Of a stretch of 64,000 nt of DNA, positions 1 through 64,000 are shown one piece after another. Each line of letters opens with the position of its first letter. Positions within the stretch are counted from its first letter, which is position 1. Both the position numbers and the translations under genes were made by a program. Source of the DNA: Macrostomum hystrix (taxonomy: Eukaryota > Animalia > Platyhelminthes); contig CATNEN010000011.1 of assembly GCA_950097015.1 (NCBI GenBank), forward strand, positions 1,178,001 to 1,242,000, written 5' to 3'. Under the pieces are notes generated by a model, which saw only the letters and a program-made list of their open reading frames with translations, was not told the DNA's origin and searched no databases.

Positions 1-99
1 CTGGTGAGAATTGATTTTATTTTCATTCTTGGTTGGGTTAAACCTAAAAGTAGAATTTTTTCTGGGGTCTATTTAGAGTCTTGTAAGGTCTTTTTAAAG

Positions 100-700
100 T
101 CTTCAGGACTCTCTTCAGTATCTTCAGGGGTCTCTTCAGAGTCTTCAGGGCTCTATTCAGAGTCTTCAGGACTCTATTCAGAGTCTTCAGTGCTCAATTC
201 AGAGTCTTCAGGGCTCAATTCAGAGTCTTCAGGGCTCTATTCAGAATCTGCAGAGGTCTGTTCAGAGTCTCCTAGGGTCTATTCAGTGTCTTCAGGGCTC
301 TATTCAGAGTCTTCAGTGCTTTATTCAGAGTTTTCAGGGCTCAATTCAGAGTCTTCAGGGCTCAATTCAGAGTCTGCAGAGGTCTGTTCAGAGTCTCCTA
401 GGGTCTATTCAGAGTCTTCAGGGCTCTATTCAGAGTCTGCAGAGGTCTGTTCAGAGTCTCCTAGGGTCTATTCAGAGTCTTCAGGGCTCTATTCAGAGTC
501 TTCAGTGCTTTATTCAGAGTCTTCAGGGCTTTATTCAGAGTCTTCAGGGCTCAATTCAGAGTCTTCAGGGCTCAATTCAGAGTCTTCAGGGCTCAATTCA
601 GAGTCTTCAGGGCTCTATTCAGAGTCTGCAGAGGTCTGTTTAGAGTCTCCTAGGGTCTATTCAGAGTCTTCAGGGCTCTATTCAGAGTTTTCAGGGTTCT
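100..700. repeat. Intronic minisatellite, 21-bp unit (TTCAGAGTCTTCAGGGCTCTA)
   Basis: Direct tandem periodicity; explains the SESSGLY-repeat ORF 4..810. Confidence 0.95.
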
Positions 701-821
701 ACTTGGATGCTTCTAGACAGATTTTTAATCATTTATGGCTCATGGCTGCGATATTTCTGTTCTTCAATATCGAACACTCACGGTTTATTTATCAACCGCC
801 CGTGTACTAATAAACCCTCAG

Positions 822-3800
822 GCGAGGGCGAGCATAAGATCATGGACTTCATCCGGCGTCAGCGTGCTCAGCCGGCTCACGATCCGAACACTCGGCACTG
901 CCTGTGCGGCGCTGACGCCGACCTCATCATGCTGGGCCTGGCTACTCACGAGCCGCATTTCACCATCATTCGAGAGGAATTCGTGCCTAACAAACCCAGG
1001 CCCTGCGATCTGTGCGGCCAGCTGGGTCACGAAGCCAAGGACTGTCAGGGCCTGCCTAGGGATCAAGCTGCTGCCGAAGCTCCGCCTGTTCTAGCCTCCG
1101 AGGCTGACTTTATCTTCATCCGATTGCACATACTTCGCGAGTATCTTCAGAAGGAGCTGCGAATGGACGGCCTACCGTTCGGCTACGATTTCGAGAGGGC
1201 GCTGGACGATTGGGTGTTTATGTGCTTCTTTGTTGGCAACGACTTCCTGCCTCATCTACCTAGCTTAGAGATTCGCGAGGGAGCTATCGACCGGCTGGTT
1301 GGCATTTATAAGCGGGCTGTGTACCAGGTGAGGCCGGTTTTATGTGTCTAAGGGGCTGTGTACCAGGTGAGGCCGGTTTTATGTGTCTAAGGGGCTGTGT
1401 ACCAGGTGAGGCCGGTTTTATGTGTCTAAGGGGCTGTGTACCAGGTGAGGCCGGTTTTATGTGTCTAAGGGGCTGTGTACCAGGTGAGACCAATTCTAAG
1501 TGTCTAAGGGGGCTGTGTACCAGGTGAGACCGATTCTAAGTGTCTAAGGGGGCTGTGTACCAGGTGAGACCGATTCTAAGTGTCTAAGGGGGCTGTGTAC
1601 CAGGTGAGACCGATTCTAAGTGTCTAAGGGGGCTGTGTACCAGGTGAGTTTTATTTATTGGGGGCTGTGTACCATGTGAGGCCGATTTTTTAAGTGTCTA
1701 AGCGGGCTGTGTACCAGGTGTGACTGATCTTAAATATCTGAGGGGGGCTGTAAGGACTGTACCTGGTGAGGCTGATTTTAAGTGTCAACGATTTCAATCG
1801 TCTTGGATAACTGTGTATCAAGAAAAGGCAGTTAAAATTTACAGTTATATATCCTTATCTGTTAGATGACTGCTCAGAAAAATATTTTTAGTTGTATTTA
1901 AGCATTATTTACTTAGCATGCTACTGACTTACAATTAATAAGTAGTATAAAAAAGAACAACCAAAAATTGCCCACCAGACCGGCGGCTGGCTAACCGACT
2001 CTGGCTACGTGCACCTAGACCGAGTGCAGCTAATTATGCGCGATCTAGGCCAGATGGAGGACGAAATCTTTAAGCGTCGCCGTAGCTCCGACATGAACTT
2101 TCGACGACGCAGACGTGCGGAGAAGCAGGCCAAGCTGAGGCACACCATGATGGAGCGGGGCATGGCCGCGCCTCTTGGCGGCGGCCGGACCTCCGGCAAC
2201 GATCAGCAGCTCTCCTCTGGCCAGGCTATCCGGGCCCTGATGCGCGAGAGTCAGATGGAATCGCTGCAGGCCGACAGGCAGCAGCAGCAGCCGGACTCCG
2301 ATGAAGAGGCCGACGCTAGGGATGAGGTTTGTTGGTGGATTCGTGCAGTCCTACTGTGGTTTTATAATAAGTTAGACTTTCTGTCTAACAGGAATTTGTC
2401 TTCAGTCTAACATGTTTGGCCTTCTGTCTAACATGTTTGGCCTTCTGTCTAACAGTTATGGCCTTCTGTCTAACAGTTATGGCCTTCTGTCTAACAGGTT
2501 AGACTACCTGTCTTACAGTTTAGGAATTCTGTAAAACCGGTAAGACTTTCTATCAACAGTTTAGACTTTCTATGTAACCGTTTTATATTTATCATGCCCA
2601 GCTTTAGTAAGGCATGAATTAAAATATCCCAAAATTGCATTGCCATGCAGGTCCGCCTGTGGGAGGACGGCTGGCGACATCGCTACTACAGCAGCAAGTT
2701 CGGCGTTGCGCCACAGGACAGCCGCGACTTCCCGCTGTTGGTGGCCAGCCATTACGTTCGCGGCCTCTGCTGGGTGCTGCGCTACTATTACCAGGGCTGC
2801 GCCTCCTGGACCTGGTACTTTCCTTATCACTATTCGCCATTCGCCTCCGACTTCACCGACGTAGCCAACGTTGATGTGGACTTTGACAAGACGCCAACTG
2901 AGCCATTCAAACCGTTGGAACAGCTGATGGCCGTGTTCCCAGCGGCTAGCGGTTCGCATGTGCCTCCAACTTGGCGCAGTCTGATGAGCGATCCAGACTC
3001 GCCAATTATCGATTTCTATCCGATTGATTTTCGCGTCGATTTGAATGGCAAAAAATTCGCCTGGATGGGCGTTGCGCTGCTGCCGTTCGTTGACGAAGCT
3101 CGACTATTGAAGACCCTGGAGTCTGTCTATCCTAGCCTCATGCCTGACGAGATTGAGCGCAATGTCCGCGGACCGGATCGCCTGTTTGTCCGCTCCAGCC
3201 ACCCGGCTGCTGCTCTTATTCAACGACTCTACGCCGCTGGCAAGAAGGCCAACGAATTGGACATCGAGACCAACGCTGACGCCTCCCTGACAAGCGGCGT
3301 TGGCGGTGTTTACAAGCCGGACAAGCTGGCCTATCAGCCTGGCCAGGATGTGCCATCTCCCATTGCTCTGCCGCAGTTTCAAACTCTGCCAAATTGTCAG
3401 GTAGCTTCCTGCCGCTTCTTGGATCCCGCATTCCCGGCTGGTCACGTGTTTCCAGCCAGACCTCTGCCCGGAGCCAAGCCGCCGCCAGCCACTCTGCGGC
3501 CGGAGGATCTGGAACCTGGCAGGCAGTGGACGCCTAACCTTGGCCCAGGTCCGGACAGAGGTCACCGGCCTAGGCAGTCGTTTGACGCCGGGCCTATGCG
3601 AAGAATGGCTGAATCGTCCGTTGGATCAGCCGAACGGTTCAATAATAGCAGCCGGTATGGAGCTGTGCCTCCGCCCCAGCAGCAGCAGCAGCAGCAGCGA
3701 ATGTATCAAGCCAGTCGTTCTGTGCCAAACTTGCATCAGAATAGCATGGGCTGGTCTGGCCATGCGCCCTATCCGTCTCAGCAGCAGCAGCAGCAGTATC

Positions 3801-3961
3801 GTCAGTTTCCGCAGCAACAGCAGCAGTTTCAGCAGTATCCTCAGTTTCAAACTGACTATCGACGTGGCGGCGGCGGCGGAAGAGGCCCCAGAGGCGGCGG
3901 ATATGGCGGCGGCGGCTTCAGCGGCGGAGGTCGCGATTCGCGTCGCTATCAGCCCTACTAG
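822..3961 (+). CDS. XRN2: 5'-3' exoribonuclease 2, 3' part (upstream exons lie outside the window); exons 822-1327, 1979-2326, 2651-3961
   Basis: XRN1/2 signature peptides GEGEHKIMDFIR, HCLCGADADLIMLGLATHEPHF, DDWVFMCFFVGNDFLPHLPSLEIREGAIDRL, WYFPYHYSPFASD and DFRVDLNGKKFAWMGVALLPFVDE. GT-AG junctions join in phase (VYQ|TGGWLTDSGYV; RDE|VRLWEDGW). Gln-rich and RGG low-complexity C-terminus. Confidence 0.96.
1313..1772 (+). repeat. ~39-bp minisatellite whose unit contains the XRN2 exon end and the 5' splice donor
   Basis: Unit GGGCTGTGTACCAG|GTGAGGCCGGTTTTATGTGTCTAAG; about 12 copies, diverging distally. Confidence 0.95.
2378..2500. repeat. Short 21-bp intronic tandem repeat (TTCTGTCTAACATGTTTGGCC and variants)
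   Basis: About 6 visible copies in the last XRN2 intron. Confidence 0.85.
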
Positions 3962-4999
3962 CAGCGCTATCCGATGCTAGCATTGGATTGTATCAATCGG
4001 CAGCTATAGCTATAACTATCGGCTTTGCTAGTTATTCTGCTGTTCAATGCACTAATTTATCTATTCCTTACTGTATAGCTTTTGTTTGACAAGTTCGCTG
4101 TCGCGTTTCTGTTTGTCTAGTTTTCGTCGAAATTTAGTTTTGTTATTCACTTCTTTCTGTCAGCTTTTGCTAAAGATGACTGCAGCTTAGCAAACCGTAA
4201 TAAGATCTTCAGAGCATCAGTTATTATTCATTTGAGTGCAAAATATTCGACGCTAAAGTAAAATTGGCAACAGATTCCGGTGGAAAAAAGTATAAAAAGG
4301 CCCATTAACTATATCGACAAAATGTCGATTTTCTTATTTTTACCGAAGTTTTCATTTCAGTTGTTTCGAAATATAACAATGAATTGAAGCTAACAAAAAC
4401 CTCCTTGCACAGATTCCTCCAAGTGAATTCTGAGGTTTTCATTTAATTTACTACGCAGACAAAATTAATTTTACAATGGTGCTTAAATGCTACTTAAAGT
4501 AGATTTTTCTTTTAAATCATTCTTTTTTAGAGACAGCTAAAGCTTTATGAAACATTGACACGGAAATTTCCAGTGTTCTATTTATAGTAGTGTGACGCAT
4601 TTTTGTAGAATTTTCCGGTATCTGGTTCATTTCAAGGCTCTTTTTCACCAGTGAAATGACCGTCTATGGCCAAAAGACACTTAAAATGAAGCCTCTAGCA
4701 GAAAGAACTCGGACGCGAGTTCTAGACAAATATTTGATACTAGAAATCTGCTTTGCAGTCAGTTTGTCAGTTTAGAAAGCATTTAATTCTCTTTTTGTCG
4801 TCAAGTAGATAGAGGCAAGAATATAGGGTAGGATATCACATCATTTATGAGTACTCTGAATGTTCTCTGAATAAATCAATCGAGTAACAATATCGTGTTT
4901 TATAAAAAAATCTTTAAAATCAACTCTTAAAAAATGTTTGCCTGTTACAGTTAAATCGTCTTATTTTCGTTGGTTTCCGAGTGGAAATTAGAAAAAAAA

Positions 5000-6392
5000 T
5001 CAATCCTGCAGACCGCAGATCATATTGGCTGGCAGGGCAGCGTCAATCTGTTTCGGATAGGGCAGGTTGAGATTGTTCATGATGCTCACAAACTCACTTA
5101 GAGATTTGTTTAGCCGACTGTTGAATCGTTTCTCCTCAGCGACAGACGTGACAGTCTGGCCTGTGTAGTCGTGAGCTGGGTAGAGCAGGTAGTTGTCTGG
5201 CAGGCTGAAGATCTGGCTATGCACCGACTCGTACAGCCGCTCCGGCGAGCCTTGCTGAAAATCGGTTCTGCCGCAGCCTCTGATTAGCAGGGCGTCTCCA
5301 GTGAATGCCATCCTGTGGCTGTGCAGCACATATGTCAGGCAGCCATCGGTGTGACCCGGCGTTGACCGAGTCTCTAGCTGCAGCTTGCCGAAATCAATCT
5401 GCCAGGGTGTGACGCACAATGTCACTGGTCACTATGTGCTTCGGGTTCAATGTACATGTCCCATCTCTGCCCTTTGTTATCACCCCCTGTCTCTTTTCTC
5501 CCTGTCTCTTCTCTCCCCTGTCTCATCTCTCCCCTGTCTCTTTTCTCCCCTGTCTCATCTCTCCCCTGTCTCATCTCTGCCCTTTCTCTTCTCTCCCCTG
5601 TCTAATCTCTGCCCTTTCTCTTCTCTCCCCTGTCTCATCTCTCCTGTCTCATCTCTCCCCTGTCTCATCTCTCCCCTGTCTCTTTTCTCCCCTGTCCCAT
5701 CTCTCCCCTGTATCATCTCCCCTGTCTCATCTCTCCCCTGTCTCTTTTCTCCCCTGTGTTATCTCTCCCCTGTCTCTTTTCTCCCCTGTCTCTTTTCTAC
5801 CCTGTCTCATCTCTCCCCTGTCTCATCTCTCCCCTGTCTTATCTCTCCGCCATCTCTTCCCTCCCCTGTCTCTTCCCTCCCCTGTCTCATCTCTCCCCTG
5901 TCTTATCTCTCCGCCATCTCTTCCCTCCCCTGTCTCTTCCCTCCCCTGTCTCATCTCTCCCCTGTCTTATATCCTCCCTGTCTCTTTTCTTCCCAGTGAT
6001 TTTTCCCCCGTTCTCATATCACTTCCGAGTCTCATCTCTCCTGGCAGACGATAAAGCAGTTATTCAAGAGGCGCCCGGACCTTGTCTCCGTGCTTGATTC
6101 GCACATCGGCCTTCGCCTTGCTGACCTCCGCGATGACACTCTTGCATCCGGGCAGCAGGGACTTCAGCTTGCCGCTGCCAGTCACGTGATCAGCATGCAC
6201 GTGCGTGTTGATGGCGAACTTCAACGCCAAGCCGAGCTGCTTGACAATGCCAGCGTCCCTATCGGCGGTCTCAATGACCGGGTCGATGAGCACAGCCTGT
6301 TTAGTGGCTTCGCAAGCCAACAGGTAAGTGTAGGTGCAGCTCTTGGACTCAAATAATTGCCTAAAGATCAAGCCGGACATGATTTTGTTCAT
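5000..6392 (-). CDS. ETHE1: Persulfide dioxygenase ETHE1 (metallo-beta-lactamase fold), 236 aa; exons 6392-6081 and 5398-5000
   Basis: [28 protein letters not shown] (HxHxDH), [31 protein letters not shown] and [10 protein letters not shown] match the ETHE1 family. Phase-0 GT-AG junction HGDK|IDFG. Confidence 0.95.
5480..6035. repeat. CT-rich 16-bp minisatellite (CTGTCTCATCTCTCCC) filling the ETHE1 intron
   Basis: Tandem periodicity; gives spurious ORFs in all three + frames. Confidence 0.92.
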
Positions 6393-6834
6393 CGGAAAAA
6401 ATTGCTATGTTTTACTTATCGAGTAAATTTAGTAAAACAACTTAATGCATATTTTGCTCGGTTGAAAAAAATAGGTAAAATTTATAGTCTCTCTTGTTTT
6501 CGTATCGCTTGAGTACTAATCTATACTTAGCAGCTAGAACTTGTGCTCAATTCCATTGCGAATTCCATTGGTTGAGAGCATTGTGAGAAATAATTTTCTG
6601 CTCGCCTCATTTCAGTGCACAGTGAGCTGACGACGCGGCGACACACCCTCTTTCTAATTTTCTCGCTCTTTGCTGTCACTTCTCAACTCGTGCGTGAGTG
6701 GCAAAAGGCTGAAGCAAGTGGGCTCACTGCAATGTCAACCTTTAGTTGTTACGGCTGGACAGAAGTTTGTTGTGCCAGTGAAAATAAATATGGAATAAAC
6801 TTTTGAAAGCTAATTTAAACCATTTTCGCGCAAT

Positions 6835-7757
6835 TTGAGGAGACGATATTCAGAGACTGAGGAGACAGTGTTCAGGGACTGAAGAGACAGTGTTCAGGGA
6901 CTGAGGAGATGATATTCAGGGACTGAAGAGACGATGTTCAGGGACTGAAGAGACAGTGTTCAGGGACTGAGGAGACTGTGTTCAGGGACTGAGGAGATGA
7001 TATTCAGGGACTGAAGAGACGATGTTCAGGGACTGAAGAGACAGTGTTCAGGGACTGAGGAGACTGTGTTCAGGGACTGAGGAGACTGTGTTCAGGGACT
7101 GAGGAGACTGTGTTCAGGGACTGAGGAGATGATATTCAGGGACTGAGGAGACTGTGTTCAGGGACTGAGGAGACTGTGTTCAGGGACTGAGGAGACTGTG
7201 TTCAGGGACTGAGGAGACTGTGTTCATGGACTGAGGAGACTGTGTTCAGGGACTGAGGAGATGATATTCAGGGACTGAAGAGACAGTGTTCAGGGACTGA
7301 AGAGACGATGTTAAGGGACTGAAGAGACTGTGTTCAGGGACTGAGGCGATGATATTCAGGGACTGAGGAGACTGTGTTCAGGGACTGAGGAGACTGTGTT
7401 CAAGGACTGAGGAGACTGTGTTCAGGGACTGAGGAGACTGTGTTCATGGACTGAGGAGACTGTGTTCAGGGACTGAGGAGACAGTGTTCAGGGACTGAGG
7501 AGATGATATTTAGGGACTGAAGAGACGATGTTCAGGGACTGAAGAGACTGTGTTCAGGGACTGAAGAGACAGTGTTCAGGGACTGAAGAGACAGTGTTCA
7601 GGGACTGAAGAGACTGTGTTCAGGGACTGAAGAGACTGTGTTCAGGGACTGAAGAGACTGTGTTCAGGGACTGAAGAGACAGTGTTCAGGGACTGAAGAG
7701 ACGATGTTAAGGGACTGAAGAGACAGTGTTCAGGGACTGAGGAGACAGTGTTCAGTG
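6835..7757. repeat. 22-bp intergenic minisatellite (GGGACTGAGGAGACTGTGTTCA)
   Basis: About 40 tandem copies with recurring variants. Confidence 0.95.
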
Positions 7758-9289
7758 ACTTAGTAGCGACTGAAAGGTGAGTACATTATGCCGATACTCA
7801 GGGCTTCGAGTTGTATATAAGTAATACCACATTGCCGACCTAATTTTTTATAACACTAAAGTAGAATTCGGTAGCACTGCAAGATCAAATAGGTACAGAA
7901 AAATCGTGTGTTTACCACCTCACCAAAAATGCAAAATGCAAAATTTAGGTTTCTTAAATTTCTTTCCTTGCAAGAGGCAGAAAAGTTCTTATCTATTTCT
8001 TAGAAACGGCAGTTTTTGTCGCTATAAGCTAAAAAGATCAGCATTATTGTTCTAAAGCAGATAGACATGCATCTAAACTTTGCTTTTTTATCATGAAAAA
8101 AGTGATAGTGATTTGTCCAAACTCATATCAATGTACGCTCGAACGGTCGTGATTTAAGTTTTCGATTCCCCATTACCTGCCTAATTTTTCCCCATAGAAT
8201 TGTAAGGGCTTGAGGCCAAATGAGACTTAATGAGTCATCATTTCGATCGCTCAAACCCCTGAAAATGCCCATCCCAACTTTGCTCCCATTGTTCTCTCGT
8301 TCACTCGAGCATGGCTAGAGATTAACCTTCAAATGTTATTTTACGCGAATCCCCTTTATCACTTTTTTATTGTAACGCACAGATACAATAATAACCTTAA
8401 CAATAATACAATGATAATCTTTAAAGCAGTTATTTTCATAAGTAATAAAAGTACGTTTGTAATAACTGAGCGAAAGCAAAATTAATGAGCCGATTACGCA
8501 ACGATTACGTAATAGCACCCACCTCACCACCCCCAAGCTTACAGCACAACGTCAGACCAATCAGAGCGCGGCAGGGCTCGGTTCTTCACTACGCAGGGCC
8601 AGGGCTGGGTCAACTCAGACTTTCAATCACGGTTCACGCGTGTGATGCGTGATTTCTCGCCTGTATAATCCTCCCAAAAAGTCAGCCTGATCGTCCAAGT
8701 CCCCAAGTCCCCCATTAACTTGGGGACTGAGGAGATCATCTTATTCCCTTCCTTCCCAAAAGCTATCCCCCATGCCAAGCCCCCGATCCCTGTTGCATTA
8801 AAATCACCATTCCCTCATCCCCATTATGAAAAGGTTATTAATATATTAAAATTATTACATTTTATTATATTATTATTTAATTAAGGCTCTTTAGTTATTT
8901 TCACACAGTACTATGCAGACACATGTATAATGTAGCACACGTACTGTAAATGCATTAATGATAAACGAATTAGTGCACACACGCGGTACTGCATGCAGAT
9001 AAATAAGAGAAGCGTTTCCTTTCATAATTTAACTTTTAAGACAATTGTCTCTCTCTACCTATAGAGAGATTGTCAGATAAAGTTTCTAACTTTGCATGTT
9101 ACAGTCCTACTGTTTATGCTTACCTGTTTTTAGTAAATGTATCCAATATTAGCAACGCTTATACAAAGAGCTGTCTGATTTGCAGATTAATATCAGTCGC
9201 TTGATAAAGTTTGCTTAAACGTACATACACTTCGATATTAAATGGCAATTCTTACTAAACTAGATTTCCAATAATTTGCCGAACTCTCA

Positions 9290-9760
9290 TTTGTTGAAGC
9301 TCCTTTGATGTGCCGCACTCTCATTTGATAATGCTTCTTTGATGTGCCGCACTCCTATTTGATAAGGCACCTTTGATGTGCCGCACTCCTATTTGATAAG
9401 GCTCCTTTGATGTGCCGCACACCTTTTTGATAAGGCTCCTTTGATGTGCAGCATTCCCGTTTCATAAGGCTTCCTTTTATGTGCCGCACTACCGTTCGAT
9501 AAGGCTCCTTTGATGTGCCGCACTCTCATTTGATAAGGCACCTTTGATGTGCCGCACTCCTATTTGATAAGGCCCCTATAATGTGCCGCACCCCTATTTG
9601 ATAAGGCCCCTTTGATGTGCCGCACTCCTATTTGATAAGGCCCCTTTGATGTGCCGCACTCCTATTTGATAAGGCCCCTTTGATGTGCCGCACTCTCATT
9701 TAAGGCACCTTTGATGTGCCACACTCCCTTTTGTTAAGGCTCCTTTGATGTGACGCACAG
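9290..9760. repeat. 34-bp minisatellite (TTTGATAAGGCCCCTTTGATGTGCCGCACTCCTA)
   Basis: About 13 tandem copies. Confidence 0.93.
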
Positions 9761-10175
9761 CCATAGAGCACTATGGATGAATGTTTACCATAAGCATGAA
9801 TTTTAAGGCCTAAACATATTTATTACCTAGAAATCCGCGTCGCGAACACCAAGTTACCAACCGAATGGCCAAATAATTTAGTTATATAAAGCATGTCGAA
9901 CTATTAATCATAATTTTCCGAAACCTGGCCACTAAGAAAGTATCCACCTCAAACATACAACTACCTTCACGAGAAACTTACGGCCATCTCCGCAAGCTCT
10001 GTCTGCTACTATATAAATATATTCGCAAAGTTTTTTAAACGACGGCCAATTAGCTTAACGGCAAATATATACTAGATTCGCAACACTTATAACTTGTGCG
10101 TCGAGAGCACTCTGAGTATTCTAGACTGTACAAAAGAGTTCGTTTTGTACTGTACTGAGTCAGGCCATTGCAAGC

Positions 10176-13100
10176 ATGGCCGCCAACAGCAAGCGCGACA
10201 ATGATCAGCTGGCTGACTCAAGCCAGAGCTACGAACCGGCTCTGAACCAAGCCTTCCGCGACCGTCTCAAACCGTGTCTCAACGCCATCGACTGCCTCCG
10301 AGCGCAGGGCCTGCAACGGGAAATCCGCCTGCCAGCCATTGCTGTCGTTGGCGACCAGTCGGTTGGCAAATCGTCGGTGCTGGAGGCAATCTCTGGCGTT
10401 GAATTTCCCCGCGGTCTGGGCATTGTGACCCGCTGTCCGCTGATGCTGAGCATGCGTAGCCGGCAGGATACCGGCTGGTCGGCCAAAATCAGGCGAGGCT
10501 GCTGACGCGATTTGGGCTGGAATTGATAGGGGTTGTGGGATGGGGGTTGGAAAAAGTTGGATTGGGGTTGGGTAAGGTTGGATAGGGGTTGGAAATGGTT
10601 TGATAGGGGTTGGAAACAGTTGGATAGGGGTTCGAAACAGTTGGATAGGGGTTGGGAAAAGATGGATAGGGGTTGGAAACAGTTGGATTGGGGTTGGGTA
10701 AGGTTGGATAGGGGTTGGGAAAAGATGATAGGGGTTGGAAACTGTTGGATAGGGGTTGGAAACTGTTGGATTGGGGTTGGGAAAAGTTGGATAGGGGTTG
10801 GAAACTGTTGGATAGGGGTTGGAAACAGTTGGATAGGGGTTCGAAACAGTTGGATAGGGGTTGGAAACAGTTGGATAGGGGTTGGAAACTGTTGGATAGG
10901 GGTTGGAAACAGTTGGATTGGGGTTGGGTAAGGTTGGATAGGGGTTGGAAACAGTTGGATTGGGGTTGGAAACAGTTGGATAGGGGTTGGGAAAAGATGG
11001 ATAGGGGTTGGAAACAGTTGGATTGGGGTTGGGAAAAGTTGGATAGGGGTTAGAAACAGTTGGATAGGGGCTGGAAACAGTGGGATAGGGGTTGGAAACA
11101 GTTGGATAGGGGCTGGAAACGATTTGATAGGGATTTTAAATCGGAAAGTTTTTCTAAAAGGGTTTGAACATTTTAAGATCGGGGCGAAAAATGAATGGTG
11201 CACCTGTGAATGCATAGTAGCATAAAAGAAAGATCTCACAAAGATTGTTGTGAGAAACTAAATAGGAGCTATAAAAAGCAGCAGTGGACTCTAAAAAATG
11301 CGAATTTCCAGCTGGAGAAGTTGCTCATTCTTTCTTCCTTCTTTCTACTTCGGTGCTAATTGCCAGGTATAAGACTAAGAGCGGTCAAGATCAAGAGAAA
11401 AGCCTCAAATCATCTATGGAAGTCGGTCAGGCGATTCGCGACGCCCAAAACGATATGACCAGCTCGCCGGGTGAAATCTCTGAGAATCTCATTGAACTGT
11501 GGGTGGAGAGTCCCGAGTCACCGGATCTGACACTGATTGACCTGCCGGGCATCGCCAGGTATGAGTCTGCTCAGTCTTAGGCCATAGAATTTACTTATTC
11601 TGTCCATTCTGTGGTTTAAGCTGTTCTAGAAGGTTAACTTGTCGTTTGAATATGTCCAGTTTTCCTTTGAATAGGTCCAGTTTTCCTTTGAATAGGTCCA
11701 GTTTTCCTTTGAATAGGTCCAGTTTTCCTTTGAATAGGTCCAGTTTTATTTTAAATATGTCCATTTTCCTTTGAATAGGTCCAGTTTTCCTTTGAATAGG
11801 TCCAGTTTTCCTTTGAATAGGTCCAGTTTTCCTTTGAATAGGTCCAGTTTTATTTTAAATATGTCCAGTTTTCTTTGAATAGGTCCAGTTTTCCTTTGAA
11901 TAGGTCCAGTTTTCCTTTGAATAGGTCCAGTTTTCCTTTGAATAGGTCCAGTTTTATTTTAAATATGTCCAGTTTTCTTTGAATAGGTCCAGTTTTCCTT
12001 TGAATAGGTCCAGTTTTCCTTTGAATAGGTCCATTTTTCCTTTGAATAGGTCCAGATTTATTTTAAATATGTCCATTTTCCTTTGAATAGGTCCAGTTTT
12101 CCTTTGAATAGGTCCATTTTTCCTTTGAATAGGTCCAGTTTTCCTTTGAAGAGGTCCAGTTTTATTTTAAATATGTCCAGTTTTCTTTGAATAGGTCCAG
12201 TTTTCCCTTGAATAGGTCCAGTTTTCCTCTAAATAGGTCCCATTTCCGGTTATGGTTATTTTAAAGCAATTTAAATGCAATTCAATTAAAAATGACTCGC
12301 GTAATTACTAGTAGGATACATGACTCTTCGTACGAGTATTCGTTTATGAGTTACGCACGAAGGCATCTCGCTGCCGCTATCAACTTAGATATTCAATCGA
12401 AAGCGGTGGAAGTGTGTCCAGCTTGACCAAGTCTCTCATTCTGAGCTATATCGAGAGGAAGGAGATCATCATTTTGGTCGTCATTCCCTGCCACGTTGAC
12501 ATCGAGACTGTGGAAGCTCTGTCTCTAGCGAAGGAGGTGGACCCGGAGTCGAAGCGTACAATCGGTGTTCTCACCTGTCCGGATCTGATCAACCCGGGCT
12601 CAGAGTCGGAAGTTCTGGCGCTGATGCGCAACCAGAAGATTCCGTTGAAGAAGGGCTACGTCTCCGTGAGGTGTCGCACCCCGCAGCAGCTGAAGGACAA
12701 CATGAGCCTGCAGCAGGCTAGCAAGGAGGAGGAAGTGTTCTTTAAGACCCACAAGCACTTTAAAGCTCTGGATAAGTTCGAGTACGGAACAAAGACTCTG
12801 GCAGTGAAGCTGAGCAGCGAACTGTACGAAGCAATCAAGCGAAACATTCCCGAGCTGATGAGGGAGATTCAGGTGAGGCGAAATGACAAGCTCATTTAGC
12901 AAGCTCAAACTTTCATTAAAACTTTGTTCTAATATCTCAGTAGCATCTAAGGAGTAACATCCCCAGTTCCAGTAACATCCCCAGTTCCAGTAGCATCCTC
13001 AGCTCCAGTAGCATCCTCAGTTCCAGTAGCATCCTCAGTTCCAGTAGCATCCTCAGTTCCAGTAGCATCCTCAGCTCCAGTAGCATCCTCAGTTCCAGTA

Positions 13101-16100
13101 GCATCCTCAGTTCCAGTAGCATCCTCAGTTCCGGTAGCATCCTCAGTTCCAGTAGCATCCTCAGTTCCAGTAGCATCCTCAGTTCCGGTAGCATCCTCAG
13201 TTCCAGTAGCATCCTCAGTTCCAGTAGCATCCTCAGTTCCAGTAGCATCCTCAGTTCCAGTAGCATCCTCAGTTCCAGTAACATCCTCAGTTCCAGTAGC
13301 ATCCTCAGTTCCAGTAGCATCCTCAGTTCCAGTAACATCCTCAATTCCAGTAACATCCTCAGTTCCAGTAGCATCCTCAGTTCCAGTAGCATCCTCAGTT
13401 CCAGTAGCATCCTCAGTTCCAGTAGCATCCTCAGTTCAAGTAACATCCTCAGCTCCAGTAGCATCCTCAGCTCCAGTAACATCCTCGGTTCCAGTAGCAT
13501 CCTCAGTTCCAGTAACATCCTCAGTTCCAGTAGCATCCTCAGCTCCAGTAACATCCTCGGTTCCAGTAGCATCCTCAGTTTCAGTAACATCCTCAGTTCC
13601 AGTAGCATCCTCAGTTCCAGTAACATCCTCAGTTCCAGTAACATCCTCGGTTCCATTAGCATCCTCAGTTCCAGTAACATCCTCAGTTCCAGTAGCATCC
13701 TCAGCTCCAGTAACATCCTCAGTTCCAGTAACATCCTCAGTTCCAGTAGCATCCTCAGTTCTAGTAGCATCCTCAGTTCCAGTAGCATCCTCAGTTCCAG
13801 TAACATCCTCAGTTTCAGTAACATCCTCAGTTCCAGTAGCATCCTCAGTTCCAGTAGCATCCTCAGTTCCAGTAGCATCCTCAGTTCCAGTAGCATCCTC
13901 AGTTCCAGTAGCATCCTCAGCTCCAGTAGCATCCTCAGTTCCAGTAGCATCCTCAGTTCCGGTAGCATCCTCAGTTCTAGTAGCATCCTCAGTTCCAGTA
14001 GCATCCTCAGTTCCAGTAGCATCCTCAGTTCCGGTAGCATCCTCAGTTCCAGTAGCATCCTCAGTTCCAGTAGCCAATTCCTATTGCTTTTTTTTGCTAA
14101 ATTTTCCAGGTAAAACGCGAAGAAATCTGCAAGCAGATTGAAGCCATGGGCTGTGGACCACCGGAATCTGATGTCGAGATGAAGCGCTTGCTAGCCAGGA
14201 TGCTGAACAAATTCACCACGGACTTCTTAAACGTGGCCACCGGAATGCACCGTCACGAGCCAGACAGGCTGTTCGGCCGCTGCCGCAAGCACTGGGAGAC
14301 TCTGGCCGACGAGATCGAGATGTGCGCCTTCTCCGACAGGACTGAAGGTTTGCTACCACCACAGTATGGACACTTTACTGGTGCTTCTTGTCGAACATTT
14401 GCCAGTTATCGTCAGGTACACATTTTTCTAAACGGCTCGTACAGACTACAAAAATTAAATTTCACGGGCCAATACATCATGATGTATCAAGATATACATC
14501 GAAGTATATATTATTTAATGCATGCACAAGTATCTTCGATGCATCCACAAGTATCTTCGATGCATCCACAATTGTATCTTCAATGCATCCACAAGTATCT
14601 TTGATGCATCCACAAGTATCTTCGATGCATCCACAATTGTATCTTCAATGCATCCACAAGTATCTTCGATGCATCCACAATTGTATCTTCAATGCATCCA
14701 CAAGTATCTTTGATGCATCCACAAGTATCTTCGATGCATCCACAAGTATCTTTGATGCATCCACAAGTATCTTTGATGCATCCACAAGTATCTTTGATGC
14801 ATCCACAAGTATCTTTGATGCATCCACAAGTATCTTCGATGCATCCACAAGTATCTTTGATGCATCCACAAGTATCTTCGATGCATCCACAATTGTATCT
14901 TCGATGCATCCACAAGTATCTTCAATGCATCCACAAGTATCTTTGATGCATCCACAAGTATCTTCGATGCATCCACAAGTATCTTTGATGCATCCACAAG
15001 TATCTTTGATGCATCCACAAGTATCTTTGATGCATCCACAAGTATCTTCGATGCATCCACAAGTATCTTCGATGCATCCACAAGTATCTTCGATGCATCC
15101 ACAAGTATCTTCAATGCATCCACAAGTATCTTTGATGCATCCACAAGTATCTTCGATGCATCCACAAGTATCTTTGATGCATCCACAAGTATCTTTGATG
15201 CATCCACAAGTATCTTCGATGCATCCACAAGTATCTTCGATGCATCCACAAGTATCTTCGATGCATCCACAAGTATCTTCAATGCATCCACAAGTATCTT
15301 TGATGCATCCACAAGTATCTTCGATGCATCCACAAGTATCTTTGATGCATCCACAAGTATCTTTGATGCATCCACAAGTATCTTCGATGCATCCACAATT
15401 GTATCTTCAATGCATCCACAAGTATCTTTGATGCATCCACAAGTATCTTCGATGCATCCACAAGTATCTTTGATGCATCCACAAGTATCTTTGATGCATC
15501 CACAAGTATCTTTGATGCATCCACAAGTATCTTTGATGCATCCACAATTGTATCTTCAATGCATCCACAAGTATCTTTGATGCATCCACAAGTATCTTCG
15601 ATGCATCCACAAGTATCTTTGATGCATCCACAAGTATCTTTGATGCATCCACAAGTATCTTCGATGCATCCACAAGTATCTTTGATGCATCCACAAGTAT
15701 CTTCGATGCATCCACAAGTATCTTTGATGCATCCACAAGTATCTTTGATGCATCCACAAGTATCTTTGATGCATCCACAAGTATCTTTGATGCATCCACA
15801 AGTATCTTCAATGCATCCACAAGTATCTTTGATGCATCCACAAGTATCTTCAATGCATCCACAATTATCTTTTTTACAAGTGCGTCTCGTTATCTCCAAT
15901 GAACTTTCGCACTCTGTTCGTGAATTCCGATTTCAGTGACAGCGATGTGGGAGGCCGCCAGGCAGGACATCGAACAGCAGAGAGGCTGCGAGCTGCCGGG
16001 CTTCGACAACGTGTACCCGGTGGTAGAGCGGCTCGTGCGCAACCACTTCCTCAAGCTGGTGCGCGAGCCCTGCAGTGCCTTCTTGGTCTCCGTCAACCAG

Positions 16101-17180
16101 GAGGTCGACGAGACGGTTCGGAACCTGGCCGACCTTGTTTTCAGTGACTACCCGTCCTTCAACCAGTTCATCAAGGAGGTGTGCGAAGGCATCAGGACGA
16201 GACAAGTCGATCTGGCCAGGGAGCAAATCAAGAACATCTTCACAGAGGAAGAGTTCGTCTTCACACATGACAGGATCTTTTTGATGGAAAAAGAGAGGTG
16301 AAATATTTATTTATTTATCTGTAAACCTAAACTCGGGGTGTGAGTGGCAGCGGGGTTAATGCGTCTGCCTCTCGCACCAAAGTCCCTGTGCTCGATTTCG
16401 TGGCGAGGAAGCATTTATTTTAGGGCACAGCTACGAAGAGAAGGCTTGGTTGCTTGTCGTGCAATTTACTCCCTCAAGGGCTAATCTAAAAGGCACAGTA
16501 AGAGTGTACACCGTCTGACGATGAGAGTAAGGGCAGATGTACACAAATGTGTGAATGTGTTCCTGCTTACGGTATGCGTGTGCGCTCCTGCGTCAGCGAA
16601 ATGGGGCAGAATTGCCTCCCCACATGCGGCCCGTACTCTCACCAAATGATGTACGATGGCCCGCAACCGTGCTGCTATTATACTTTTTTTATATTATTAA
16701 ACCGATACTCAAAGCGCCATTGTTTTATAGTTTCGCAATTCTTTTTGTAATAACTAATTCCTACGAATGAAACGTAAAATCTTAAGGCCCTACTGTGAGA
16801 AGCTTCGCTTGCGACAGAAGTGTCTTGAGGCTCAGGAGGGAAGCTATAATGACAGCCAAATCAGCAGCGAGCAACAGCCGGTGATGACCATTCAGGAGAC
16901 TGTCGAGTGCAACACGCGTCGAGTTCTAGACGGAGCCGAGGCCTACATCCGGGTGTCTGTCCGGCGCCTGCAGGACACGGTCACCATTGCTGTCATACAC
17001 TACATGCTGCACAATATGGCCGAGAAGCTGCGTGAGTCGCTCATCATTCTCGTCACCGACCCGCAGCCCCTGTTTGACAAGCTGCGCGAGGAGAATCCCC
17101 TGATCGGTGCCAGACGACGTAATCTGGTTGACCGCATGGAGAAGCTGGCAGCGGCTGAGCAGGAGATCGCCAGGTTCTGA
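10176..17180 (+). CDS. Mx-like dynamin-family large GTPase, 661 aa; exons 10176-10492, 11367-11558, 12389-12872, 14110-14347, 15937-16297, 16787-17180
   Basis: [38 protein letters not shown] (G1/G2), [11 protein letters not shown] (G3), [10 protein letters not shown] (G4 variant), RGCELPGF stalk motif and C-terminal GED-like helix ([15 protein letters not shown]). Exons sum to 1986 nt with all phases compatible; intron 1 requires a GC donor. Confidence 0.92.
10520..11130. repeat. 21-bp G-rich minisatellite (GATAGGGGTTGGAAACAGTTG), Mx intron 1
   Basis: Tandem periodicity. Confidence 0.95.
11645..12240. repeat. 21-bp minisatellite (AATAGGTCCAGTTTTCCTTTG), Mx intron 2
   Basis: Tandem periodicity. 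Confidence 0.95.
12945..14073. repeat. 18-bp minisatellite (AGTAGCATCCTCAGTTCC), Mx intron 3
   Basis: Tandem periodicity; explains the MLLELR and DATGTE repeat ORFs. Confidence 0.96.
14520..15865. repeat. 21-bp minisatellite (GATGCATCCACAAGTATCTTY), Mx intron 4
   Basis: About 60 tandem copies. Confidence 0.96.
16335..16683 (+). mobile_element. tRNA-derived SINE family A, near full-length copy in Mx intron 5
   Basis: Head with A-box-like TGGCAGCGGGG and B-box-like GCTCGATTTC. Body GAAGAGAAGGCTTG...CTTGTCGTGCAATTT...AAGGCACAGT.AGAGTGTACAC recurs at 48496-48690 and inverted at 62940-63233. Confidence 0.8.
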
Positions 17181-17864
17181 ATGTGTCTGATGAAGCTCGT
17201 GGACAAAGTTCAAGTCATGAACATGCGACATTTATTCTTATTATAAAATTTTTGTTATTTTATAAATTCAATATGCCAGTATTAACACCAATGCTTTCCA
17301 AGTTATTTTAGCCCGTTTGATAATTTAATACTCGTAATTTAGACACTTGATATTTAATGCGCGCTCTAAGCAACAACAAGCACTTTTATCTACTCATGGC
17401 TCGTACTCAACGATAACTTAGTATATATATTTTTAGCTGACACATTTTGTTGAAAATGCTAAATGAATTAAATTACAGTACTAACTACCCAAAAAGCGTT
17501 GCACATATTTTAACGCATCTCTTGTAAAAATAGTTACGTTCACACTGCTCGTTCACACTGCTATCACCATTCACATAAAATTTTATAACTAATCTTTATA
17601 TAAACATCTTTAAGATGTACGAGTAACATGGCAGTGTGAACGAGCCTTAATACAAGCTAGCTAACATCGAAGTACAATATCGCTTTTTAAGTGTATTTTG
17701 AGCCGTCAAAATACGAGTACTAAACCTTTTTCTTCCGTTTTGCTACCAGGGGGTTCCTGCAGAATTTTTTATTGCACCCTGCAGAGACTTCAAAGAAGTT
17801 TAACATAAAAATGTGAAATTAGCAGTGCTGATTAGCATGCGCGGGTAGAAAAAAAAGGGCATCT

Positions 17865-18770
17865 GTCCAGAGTGGCACTTCATGCAGTGCGTCATTTGTC
17901 CGACCCTTCAGTCTTCAGTCTAGAGTGGTACTTTATGCAGTGCGTCATTTGTCCGACCCTTCAGTCTTCAGTCCAGAGTGGTACTTCGTGCAGTGCGTCA
18001 TTTGTCCGACCCTTCAGTCTTCAGTCTAGAGTGGCACTTCGTGCAGTGCGTCATTTGTCCGACCCTTCAGTCTTCAGTCTAGAGTGGCACTTCGTGCAGT
18101 GCGTCATTTGTCTGGCCCTTCAGTCTTCAGTCTAGAGTGGCACTTTATGCAGTGCGTCATTTGTCCGACCCTTCAGTCTTCAGTCCAGAGTGGTACTTCG
18201 TGCAGTGCGTCATTTGTCCGACCCTTCAGTCTTCAGTCTAGAGTGGCACTTCGTGCAGTGCGTCATTTGTCCGACCCTTCAGTCTTCAGTCTAGAGTGGT
18301 ACTTCGTGCAGTGCGTCATTTGTCCGACCCTTCAGTCTTCAGTCTAGAGTGGTACTTAGTGCAGTGCGTCATTTGTCCGACCCTTCAGTCTTCAGTCTAG
18401 AGTGGCACTTCGTGCAGTGCGTCATTTGTCCGACCCTTCAGTCTTCAGTCTAGAGTGGCACTTCGTGCAGTGCGTCATTTGTCCGACCCTTCAGTCTTCA
18501 GTCTAGAGTGGTACTTAGTGCAGTGTGTCATTTGTCTGGCCCTTCAGTCTTCAGTCTAGAGTGGCACTTCATGCAGTGTGTCATTTGTCCGACCCTTCAG
18601 TCTTCAGTCTAGAGTGGCACTTCATGCAGTGTGTCATTTGTCCGACCCTTCAGTCTTCAGTCTAGAGTGGCACTTCATGCAGTGTGTCATTTGTCCGACC
18701 CTTCAGTCTTCAGTCTAGAGTGGCACTTCATGCAGTGTGTCATTTGTCTGACCCTTCAGTCATCTGTCCA
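17865..18770. repeat. 53-bp minisatellite (CAGTGCGTCATTTGTCCGACCCTTCAGTCTTCAGTCTAGAGTGGCACTTCGTG)
   Basis: About 17 tandem copies. Confidence 0.95.
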
Positions 18771-19158
18771 GAGTGCATTGCACTTGATGTAGTGTTTCAT
18801 TGTCCTACATCGTTTCGTTATCGTATTCGTAATCGTAAACGATTTTTGGCTTGTCTAATTTTATTAATTATTCAGTGAAATTTTATTGTAAGTGGACTGT
18901 ATTTGAAGCTAAACTTCCCTTATTTAATTTATCTATGAATAAGATATGAAGTAAGTTGTGCTATAGTCAGTGAGGGAAATTTCTGAAAATCTATTAATTA
19001 ATTAAGATCAACTTTACAGCTGCAGGGCTAATTACGCTTGTCAAGTAGATGACATTGGGGAAAGTCAATTTAAAGCGCATTGAATAGCACTGATCAGTAG
19101 GCGAGGCATTCTACTTAAAGAACTCTAGACCTGAAAGAAAGCTTTGTTGCAGTGGAAA

Positions 19159-19461
19159 ATGGCTGTAACTCAACAGCAGGCAGCTAAGTGGTTCGGGAAT
19201 CCGCCATTTCGTTGCTCCTTTAAGTTTCTCAGCCAGCGACTACCGGAATTGAACAGAAAATCTGGCGACGTCGATGCCGTCAGTTCGTTCACCTCTGAAG
19301 AGGAGCTACAGTCAGTGTGCGGCAGTGACGCTCTTCAGCAGGAGCTGATGGACGCCGAGAGTCTAGTACCGTCTGGTTCCCTGGACTTCCAGCTGACCAT
19401 GCAAAGAATTGGTTGGCGATACGCTAAGGACAAGGGATGCTACGTGCGCCTCACACCTTGA
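19159..19461 (+). CDS. Uncharacterised 100-aa protein (MAVTQQQAAKWFGNPPF...CYVRLTP)
   Basis: GC-rich, non-repetitive open frame in AT-rich flanks. A splice-acceptor-like TGTTGCAG ends 6 nt before the ATG. No family recognised. Confidence 0.5.
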   Translation: MAVTQQQAAKWFGNPPFRCSFKFLSQRLPELNRKSGDVDAVSSFTSEEELQSVCGSDALQQELMDAESLVPSGSLDFQLTMQRIGWRYAKDKGCYVRLTP

Positions 19462-19779
19462 CTAATTGTTTTTTATTGACCTTGAGAATTGTATAGTACG
19501 CCCTGTTACTTAAGTCACTTAATTAACGTAAAACGATAAAGGCCAACTCACTTTTTGAAAATTATAAACTACCTCAACAATTCATTGGGTTTAATGAAAG
19601 ATATTAGCTTTTCGACGGCTGACGTTACTTTGAGCAGACCGTTTCTGTTTTGACTTTCTGCAAATTGTTTGATTAACAAAGCTATAAAAATGTTTAGCGA
19701 TTAACTCAAACGAATTTAAATTTCGGTATGATGCCTAGACGACTAAAGTACTACAGTAACAACACTATAGTGGTGCTTG

Positions 19780-20200
19780 TGTGCAAGAGGACCGTGCGCG
19801 ACGTTAGGCCTTGCTTGGGCAGCACTGGAGTCATTTGCCCAGTCTCGACCGCTTGGTGGTCTTAGCCCTGTACGTTGATAGAAGGCCACGTTTGAGACCC
19901 GCTCCGAACTATTGATGCCAAAAGCGGCGCGCAATTTTTCAGCCTGGTAAAGCAAGACCGTCTCGACATCGCGGCCACGAATTAAGTCTGGTGGGGAGGC
20001 GGTCCTGCGCAGTGTCGCGAGCGATGCGAAGGAGATCGTTGTAGGGGTGAGGTGTCAGGTCCCATCGTGCACACGGAATAATATGCTGCAAAGAGCCCTT
20101 ACAAGAAGTCTTGCTGCTCACCCTGCAGGGAACGTTGCGCCGAGGGCAGGGGAGAACATGCGCTACGTGGAAGGTCTGCTAGCAGTTGCCGGGATCAGCG
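19780..20200 (-). mobile_element. Degenerate RTE-like non-LTR retrotransposon 3' fragment
   Basis: VETVLLYQAE...LRAAFGINSSERVSNVAFYQRTGL parallels VESVLAYGLE...LRSALGIRYPETASNAEL in the LINE at 32311-33190. Internal deletion and frameshifts. Confidence 0.6.
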
Positions 20201-20660
20201 AACACTTGCAGATGTAGGTGAGCGCGATTGGGAGCTTCAGGAAGCTAGTAGTTGATTGGAATGTGCTTTTCTGAGATCACTCACAAAATAAATTTACGTT
20301 TTTTCTTGCTGTGAAGTGTTTTTTGCACTGTTGTTGTTTAAACGCGTATAAGAGCAGACTAACTATTTCAAACGTGAATAGTTTTTAATTAAGAATTAAA
20401 ACTAGAATTAAAACTATTAAATTTAAGAATTAAAACTATACTATTATTATAACTACTACTATTATTATTAATACTTTTGGGACTATATTGGTAATGACTA
20501 TAGTTTCATCGATTGTGGTTCAAAATTAAACATCTACATGGAAGGTTTTTCTTATTTTAGTGCACAAAGATAGAACTTACTTATCAGCTTCTATCAATTC
20601 GATGATAGGCCCTAATATTTGAATAGTTAATAATTTTTAGATATGGATTTATAGAAAATC

Positions 20661-21134
20661 GGTACCTGGACACTTCGTCATCTTACAAGTTACAACTTCA
20701 CATCCAGATGACGATCTGTCCAATATCTCAGGGTGGATGACGAAGAGACTTAGACTTGCACGGACACTTCGTCTTCTATAAAACAAAAGTTTTTGAAGTT
20801 AAAACAGAACACCCCTCCCCACCCCTCCTCACATCGTGTTGGCACCTATCTTTCAACTATTATATTGAAATCAGTTATGACACACACCTCTTTTTGACAA
20901 TTTAGAGTGTGAAGTGTGTTCACACCACTGCACCACCACCCCACACTCACTTTATTGATGACGAACTTGATTGCTTGTTATTAGGCCCTAGTAGATGATA
21001 AACCGACCAAACTTTAAAGCATACCAATTGGCTGAATGACGAAGTGTCCTACCTTCCAAGTGGATGACGAAGTTGTAAGATGACGAAGTTGTAAGATGAC
21101 GAAGTCATGACGAATTTGTAAGATGAGAAGCACC
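20661..21134. mobile_element. Foldback or MITE-like element with subterminal GATGACGAAG repeats
   Basis: GGACACTTCGTCATCTTACAA on the left; ATGACGAAGTGTCC and repeated TTGTAAGATGACGAAG in inverted orientation on the right. No TSD found. Confidence 0.5.
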
Positions 21135-21264
21135 TAGTGATGTGCATAGCATAGGCATAGGCTCAGCTAACAAAAAATAGCACTTGTAGACCAGATAAAG
21201 GGATGCACTTACTGACTTACAGTTAGCTATGCAGCTATGAAAAGCTATGCACATCACTAGGTGC
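21130..21264. repeat. Perfect 21-bp inverted repeat (GCACCTAGTGATGTGCATAGC ... GCTATGCACATCACTAGGTGC), possible MITE
   Basis: Arms 21130-21150 and 21244-21264 are exact reverse complements. Confidence 0.8.
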
Positions 21265-21930
21265 AATGAATCAATGGTATTTTAGTAGGCCTACTTATAG
21301 TTACAGGGCAGTAGGCATTCTGGTCCCAGTCAGTGCTTTTTGCCTTTTTGGTAGGCCTATGCCTGTTTATTTTATTCTAATACAATATGTCAATAGTAAT
21401 AATATGGCTTAGTAATAATTTTAATAAACATGAAACCTTTTTTCAGAGAACCTTTGTGCTAATTATGTAATCTCCTTCTTTGGAGGTTGGCTGGTATAGA
21501 GTTAGGCCTATTTTAGATTTTTAACCATATTTTTGGCTATAAAACTTAACTTTTGATTGAGATTTTAAGAGAGTTTCTGGAGAGTTTTAATGACAATGTT
21601 TATTTTTATCAACATTTTCTAGTTGAAATTTACTTAATTGTAACAATCTACCAAACATGACAATGAATGGCTAATATCTTGGCCAACCCTACTGTTCATC
21701 AATTTATTTTTTGTGCCAAATATAAGCATACATTGATATAGTTTTTTTAATCATTTTTTAGATCTGGTAATTTTAATGTTTTTCTAATTAGCTAACAGGG
21801 TTCTTGTTTGAGGCAACAAATCTATCTTATTCCTATAAAAAGAACCAACTTCATTAACCATACAACCAAAAAGCTGGACCAAAGACAGTATTTGGTAGGT
21901 CTACAGAAATGCATAGAATCTCCTTCCCTA

Positions 21931-23835
21931 TCTATATATATAAAAGTGAAAACTCTGTCTGTCTGTCTGTCTGTGTGTGTGCAACCTTTTGTCTTTATAG
22001 ATGCCGAAACCGCTCAACCAAATCGCACCAAACTTTGCACATACCTAAAACCACCTACGCTGAGTGCAATAGGCTACTCAAATTCCCGAAAAATCATTTC
22101 CTTCCTGCTCAAAAGTGCAAAAAACTGCTCAAAAATCGTCAAAAAATCACTCAATTCGACATATCGTCGCCCCACTTTGTCAGATTTTCTCCAAATTTGA
22201 TCCACTTACACTTTACATGTTTTCCAACAATGCTGTCAATTTTGAACATCTCTACTCAATCCAGAGCAAAGCTGCATCATCTCAAAGTGAGTCACTTTTT
22301 GTTTTCCGAGGACAGCCACCCCAACTCCCCTCCGCCACTCTGCGGGCCAAATTTTATTACAGCCACCCCCTCCCTTCCCCGGGCGCCGAAGCCCCAGACT
22401 GTACATTGTATTTCAAGCCGTGAATGTACACAGCCCAAACCCCTAGACTGTCTACTGGCCCCCAAGCAGCACTGAGACTGAGTGCGGTGAGTGCGGTGGC
22501 GTCCCAGTGTGCAGGGCTCCCGGTCGAAATTTCTCTCCAGCCAGCCTGGGATAGAAGAAAGAGAGAGACTGGCGTTGACTGGCTGTCAGAGAGGGCAATT
22601 CTGTGTCCTAGAAATGATGCCGCCAACGAAATTAACTACCAACTGCTTCAGGAGTTGCCAGGTGCAGTTTTCACCTACAAGTCAATTGATACAACGTTGA
22701 CTGATGACACCGCTGTGGAGTATCCTGTTGAGTTTCTGAACTCTCTAGATCCTCCTGGAACTCCATCGCACAACTTGCAGCTGAAAGTTGGGGCACCAAT
22801 TATGCTCCTCCGCAACCTGAATGCGCCAAGGCTGTGTAACGGCACCAGACTGATAGTCAGGCGGCTCTTCCCACACGTGATTGAGGCCACGATAATGACT
22901 GGATCTGGCAGAGGAGAGTCTGTTCGTTCCCCGGATTCCAATTATCCCCACGGACCTGCCATTTCAGTTCAAGCGACTGCAGTTCCCTGTGAGAGTGTGC
23001 TTTGCGATGACTATTAACAAGGCTCAGGGACAGTCGCTGAAGGTGGCTGGCATCAACCTGGAGACTCCTTGCTTCTCGCATGGGCAGCTTTATGTCGCCT
23101 GCTCCCGTGTTGGAACTCCAGCTGGCCTATTCATTTTCGCACCAAGGGGAAGAATGAAGAATGTGGTGTATCCCCAGACTCGCAAGCAATTAATAGAAAA
23201 GTAGTCACGAATTGACCTTGACCTGTCTAACTCTGAAACAGTTTAATTTTGTTTCTTTGACATTGTTATTGTTATGCCATGGCTATTTTCCTTATGTATA
23301 CACGTGTACATGCATACTGTATACAGAGGCAGATTTTGGGGGGGGGGCGGGGGGGCAGTCGCCCCCCCTAAATTTTAATCATGGGAATAAGATGCCCCCT
23401 CCAGGGGCGCCAGTCGCAGCACTGGCGCCCCTTTTCGGCCGCTGGCGCCCCTTTTTCAGCCGCTGGCTCCCGTTTTTCAGCCACTGGCGCCCTTTCTTGG
23501 CTCCTGGCGCCCTTTTTTGGCCGCTGGCACCCCCTCTGTGATTCTCATGGCGCTCCCCTAACAGACCGCCCCAAAACAAAATTCCTGGATCTGCCACTGA
23601 CTGTATAGAGGAGTGGCTAAGAGACATGTTTCTAAAGAAGTAATCAAGAGGGGGCTGTTTGGACAAACTTTTCACTTATTTTTTACTTAAAACACCCTTA
23701 AACATACTCTTCACTTTTCATTAATGCAGTAAGTAAATAAATGGTGACCTTCACTATAAAGTTAATACAGAGACGTGAATTGCTTACTGCTTTGCCTTAA
23801 ATTTCTGCCCCAAAAACAACGGGCAAAAAAGCTAG
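21931..23835 (+). mobile_element. Non-autonomous, internally deleted Helitron carrying a PIF1-helicase C-terminal fragment
   Basis: 5' A|TCTATATATATAAAAG with a (GTCT)n tract; 3' GCCC...GGGC hairpin followed by CTAG|T. Helicase motifs ERAILCPRN, LKVGAPIMLLRNL..PRLCNGTRL, FAMTINKAQGQSL and FSHGQLYVACSRV; frameshift near 22921. Confidence 0.93.
23324..23599. mobile_element. hAT-type MITE nested in the Helitron
   Basis: TIRs CAGAGGCAGAT / ATCTGCCACTG; exact 8-bp TSD ACTGTATA at 23316-23323 and 23600-23607. Confidence 0.88.
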
Positions 23836-24720
23836 TAAGAATATAAAACAAAGTTGCAGATTGTTCTCCCATATTGTTTTTGTTTTCCATTTTATGCCAG
23901 TATGTTGCATAGAGCTTAATTTGTGTTGAATTGTATGCTTGTAGGCCAAAAGACAGTAAAAAAGCCTTTAGCTACAAAGCTGGTCATTAATAACATCACT
24001 AGATATGCTACATGTACCCAACCAACATATCAGTGCTTTTTGAGTCCTGTAATGAATAGGCTATTATAAGAAGCTTTTTACAGTAATTATATGCCTTAAA
24101 AGTGATGTTATTTCATTATTTGTGTGACATTTTTCTTTACAAGTAAAGAAAATATATATTTTTCTATGCAGGAATATGCAAAATATCAAAGAAATGTAAA
24201 AAAATTTTTTTCCTACTAGGGTGACCCTATCATGGAATTACCCATTTACTATTGAAACAGAGATAAAATAGATATAAAACTTTTTAACAGCAGCTACAGT
24301 ACTCCATAATTAACAGATGCCTTTGAATTGCACAGAAATTTATAAAATGCTTTCTATTTTCATTTATTCTACTTGTGTGTATGCAGCTTTTTATCCAGTG
24401 GTGAATCTGTTAATAGTAGTATTCTGTTAATAGATACATAGGCCTAAGTCAGGCTTGCTATATTATGTTTATAATAATGAATTTGAGGAGTTAAAGGCAA
24501 ACAGCCTTAATTGTACAATTAAGGCTGGTGTCAAATTTTGTATGTGGTACAACTGGAGTTCCACAGAACTGGAAGACATCAACTTTAAGTGTGCCAGTTT
24601 TGTGAGCCATTCACTCCTAGTAAGTTTAAAAGACATGAATGTCACTACATAAGGATTTGCAGCTAAAATGTAAAGCTCTATTCTTATTAACATCTGGACT
24701 GTTATGCTATTTGTTGCAGA

Positions 24721-27700
24721 ATGAGTCAGCAGGGTGTCAGCAGTGCTGGTAGAAGCAGCCAGGGTGGCTCTTTAACTTCACAATTAGGCCTACCACACTG
24801 GACTGGGCGCAATGTAGACTGCTATGCTCTAATTGGTCAGCCAGCTAGGCTGTCTGTAGTTCGTCCCGAGCCAATCAGCGATCGTCGTCGGGAATTTTCT
24901 GATTCTTCTCTTAGCGCGCTGTTTAAACCCGAAAATAGTGCCTTAGAAGACCAAAATCAGAAGCCTTATTTAGTTAACAAAAGCGGTGCCTATGAACTCA
25001 GCACTGGAGCTGATGATTGTGTGCCAGCTCGACTCCTTCTGCACGCCGAATTCATGGGTCCACCATTTCCAGATCAAGACGCTGCTTTGGATGACGCTGG
25101 CGAGCCCATTGCCACCGCCCAGACGAAGGAGAGCGAGCCTGCGATGCTATTTGAAGAACTGCTGCACGGATTGCCTTGGCGAACTTCTGTGGAAGAAGCC
25201 AAGTTAGTAGCTCTTATACTTATGTATGGTTCTAAAAATAGAAAATGACGTCACATAGATAGGCCAAAGAGACGAACAGAAAACCCTACTTTTGAGATGC
25301 TGTTGCTAAAAATAGCAATTGACCCGCACGCACGTTGCGCATAATCATATGTACTTCTGATTCCAAATCCACAGAACTGGAAGACGTCGACCCCAAGCTT
25401 GCCAGTTTGGTGAGCCGTTCGCTCCCGGCCAGGCTTTGAGCTCAACTGAATCCAATGAATGGCCGCTAGCCACCCTGCGCTTGCTGCGACAGAGATTGGC
25501 TAATAGATTGGGCGTTGAATTCAACTCGGTTGTCTGTCGGCTCTATCGAGACTGCCGCGACGCTTCTGAAGATTCCGACGGCGGAGGCGGCGGCGGTGAC
25601 TGTCCTAGTCTTGGCCGGCATCCCAGCGTTGCCTGGCTGTTGCTGGGCCGATCCGGCTTGCGATTTCTACTGGCGCCTAGGCCGGGTAGAAGGTAAGAAT
25701 AAAACTTAAGGGTCACATTGTGTGTAATGTCTTGGTAGTAAATCTGGTCTAAAAAGACCATCGGGTAAGCTTGCAGCTAGACCCGAGGATTCCCGGGAAC
25801 TTCAAATGAATGCAAAAATTGCATTGAGATTAAGTGTAGTGCATTCATTTAATGATATGATTTATCTGGCTGTGTACAGCCATGGCTAAAAATAGCATCT
25901 TGGTTATGTCAAAGCGTGTTAATCTCGGGGCGCTTTAAAAACCCGAAATTCCACATCCTTGAAAATTTATCGCGCGAAAATTTCACAACCTTGATTTTCA
26001 CTGGAATTATGAGATGGCGAGGACATTTACGGATCACCTACTCGGCCAGCATAACTGCGTTTATGTGGACTTTGTACCGAGTCTGCTGACGATTTCGTAA
26101 CGACACACATCTTGGCTGCGTCTCGAATCTTTTTAAAAAAACTCCTGCGTCACTTTGTAGGGCTGCAAAGTGCCTCCACAGTAGTCGACGACGCGTGTCT
26201 GTAGTCGACATGAGATGCGTACTTCTCCGCCATCCGCCATACCATGAGAATTCTAGATTATATGGACGTGAAGGCCTTTGTGAGCTTTACATAATCGGGC
26301 CAACATGAAAATATACAAATCGATGATTCCGAATGAAAAATAAAGTCTTCCTTTTAAAGCTAGTTTTTCTAGGTAGTTACCTTACATGACCTTACATACA
26401 TACATATACCTTAAAAGTTAATCTACGTGCTTATAATTTTGCCAAAATATTCAAATTTACTACACGCAGTTACTCGATAAATTGATCCTATATTTAACGG
26501 AGCAAAAAAACCCACGAAGTTAATTTATCCTAACTAGCTTTGCCACTTTCCTAGCAGAAGCGTTAGCCGTCAAGTCCAGCTCTTAGCAGCCGTGTTGAAC
26601 AGCTTCAGCAAAGCAGTTGTAAAATTTGAGTAGGATGCTGACGCTCACAATGCGTTTACGAGAATTACCTCGTAGAATCGCAGGTGCGAAGGATCCTCAA
26701 TTATCATTGAGCATGCTGACTCGAACAGGATAATGTGCTCATGTCGTAAATTAAGAAGCCTGTCACTGCCCTGAGGCTTAGAAATTATCTTCCAGGCTTC
26801 CTTGCAGATGGAAAACGCTATGTCAGACGGTTTTGTCAAGGCACCTCGATTGATCTGTCGCAGGAACGTGGAGTGTTTCAAGTTCTCTGCTTGCGAATCT
26901 GGAGCAGCAAACAGCAGCTCGGCACAAGATGGACAGTCCTTTTGCGCTGTAATAGACTTTAGCAAACTTGCCTGCGACGTAGTGTTATGCGTCATCAGCA
27001 GCGCCAATTTCATCGTCTAGTTTCACTTCGCTCACTCAAGTTGAGTTCGCTCATCGTAGACTTTGAGCGAACACATTACATTAGTAATTTCCTCACCATC
27101 GAAAGGTCACTTCGGCTTGGCAGGTCGATACGCCGCCAGAAGTTGATGTATTTTGCTGCGTTACTTCTTTTCAACGTGCCCACCAGAGCGTGTTTGTCAA
27201 TAGGAAACTAAACATTCTGCTGCAGGTGACCAAAGTGAATGTAGTTTCTAAGTTTCTCAGGGCCGCAGCATTCGTATGCGAAAATTTCCCGACATTCTTT
27301 GGCATTCATCCAGCTGAGTGCCGCAATTCGGACATGGCAAATTATGCCAATTTTTTTTCTTTTAAGCTCAGTTCCTGTGTCGCGACGTTGATGCTGGTGT
27401 CTAGAAATCACCCGGCGGTTAAAATCACGTCGAAATGACGTCGAAAATCGACGTCGAAATTTCATGTCGATTTGAACCACGATTTTGACGTCGAAATTTC
27501 GCTATCAGATGTCGAGTATGCGACGTCGCGTTTTCCACTATTGATGACGAAAAGTCGACGTCGTTTATATTCATGATTGCAGCAAGTTGATGTAGATTTT
27601 CGACAAATTTTTTACTAGTATATTAGTATGCTAGTGCATTGTTTCATACAATAGTCATAAATTTCTTCCAGCTGACGAAACATAAATTTTAGTTTATACG

Positions 27701-30700
27701 CTGATCTACCCTTAAGTCGGAAATAAATGTTAAGACTAAATGTTAAGTCCAAAAAAGGCTGACGTTTCATTTGCTATCCGAAACAGATGCAACTAATCCC
27801 GCAACCATGAAAAACGTCTACAGTATATTCAATGGAAAAATGAGAAACAACAATGGCATGGCAGCAAGGCAAACAATGGAAAAATGAGGGACAACAATTG
27901 CATGGCAGCAAGGCAAACAATGGAAAAATGAGGGACAACAATGGCATTGCAGCATGGCAAACAATGGAAAAATGAGGGACAACAATGGCATCGCAGCAAG
28001 GCAAACAATGGAAAAATGAGGGACAACAATGGCATCGCAGCAAGGCAAACAATGGAAAAATGAGGGACAACAATGGCATTGCAGCAAGGCAAAAAATGGA
28101 AAAATGAGGGACAACAATGGCATCGCAGCAAGGCAAACAATGGAAAAATGAGGGACAACAATCGCAACAAATGCAAAAAATACAACAGATTAGAATCGTA
28201 AATGGGAAACAGTAAAAATCAACGGCGTCAACGGTTAAAACTCGCGGAAATTCTGCTTTTTCGCGTCCTTAAAAAAGCGTCTTGTGCGGTCGCGTAGGAC
28301 GTCCTCGGCTGCCGAGTTGAGAGGGGCATTTGCTAGAAATATTTTCGGTAGAATAAGCAAGCGGCTTTACTAAACAATTACAATACAATGTTCTCATACA
28401 TATATCCGGAGAACATAGTACATTTACAAAACAATTAATAAAATTACCATCGATGAGGAGCGGAATAAGCAAGTCATTCGCTGATATCCTGGTCCCATCC
28501 TTGGGTCGTTTGGTGGTCTTATAATTGCGCCCCGTCATATTAAAGGCCGTCCGGAATGGCTTCGCCACCAGCATCTTCAGCTGTGCCTTCACGGATTCGT
28601 TCAGGTCGTTCGATTTCGCTTCTTTTAATCTTCGCACCTGAAAGTGTCAACCACAATCGTGACAGGCCAGGAAAATAATAATTATGATCATATCAGATTT
28701 GACTAAGTAAACATTGGGGCTCCAAAACACATAGGCCTAATCTTACTTATTAAAATAAGTACTTTAATAAATAGTAATCACTATTAATGACGTTACAAAA
28801 AATACAAAAGCAAGCCAGCTTTCTATTTGTCCATATTTCATGATACAAGTACCAAAGTGAACTTTATATTACTCACAAATACAAAGTATATAGCTACAAA
28901 GTTTTTATAGAATAACTTCATAGTAACTCCTTCAATTATTACATATAAATAATTAGATAATTATGATATATGTTGTAACTTATGCTCTAGCTAGATGCAA
29001 GCAATTGATGTGGAGTGTGCTGCGGGAATCGAGTGGGAATGTGAGCCAGCGGAATTTTTCAAATTTTTAATCAATCAATAATCGCGACCCACCTAGCAGC
29101 TGGCCACAAACAAGATCATTAATCTTAGGGCCGGGTTTTGGGCGGCGGTGAATTAAGTAGCCGTCGAATCCCTTCTCCCTGGATCTGTCTAGACCCCTGT
29201 AGGAATGACTGATCGCGGCCATAGCTTTTATTGTATGAGTAGTTTAGGTCATAATTCCCCTCCAAACCGCGATCAGATATTGGGAATCACTCGGGCATTA
29301 TGAGTGATCATTAATTCTTCATGTCCCCACTTCTTTACAGTATTCGAGCCCAGCTCGACTTTATGACCTCCTCCTTTAGATACATGTAAATGTCACTGTA
29401 GGCAGGTCGGCGCCTGCGCTTCCCATTGTCCTGGCGGAGTAACAATCATTTGGCTGTCTGCCGGCAGCTGCTCTCGAGGAGCATCTGTCGTTTCTCGCCG
29501 TCGGTTCATTGGGCAATCGGGGCGGCAATCGCCGCTTCAATTCCTCGATGACAGGCTGGCGCGAATGTGGGTTATTTTGATGGATGTCGGGGTTGGCGTG
29601 CTGCAAGACTATTTAAGGAAGCGCGCTGCGCTGCCCCTAACAACTGTTAACCTACCTCCGACCCCCCCCCCTAGATCCGGACTTTCCACCTTGGACCTTA
29701 CCTGCCGGCCCGGACTCCCACCGGACCTAAGGCACTTTCCCCATCCACCTAAGGCTTAGACCCCAGAGCTAAAAGCTCAAGCAAGCGCTCACAGGCCCAT
29801 TGCCTGTCCCCTTTCCCCCTAATCGCAAGCCACCTCTTTAGGTGAGCTCTAAATTGAGCCACTGTGCTCCCAGTGTGTTGGCCCCTACCAGCTCACAGCA
29901 GTTTCCTTTCCCGGCCTTCTGTTTTGCCCTACCCCTTCCCCGAGAGCTACAGGATTGCAGCACGCGGCCGAATCAGCATCCAGCTAAGTAACCCGCGCAG
30001 CGGTTTTATAATTGTTAGTCCTAAGGGACCTTTCTCTAGGTTAGGCGGCATTTAGTGGGAGGGGAGCTAGGAATTGTTTAGCCTAATAAACTATCTAATT
30101 TATAGCCATCATTTAACTTATTGGGCTTACTTTTACAACAACTTAATTCCTTTTATTATGTCTCTATTTCACTTTTATTTCATTGTTAGACAGCCCTCGA
30201 TCATGAGTGGCTAACTTATTAGGGGGTGGGCTCTGGTGATGCCGAGCTGAAAGCTGCGGCAGGAAGACGACTGTGAGCGCGCATGAGAGTAATAAGGAGC
30301 TAGGGGTTTGCGAGTAATATGCGGAGCGTAGCATGTGTTTCTCTGCTAGGGGTGGGGAAATTCCTTGGCGGGTTTTTCCTCTCTTTCTGGCGGATCAAGG
30401 AGTGCGTGTCAACCTCCCTTGTCAATTAAGTTTCCCTTCTGTTCCCCGCCTCTCGCTGCCGCCGCCATGGGAGCGAGGGGTGTGATCTAATAACCATCGC
30501 TTGCATAATCACTCAGCCAGTGTTCTGCTTAATCTCTCCTGCCGCTGATTTCCTCATCTCACACAGATTCGGATTTGCTAGTTATTTAATGTGTAGACTG
30601 CAATCTAATGTAAGGAATGTGCCTGATGTTTCATGAGTAGGATTCCGGCTATGGGTTTCTCATTCGAGTTCGGAGTACCACCTTTCTAGACCACTGTAGC

Positions 30701-33700
30701 GCAGTTTCAGGAATCCCCTGTTGAGGCGTGTCTCGATTCATTCTGGGGTCTTAGCCCTAGTCTAAAACGGAAGTTACAGAATGCCCTATTTTTCGGCTTG
30801 TCTGAGATCTGTGTGACAAACTAGGAGCTGTGAACTCCGGGGACCCAAGTTCCCAAATGTCTGCGGTGGCAACGTAGGCGCATTGGGTGGTGGCGCTACC
30901 CTAGATCATTTTCCGCTTTGCCAATAGCCTTTCCGCATTTCTAAGACAAGAGCCTGGGCCGAATCGACCACTGCTACCACTGTTAGGAGTCAGTTATGTA
31001 CATGCTACTGATGACAGTAGGCTATCTAGCCCTGTCCTACCTGCTTGCGGGTAGTCCGATATCTCTTTAGACTTTAGCCGGTTTCGAGCACTGCTTGGGG
31101 TAGGCACGGCAGTCACGCCTGTGGCCTATGGGTTGAGTGGGACTGGCCAGCCTGAGGCCGAAAGGACCACTCCCTGCATCCACTGTCTCTCCCTTCATCT
31201 CTCCCTTCATCCCTCTCCCCGCGATAAATCGCGAGGCTTTGCGGTACGACTCCTAACTCTATCGCCATTCCCACACTCCCTTTCTCTCTTGAGGACAGGT
31301 CATCGGATTGCAAAACCCGCACCCACTTCACAATTAGCTACTTATATTAGGCCTATATGCTATAGTGCAGTTCTACTTCATGAGTAGCTATGGATTGGCT
31401 ATGCTTTTATTTATAATGTAACAAACATAGATTAGAATTAGAACCAATAAGGAAATTATGTATTTATGTACAAAAAGATAAATATATGTATTATTTTATT
31501 TTATTTTTATATTAAAAATTATATACATATAAATATTAGAAATACTTATTGTTATACAATTGTACCCTTATTCTATTTGGAAAAAAACAATTCGTTACTG
31601 TTCATTAAATGCTACACTACCAAAAATGTTCAAAAAGCTGTACTTCAAAGTAAAGGGTGTCTACTTTATGGTTACTTTATTAATTTACTTATATCCTGTA
31701 TAAAAGTTTAAACCTTTTAGGCAGCAAACCAAAGCAGTATTATAAAACCTCGAACTTTACACTAAATTAATAACACACATGAATAGTGACAAAATAATGA
31801 AGTGCAATGAAAGAAATAATTCGCCACGCTTAATACAGAAAATGCAAGTTAAATATTAACGCATCAATCGCCCTACACCTGGTCCTGCAATTGTCGAAAA
31901 TCGACATCGCATGTCGATACTTTTGAAATAGAATAATAATATTTTGCTGCGTTAAAACAAAAAGTGTCGTGTCTGCCTCTGGTGAATTTATTAAGTCATT
32001 TCAGTAAACAGAAAATCACGTTGAAAATGTGTTTTAAAGATTTTCAAAATTATTCATTCTGCAAATAAGAAGATAAAAAAATCATTTCGATATTTCGACG
32101 TCAAAGGATGGTTCAAACGACAACTCATTTGTCGCTAGTTTTTGAAAGGCGAAAATCGACGTCGTTTCGCCATGATTTTAACCGCCGGGCAGCGTAATAG
32201 ATAAGGCGAGGACGAAAATCTCCCCGGTGGCAATTTTAATCAAAACAACGTGAGCAAACTTTTACTACGATTAATAATAATAATAATAATAATAACGGAC
32301 GCTGCGGAGGTTAGAAAACTGCAGCGAACACACGCTGCCGAAAAACGCGGGAGTCAGCCCTGGCAGCAGCCTGAGGGGAGAAGCCAAGACTCTGCAAGTC
32401 AGTTAAAAGGCAATCAAGTAGAGTCACGCGACGGCCCTGTCCACGCCGAAGGCCTTCACTGGGCGGGTTGAGCAGAAGGGTCGCGAGCGGCGGGCCCGCA
32501 CCCCTCGCATGAGCCCGCAGGCAGTGGCCGGCCAGCATTTGCCGACGCCTTTGCAGGGAACGAGCGAAGGAGGGCACACGGGCTCTCGCGGTCAGCTCGG
32601 CGTTGCTCGCAGTCTCAGGGTAGCGGATGCCAAGCGCCGACCTCAGCAGGTGTCGGTGAGACGCCTCCAGGGCAGCCTCACTGGTAGGCGTCATCGGCAC
32701 TGCTTCGAGGCCATATGCAAGGACGGATTCGACAGCTGAGCGGAAGAGGCCGATCTTCAGGACGTCGGAGGCAGTAGAGTCAAAGATGGTACGCAGAAGG
32801 TGGAGGGCGCGCCAGGCCTGTTGCTTGCGGAATTCGATGATGGCGTTGGCGTCCAAAATTTCCACACCTAAGTACTTAAAGTCCTGGCAGGTGTTGATGA
32901 CATTGCCATCTGGAAGTTGGAGTGGTGGGGCGGTTGCTGTGCCCATGTGCAGGACCTCCGTCTTGTTGTAGTTAATGTGAAGCCCGACTCTCCTGCCTTC
33001 CTCGGCCAGGCGACAGACCGCTCTCGGCTGCGTCAGGGTCGCAGCAGGTCAGGGCGACGTCGTCGGCATAGGCGAGGCAGGTCAGGCGGACGCAGGGGAG
33101 CCGGGCACTACGCCTGCGGGTAACCATGAAGCCATCGTCGTCGGGCGCGCCTGAGAACGAAGTCCATGACCATCACGAAAAGAAAAGGATTACGATTATA
33201 CTACGATTAATATGATTATTGATTAATTGTTGCAGCAGCAGTGCCAGCTCTGAGTAGGACAGTGTGGCACATGACTATATGGGCAGGTCGGCGTAATACG
33301 CAAGCCTAACATCTGCATCGTGAACATCCCGGATAAAAAAAACCAGACCATGCTTACTAAGACTTATTAAGTCATGTGCTTCAAAAGTGAGACTTTATCA
33401 GTCAAGTAAGTTTTAGGTGCATCTTGCTAAGTTTAGAGTATGATTTAATTAGTCCTTGTAAGTAATCTAAGCATTAGCCACATCTTACTAATGTTGTGCC
33501 GGTCGTCCTGCTAACAATGCGGGATCCGGCGGACTCCAATATGAAGTCCAAGAATACTAGGTAGTGTAGTAATAGCGCTGCCACCAGGGCGTCAGGACTT
33601 CTGCCTTCGGTGAGGTGAAGGATCCTTGGCCCGAAAGAGATGAAGTCACGAAGTCTTAAGAAGCACACTTTGCAGAGTTCCAGTCTGCGCAGTTAAAGGC

Positions 33701-36700
33701 TGTCAGAGTCCTGCGTAGCTCGGGTGGTGGTGGGAGGCTAAGTTAGTTTCGGGACTTGGCCAGAACTGAGCTTGCGAGCAGTCACACGCAGAGACTGAAG
33801 TGGAAACTTGGACACTGATAGCACTGACAATGAAGAGGAACTAGAACAAGACTAAAATTACGCCAAGGAAAGGCCTTTGAGGGCCAGAGGAGCGGGGGGC
33901 TTTCTTTTATAGGCCAGGGCCTCCCATAGGGTCAGTGCAGAGTTAGAAAACACGTGATGGAATCACGTGGTTTCTAAAAATAGCAACTGATGTCAGTGGC
34001 GCCAGGAACGTCACTCCTACGTAGGCTCTTGTCCTATAATCAAAGCCATAAGTGCAGTAAACATGTTTACGTGCACTTTAATAGACAAAGAGAGAGGCCA
34101 GTCACATGAGGAGAATCACGTGCTGACTGAGGGCAGACAAGCACACACAAAAAAAGGAGCAGGGAACAGCGAAGCCAGCGCGGGACAAAGAGGTGACGGC
34201 TCACCCCAGGGGGGAGAGACAACACACTCAAAGTGCAGGCGCGGCCGGGAAGGGCAGGGCAGAGAGGACAAGACAACAGACCAGACAACGCCAGAGAGGG
34301 CGGGCCGGGCAGCCACTCAATGCCAGCAAAGGGAACACCTAAGCTACCTTGCAGGTGGGGCTACTGACAGCTAGTGAGACACCAATAGGCCCCTAAGCAG
34401 TGGCTTACTACACTAAGTTTATGTGTAAAACTTAATAAGATGATTCATGCACTTTGTACATGTAGAGACAGGTCACAGGTGTCAGTTTAAAGGATCTGCC
34501 TGTGATTCAAGGTGGCTATGCCCATCGAACAGGATCAAATTAAGATTATGAGTAAATATAGGCAAAAACTCCAGAAATTCTCTGCTTACATGGTTTTCTG
34601 TATAGGCTCCCTTGACTTTAATTATACTTACTGACTCCAATGCACATAGCAGCAACCCAGTCGGCAGTCGCAGGCAACAAAAAAAACTTCGTGGAAAATA
34701 TTTTGGCAATTTTTAAATCCAAGGCAAATAGCATTGGACTGTCCTTTGACAACGAGCAGAATAAATTGAATGCTAAAATGTATTTGGTTTTGAAGACGAC
34801 AAAGTCGGTAAAAAGTGGCAAAATAAGTTTAAATAAGTTGCATTACAAGATTTTCCATTTCAACATCATGTGCCATAGATAAATTAAGATCATTGATATG
34901 TTGGACATGGCATGGCACTGTCATCACACTTAGCCATAGAAATCATCGACAAGCATTCCGCTACCCAATAACGCGCATGTCGGATGCGTGTTATTGTCCA
35001 AGAACGCGTGTTATTGTCCATAGACAGTGTTTTATCGACTTTATTAAAAAGCTGATTTCGTAACGATAAATAATTGCGATATTAAAAAATTACAACCAGT
35101 ATGAACGCATGGGGGAACTCTAAAGTTTGTCTCGTCGCCTTGTTAAATACCGCTTGACCGTCTTCTCGCATTTCTGACCGGTATTTAGCATTATGTCTTG
35201 CAATGTATGACCAGCGGCTTCTAAGTCGCTCACCCTGGTGACTGTTGAGAATTCAGAAAAAGTATTTTCATGTCAACATCTACAAGGTATTTAGAACTAG
35301 TTATGCACAATATCGTATAATAACGTTTACTTACCGGATACAGTGATTAGTATACAACTTGCTCAGTCGAGCCGTCGCACTCAGGTTTTTCATGAATTCT
35401 TGTAGAAATCGGTATCCTACAAGAATTAAGTAAATCGGTCTTATCGGAGAAGCGAAACGGTTTTCCCTGTTTTCCTTGAAGAGGCTTCGAAAAAAACGAA
35501 TTAGCAGCCTGTGGTAGATGACTCATGTATGTATATATATAAGCTCAGTGTTGTAGATTCTGGCATGCTTTCCGTCTACACTTTTTTTCCGAATGGTCAA
35601 CGTCAGCAATTCGATTTTTCGACGGTAGGGGAGGCAAAGCCAAACACTTACGACCATCAGCATCTACACCGTGTTGCAAACAATTGCGTCTCATGAGGGC
35701 ACGTAAGTGCTCCTGTCCACGCTCGCCAAGCTCGTAAAGAATCCGGAATAGCGTCTCATCCTGCAATCTTTCAGCATTACGCCTGTCGAAGTAGTCACGG
35801 ATCTTCCGCATATCCCTTTCTTCGATAGCGTCGTAGTTGCGCGTCTCTTGGTCGGCTTCAATGGATTGCTTGATCTTGTAGCAGAGCATTCGATTGCTTC
35901 CATCGAAAGCAATGTGCTTAGCCATCAGATTGGTTGGTCGCTTGCACAATATATTTAAATATCGTTGGATGCCGGCTCGAATGCAACCAAGTGACGAGGG
36001 TGCGTAATACTTCCCTTCTTTCGTCTCCAAGTGGAAGTAGTTAAGTCTCAAATACTCATTCAGGGCTCCATCATCCAGATCCTGATAGTCAGTGCGTAAT
36101 CCTTTGCTCATACGGAATTCGAAAAGCCGACGCCCATTCTCCTCCATTTGTCGCCTAGTGCTAGTGGGTAGTCCTTCCAACTCGACACGGTCTAAATCAG
36201 CCAACTCAGCCGACAGATTTTCATCACTTAACTCAAGCAAGTTAAGCTTCGTATTCTCCAAGACTGATGGATTGATCCTTGATTCCTTGTCTTCTTCGAA
36301 AAACTCAATAAAGCCCGAAATAAGCTCTTCACAATCATCGTCAAGTGAAGATAGTCGCGTAATGACGTCAAGTTCGTCGGCAGAAACGCCACTCACACAA
36401 TTATCAAGCAGATTCTTGTAGTTAATCAACGGCGGAATAATTTTTCCTCTGGTTGCCATTTCACGCTCGTAGTATAATGAATATTATTTACTACTCATTA
36501 CTTTGCTCTCTCTTCTCTTCTGACGTGGACATGACAGATTTACGACATGACATACACTCATCTGCAGTCGGGATGCATGCTATTGGTTTAAACTACGGAA
36601 AGTGCATTTCTCGCTTCTTTCCCAGTCACATCCTTTTCCAGAGGAACAAACCTTCTATGGTAATTTTTAATTGTTTGAGGACTGAGAACTATTTCTCATA

Positions 36701-39700
36701 AGGGGGGTCGTTAATTCACGAACGATGCCGTCCAAACTGTGCCGGCCGACGGTTGCATTTTGATACCATCTGCCTTACTACGCATCTAAGCCAGGAACAA
36801 ATTCTGAACTGTGCATTTCTCCGGTCTCTTTTTAACACAGCTTGTAGATACAGGGTAGACATCTATCATAATCGATAGTGTGACAAGCTTTCGCGATTTT
36901 CAAAGGAGCAAAACGTCACTTAATGCCAGCGTTGTTGCTATTTGTAGCTCTTTTCTCGCAGTAAACTAGTAGTTCTTGACCGTCTTAGTGCTGCAAATGA
37001 ATCTCATAGTTATATCTCAGACCATGTAATTCCGTGCCCCCACGCAAAGCGAAATTCTTGCCAAGATGAAACACTAGCGTAAAATGCAGTAATTTCAGCG
37101 ACGTAGTTGCTAGACGTCCTTTCCGCTACAAATCATCCACCAGGCTTGAAGGAATTTGGTTCCACGCATTTACTCCAGGAACTAGGCCCTCTCTAGTAGC
37201 ATCTTTCATGGCAGCGTCCAATGCCACTCTTGCATCTTTGCACGCAGCGTCCTTCCATAGATTTAGTTCTTTCTTGAGCGTGTGCTGCAGATAGTGCTGC
37301 CTCATAGAAAATTTGTCCTTAAGAGTCGTAGCATTGTATTACGTAGCATCGACTTTTCGCACTTCGAGCATGAACATCTTTAATAGATAGTTCCGCTCAC
37401 TGGCACTCCATTTATGCAGCTCCTTCAACACGAGAAGGCCTGTTGTATCACCGCTCAGAATTTGATTTTGTCGCTGCTCGAACCACTGGTCAAAAAATTT
37501 TACAGTCCATAGTTCCTTCCTTCGAGTATTCTGTGGAATTGCAGCATCCAGCTTCTCTTATATATCCTCAGTCAATAGCGAATAGATTACTAACACGAGA
37601 AGGATTAGTTGCAATAGAAGCTTTATTTTGAAAATATTCTAACACAAGATTTAATTCGTCTTCCATAGTCGCTGCTGGTAAATAAATTGACTGCTTTGAA
37701 TCTAGCTGTCTGAATAATAAAGTTTAAAACAAAACACTTTCAAGTAAGTCACGGCGGATGCCATAGATTAACTGTAACTGTATATCGATACGTCCTCGGC
37801 TTTCAGTAGGTTAGATATTTTATCATCCTTTTCTCAATATGTCTATGGAAACTTTATTTTCCGTAGCTACACTGAGATAAGGAGGAGAATGTATACTTAA
37901 AAAGCACTCTTTTGTTAACTTACCTTCGTCAATTTCTTTCAACTCTTCAGACATGCCGCTGTTGGGAATCTCCGAGGGGCTCTCTTCTTTAAATTTGCAA
38001 ATGTGCTGCAGAATCGCTGCACAAAAGACATCGTCCATGACATCGTTCAAGCCGCATATGAGTCCATTTGGGAAAAGTGACAAATCAATCAGCCTCGCAG
38101 GCACCGGGGCTGCTCTCTCTACCTCCATGTACCAGCCTACGAAGTTGCTCTTTCTCTCTCACTCTTTACAGAATTTAGCTTGTTCCTCGGCCTTAGCGTT
38201 GAAAATGCCATAGACGTCCTTTTAGCGTGCGGTAATGACGAAATAATGGCACGGCGAATGAATTTATGTCTATGGCGAGAAATTAAAGGCGAGAAAATTA
38301 TGTGCCTAATACCAGGCTTTTGCGTGCGGAAATGTCTATGGCACTTCCGCGTCATTTCCGCACTTAAAAGCCTGGTATTAAGCTACCATTGTCATATAGT
38401 CTAGCCAACAAGTGAGTCAAAATAATGGAGATTTTACCACAGACAATTGACAATCAGGGTGCAATAATGCACCAAAAATGCACGCTGGCGGCTTTCAGCG
38501 TGCAATAATGCAACAACACAAACATTGTATTTTACGAAAAGCAAACGTAGCAAATAGTTGAACATTTTTAACGAGCTCTTTGTCTAGTAGTCAGTGCTCT
38601 AGTAGTAACTCGAAAACTCAGTAACTCACTCAGTACTCATCAGTACTCACTGATCACCGAATTTGAAGTTGCAATTGCTGAAACTACCACTTAGATGAAT
38701 ATGTAGCTCCGGTCGAACAGTATCGGCCGAAGATGCTTGAACGTCAACCTTGACATTTTGGATTGACTTCGTCATTCCGACACTTGCCACCCGCTTTGGG
38801 ACCTCGGAGATAGACGTAGCATCCCCCGCCGAATCCAAATCGCCAGATGGTCCGACGATAGCCCCAGACTTATCGTTGGTCGCAGAAGACGAACTGGCTC
38901 CATACAGCGATGCTGACAACACGTCGGACATCTTGCCCAGTTCACTCGCCTTGCTCTTGCCAACTGCGATATTGCCACAACTGCAATATCGCAGTTGTCG
39001 ATGTCGTAATTAAACGAATGGGCTGTCAAAAAAGCCTTCTGTTTACGAACAGCCGCAACTTCTTGCTTCTCAGTGGATTGAACTTTCGTTGCGTCGTACT
39101 GCTGGCCAACAATAGCTTCTAGTTCCTTTATGGTATCTTCTGTTGAAGGCATCCAGCGTTGGACAGTCGGTGTCCTGATACATCACTTTCTCCACGAGAT
39201 CGTTCATTGCGTACAATTCAGCTTGACTAGTCAACTCCTGTTGTCAATCCGCTAACAAGCTCGTTCGGAAAGTAGCTTAGGTTGAGTTTCGGATGTATTT
39301 CAGCCATTCTGAAATTTTATTCACTTTAACAGCCAGCGAACCCCATAAATTCCTACCTCAAATCAGACTGGTTCGATTCAATGGCTGAAACGATTGTCTA
39401 TGGCTGAAATCGATCACCTGATTCATAAGGTACTGACTGAACAGGTCCGAGCATGGTGACAGGCATGAACACTTCTGTAGGTTTACAGGCATGAACACGC
39501 AAAAATAGCGATAGAGTCCGGCTCTAACACAGATCAGCGTAGTTGTTGCATAGAAGGTCTTTTCTTCCTTTCGAAGTGTAGCGTAAAAGTACTTCAACTT
39601 TTCAGCTAGATATTCAACGTCACAAATGTCGATGTTGCACTTTAAAGAACACGCAGTAAAAAAATCCTTCAGTTTACGAATAGCAAAAACTTCCTGCTTC

Positions 39701-42700
39701 TCATTAGATTTGATCTTCGTTGCATCGTACCCCGCGCGCTCGTGCCTAGGTCGTTGCTGCACTCGAAAGCAGTGCGTCATATCTTCATTAAATTAACTAT
39801 TAATGTAAGACTTATTGACCTTAAAGTCGTGATTCCGGCGCTCTAACAACCGCTAAGTTGTCTTATTATATATTTTTTCTTCTTTTCAACTTGATAAATA
39901 TGAAAATTGCGATTCCAAAAAATGCCATCGAAATTGCGAGGCCTTGCAACTCTAGTCTGTGAAATTTGTAACTTATTAACGAAATTGTCTTAGTCATTGT
40001 GAAAACTCGGGTATGATATTGTTAACTATCGATAAACTCATCAGGCTTCGGCATCAGCTGTCGTCTAGAATTGAAGTGTTCCTACCAGCTGGCGGCCTAC
40101 TATTGGCTCGCGGCTCCCTAATGCGCGATTGGCTAATTTCAATTCCACCGGATCCAATCAGAGCTCAGCAGCCATGCGCACTCCTAGCCTTCAGATTAGT
40201 TGCGTCCCGACCTGGCGAGAGGTTGACCGTTCTGCCAGATCGCAGCCACTGTTCGGCCCTGTCTGAGCGTCGCGGCAGTCTACCTGCAGAGCTCTGGTTC
40301 ACTCGAGCCGGCCTCAGCAAGCGTATAATTTTGAATGCCACCAAAGCTCTATTTGCTTGGCCTGATTGGTTGAGACCGGGTGAAGATTTTTCGCCAATTA
40401 GTGGCCAAAGTGTCACTTGTAAGACTGTGCACTTTTCCGCTAGCGGCGGTTTATGGCCCGACTGGATTGCTAGACTAGCGCGTTCTGTTAGCGAGGCTAC
40501 GGACAATGCTAAGCACGGCTTACCCAACTATGCTCACATTGAGGCTCTGCTAATGCAACGCATTAACGATCATCTGGCTTGGCAAACTAGCGATATTGGA
40601 CCTTTCATGGCTGTGGTTGCTATGGGAAATGAAGAGGTAAATTCATTTCTAATGATTTCACATCTCAATATAAACAATTAACTACCTGATCCTAGATCCT
40701 CAGGCAATTAACTACCCGATCCCAGATCCCATTAGCTTCTTAGCTACCTGATTCCAGATCCTCAGCTATTAAACTATCTGAAATCAGATCCTCAGATAAG
40801 CTAGCTGATCCCAGATCCTCAGATAAGCTACCTGATCCCAGAGCCTCAGATAAGCTACCTGATCCCAGATCCTCAGATAAGCTAGTTGATCCCAGATCCT
40901 CAGATAAGCTAGCTGATCCCAGATCCTCAAATAAGCTACCTGATCCCAGATCCTCAGATAAGCTAGCTGATCCCGGATCCTCAGATAAGCTACCTGATTC
41001 CAGATCCTCAGATACGCTTGCTGATCCCAGAGCATCAGATAAGCTAGCTGATCCCAGATCCTCAGATAAGCTAGCTGATCCCAGATCCTCAAATAAGCTT
41101 GCTGATCCCAGAGCCTCAGATAGGCTACCTGATCCCAGATCCTCAGATAAGCTTGCTGATCCCAGATCCTCAGATAAGCTTGCTGATCCCAGATCCTCAG
41201 ATAAGCTTGCTGATCCCAGAGCCTCAGATAAGCTACCTGATTCCAGATCCTCAGATAAGCTAGCTGATCCCAGATCCTCAGATAGGCTAGCTGATCCCAG
41301 ATCCTCAGATAAGCTAGCTGATCCCAGATCCTCAGATAAGCTAGCTGATCCCAGATCCTCAGATAAGCTAGCTGATTCCAGATCCTCAGATAAGCTTGCT
41401 GATCCCAGATCCTCAGATAAGCTAACTGATCCCAGATCCTCAGATAAGCTAGCTGATCCCAGATCCTCAGATAAGCTACCTGATCCCAGATCCTCAGATA
41501 AGCTTGCTGATCCCAGAGCCTCAGATAAGCTACCTGATACCAGATCCTCAGGTAAGCTAGCTGATCCCAGATCCTCAGATAAGCTAGCTGATCCCAGATC
41601 CTCAATTAAGCTACCTGATCCCAGATCATCAGATACGCTTGCTGATCCCAGAGCATCAGATAAGCTAGCTGATCCCAGATCCTCAGATAAGCTAGCTGAT
41701 CCCAGATCCTGAAATAAGCTTGCTGATCCCAGAGCCTCAGATAAGCTACCTGATCCCAGATCCTCAGATAAGCTTGCTGATCCCAGATCCTCAGATAGGC
41801 TAGCTGATCCCAGATCCTCAGATAAGCTTGCTGATCCCAGAGCCTCAGATAAGCTTGCTGATCCCAGATCCTCAGATAAGCTAAGCTAGCTGATTCCAGA
41901 TCCTCAGATAAGCTAGCTGATCCCAGATCCTCAGATAGGCTAGCTGATCCCAGATCCTCAGATAAGCTAGCTGATCCCAGATCCTCAGATAAGCTAGCTG
42001 ATCCCAGATCCTCAGATAAGCTTGCTGATCCCAGATCCTCAGATAAGCTTGCTGATCCCAGATCCTCAGATAAGCTAGCTGATCCCAGATCCTCAGATAA
42101 GCTACCTGATTCCAGATCCTCAGATAAGCTAGCTGATCCCAGATCCTCAGATAAGCTACCTGATCCCAGATCCTCAGATAAGCTAACTGATCCCAGATCC
42201 TCAGATAAGCTACCTGATTCCAGATCCTCAGATAAGCTAGCTGATCCCAGATCCTCAGATAAGCTACCTGATTCCAGATCCTCAGATAAGCTAGCTGATC
42301 CCAGATCCTCAGATAAGCTACCTGATCCCAGATCCTCAGATAAGCTAGCTGATCCCAGATCCTCAAATAAGCTACCTGATCCCAGATCCTCAGATAAGCT
42401 AGCTGATCCCAGATACTCAGATAAGCTACCTGATCCTAGATCCTCATAATACCTGATCTTAATTCTCAAGTTAGTATCAGTAATAATAACCCGAAACTTT
42501 TTGTTTCCATCGCTGACCAGGTTCGTCGACCCCTAGAGATGCGACGTCGTCCAGTTTCAAAGAGCAGCCTTGGCGATCGAGATGACGAAGATGTCCGCGG
42601 ACAGCTGATGTCAGCTTCGATTGTCCTCGGCTCACGCGACATTCTAAACCTGCGCCACGGCTTCTTTCGCGATTGGCAATTCCGCCTGCCGCGACATCGC

Positions 42701-43039
42701 GAAGGCAGCGGCGGTCGGGGAGTGCTCTTCCTTCTATTCCGCCTGTCGGCTCCGCTACCAGCTGGTCCACCGGCGACTTCCCAGCAGACGAAATCCTCCC
42801 TGAAACTGTCGGCCCAGAGACCGGGCGTGTTTCTATTTACGGAGCCCGAAGCTTGTCCTCACCTGTGCAAGTGCTGCTCTCGCTGCTCTGAAGCTGTCAG
42901 CCTGATGGCACTGAATGGCAGCTTGTCAGATCGCAGTGCCCTAGGCTGTCCCCTGTGCGTCAAAGAGATAGGGCGAAGTGTACGGCTGAGCGGTATCCCT
43001 ACTGTCAAGGGGACAGGCCGGACCAGTTTGATTGATTGA
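24721..43039 (+). CDS. 636-aa protein with two tandem ALKBH3-like (AlkB/2OG-Fe(II)) domains lacking catalytic His residues plus a C-terminal half-RING Cys/His motif; exons 24721-25202, 25375-25692, 40045-40636, 42521-43039
   Basis: Exons join by GT-AG in phases 2, 2, 0 (1911 nt, single ORF). GAYELS, LFEELLHGLPW, FNSVVCRLYRD, PSLGRHPSVAWLLLG and IEVFLPAGGLLLARG..MRDWLISIP...LAFR are colinear with ALKBH3 (GVYEIS, ILEQLCQDVPW, FNSLLCNLYRN, PSLGRCPIIASLSFG, VKIPLDHGTLLIMEG..QADWQHRVP...LTFR). A second copy reads DHLAWQTSD...DWQFRLP...LLFR. Confidence 0.8.
26010..27400 (-). mobile_element. Degenerate P-element/THAP9-like transposase C-terminal remnant
   Basis: CPSCAELL...LRQINRGALTKPSDIAFSICKEAWKI and RSGG...QLLAAYR resemble the P transposase C-terminus; stops and frameshifts present. 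Confidence 0.55.
27835..28170. repeat. 44-bp minisatellite inside the TIR element
   Basis: Unit AAACAATGGAAAAATGAGGGACAACAATGGCATCGCAGCAAGGC, about 7 copies. Confidence 0.92.
28235..28637 (-). pseudogene. Spliced 3' fragment of a BEN/DUF4806-like transposon accessory gene; exons 28637-28448 and 28332-28235
   Basis: LKMLVAKPFRTAFNMTGRN...LLIPLLID|ANAPLNSAAEDVLRDRTRRFFKDAKKQ with GT-AG sites in phase. Family assignment from recalled motif only. Confidence 0.45.
32277..33198 (-). mobile_element. 5'-truncated RTE-like LINE (reverse transcriptase C-terminal half)
   Basis: LAYADDVAL, GLHINYNKTEV, DFKYLG, FRSAVESVLAYG and LAGHCLR; (ATT)n tail; 14-bp TSD TACTACGATTAATA at 32263-32276 and 33199-33212; one frameshift near the 5' end. 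Confidence 0.9.
33228..34412 (-). mobile_element. Possible solo LTR
   Basis: On the - strand begins TGTAGT and ends GCAACA, with a TATAAAAG box near 33910 and CACGTG motifs. No TSD found. Confidence 0.3.
34482..34709 (-). mobile_element. Possible pogo/Tigger DDE transposase remnant
   Basis: EFLEFLPIF...LILFDGHSH resembles the pogo LLILDGHSSH motif; very short. Confidence 0.25.
35110..36459 (-). pseudogene. Near full-length Crypton-type tyrosine recombinase transposase, frameshifted
   Basis: KEGKYYAPSSLGCIRAGIQRYL, GERGQEHLR (catalytic R), LSKLYTNHCIR (HxxR), then after a 93-nt GT-AG intron (35334-35242) DIMLNTGQKCEKTVKRYL (catalytic Y region). Frameshifts around 35420-35600 and at the intron junction. 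Confidence 0.8.
37060..37440 (-). mobile_element. Crypton/DUF3504 (ZMYM-type) fragment
   Basis: RNYLLKMFMLEVRKVDAT*YNATTL...LWKDAACKDARVALDAAMK parallels the DUF3504 LEVRKKDGxEY...LDAxMK motif; contains stops. Confidence 0.65.
38307..38380. repeat. 28-bp near-perfect inverted repeat (hairpin)
   Basis: TAATACCAGGCTTTTGCGTGCGGAAATG versus CATTTCCGCACTTAAAAGCCTGGTATTA, 18-nt spacer. Confidence 0.85.
38647..39780 (-). mobile_element. Two partial Crypton-like fragments with duplicated N-terminal part; one joined directly to a C-terminal tail
   Basis: YDATKVQSTEKQEVAAVRK versus YDATKIKSNEKQEVFAIRK duplication; TLRKEEKTFYATTTLICVRAGLYRYF Crypton motif; C-terminal MSDVLS...SGSFSNCNFKF. Confidence 0.6.
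40680..42460. repeat. 27-bp minisatellite (GATCCCAGATCCTCAGATAAGCTAGCT) filling the last intron of the AlkB-like gene
   Basis: About 65 tandem copies. Confidence 0.96.
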
Positions 43040-43189
43040 GTTTTCGATAAGTTTTCTAGGAAATGTTTTGTCTTAGAAACGACTCATATTTTCTGCAGTT
43101 GTTTACAATAGCTTGTATATACAAAGACTATAGATTAGAATGACTAGATAAACTGGGATTCCAATTAGGATCGAATCTACTAAGGAATT

Positions 43190-43745
43190 GGGATTCCGAT
43201 TGAGATCAGAGCTAGTAGAGGGATTGGGATCAGAGCTAGTAGAGGGATTGGGATCAGAGCTAGTAGAGGGATTGGGATCAGAGCTAGTAGAGGGATTGGG
43301 ATCAGAGCTAGTAGAGGGATTGGGATCAGAGCTAGTAGAGGGATTGGGATCAGAGCTAGTAGAGGGATTGGGATCAGAGCTAGTAGAGGGATTGGGGTCA
43401 GAGCTAGTAAAGGGATTGGGATCAGAGCTAGTAGAGGGATTGGGATCAGAGCTAGTAGAGGGATTGGGATCAGAGCTAGTAGAGGGATTGGGATCAGAGC
43501 TAGTAGAGGGATTGGGATCAGAGCTAGTAGAGGGATTGGGGTCAGAGCTAGTAGAGGGATTGGGATCAGAGCTAGTAGAGGGATTGGGATCAGAGCTAGT
43601 AGAGGGATTGGGATCAGAGCTAGTAGAGGGATTGGGGTCAGAGCTAGTAGAGGGATTGGGATCAGAGCTAGTAGAGGGATTGGGATCAGAGCTAGTAGAG
43701 GGATTGGGATCAGAGCTAGTAGAGGGATTGGGATCAGAGCTAGTA
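43190..43745. repeat. 24-bp minisatellite (GGGATTGGGATCAGAGCTAGTAGA)
   Basis: About 23 highly homogeneous copies. Confidence 0.96.
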
Positions 43746-44488
43746 CAGCACTTTTGCATCCTGATTCCGGATCTTTTTTAGTAGAGAGAATCCGTATTTG
43801 GGACTAACTGTCGTGATTGTCTGGTATACAAAAGTTCATTAATCTGTGATTAATCCAAGGCTCAATGTTTTACCTGTTTAAATGTTGCTTTAGCTTATTT
43901 GTTTTGTCTTGTTTCTTGTTGTCTTTTTAGACGCAAAAATGATTTTTGAAGTAAGTTTTTTAAGCTGTGATATTACATTGTAAGGCTTTGATATTATTAT
44001 TTTTCTATTTTTGCCATCTTTTTTGTATTAGTATAAGGACACAGTGAGTGTATTACTTTACCGTTTTTTTATATTCTCAGCTGCCTTATACAAGATACTG
44101 TTGTACAAGTTTACTTAGCTTTTTTATCTTTTATGCTCTTTGTTGTATTCGATTTATAATTTTTTTAATGCCATTAACTTGATAAGGTTACAGTTGTACT
44201 TTAGCGATCCAGTTATTATTTAGATGTGTAGATGAAGTAGAATTTATATTTACTCTTATTTTATTAAATTGTATAGTACACTGTTGTTGTCCCAAATATA
44301 CAAGTTCTCTTCATAAAAAAATATTCAATACTTCCATTGTTGCTCTTTTCACAGATTTTAGATAAACAAAATGAAGCATTTAATTAGTCTTTATCCGCGA
44401 TTAAAAAATACGTTTTTTCCGACTAGTCTTTGTAGGATTAGCGGCTAAAAAGTAGCTAAATTAAATTGATTCACAGTAGGTAAAAACT

Positions 44489-44552
44489 TGGTTAATAGGT
44501 TGGCCGTTTCACCCCAAGGTCCCTGAGCTCGATTCCGTTTCGAGGCCACATT
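44489..44552 (+). mobile_element. SINE family A tRNA-like head fragment
   Basis: GGTTAAT...CCAAGGTCCCTGAGCTCGATTCC...GCCACATT matches the head at 63233-63160. Confidence 0.55.
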
Positions 44553-44941
44553 GCATCTCTCCGGCTGGTACTTAATGATGTGCCAGTGCCTACAACTCTC
44601 CTGCAGATATTATTTATATTAATAGCTGTTGGTCTAGTCATTGTGTAGGATAAGCCAGTACTAATATTTTGAGAAGGACGTTAACTTTATTAATTAGTGA
44701 CTACTCATCAGTAGTAACCAATTGACAAGTCATTTTTGTATCATAAGCTACAAGTATATAATGTAGTCTTTGTGTCAAAAAGTTACTAACTTTAGATAAA
44801 TTAACTAGTCTTTGTGTCGGACAGGTTATCTCTGGTATCTAAGATTATCCTATCTCTCTATCTATGAAGATAAATTAATTAATGTTTGTGTCGGATGGGA
44901 TAGGTTAGTAGAAGTAGCTTAATTGTCTAGTCTTTGTCTAA

Positions 44942-46467
44942 ATGACTATTCTAGCGAGCATGAGTGACGCATCGAAGCCCAAGCGGGAGTCGGGCAAGCA
45001 GCCAAGATGTACCAATAGTCGCAGCGAGGTGACGGGCATCATGATGACGGCGGCTGTCGCTCTGCCTGCCATCCTGGCCTATTTCTCTGTGCTGATGCCG
45101 CGCTTTGCTGACTGGCTGGCCATCGATAGCAAGCAAGCCGCTGATCCGAATTTTCGACTACTGTTTACTCTGCGCTGGCTTGCTCCCGTCTGCCTGACTT
45201 TAGTGCTCAACATCCAGGCTGTGGCAACTAGCAGGCTGCTCAGCCCCGCTATCGATGGCTCAACCCCGCATCCGCGAACTGACCTGCTGCGCAATATCCT
45301 GCAGAATACTGTGGAACAGGTGGGAACTTACTCATCTACTCAACCAGCTCCTCATCTACTCAACTAGCACCTCATCTACAAAAACAGCTCCTCATCTACT
45401 CAACCAGCTCATTACTCAACACCATTTTTGACGCCATCATCTCACCCAGAAACCCCACCAACTCACCCATAACCCCTATCAACTCACCCAGAACCCCAAT
45501 CAACTCACCCAGAACCCCTATCAACTCACCCAGAACCCCTATCAACTCACCCAGAACCCCTATCAACTCACTCAGAATCCCTATCAACTCACATAGAACC
45601 CCTATCAACTCACATAGAACCCCTATCAACTCACATAGAACCCCTATCAACTCACCCAGAACCCCTATCAACTCACATAGAACCCCTATCAACTCACATA
45701 GAATCCCTATCAACTCACCCAGAACCCCTATCAACTCACATAGAACCCCTATCAACTCACATAGAACCCCTATCAACTCACATAGAATCCCTATCAACTC
45801 ACCCAGAACCCCTATCAACTCACATAGAACCCCTATCAACTCACATAGAACCCCTATCAACTCACATAGAATCCCTATCAACTCACCCAGAACCCCTATC
45901 AACTCACATAGAACCCCTATCAACTCACATAGAACCCCTATCAACTCACATAGAATCCCTATCAACTCACCCAGAACCCCTATCAACTCACATAGAACCC
46001 CTATCAACTCACATAGAACCCCTATCAACTCACATAGAACCCCTATCAACTCACATAGAATCCCTATCAACTCACCCAGAACCCCTATCAACTCACATAG
46101 AATCCCTATCAACTCACCCAGAACCCCTATCAACTCACATAGAACCCCTATCAACTCACATAGAACCCCTATCAACTCACATTGAACTCAGTCAGTAAGT
46201 CAGTCAGTCAATTGACTCAATGATAAAAATATTTCCCAATTTCAGTCGCTACTCATAACGCTGAATCTGCTAGCCCTGTCCCAGAATCTGGCTGCTCATC
46301 AGTTGGTCATCATTCCAATGATTGTGCTACTGTTTGTCACTGGTAGGCTGGTATTCGCTATTGGCTACATGATCTGGCCAACTAGGCGCGCGCTGGGTTT
46401 TGTGCTCACCTTTATGCCAAATGTTGTCATGGTCGGTCACAATTTGCGTTGTCTAATTAAAGTTTAG
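44942..46467 (+). CDS. TMEM79-like (MAPEG-superfamily) membrane protein, 199 aa; exons 44942-45319 and 46246-46467
   Basis: Several hydrophobic helices; LQNTVEQ|[11 protein letters not shown] and [19 protein letters not shown]...[11 protein letters not shown] match TMEM79/MAPEG motifs. Phase-0 GT-AG junction. Confidence 0.8.
45470..46180. repeat. 21-bp minisatellite (CCTATCAACTCACATAGAACC), TMEM79-like intron
   Basis: Tandem periodicity. Confidence 0.95.
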
Positions 46468-46779
46468 ATTGTCAATGGTTTGTTTGTGATTTTAACTATA
46501 ATTGATTTTACCGCTTTCGTTTTTTAAGTCTATATTTATTTAGCTCGTGAAAGAACATTGTAGCGACTGATAATGACAAAATTTTTGCGTGATTTCTGAC
46601 TATTTCATTCTGATTAGTTACTTTTTAATATAAATACATTGACACAATTTTACTATAAATTTTTATCTTTTTTACCAGATGTTCTGTCCTACAGAGTTTT
46701 TATATCCCTCTTACCCAGGCTACAAAAAATTGATAATAACTCTACAGAAATTCATTCCCAATCTCCTATACTAAACAAG

Positions 46780-47690
46780 GCACCTTATCTACTCAACCAG
46801 CTCCTCATCTACTTACTCATCCAGCTCCTGATCTACTCAACCAGCTCCTCATCTACTCATCCAGCTCCTGATCTACTCATCCAGCTCCTGATCTACTTAC
46901 TCATCCAGCTCCTCATCTACTCAACCTGCTCCTGATCTACTCAACCAGCTCCTCATCTACTCATCCAGCTCCTCATCTACTTACTCATCCAGCTCCTGAT
47001 CTACTCAACCAGCTCCTCATCTACTTACTCATCCAGCTCCTGATCTACTCAACCAGCTCCTCATCTACTCATCCAGCTCCTCATCTACTCAACCTGCTCC
47101 TGATCTACTCAACCAGCTCCTCATCTACTCATCCAGCTCCTGATCTACTCAACCTGCTCCTCATCTACTCAACCAGCTCCTGATCTACTCAACCTGCTCC
47201 TCATCTACTCAACCAGCTCCTGATCTACTCAACCTGCTCCTCATCTACTCATCCAGCTCCTGATCTACTCATCCAGCTCCTCATCTACTCAACCAGCTCC
47301 TCATCTACTCAACCTGTTCCTTATCTACTCATCCAGCTCCTGATCTACTCATCCAGCTCCTCATCTACTCAACCAGCTCCTCATCTACTCAACCTGCTCC
47401 TCATCTACTCATCCAGCTCCTCATCTACTCATCCAGCTCCTGATCTACTCATCCAGCTCCTGATATACTCATCCAGCTCCTCATCTACTCAACCAGCTCC
47501 TCATCTACTCAACCAGCTCCTCATCTACTCAACCTGCTCCTGATCTACTCATCCAGCTCCTGATCTACTCATCCAGCTCCTCATCTACTCAACTAGCTCC
47601 CCATCTACTTACTCATCCAGCTCCTCATCTGCTCAAACAGCTCCTCATCTTCTCAACCAGCTCCTCATCTACTCAACCAGCTCCTCATCT
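46780..47690. repeat. 20/24-bp minisatellite (CTCCTCATCTACTCAACCAG), intergenic; short sister array at 45330-45410
   Basis: Tandem periodicity; the same unit starts the TMEM79-like intron. Confidence 0.94.
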
Positions 47691-47795
47691 TGTTGCTACT
47701 CAATCGGCAGTTATTAACGCATTTGTGTGTGAGTAATCATTAATTTCATATTTATAAGCGTTTATCACTTTCAGCAATTGTCTTAAAGCTGCGCC

Positions 47796-48967
47796 ATGTT
47801 CAGTAGACGTCTTATAAATCATGCGTTGAATATTCGCCATCCTCCGGCAGCCTTAGCAACTGTTGCCAGGCAACAGCGTCGATCCTACATGGTTCCAATA
47901 GTGATCGAACAGGACGGTAGAAACGAGCGCGCCTACGACGTCTACAGTAGACTATTGAAAGATCGCATCGTCTGTTTAATGGGCCCAGTCACACAGGAAC
48001 TTTCCAATGCTGTTATTGCCCAACTGCTGTTCCTGCAGTCAGATAGTCCGAAATCAACTATTCACATTTATATTAATAGTCCCGGTGGCTCCGTGACAGC
48101 CGGCCTAGCCATCTATGACACAATGCAATACGTTGCTAGCCCTGTAGCCACTTATTGCCTTGGCGAAGCCTGCAGTATGGGCTCCCTGCTACTGCAGGCC
48201 GGCCGGCCGGGTAAACGCTTCGCTTTGCCGAATTCTCGCGTTATGATTCACCAGCCAATGGGATCAGCTGGCGGTCAGGCTACGGATATGCAGATTCAGG
48301 TGCGAATTGGGATCTGCACCAATTAACCGTACATAACAGTGTCCAGCCTCTCCACCAACTAACCGTTCATAACAATGTCCAGCATCTCCACCAACTAACC
48401 GTTCATAACAATGTCCAGCATCTCCACCAACTAACCGTTCATAACAATGTCCAGCATCTCCACCAACTAACCGTTCATAACAATGTCCAGCATCCAGCCG
48501 TGAAGAGAAGGCTTGTGGGCTTGTCGTGCAATTTGCGACCTTGAACGCCAACCTCCAAGGCACAGTGAGAGTGTACACTGCCTGACGATAAGAAAGTCGG
48601 TGCAGAGATGTACACACCTGTGTGAGCTTGTGCCTGCCTGCAATATCTTTGTGCGTGTGATGTGCCAATGTCTATGGCCCTCGTTCTAACATTAACTAGT
48701 TATTAGCTCAAATTACACTATTCATTCGTCACCAACTTGCAGGTAGCTGAAATTATTCGCATGAAAACGGCCCTGTTAAAGATATACGCCAAGCACACTG
48801 GCCAACCGGAATCCGTCCTTGCCGAAGCCATGGAACGCGATCGTTTTATGTCGCCAACGGAGGCTATGCACTTCGGCCTGATTGACTCGGTGCTAGAGAG
48901 GCCTCCAGAGCAGGCTGAAGGTGAATCTACAGACAAGTCTGAAGGCTCCGGTGGGAAGTCTGGCTAG
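47796..48967 (+). CDS. CLPP: Mitochondrial ATP-dependent Clp protease proteolytic subunit, 242 aa; exons 47796-48299 and 48743-48967
   Basis: Arg-rich N-terminal presequence; [45 protein letters not shown] (Ser), RVMIHQP (His), ERDRFMSP (Asp). Phase-0 junction MQIQ|VAEI. Confidence 0.97.
48320..48492. repeat. 36-bp minisatellite in the CLPP intron
   Basis: Unit CCACCAACTAACCGTTCATAACAATGTCCAGCATCT, about 5 copies. Confidence 0.9.
48496..48690 (+). mobile_element. SINE family A, 5'-truncated copy in the CLPP intron
   Basis: Body alignable by eye to 16435-16560 and to 62990-63135 (inverted). Confidence 0.75.
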
Positions 48968-51292
48968 TTGAGAAATCTTCTCGAATATTATTGACTTGCG
49001 GGTTGTTGTTTCTGCTGCTTTCTGTTCACCAGGATTAGCATTTTACTTTATTTAACGGCGTAAACCTAGTAAGATTGTTATCATTAAAAATGACCGTCAC
49101 TTTTAGCTCTCTTTGTTAAATGTCAATTTGTCTTGTTAGCTCCTTAGTTTAAAAATCGTAAATAAATCCTTAAAATTAATTACTTCTTGATGATGATAAC
49201 TCCCAGTTATCAATTCCTCGTATCACTTCAAATCACACTTTAGTTGTTGTTTTGGTAGATCGATTAGTATTTTTTTATAAAGACGCATTTTTACTTTGAG
49301 CAACTGAATTCCAGTTGTTTGAAGTAAAAGTAAAAATAAGAAAAGAACAGCGCATACAGTATTTACTAACCTACAGAATAATAGTTCACACTGTGCCGTC
49401 CAAACAATGCGAAACTTTTTTATACTTTGACGTACAAATAACGCAAAGCGCATTAACTTGTGAAAAAAACTTTTCACCGTTTTAATTCTGGTAACATATA
49501 GTTATAACAAAATACACTGTAAAAATTTTCCTACACATTTTGTATGTAATATATACATCATTTTAATACAAAAAACAAGGCAAAAACTTATATTTTACTG
49601 TTATTAAAAAATTAGATGTTTAAGTTTTAGCGTTTTTTACTTTTTAACTTGCATATTTCTAACCATTAAAAAATGTAGGTGTAGCGAATCATGGTCTGCG
49701 ACTCTGCAGTAGCATTCTTAACATGGACTCAAAGCATTGCAGAATCTTAGCAAAAATGTATCTATCAAACAAAAAAGTAATCTAAAAATAAACCTTTTTT
49801 TAAATTTACGAATAAAAACTTGCATAAAAAACCTGTTATATGTTATATCAATGTGTATCAATTTTGACAAAAACTCGTGACGTGGTTGTGTTGCTGCTAA
49901 AGCTTCTTGTAAATTACGTGAATTTACTGGTTATATTTGTATTGAAGTTATGTGATAGCTTTAAATATGAACAGATAAATAAATAATAAATATATATGAG
50001 TATCAAAGTTCTTGCCAAAAAGCTTGTCCTTATTAAAACTGATAGATAATTATGTAATCAAAGATACAAGCTCATAAAACCGAATGTAGTATTAGGCATG
50101 CCTAACTGGAAAATGTAGTTAACTTTTTTCTTCGAAGCAGTCTAAATAGTTTAAAACACATTTGTGGAAGTGTTGTGAATATAAGAATAAACATAAAGTG
50201 CACAAAATTACTCATACATTTATATTTAACTCATTTGTAAACAATTTAAAGGATCATTGAATGCAATAGGTGAATTAAAAAGAGAAATCTAGCATTATTC
50301 GCACATTCAAAATATATATGCTTTAAAATTATTAAATAAAAAAGTAACTGCCTTAAGAGCTAAATGTATTTATTTATTTAATGCTAATTTGAAAACTGTT
50401 GTAAATGTGATGTGCAGTTGTTTTCTGTAGTTATGACTTGCATTATTGATGTCTTGCTGTTAAACTTCAGCAACTCCATCGCTTTATTGTTTTTGAAGTT
50501 TTAACTTAATAAAAGTTGTTGAGTTTCACTATTGAATAAGCTAAAAAAATAATCCAGTTTGAGTAGAATAATGAAAGACTATGTTTCTTAGAAAAAATTA
50601 ACTTTAAGGATAGGAAATTTTCACTTTTTCTCTTTCAATATAGACAGCTTTTGATTGCAAGCAGATACGAAGCTGTTCTTTAATTATAGCTTGCCTACCA
50701 TGTTGCTGTACCAAAGGTTATAAAAAAAATATATGACAATTCGATCTTCATATGATTTTCTTTACTTATAAAGATCCAATTCAGTGACAACATTTTTGCA
50801 TTTATTTTTAGACTTTAATTCTTTATAAGCGTAACTTTAGACTTTTAAGCTGTAGTTTTTGACAAGCATAATGAATTTTCACTATTTAGCTAAATGAAGC
50901 TTGTAGGTCTTGTGAAGTAGTTAATGTTTTGTTAAAAATATATATTCAAAAATATTATTTCCATAAAAACGAAAATATGCATTGCTTTCTAATAAAGCTA
51001 TGAAGAAAAATCAAATACTATTTAATATATTAATAAATGTATACTTAATTGCAAGAGGAACAGAAGTATAAGATCAAGCTGTATATCAAATTTCTGACTT
51101 ATGATAGCTTATTTATAAATAATCCGTCCTTCTACTCCAAGTGGTCCTTGAATTTTATAAGCTTAGAAGATACATTATTTTTTCTTAAACTATACCGTAT
51201 CAATAAACTATTGCTTTGAGAATCCCAGTTCACTCAACATTCTGAAAAGTTTTTATAGTCACCCCTCGAACACACCCACTTCAGGATCCCGG

Positions 51293-52584
51293 ATGATGCT
51301 GCACTCTGAGCGACCAAAGACTGGCCATGGAAGGCGTCGCGGTCCAACATGCGGTGGCTACAACTATGACGCCAACTCGTCTACTAGAGGAGTTGATGGA
51401 GCATCAGCAGCGGGGGCGGCGGCGTCAGCAGCAGCCACTTCAATGCCAATGGCGACAGAGCAGCAAAACTATTATCAGTCATCGGGCGGACGGCCGAAAA
51501 CTGGTCACGGACGAAGGCAGACAATGCCGGAGCAGCATCAGATGGAATTTGAATTTCAGCAGCAACAGCAGCAGCAGCAGATTCCCAGCGGCATCGGCAG
51601 TTCAGACGCTGATGTACTAATCCTGGACGATCCGAGGCCGCAGACGGCTGCGACAGCCAGACGACGCAGGCCGCAGACCGGATACGGTCGCCGGCGACCT
51701 CCCATGATGTCGCCAGTGCCAGGAGGCGAAACCGGCGTGCCCGGAGCTGGCCAGGGCAGACTTGGACTGCGCTCGGGTTCAGCTCGACAGCAGCAGCAAC
51801 AGCAGCAGCATCATCGCAACACCATCGAGGACGCACTGATGGATCTGCAGCAGCCGATGCAAGAGCAGCAACAGTCGCTGAATTCAACATTTCCTCAGTC
51901 CAGGCCGTTCTCTTCGAAGTACAAAGTCCTACCCGATATCAGCGGCAACGGAAACGGCTTGCAGCAGCAGCCGACGATGCAACAGTCAACATTACCTATG
52001 CCACCTAGTCAGGTAAGAACCTAGTCCCCTAGTCAAGTCAGGTACCAATAGAGGCATACTATCGATATATAAATAACAGGGAAGCCGCCACAGCCTCAGA
52101 TTCGAACGCCAGACCTCTTGATTTGAAGTCCGATGCATTAATTGACTTATTTACTAACTTGCCTGATAGTGCAGAATGAAATCATCACCTCGTCCTACTA
52201 CACGAACAGGCAACCTCCGCCAGCCCGATGGTCAGCGATGTCGCCTCCACCGCCGTCGCGGCCGCTGGCGGCCTTCGACCCGAGCCGGGTCCGGAGTCTC
52301 CGCGCCTACTTCTGGCGCTGCGAATGCCGAACGGCTCCCGGATGCAGCGCCACTTCCGGCCAACCAGCCCGCTGCTGGATGTTCGCCGTTTCGCCGAAAT
52401 CGCCGCCGAGGAGGACTTCAGCGAGTGCGAATTCGTCCGGGCCGACGATCGAGTCGCATTTCGTCGCCGGCAGCTGGAGCGCAGCTTGGAGGAGCTAGAC
52501 ATTCGAGACCGCAGTCTGCTCATCCTGCAGGAGGCTCTCGACGACGATGACGAAGACGACGACGATGACGGGATGCTTGAGTAA
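51293..52584 (+). CDS. UBX-domain protein 10-like (p97/VCP adaptor), about 364 aa; exons 51293-52012 and 52210-52584
   Basis: RPKTGHGRRR and FSSKYKVLPDIS in the N-terminus; UBX domain PEPGPESPRLLLALRMPNGSRMQRHFRPT. The acceptor at 52209 was chosen because it is the one that keeps the UBX frame. Confidence 0.78.
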
Positions 52585-54114
52585 CTTTGGCAATCAACTT
52601 TCTTAAATTTTGTTCAGGAAATGATATAGAGCAGAAATAAAACAGACTCTAAGTTTTAACGCAAAATAGAAAGAAACTCTCTTTAGTAGCGTCAAAGTCT
52701 AACAAACTTTCCGGAATTCTTTTTGGCGCTAATTTAAAATTAGAGGCTATATTTTGTCGTAAGTTTTTTATCGTACTGTCGCAGATTAGTTTCTTTTTAT
52801 TGCAATCCTTTCTTCTTTATTTTGCTTAGAAAAACGCATAACATAAATATTACTTTAAATTTAAAAAGTTAAAATAAAAAAATCCTAATATTAAGTTACT
52901 AAAACAAACTTAAACTAGCTTCTTTAGTTTAAGTAAAATCACAAAATTTTATTGTAAACTAGTCTGGCTGAAAAAAACTTCTGTCCAGAATGGAACTTTA
53001 AAGTCTAGTGACAGTCAAGCAAAAATACTAAAGCAAAACAAAATTTTCTCGCAAATTATTTGCTACCTCAACTTTTATCTCTTCAAATTCAAAACCATCA
53101 CTGGCCCTTGCTTTAATTTTCTGTTTTATGTTTTTAATAACAGTTAATAATTTGCTTTAGGCTATTTTTTTGAAGGAGTAAAAGTGTTTTTTGTACTTTA
53201 TTAAAACCAGCATTCGATGGGGTGGAAATCTAGCTGGGTGCTTCTCAGGATTAACGAAGAAAATTGAAGTCGTCTTTACTACTGATCTGTGAGTAGTCGG
53301 AGACGGTAATATCACATAATAATTTTTAGATCATTTTATATTTCCGGCTCTGTTTCTATACATTACTGAACAAAAAATATTCCCTTTTCTTATTTGATTT
53401 AAAGGCTTTTATTTCTATGTTACCGAGTAAATCTGTGAGTTCAATTCAGTCAGTTTGTGATTTTACAGTTCATATTTCACATGCTTAATTATCCCCTTAA
53501 TCCCTATGATGATAAGATTCTTACTCACTGCAATCGTCTATGTAAATTATGAAATAATAATTAACATTTTGGCACGGTGGATGGGTAGCATCTGTATAAA
53601 AATAGTACACAAATTTTGCTGCTTGTGTTATAGACTATCTTTTCTTTCGTTTATTTCCGGATTTGAATTTGAACTCAATTAAACAAACTAGCCTGCTGAT
53701 ATTTTCCGAGCTCTTTGTACAGTCCTGTGAGCAATATTTACAATCACTTTTTCGTGTTTATGCTCGATAAGCCTGCTGAGGACTGATCATTTAAATTCAG
53801 CACAAATCCTTGAATTTTGTTTTACTTAACTATTGTCTGTCTCAGGTCGTTTTCAGCATCTTTTTTCTGTCTCACTCCCTGATATTGCGATTACTGGCAC
53901 TGCGCTGAATTCTCAGAGGTTATTTTACCTTAAGCGTTTAGTCTTGCTATTATAAATATGCTAAACATTGAGTCACTAAATTCTGGTTTCTTTATTATGA
54001 TAATTTTATGCTTATATCATGTGGGTTGAAATTCTTTTGCGTTGACATACATATTTTTCCGCAAAAGCGATAGATTTAAATAGCGACAGAATAAAACAGT
54101 GACAGGGCGAAAGA

Positions 54115-54975
54115 ATGACATGACTTGCAGAGTGACAGGACTTGAGGGTGACAGAGTGACTTGAGGGTGACAAGGTGACAGAGTGACTTAAGGGTGTCAG
54201 AGTGACTTGAGGGTGACAGAGTGACTTGAGGGTGTCAGAGTGACTTGAAGGTGTCAGAGTGACTTGAGGGTGACAGTGACTTGAGGGTGTCAGAGTGACT
54301 TGAAGGTGTCAGAGTGACTTGAGGGTGACAGAGTGACTTGAGGGTGACAGAGTGACTTTAGGGTGACAGAGTGACTTGAGGGTGACAGGGTGACAGAGTG
54401 ACTTGAGGGTGACAGGGTGACAGAGTGACTTGAGGGTGACAGGGTGACAGAGTGACTTGAGGGTGTCAGGGTGACTTGAGGGTGACAGAGTGACTTGAGG
54501 GTGACAGAGTGACTTGAGGGTGACAGAGTGACTTGAGGGTGACAGGGTGACAGAGTGACTTGAGGGTGACAGGGTGACAGAGTGACTTGAGGGTGACAGG
54601 GTGACAGAGTGACTTGAGGGTGTCAGGGTGACTTGAGGGTGACAGAGTGACTTGAGGGTGACAGAGTGACTTAAGGGTGACAAAGTGACTTGAGTGTGAT
54701 AGAGTGACAGGACTGCAGGGTGACAGAACTACAGCGTGACAGAACTACAGCGTGACAGAACTTGAGGGTGACAGAGTGACAGAACTAGAGAGTGACAGAG
54801 TGACAGAACTAGAGGGTGACAGAGTGACAGAACTAGAGGGTGACAGAGTGACAGAACTTGAGGGTGACAGAGTGACAGAACTTGAGGGTGACAGAGTGAC
54901 AGAACTTGAAGGTGACAGAGTGACAGAACTAGAGGGTGACAGAGTGAGAGAACTAGATGGTGACAGAGTGACTAA
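54115..54975. repeat. Compound 19/27-bp minisatellite (GAGGGTGACAGAGTGACTT; GAGGGTGACAGAGTGACAGAACTA)
   Basis: Tandem periodicity with a change of unit near 54700. Confidence 0.93.
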
Positions 54976-56225
54976 GTGGCAAGGTCAAATAGTGACAGAT
55001 TCAGAGTGTCAGTGATTGAGTGGTTTCGATGCTAATCAAATGTAATGCCAGCTTTTGTTTATAAATTGTATATTTACTTTCTAGTTATTTGAGTTATTTC
55101 ATATGCTAATTTGAGTCTTTAGTCTTTTGGTTTTAGTATTTTTTCACAACTCCGCAAGCAGGACATTCTAAAGATGATAGTTCATGCGCATATTGTTGTT
55201 TTATTATTGAATACTCAAATCTATAACTTTCGAATTATAATCCATTATAATCCACCTCACCTGTATCAATTAAACAAATGCTGTCTGTCTTTTAATTCGA
55301 GTCTTAATGTTGAATATTATATTTTTAAACCGTCTTTTTAACTTTACACAAATCTTCTATATCTTCTGCATCGATTTTATATTGTTTTACTTTAGTGGAC
55401 TTTAAAGGACTTCTGTGTTTCGGATTTGATTATAAATAGAAAGCCGACTATAGAAGTCCTTAATGTTTTATTTGTCATCCTCTGTAGTAACTTTTCAAGT
55501 CTCTAAATGCATATTCACATACTTTATTTTTATTTTGCTGTTTGATTAAATGCACTTTAGTGTCTGGTTTATGGTTCTTCATAACTGCAGCTGTCGTAAT
55601 AATAATTTATTGAACTATAATACACCTGTCTATATGTACTCGCTCCTGAGTAGAAAATTCTAGAAACTGAATTTGTTGAAAAAAAAACTTTTTAAAGCTT
55701 GTTTTTCCATTTCAGTTTTGTTTTATTGCATCAACAAATTCGAGAAGCTAACTATACTTACTACTATACTAGTCAGTCAGTAAGTAGTATATGTGCGAAC
55801 ATAAGAGGACCTAGTTTTTATTCTCGGTCACGCCTTGACATTCAGACTGATGTCGCGCATTCAGTTGCAGCAGTGACCTTCTAGTTTTGGCTCACTTGTG
55901 TAAACAGAACAAAACAGGGGACAATGTTTCACAGATGCAAAAAGTTTGTTTAAACGAATGCGAAAGTTTTCTAGTCGAAAAGGTCACGAAAAAGTGTATT
56001 TTTTAACCAAATAACACCTCTGCAAATTTCAGAAAATGTTACGAAATAAAATACTTTTATTTTTCTACATTTTTAATTCCAGATTATCGTCTTTTGATAG
56101 AAGAAATATTTTTTAGCTAGCTCGCGTTTATCGAACTACTAGCTCGTAAGTAGATGACAATATCAATAGTATAATAGCACTGTGCTTTACTGGGTAAAAG
56201 TTCATTGTTAAAAGAACTATTCCTA

Positions 56226-59200
56226 TCAAGAACCGAGTGCCAAGAGTGGCACAATGGCGTATCCAAGCAGCAGGATTGTTGTCATTGGCGACAGTTGACG
56301 CCCGGCATTTGGTTCGAGCTGAAATCCGCACAGCCGCGGTGTGCTCAAACAGCTGAGCCTGAGTAGTAGCCGCGGAGCCGAGCTGCCGCTGTCGGAGCTG
56401 TTCAGCTCGGGCAGTAGCTGAGGCCAGGTGAGCTCAGCTGGGCTGCTGCAGTTGCTGAGCACGGCATCCAGGCGAGTCAGGTATGACGCCGAGGCTCTCA
56501 ACTGGTTCAGGATGCGATGATTAGCTAGATTTATGGTGAACAAAGCTTTCAAGGTAAGCCAGCGCAGTTTGGGAAACAGGTGACCGATATAGCTCAGCTC
56601 CTGCTGGTTGAGCTCGTAGCAGCCCTGCCGGAGGCTCAGTGTTAACCGACTGGTGTTAAATCCCTGCCTCATTGCTGTGAAGTTGCCGAATAAGTTTCCG
56701 TCTGGCAGTTGGGCGAAATTCAAGATGGCCTCCTGGTTCAAGGTCACCGGGCCGGACAGAAGCTCCAGCCAATCAGAGTCCGACACTGGAGCCTGCAGCA
56801 GCCGCAGTGACAAATATTTCAGTCCCAGAGCGCCCTGAGTGCCCGCCAATCGTTGAAAGGCGCCCGGCTCAATGGACATTGTTGACAGGTGATGATTTAG
56901 CTGCATTGACAGGCTCTGCAGTACTGGCAGGTTGGCGAGGCTGCCAGTCTGCAAGCGCACTCGAAGTGGCACTCCGTCATCGTCGAATGATACGGCCAGC
57001 TCTCGCAGAGTTGTCAAATTCGCAATGCTGCCCTCAGGCAGGTCCACCAGCTGAGGCCACTTCTCAGCCCCTGGCTGGCTGAGAATCTCCGGTCGCGTTG
57101 ATACTTCAATGTTTAAAGTTTCCAAGCTTGTCAGGCCGGATTGTGAGATCAGTTTGGGCAGTTGCGTCGGTTCGGCGATTGTCAGTCGCAGGAATTGCAG
57201 ACTGGCAGCGGTCGGGTAGAGAGCTCTCGCATCAATGCTCAGCAGATTGAAGTTGCAGGACAGGTCGAGATAGCGCAGTTTGGTCAGGCCAGAGAATGTG
57301 CTCTCGCCAATGTGGCTCAGGTGGTTGTTTCGCAGCACCAGAGTTTCCAAATTGCGCAGGGCCTGAAATGCGCCGTCTTGAATTTCGTACAGGCCCTGTC
57401 TCTGACGCCTGGAGTAGCGATAGCCGGCCAGAACGAGAATGCGAAGATTCGGCGCGTTGGCCAACAGTCGCCTGCGAAGCAGCGGCACGTAGGTCTTTAT
57501 CATGCAGTCCAGCTGGTTCAGCATAAATGGAATTTGTGCAGAGCGCTTAAAAAAGTCGCGATTTGTAAGCAAACAGGACAGAACCCTAGGACTCGAATGA
57601 ATACATTGGCCTCCCAAAGTTTGAAGAAACTGTTTAAGTTGGTCCTGGAAGTTAGCCAGTTCGAAGCAGGCTCGCTTCGCCGATTCCAATGACGTAAATG
57701 GCTCCGAGTCAATGTTGCCGCATCCGATGGAAAAAAAGCGCAAGCGTGTCGCAGGGGCGCTTGGCGTCAAAGACTTGCTGTAGTCGCTGCTGTTCACTGA
57801 ACAGGTGCATTCTCGTGCGTAAATTGTCACATGATCTAGTTCTGAGTTATTTCTTACGTAGTCTGTAAAGTCTTCCAGATATAACTTTGTGACTAGCGGT
57901 TGCTTCTTGTTGCCAAATACATTGGTCCTGGCTCTGTCAAAGCCGCCATCATTGTCACCTTTGTTCAGTTCGGTCTCGGTGCTTTCAACAATGAGCGTGC
58001 GAAGACGCGGCCATTGGCTCAGAAAGCTGGCATTGATTTCTCCAATGTGAAACTTGGCAATGCGCAAGTCGGTGACAGTCATTCGACTGTCAATGGGCAG
58101 CAGCAGGCGGCACTGGCTGGGATTCGAAAATATTGACGACGGAAACCAGACAGTCTCGCCGATCACAAGCTTCTGCTGTGAGCAGTTGCGGCACTCCAGG
58201 AGCTCGGCATTGTTGCGCAAATCGATGCCCATCGGCGACATGAAGATGGCGTTCACGCTGACCAGCTGCAGGGCCCCAGAGCCGGCTTGGAATGCCCCCG
58301 GTGCCAGGAGCTCGCATCGGCCTTCCATGGGATTCACTGCATGGTGATTGGCGAAGTGAAGAGGTGCTAGGTGGATTATACGATTAACAACAAAAAACAC
58401 GATATTTCCTCCTGCGAAAAGACCAGGGGGATATTTTAAATTTACGATGAACTAACTTTCAAAGCCGTCCGACGTCACCATTGTCGAGATATTCAGCGAT
58501 TCACTTCGAAGCGCCTGGGGACAAGACAACTAACATTGCTCTGTGTAAACAAGATATTTATTTTTATATTCATATACAACTAGTAACCGCCATGGTAACG
58601 TGATGAAACTGCGAGCAGAAAAATTATGCTTATTTTTGTGGTTTTGCCACCAGACACCCTGACGAGAGTCGTTGAATAACTCGACGATGTCGATGCTTTA
58701 TGATTCCTGCAGAAATTGTTTGGTCGGATAGAGCGGAAGATTTATTATTATTTTTATTAGTTGTCGAAGGTTGACCCACAGCAAGCGAGTAGGACCCGCG
58801 ATGTGCTATCGCTCAGCACCAATCAATAGAGAATTTTTCCGTCTAGCATGACATAACTCCGGGTACAACAAGCTGAAACTATCAGAATTAAATTCACTCA
58901 CTTACAAACATGTCGCCGAAGCTGAATGACTCCAGTCTGGTCAGGTTGACAAACGACCCGGCGCCAAACACGCTGCCATTATGACACTTGACAATCTTCT
59001 GGTGCAGCATCAGCGTCAGCTGGCGCAAATTAGGCAGATTCCTGAACTGGAAGCCTGACAAATTCTCCTCGTGGAAGCGCGGCTGTCCGCGAGAGCCGCC
59101 ACCGTCCTCAGCTTCGTCCGCGCTGTTGGACGTCGTGCGCAGCTGCACCGACTCCAGCAGAGGCAGGCTGTCCAGTTTGAACCGGTTCAAATAGCAGTCG

Positions 59201-59778
59201 GATGGCTGACTCAGGCGCAGTTGTTTCAGGCTGAGCGCTGTCCTATTCAGAAACATTGAGTAGGAGTCGCAGCCGTTGTAGTCCAGGTTGAGGCTCAATG
59301 ACGTCAGGTTCATCTCGGCCATGCAGAATGGATCGCCGCTGTTCAGAGCGCTGCCAAGGACTCCGCTGAATCCGTGCAGGCTGAGCGAACGCAGACTGCC
59401 AGCGAGGGGTTCAAGAGCACACTCGGCTAGGATCATCTGACGACTGCGACGATTTCGAGCGAGTAGAAACTCCAACTGGCCGTGTCGAGACAGACTGTCT
59501 ACTGGCAGCAGAAAGTCTGTCTCCGCCTTCTCGTCGGTGCGTTGAATAACCAGAGACAGGCTTGATATTGACCACGGAAGCGTTGGCAGGCGTCTGATAG
59601 CGTCAGCTGCGTCGACTCCAACAATGTCGCAGACTAGACCCTGACTGGAGCTGTTGAATAGCAGACAGTTGTAGAGGCCAGCCTCTTTCAGCATCAAGGG
59701 ACGATCTAGAGTGGCAACGTCACTAAACCAGGTAAGTGCAAGTTGCAGTACCGCCAGAACCTGCACCAATGGCCTCAT
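56226..59778 (-). CDS. Secreted or GPI-anchored leucine-rich-repeat protein, about 1020 aa; exons 59778-58902 and 58411-56226
   Basis: Signal-peptide-like MRPLVQVLAVLQLALTWFSDVAT; LRRs LRNLETLVLRNNHLSHI, LTKLRYLDLSCN and LPNLRQLTL; Cys-rich spacers; hydrophobic C-terminus ending the ORF (TTILLLGYAIVPLLALGS*). Phase-1 junction requires the GTGAGT donor at 58901. Confidence 0.8.
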
Positions 59779-60639
59779 TGCAATGCACCAGTAAGGCCCA
59801 AGGTAAATAGATCAAGCCAGCGTAGTTTGCATCGCAGCCAGTAATATAGTGAATCAGGGTGCGCAAGTCCCACTTGGGTCAGAGAGGAACCCAAACGTAG
59901 CTGTTCGATGACTAAAATGCCCAGAGAGGGAGCCTTAAAAACTGGTGCAAATTTTGTCCGAACGCGCGCAGCCAATCAGCGCTTAACTGAATCAGCCAGC
60001 ACTTTCAGTATTGTGGAAATTTCTAAAGCGCTCTTTATAGGCTGTACAGTTTCAACATACGGCTGGAACCGCGTGTCTGACAAATTGTGTGTCTGACACA
60101 AATTGTAACCCAGATAGCTATTCGATAGCACCAATGGGCCTGTTCACTCTCCAAGCACGAGCGGCCCACCCCAAAAAGACCCCCCCAGTGTCGCATCCGT
60201 CTCCTGGCTTGTTTATTTTGTCAGCTTGCCCACTCCCGGTTTTTCGGATGCAACGTCCTAGTCCATTGCCCGAGCGGGGCCTTATTCTCTTTATCTATCC
60301 ATTTATCTTTGAAAATTGCTTTGGATCTCCGAACAGTATAGAACTGTATAATTAAAAGCTGTATTGAACTGCTTTTAATTGCTGTCCATTGCAGATATCC
60401 TATAGGGCATTGCGCAAACTGCTGTGAAGTGTCTGCACAATCTAGAATTCGCATTTGAAAGTTGCCAACTGTGAATCTTCAAACTGCAACGGTTGATACT
60501 TATTTTACTAAAATCCTATTCCTGCTTGATTTTATTTACCTGCGGGCTGGGCCATTCACGAGAGAAATCTAAATGTATGCTACGTCGTAATGCGAGAACA
60601 GAAACGTTTGTATTTACAATACGTCCCTTTGTTCGCATT

Positions 60640-61060
60640 CAACGACAGATGCTCAACGCTCTAACCTGGCGATTGAAGTTGGACGTCGCTCGTGACTCGT
60701 TTAACGATTGGACCAGTCAGCGAAGATGCTCTGTACTGACTCTGGTCTCTTGTGAGCTGTAGCACGGATCACATGATTGGTGTAGGTCCGTGATAGATTC
60801 GCTCTTGTAGAAATCCAAGCCATCATGTCGCTAAGTGTGTTTTTACCGAGCACTTGTATCGCACTGTACGATTGTACCAAGACGAACTTTGGCAGAGGTC
60901 TTGGAAACAAAGCACTCACACTATAGGGGGCAACAGGCTTTTATATACTTGCGCACGGCAGCAACAGGGCAAGTTATTGGGTTATTAGTGGCGTACATCT
61001 TAATATGCTTTCCTGTACATGGGTTAGCAGCGTTGGTTGTGTTGTGTCTACCCTTATTAA
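60640..61060 (-). mobile_element. Crypton catalytic C-terminal fragment
   Basis: KMYATNNPITCPVAAVRKYI...ALFPRP...LGKNTLSDMMAWISTRANLSRTYTNHVIRAT (HxxR), followed by a deletion before HK. Confidence 0.75.
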
Positions 61061-61194
61061 TTTAAAATTGTGGCAAGCTTTAAGCCGAATTAAAGGGCTT
61101 GTGGTAAGTTTGAGGTTCGAATTTCGGGCACAAGGGCATGACGTCTCTAATTTGAAGACAAGCTCCTGAAATAAACACCTGAAATGCCCCTCCA

Positions 61195-61410
61195 ACCCCT
61201 CAGTTTCTACAGGCTGTTCTGCCACTCCTACCCCTCAGTTCCTGTAAGCTGTTCTGCCCCTCCTACCCCTCAGTTCCTGTAAGCTGTTCTGCCCCTCCTA
61301 CCCTCAGTTCCTGTAAGCTGTACTGCCACTCGAACCCCTCAGTTTATACAAGCTGTTCTGCCCCTCCTACCCCTCAGTTTCTACAGGCTGTTCTGCCCCT
61401 CCTACCCCTT
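61195..61410. repeat. 35-bp minisatellite (CTACCCCTCAGTTCCTGTAAGCTGTTCTGCCCCTC)
   Basis: About 6 copies. Confidence 0.9.
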
Positions 61411-61678
61411 TTCTTCTAGAAGCTGTTAATGAAAAATTCAGGAGTCAATTATTTCAAAGATAGATTAAAACATTTATATTGATTAATTTCTGTTCTTCTT
61501 TAATGATGGCATGTTTCAGTTTAGCACAGTTATTTAGTACGAATATCGTAGGAGCAGAAACGACATCTATTTATGGATACGAAATATGCATGTAATATGC
61601 ATGTAATAAAAAACAGAGTAAAAGACGGCATTATAAATATAAAGGTCTGATGTTTAGTAGATCGCTGGTCTATAAGTA

Positions 61679-61987
61679 ACTCAATCATTCACTAACCTAT
61701 TCACTCACTGGTTCACTGAATCACTCATTCTCTTACTCATGCCAGATGTACAGCCGACAGCACAGCCTTATCTATTGCGTGGCGCATCTGAAGGCTGCGT
61801 ACGGCTGTTCAGTCCATGGACTGGGAGGACGCCTACCCATCCTTAAATACCCCTGTTAATGCTGGTACCCATTTAACAGCAATGCAGAGTTCAGTGTCTT
61901 GCTAAAAGGGTACATATTTTTCTAGTGGGAATCGAACCCTTGACCTTCAAGTCGCGAGTTCGCCGCTCCAGCCGCTAGGCTTCAACC
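61679..61987 (-). mobile_element. tRNA-derived SINE family B with a CORE-like middle and an L2-type (TGAA/TGAG)n tail
   Basis: On the - strand: TAGCGGCTGGAGCGG (A box) ...GGTTCGATTCCC (B box), CCCTTTTAGCAAGACACTGAACTC...AAATGGGTACC, and tail GAATGAGTGATTCAGTGAA. Confidence 0.65.
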
Positions 61988-62154
61988 TTCTGTAGCCTAG
62001 AAATGATAGAAATAAGCAGAAATTGGGTAGAAATTGGAGTAATGTTGACAGCTGCAACTACAATTAAAAAAGTGGGCATGAAAAATGTGTTTTCAATTCG
62101 AAAACCAGAATAGTTGAAAAGAATTTCTGCAGGTTACCAGAAAGAATTGTCTGC

Positions 62155-63982
62155 TCATAGACTTTTCTTTTTCTGGTGCTTCTTTGGCGACTTGCCTTTC
62201 TTGTCAATCTTTGAGATAGTGATGCTCATGTCTTGAATGTCTTCGTACAAATCCGACATCTTCAAGTTGAGGGTCTGAATCTGCTGCGGCGAGAGGTGCA
62301 TCTCGCGCTTCTTAATCTCCGCCTGCAGGCTCTCGAGCTGGTAAAAAGAAAAAAAAACGCACATAAGCTACTTATGTTTTCACCGAAGTCAGTAGTATGA
62401 AAAATTGCAACTGTTTTCTGACTATATACTCTATTTTCGGCACAAGATTTTAAATCGTACTCTTGGCTTGCGCCGTCACACACGCTGCTTACCTCGGTGG
62501 GGAGATGGATCGGAGAAAGAGCTGGGGATAATCAAAGGGACAAAAATGAGACACAGAAACACAAGGTGAGAATCGCTAATTGGATCTCTAATTGGGCCCT
62601 GGTTGGACACGGGGAACACGCGGAGGAGGCGGGCCGACCTGGAGAATCTGAAATCATACTATAGCCATCTTTTCCGCTTTCATTATCAGTTTCTCATCGG
62701 GCCGTGAGGTGTGACCTAGAAATCTTTATCTACTACTTTGACTATTCACTACCGTGCCTGTTTACTTGTATATATAATTATTTATCAGAATAGTTTTATT
62801 GCGTGCATTAAAATATAGACTTAAAATGTTTCAGAATCTCACATTAAATTATCTCAGAATCTCACTTTCATACTTTAAGAATCTCGCTTTGAATCTCGCA
62901 GAATCTCACGAGAGAATCATTATAGAACATAAAGGTAAAAATAAAAATAATTGCAGGAGGGCTGCGGGCAATGGCACACCATTTGGTGACACTAGACCCC
63001 CAGCTAGCGAGGAGGCAATTCTGCCCATTCCGCTGACTCCGCTTTCTCATCGTCCGGCAGTGTACACTCTCACTGTGCCTTGGAGGTTGGCCCTTAAGGG
63101 CGTAAATTGCACGACAAGCCCCCAAGCCTTCTCTCCGCGGCTGCGCCCCAAATAAATGTGGCGTCGCCGTGGAATCGAACTTAGGGACCTTGGTGCAAGA
63201 TGCAAACGCGTTAACCGCTCTGCCACCGACCCCTATGATAGAACATTAAATCTCATAGAATCTCATCTGAAATCTCATAGAATCTCATCTGAAATCTCAT
63301 AGAATCTCATCTGAAATCTCATAGAATCTCATCTGAAATCTCATAGAACCTCACTTTAAATATCTGAGAATGTCTCGACAAAATCTCATAATCTCACTTT
63401 TATTATCACAAGAATCCCATAATAATCCGAGAATCTCAATATAAAGTTCATAGAATCTCAGAATTTTTCTCTGAGAATCTCAGTTTTATTTTTTAGAATC
63501 TTACTACCAACCATCAAAATCTCACTTTTATTCCATTAGAATCTCTCGACCAATCTCTCAGAATAGCATCGCTATTATTCTCGTAAAATCTATCATGCCT
63601 ATCAATCAAAGCCAATCAAGCAGGCCGCCCACCTGAATCTGAGTGGAGATTCGACGCCGACGTAATTCAGCGATTTCCTCCGGTGTCAGCTGATCAATTG
63701 ACTCCTGCGATGAACGCCAAATTTCTAGCTTTTTTAGCTGCAAAAAAAATTTTTTTATTCGTCAATTTTTTAAACAACTCTTTAATTTGACTAGTTTATT
63801 TGTCCTTTAAAAACGTTCACTCGCCTGATTGTACGGCTCATCATCGTCGTCGTCGAGGTCCTGCCGACCAGCGTCATCAATGTCGTCCCCGATGCAGTCG
63901 ACGGTGATGATAGGATTGGTTGTGCTGACGAAGCCGCAGGGCGCGCCCGATGAGGTGTACTTGCTGCAGCCGGCAGGCGACT
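62155..63982 (-). CDS. 3' exons of an unidentified gene running in from beyond the window: about 63982-63825, 63737-63633, an uncertain short exon near 62637, micro-exon 62521-62493, and 62337-62155
   Basis: Strong polypyrimidine acceptors and in-phase open frames (…DDDDEPYNQ|LKKLEIW…ISTQIQ; …SPIHLPTE|LESLQAEIKKREM…KKKSL*). One link between exons is unresolved. Confidence 0.6.
62940..63233 (-). mobile_element. tRNA-derived SINE family A, full-length copy
   Basis: Head GGGGTCGGTGGCAGAGCGGTTAA...GTTCGATTCC, shared body, T/A-rich tail. Confidence 0.82.
63245..63350. repeat. 22-bp tandem repeat (AATCTCATAGAATCTCATCTGA) within a diffuse AATCTC-rich intron
   Basis: 5 near-identical copies; degenerate copies extend over about 62830-63560. 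Confidence 0.85.
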
Positions 63983-64000
63983 CTAAAAACAGACATTCAA

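What the first reader, a model, noticed from the sequence alone, without database searches (positions are those of the whole stretch)
24721..43039. Tandem catalytically dead ALKBH3-like domains fused to a half-RING: candidate alkylation reader / ubiquitin adaptor
Seen: four exons, which the ORF track shows as unrelated fragments, splice in frame across a 14.35-kb intron into 636 aa with two colinear ALKBH3-like folds. In domain 1 the HxD motif (ALKBH3 WHSDD) reads SEDSDGGGGGG, the distal His (WQHRVP) reads WLISIP, CNLY reads CRLY, and the first 2OG-binding Arg (PRVNLTFR) reads PCALLAFR. In domain 2 the same sites read WQTSD and WQFRLP. The C-terminus carries CPHLCKCCSRC...CPLC..I...V.L, RING-HC ligands 3-8 without the first CxxC. 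Established: AlkB catalysis needs HxD...H, and in mammals ALKBH3-ASCC recruitment depends on ubiquitin signalling by the RING ligase RNF113A. Inference: an intact ORF with all Fe ligands lost twice suggests a pseudoenzyme that binds methylated or alkylated nucleic acid and links it to ubiquitin signalling. I do not know of this architecture being described.
Basis: partly seen in the sequence, partly recalled or inferred. Interest (0 to 1): 0.85.

Follow-up and report, generated by a model that had tools for sequence, protein, structure and literature searches.

The report
Doubly dead ALKBH3 pseudoenzyme gene
A flatworm (Macrostomum-type) gene encodes a protein made of two copies of the ALKBH3 DNA/RNA-demethylase fold that have both lost their iron-binding residues, plus a small cysteine-rich tail; it is expressed and kept by selection, so it is a non-enzymatic descendant of a repair enzyme whose job is still unknown.

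Summary
Four exons (24721-25202, 25375-25692, 40045-40636, 42521-43039) join in frame into 636 aa. Assembled transcript contigs from four runs (two studies) carry the 25692/40045 and 40636/42521 junctions.

Domain 1 is clearly ALKBH3-derived (BLASTP 1.4e-14, hhalign 99.3%). Domain 2 is a much more diverged AlkB-like domain: targeted tests are significant, database-wide HMM searches are blank, and structure prediction failed. Both domains lack the HxD...H iron triad and the first 2OG-binding arginine.

The M. lignano ortholog is an unstudied "hypothetical protein" in conserved synteny. It is 70% identical and has the same losses. dN/dS is about 0.13-0.19, lowest in domain 2.

A M. lignano paralog has an intact ALKBH3 domain followed by the same dead second domain and no tail. 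The tandem architecture therefore predates the loss of catalysis in domain 1.

The "half-RING" is an invariant block of 7 Cys and 1 His with no statistical match to RING domains. Domain 1 has also lost the base-contacting lid residues. The "alkylation reader / ubiquitin adaptor" reading is therefore unsupported.

Verdict: a real, selected, lineage-restricted AlkB pseudoenzyme. It is a new variant of a known kind, of moderate interest.

The parts
24721..25202 (+). Exon 1 (ATG at 24721; aa 1-160 plus 2 nt). It holds a conserved N-terminal motif (HWTGRNVDCYALIGQPARL), the start of AlkB-like domain 1, and an acidic insert.
   Evidence: Same phase-2 intron position as M. lignano exon 1. Junction to exon 2 not directly observed.
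25375..25692 (+). Exon 2 (aa 161-267). It encodes FNSVVCRLYRD, the former HxD loop (D227-S228-D229 at 25571-25579, followed by a Gly run) and PSLGRHP.
   Evidence: Its 3' end is found joined to exon 3 in contigs of 4 runs.
40045..40636 (+). Exon 3 (aa 267-464). It encodes the end of domain 1 (I298 at 40136-40138 replaces the distal His; C311 replaces the first 2OG Arg) and the first two thirds of domain 2 (Q447-T448-S449 at 40583-40591 replace HxD).
42521..43039 (+). Exon 4 (aa 465-636 plus stop TGA at 43037-43039). It encodes the end of domain 2 (F518 at 42680-42682 replaces the distal His) and the Cys/His-rich tail.
24961..40213 (+). AlkB-like domain 1 (aa 81-323; spans introns 1 and 2), catalytically dead.
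   Evidence: BLASTP to hamster ALKBH3 E=1.4e-14. hhalign to a 108-sequence ALKBH3 profile 99.3%, E=1.3e-20. 39 of 81 near-invariant ALKBH3 columns kept.
40220..42766 (+). AlkB-like domain 2 (aa 326-546; spans intron 3), catalytically dead. It is the most constrained part of the protein.
   Evidence: BLASTP to ALKBH3 E=1.5e-4, colinear with residues 152-283. hhalign P=1.7e-4 with score 35.5, against shuffles of 14.8 +/- 2.5. 81 real hits and 0 reversed-decoy hits. dN/dS 0.05-0.11.
42854..42988 (+). Cys/His-rich tail motif: C576-x-H578-x-C580-x-C582-C583-x2-C586-x20-C607-x2-C610 ... V618-R619-L620. Probably zinc-binding. RING origin unproven.
   Evidence: All 8 candidate ligands are invariant between the window and M. 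lignano. No RING hit. AF2 pLDDT 42.
25693..40044 (+). Intron 2, 14,352 nt (1,077 nt in M. lignano). It holds a 44-nt minisatellite and ORFs without Pfam hits.
40637..42520 (+). Intron 3, 1,884 nt. It is almost filled by a 27-nt minisatellite (40742-42446, about 63 copies).

Best explanation
This is a real, expressed, selectively maintained gene for a non-catalytic descendant of ALKBH3, i.e. a pseudoenzyme.

Shown:
- It arose by duplication of a Macrostomum-lineage two-domain ALKBH3 (active AlkB domain plus an already dead AlkB-like second domain).
- After a burst of change, domain 1 lost the Fe(II) triad, the Asn and first Arg that hold 2-oxoglutarate, and the base-contacting lid residues.
- A Cys7His1 tail is present that the active paralog lacks.

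Inferred:
- The protein keeps the two jelly-roll scaffolds as binding modules.
- The second domain, shared with the active paralog and the most constrained part, most likely binds the same partner (a protein of the repair machinery or nucleic acid).
- The tail probably binds zinc and adds a further contact.
- The net effect would be regulation of the active ALKBH3-type enzyme's pathway by recruitment or competition, not demethylation.
For: Splicing and expression.

Orthology: 70% identity over 574 aa, the same four exons and phases, and colinear synteny dynamin - gene - MAPEG - ClpP - next gene.

Purifying selection (dS saturated at 1.4-1.9):
- Whole protein 0.13-0.19
- Domain 1 0.13-0.19
- Domain 2 0.05-0.11
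- Tail about 0.2

Homology of domain 1 to ALKBH3. Homology of domain 2. The language-model atlas gives mostly PF13532 clusters for domain 2 of both paralogs (a lead only).

Active paralog P0004: PF13532 E=1.6e-33, human ALKBH3 structures E=2.7e-53, and aligned to the ortholog over both domains at E=2e-46.

Lost residues are identical or equivalent in both species. H191A nearly abolishes ALKBH3 activity, and the Tyr143 side chain is needed to hold the damaged base (PMC10816986).

Tree: dead d1 pair plus P0004 d1 form a clade (support 0.93). The stem to the dead pair is 1.54, against 0.64 to P0004.
Against: - No structure: both AlphaFold2 runs failed (pLDDT 29 and 42), so the double jelly-roll fold is inferred from sequence only.
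- Domain 2 is invisible to Pfam and to an unbiased HMM search of the PDB.
- Only two species and effectively three domain-2 sequences were available.
- dS is saturated, so dN/dS values are rough.
- The proposed binding or regulatory role has no direct evidence. No partner, nucleic-acid binding or zinc binding was tested.
- A DxD (D227/D229, conserved as DVD in M. lignano) sits where HxD was, so some metal binding cannot be excluded.
Confidence: 0.72

Rival explanations
1. The dead AlkB domains act as readers of methylated or alkylated bases, and the C-terminal half-RING couples this to ubiquitin signalling, either as an E3 or E3 co-factor or as an adaptor analogous to the RNF113A-ASCC-ALKBH3 axis.
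For: The Cys/His pattern can be written as RING ligands 3-8, and the CPLC-x3-I-x3-VR ending recalls C-terminal RINGs of the IAP/MDM type (my memory; weak MDM4 matches at E=1.7-9). In mammals, ALKBH3-ASCC recruitment depends on RNF113A-made K63 chains (PMC8800115; bioRxiv 10.1101/2020.08.28.271874). The tail is conserved.
Against: - No RING match in Pfam at E<=10, in the PDB by sequence or profile, or in the atlas.
- The first CxxC is absent in both species, and the His-to-Cys spacing is atypical.
- The pocket and lid residues proposed to hold the flipped base (R131, Y143) and neighbours are replaced in domain 1 and not recognisable in domain 2 (PMC10816986).
Confidence: 0.12
2. A host decoy or regulator in a conflict with retrotransposons. 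The same genome is reported to hold LINEs whose ORF1 carries an intact ALKBH3-like domain. A dead, multimerising or substrate-competing ALKBH3 copy could interfere with them.
For: Earlier notes of this scan describe several LINE ORF1-AlkB fusions in this genome (not checked here). There was a burst of change followed by constraint. The gene is restricted to this lineage in a search of 1.84 billion representatives.
Against: This is pure inference. The gene groups with the host two-domain paralog, not with a LINE copy. dN/dS is low throughout, with no sign of an arms race.
Confidence: 0.06
3. It is still an oxygenase that uses alternative ligands, for example the conserved DxD in the old HxD loop.
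For: D227-x-D229 is conserved (DVD in M. lignano), and the distal Arg (R317, R538) and Tyr218 are retained.
Against: The distal His is Ile (d1) and Phe (d2). The first 2OG Arg is Cys/Ala (d1) and Val (d2). Asn179 is Arg. Only 39 of 81 (d1) and 26 of 81 (d2) near-invariant ALKBH3 columns are kept. Mutation of His191 alone nearly abolishes ALKBH3 activity (PMC10816986).
Confidence: 0.04
4. A decaying, transcribed pseudogene or an annotation artefact.
For: No Pfam domain is detected. There is one very long intron full of repeats. Catalytic residues are lost.
Against: - Intact 636-aa and 582-aa ORFs in two species (two intact copies in M. lignano).
- Conserved synteny and intron positions.
- dN/dS well below 1.
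- Spliced contigs in four runs.
Confidence: 0.03

Closest known systems
Macrostomum lignano BOX15_Mlig023741g1/g2 (PAA82540.1, PAA74205.1; UniProt A0A267FK97), 'hypothetical protein'
   Same: Ortholog. 70% identity, same four exons and phases, same flanking genes, same lost catalytic residues and same Cys/His tail.
   Different: 582 aa against 636 aa. Introns are 1.1, 1.1 and 0.6 kb, against 0.17, 14.4 and 1.9 kb here. The Gly run and N-terminus are shorter. It has never been characterised, and one alternative UniProt model is auto-named 'HECT domain-containing', which nothing here supports.
Macrostomum lignano two-domain ALKBH3 paralog (UniProt A0A1I8FX44; PAA54966.1)
   Same: Same architecture of AlkB domain plus a dead AlkB-like second domain. 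BLASTP E=2e-46 over both domains. Sister to domain 1 of this gene in the tree.
   Different: Its first domain is intact (WHADD, WLHSVP, SRINLTFR; PF13532 E=1.6e-33). It has no Cys/His tail, and its annotated introns lie at other positions.
Human/vertebrate ALKBH3 (PDB 2IUW, 9NCZ)
   Same: Domain 1 is colinear with the whole catalytic domain (residues 68-281), and domain 2 with residues 89/152-283. Structural motifs are kept: FNS..C.LYR, PSLG..P.A, G.LL...G...DW and L.FR.
   Different: ALKBH3 is a single-domain enzyme with the H191/D193/H257 triad, R269/R275 and lid residues R131 and Y143. Here all of these except R275 are replaced, the domain is duplicated in tandem, and a tail is added.
Catalytically dead 2OG-oxygenase-fold proteins such as JARID2 (dead JmjC domain acting as a PRC2 cofactor); from general knowledge
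   Same: A jelly-roll oxygenase fold is retained without Fe ligands and reused for binding or regulation.
   Different: A different superfamily branch (JmjC, not AlkB). There is no tandem duplication, and this is analogy only.
C-terminal RING-HC domains of the IAP/MDM2 type (Pfam zf-C3HC4_3); resemblance recalled from memory
   Same: A C-x-H...C-x2-C...C-P-x-C pattern followed by hydrophobic and Arg positions at the extreme C-terminus.
   Different: The first CxxC is missing, extra cysteines are present, the H-C spacing is atypical, and no profile or structure match was found.

Membership tests
AlkB / ALKBH3 family (2OG-Fe(II) oxygenase, Pfam PF13532) | Significant sequence homology of domain 1 to the ALKBH3 catalytic domain | tested here: met
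   BLASTP E=1.4e-14 and hhalign 99.3% / E=1.3e-20. E=4.5e-46 to the intact paralog P0004.
AlkB / ALKBH3 family (2OG-Fe(II) oxygenase, Pfam PF13532) | Reaches the Pfam PF13532 gathering score | tested here: not met
   No hit at E<=10 for the four exon products, at E<=1 for full-length ortholog P0001, or at E<=10 for its separate domains.
AlkB / ALKBH3 family (2OG-Fe(II) oxygenase, Pfam PF13532) | His-x-Asp...His iron-binding triad | tested here: not met
   d1: H191->D227, D193->D229, H257->I298. d2: H191->Q447, D193->S449, H257->F518. The same holds in M. lignano.
AlkB / ALKBH3 family (2OG-Fe(II) oxygenase, Pfam PF13532) | 2-oxoglutarate-binding Asn179 / Arg269 / Arg275 | tested here: not met
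   d1: N->R216, R269->C311, R275 kept (R317). d2: N->L, R269->V532, R275 kept (R538).
AlkB / ALKBH3 family (2OG-Fe(II) oxygenase, Pfam PF13532) | Second domain is homologous to AlkB | tested here: met
   Targeted tests are significant. Database-wide HMM searches are blank, so this is met at moderate confidence.
AlkB / ALKBH3 family (2OG-Fe(II) oxygenase, Pfam PF13532) | Double-stranded beta-helix fold | tested here: inconclusive
   AlphaFold2 of the domain 2 plus tail region of the ortholog gave pLDDT 29 with a 6-row alignment. No fold search was run on it.
AlkB / ALKBH3 family (2OG-Fe(II) oxygenase, Pfam PF13532) | Oxidative demethylase activity | not testable with these tools
   Needs purified protein.
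RING-HC (C3HC4) ubiquitin-ligase domain | Eight zinc ligands C-x2-C...C-x-H-x2-3-C-x2-C...C-x2-C in cross-brace order | tested here: not met
   No CxxC upstream of C576 in either species. H578 to the next usable C-x2-C pair has spacing 1 or 4 instead of 2-3.
RING-HC (C3HC4) ubiquitin-ligase domain | Profile or sequence match to RING families or structures | tested here: not met
   Pfam none at E<=10. Best PDB hits are C2H2 fingers at E about 0.1, with MDM4 at E=1.7-9. The atlas gave no usable hit.
RING-HC (C3HC4) ubiquitin-ligase domain | RING fold / E2 binding / E3 activity | tested here: inconclusive
   AF2 of the tail gave pLDDT 42. Activity is not testable here.
Pseudoenzyme (operational definition) | Homolog of an enzyme, catalytic residues lost, yet expressed and under purifying selection | tested here: met

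The most novel reading that the evidence does not exclude
The Macrostomum lineage has turned ALKBH3 into a small gene family with non-catalytic members. In this reading the doubly dead paralog, with its zinc-binding tail, is a dedicated sensor or adaptor that recognises alkylated or methylated nucleic acid (or the LINE-borne AlkB proteins of the same genome) and recruits or blocks repair or ubiquitin machinery. That would be the first AlkB-fold 'reader'.
Probability: 0.12. Interest if true: 0.8.

Novelty: new variant of a known kind. Interest (0 to 1): 0.5.

Why it matters
I found no description of a catalytically dead AlkB homolog or of tandem AlkB domains in the paper library. This gene shows that the AlkB fold, like kinase, JmjC and protease folds, can be recycled into a selected non-enzymatic protein.

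It also comes with a natural comparison series in one organism:
- a canonical single-domain ALKBH3-like protein,
- an active-plus-dead two-domain form,
- a dead-plus-dead form with a tail.

M. lignano is a laboratory model with RNAi and transgenesis, so the function of the dead domains can be tested directly. Together with the LINE-borne AlkB domains noted elsewhere in this genome, it points to an unusual diversification of AlkB proteins in these flatworms. The scope is narrow: one genus so far, and no function shown.

Tried and rejected
- Pfam on single exons, on the ortholog and on its separate domains gave nothing for AlkB or RING.
- PDB sequence search with exon 3 and the tail, and profile searches with the tail and domain 2, gave no meaningful hit.
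- AlphaFold2 of the ortholog's domain 2 plus tail (pLDDT 29) and of the window's tail (pLDDT 42) was unusable, so no fold search was run. The spliced window protein has no reference, so the ortholog and single-exon pieces had to stand in for it.
- The word-index homolog search with the ortholog found only itself. The exhaustive representative search with exon 3 found only the ortholog and the paralog as real hits.
- Direct BLASTP of domain 1 against domain 2 is not significant (E=5.9).
- A first shuffle control with an hhm template gave faulty output and was discarded and redone.
- I looked for the tail downstream of the paralog's gene and found nothing.
- Intron ORFs and Rfam families in 20-45 kb gave nothing.
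- The pseudogene and still-active-enzyme readings were considered and rejected (see rival explanations).
Full report
**Observation**

| Exon | Coordinates | 5' acceptor | 3' donor |
|---|---|---|---|
| 1 | 24721-25202 | - | CAA\|GTTAGT |
| 2 | 25375-25692 | CACAG\| | AAG\|GTAAGA |
| 3 | 40045-40636 | ATCAG\| | GAG\|GTAAAT |
| 4 | 42521-43039 | ACCAG\| | - |

The exons are 482, 318, 592 and 519 nt, 1,911 nt in total. This gives 636 codons plus TGA. The introns are 172, 14,352 and 1,884 nt.

**Transcript evidence**

The look-up of sequencing runs found five runs holding exon 3. I laid the contigs of four of them (two studies) on 39700-40665.

- In every run one contig covers only 40043-40638. 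No contig covers the intron flanks.
- The overhang before the match is the last 30+2 nt of exon 2. The overhang behind it is the first 2+30 nt of exon 4.
- The junctions 25692/40045 (across the 14.35-kb intron) and 40636/42521 therefore exist in cDNA-type assemblies.
- Two contigs (1,991 and 1,753 nt) each carry 826 nt upstream of exon 3. That equals the 800 nt of exons 1+2 plus a 26-nt leader. The 1,991-nt contig also carries 573 nt downstream, which is 519 nt of coding exon 4 plus 54 nt.
- The runs are not on record as RNA. The absence of any intron-flank coverage and the spliced form argue that they are transcriptomes.

The exon 1/2 junction was not seen directly. An in-frame alternative acceptor at 25441 would give a protein 22 aa shorter. 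It corresponds to the shorter UniProt models of the M. lignano gene. The stretch it would remove aligns with a conserved ALKBH3 strand (PRLTAWYG), so I keep 25375.

**Relatives**

An exhaustive HMMER search of 1.84 billion representatives with exon 3 gave only two real hits, both from Macrostomum lignano.

*The ortholog, P0001/P0008 (PAA74205.1 / PAA82540.1, 'hypothetical protein', 582 aa):*
- 70% identical to the window protein over 574 positions.
- Same four exons and intron phases.
- Same neighbourhood, all colinear: dynamin - gene - MAPEG - ClpP - next gene.
- The window is therefore from another Macrostomum-type flatworm, which earlier notes of the scan also say.

*The paralog, P0004/P0007 (A0A1I8FX44, 511-526 aa):*
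- Its first domain is an intact ALKBH3: WHADD, WLHSVP and SRINLTFR are present. It scores PF13532 E=1.6e-33 and human ALKBH3 structures E=2.7e-53.
- It continues into the same second domain, which is also dead there (WREAN, WRYQL), and it has no Cys-rich tail.
- It aligns to the ortholog over both domains at E=2e-46.

A third M. lignano protein, P0122, is a single-domain intact ALKBH3-like protein.

An earlier first-reader note (s1-274003) reports a two-domain ALKBH3 elsewhere in this same genome. That agrees with what I see in M. lignano.

**Domain 1**

- The window protein residues 81-323 match hamster ALKBH3 68-281 at E=1.4e-14.
- The match to a 108-sequence ALKBH3 profile is 99.3% probability, E=1.3e-20.
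- Pfam itself does not reach it.

**Domain 2**

Evidence for an AlkB origin comes from targeted tests:
- hhalign of the three available domain-2 sequences against the ALKBH3 profile is colinear over ALKBH3 89-283, with P=1.7e-4 (local) and 2.7e-6 (global).
- The hhalign score is 35.5. By comparison, 150 column shuffles gave 14.8 +/- 2.5 (maximum 25.2), and the reversed sequence gave 16.5.
- Plain BLASTP gives E=1.5e-4 against ALKBH3 152-283.
- Against 108 ALKBH3 sequences plus 108 reversed decoys, the window and M. lignano domain 2 hit 81 and 82 real sequences and no decoy.
- Domain 2 of the paralog also hits ALKBH3 colinearly, at E=4e-3.
- The language-model atlas lists mostly PF13532 clusters for domain 2 of both paralogs. 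This is a lead only.

Evidence against:
- An unbiased HMM search of the PDB and Pfam find nothing for domain 2.
- AlphaFold2 failed for lack of sequences (pLDDT 29).

I rate the tandem-AlkB claim at about 0.85-0.9.

**Loss of catalysis**

I mapped each domain onto the 81 columns that are at least 95% invariant in ALKBH3.

| Domain | Invariant columns kept (of 81) |
|---|---|
| P0122 | 66 |
| P0004 d1 | 65 |
| Window d1 | 39 |
| M. lignano d1 | 41 |
| Window d2 | 26 |
| M. lignano d2 | 26 |
| P0004 d2 | 16 |

Replacements at the key ALKBH3 positions in the window protein:

| ALKBH3 residue | Domain 1 | Domain 2 |
|---|---|---|
| N179 | R216 | L |
| H191 | D227 | Q447 |
| D193 | D229 | S449 |
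| H257 | I298 | F518 |
| R269 | C311 | V532 |
| R275 | kept (R317) | kept (R538) |

The same or equivalent replacements occur in M. lignano. In domain 1 the lid is also gone: R131->P, W135->Q, Y141->F, T142->A, Y143->P/S and S144->G/H.

PMC10816986 names His191/Asp193/His257 as the iron ligands. It names Arg131, Tyr143 and Arg145 as candidate base contacts. It shows that H191A and L177A nearly abolish activity and that the Tyr143 side chain anchors the damaged base. Catalysis is therefore very unlikely. Reuse of the old pocket as a 'reader' is not favoured either.

**Selection and history**

Codon-aligned comparison with the M. lignano CDS. Values are NG86 and LWL85; dS is saturated at 1.4-1.9, so they are rough but clearly below 1.

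| Region | dN/dS |
|---|---|
| Whole protein | 0.13-0.19 |
| Domain 1 | 0.13-0.19 |
| Domain 2 | 0.05-0.11 |
| Cys-rich block | about 0.2 |
| N-terminal 80 aa | 0.36-0.39 |

In a FastTree of the catalytic-domain columns, the two dead domain-1 sequences and the paralog's intact domain 1 form a clade (support 0.93). The stem to the dead pair is 1.54 substitutions per site, against 0.64 to the paralog, and the terminal branches are short.

This pattern indicates three steps:
1. A two-domain ALKBH3 duplicated.
2. One copy changed rapidly and lost catalysis.
3. That copy then came under constraint again.

The annotated introns of the paralog lie at other positions, so the duplication is not recent or involved intron turnover.

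**The tail**

The tail reads C576-P-H578-L-C580-K-C582-C583-x-R-C586 ... C607-P-L-C610 ... V618-R619-L620.

- All seven Cys and the His are invariant between the two species, and the block EPEACPHLCKCC.RCSEAVSL differs at one position.
- Eight ligands would be enough for two zinc ions without any upstream CxxC (inference).
- Pfam, PDB sequence and profile searches and the atlas give no RING match. The best hits are C2H2 fingers at E about 0.1, and MDM4 appears at E=1.7-9.
- AlphaFold2 gave pLDDT 42.
- By definition it is not a RING, because the first ligand pair is absent. A RING origin is possible but unproven.

**Mechanism**

Shown: this is an expressed, conserved, non-catalytic ALKBH3 derivative with two AlkB-like domains and a conserved Cys/His tail.

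Inferred:
- The second domain was already non-catalytic in the active paralog, and it is the most constrained part here. It is most likely a binding module, for nucleic acid or a protein partner.
- The doubly dead paralog would then act as a scaffold or competitor in the same pathway, with the probably zinc-binding tail adding a contact.
- The established RNF113A-ASCC-ALKBH3 axis (PMC8800115; 10.1101/2020.08.28.271874) makes a ubiquitin link conceivable, but nothing in the sequence supports it.
- A further speculative reading is interference with the LINE ORF1-AlkB proteins that earlier notes report in this genome (not checked here).

**Novelty and score**

- The gene is already deposited for M. 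lignano as an uncharacterised hypothetical protein.
- I found no paper on dead or tandem AlkB domains in the library.
- It is a new variant of a known kind (pseudoenzymes; the AlkB family). So far it is restricted to one genus, with no function shown.
- Interest is 0.5.

Noticed in passing
window 40742-42446, 43198-43745, 45436-46187, 46783-47690, 27830-28166: A string of long minisatellites with periods of 27, 24, 21, 20 and 44 nt (up to about 63 copies). One nearly fills intron 3 of the gene. They create long spurious ORFs on both strands (for example 40784-41605 and 43103-43759).
   Followed up: partly
window 24710-24723: An acceptor-like TTGTTGCAG sits 1 nt before the ATG. Two independently assembled contigs both start exactly 26 nt upstream of the ATG in transcript coordinates. 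This could reflect spliced-leader trans-splicing or a fixed transcription start; the leader letters were not seen.
   Followed up: no
window 22424-23017 (+): An ORF with a Pif1 helicase 2B domain (PF21530, E=1.6e-19) lies just upstream of the gene. It is probably a fragment of a Pif1-like or Helitron-type helicase.
   Followed up: no
window 2645-3961 (+); 16806-17180 (+); 45023-46461, 47871-48928, 51284-52539 (+); 56226-58400 (-): Neighbouring genes: an XRN 5'-3' exoribonuclease helical domain (E=4.7e-100) and the last dynamin exon lie upstream. MAPEG, ClpP and an unnamed gene lie downstream, colinear with M. lignano contig NIVC01000971.1. An LRR protein lies on the minus strand.
   Followed up: partly
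window 32311-32946 (-), inside intron 2: A 211-aa ORF without a Pfam hit matches (tblastx) a stretch upstream of the orthologous gene in M. lignano (L001 about 5300-6400). It is a shared repeat or mobile element, or a small gene that changed position relative to the exons.
   Followed up: no
L003 6001-10112 (M. lignano NIVC01000301.1): The active two-domain ALKBH3 paralog has annotated introns at positions different from those of the dead paralog (after ...SWPQ, ...LCCY and ...TFVA). A Flightless/gelsolin-LRR gene lies downstream of it.
   Followed up: partly
window aa 24-50 of the protein (about 24790-24870) and aa 104-140 (about 25030-25140): Two features are specific to the dead ortholog pair and absent from the active paralog and from ALKBH3. 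One is a conserved N-terminal motif (HWTGRNVDCYALIGQPARLSVVRPEPI). The other is an acidic insert between the first strands of domain 1.
   Followed up: no
M. lignano proteins P0009 and P0010 (UniProt A0A1I8J3Z4, A0A1I8G519): Alternative database models of the ortholog are auto-named 'HECT domain-containing' and 'SAM domain-containing'. The first differs only by a 25-aa shorter exon 2. The second carries a 360-aa N-terminal extension. I found no HECT signal.
   Followed up: partly
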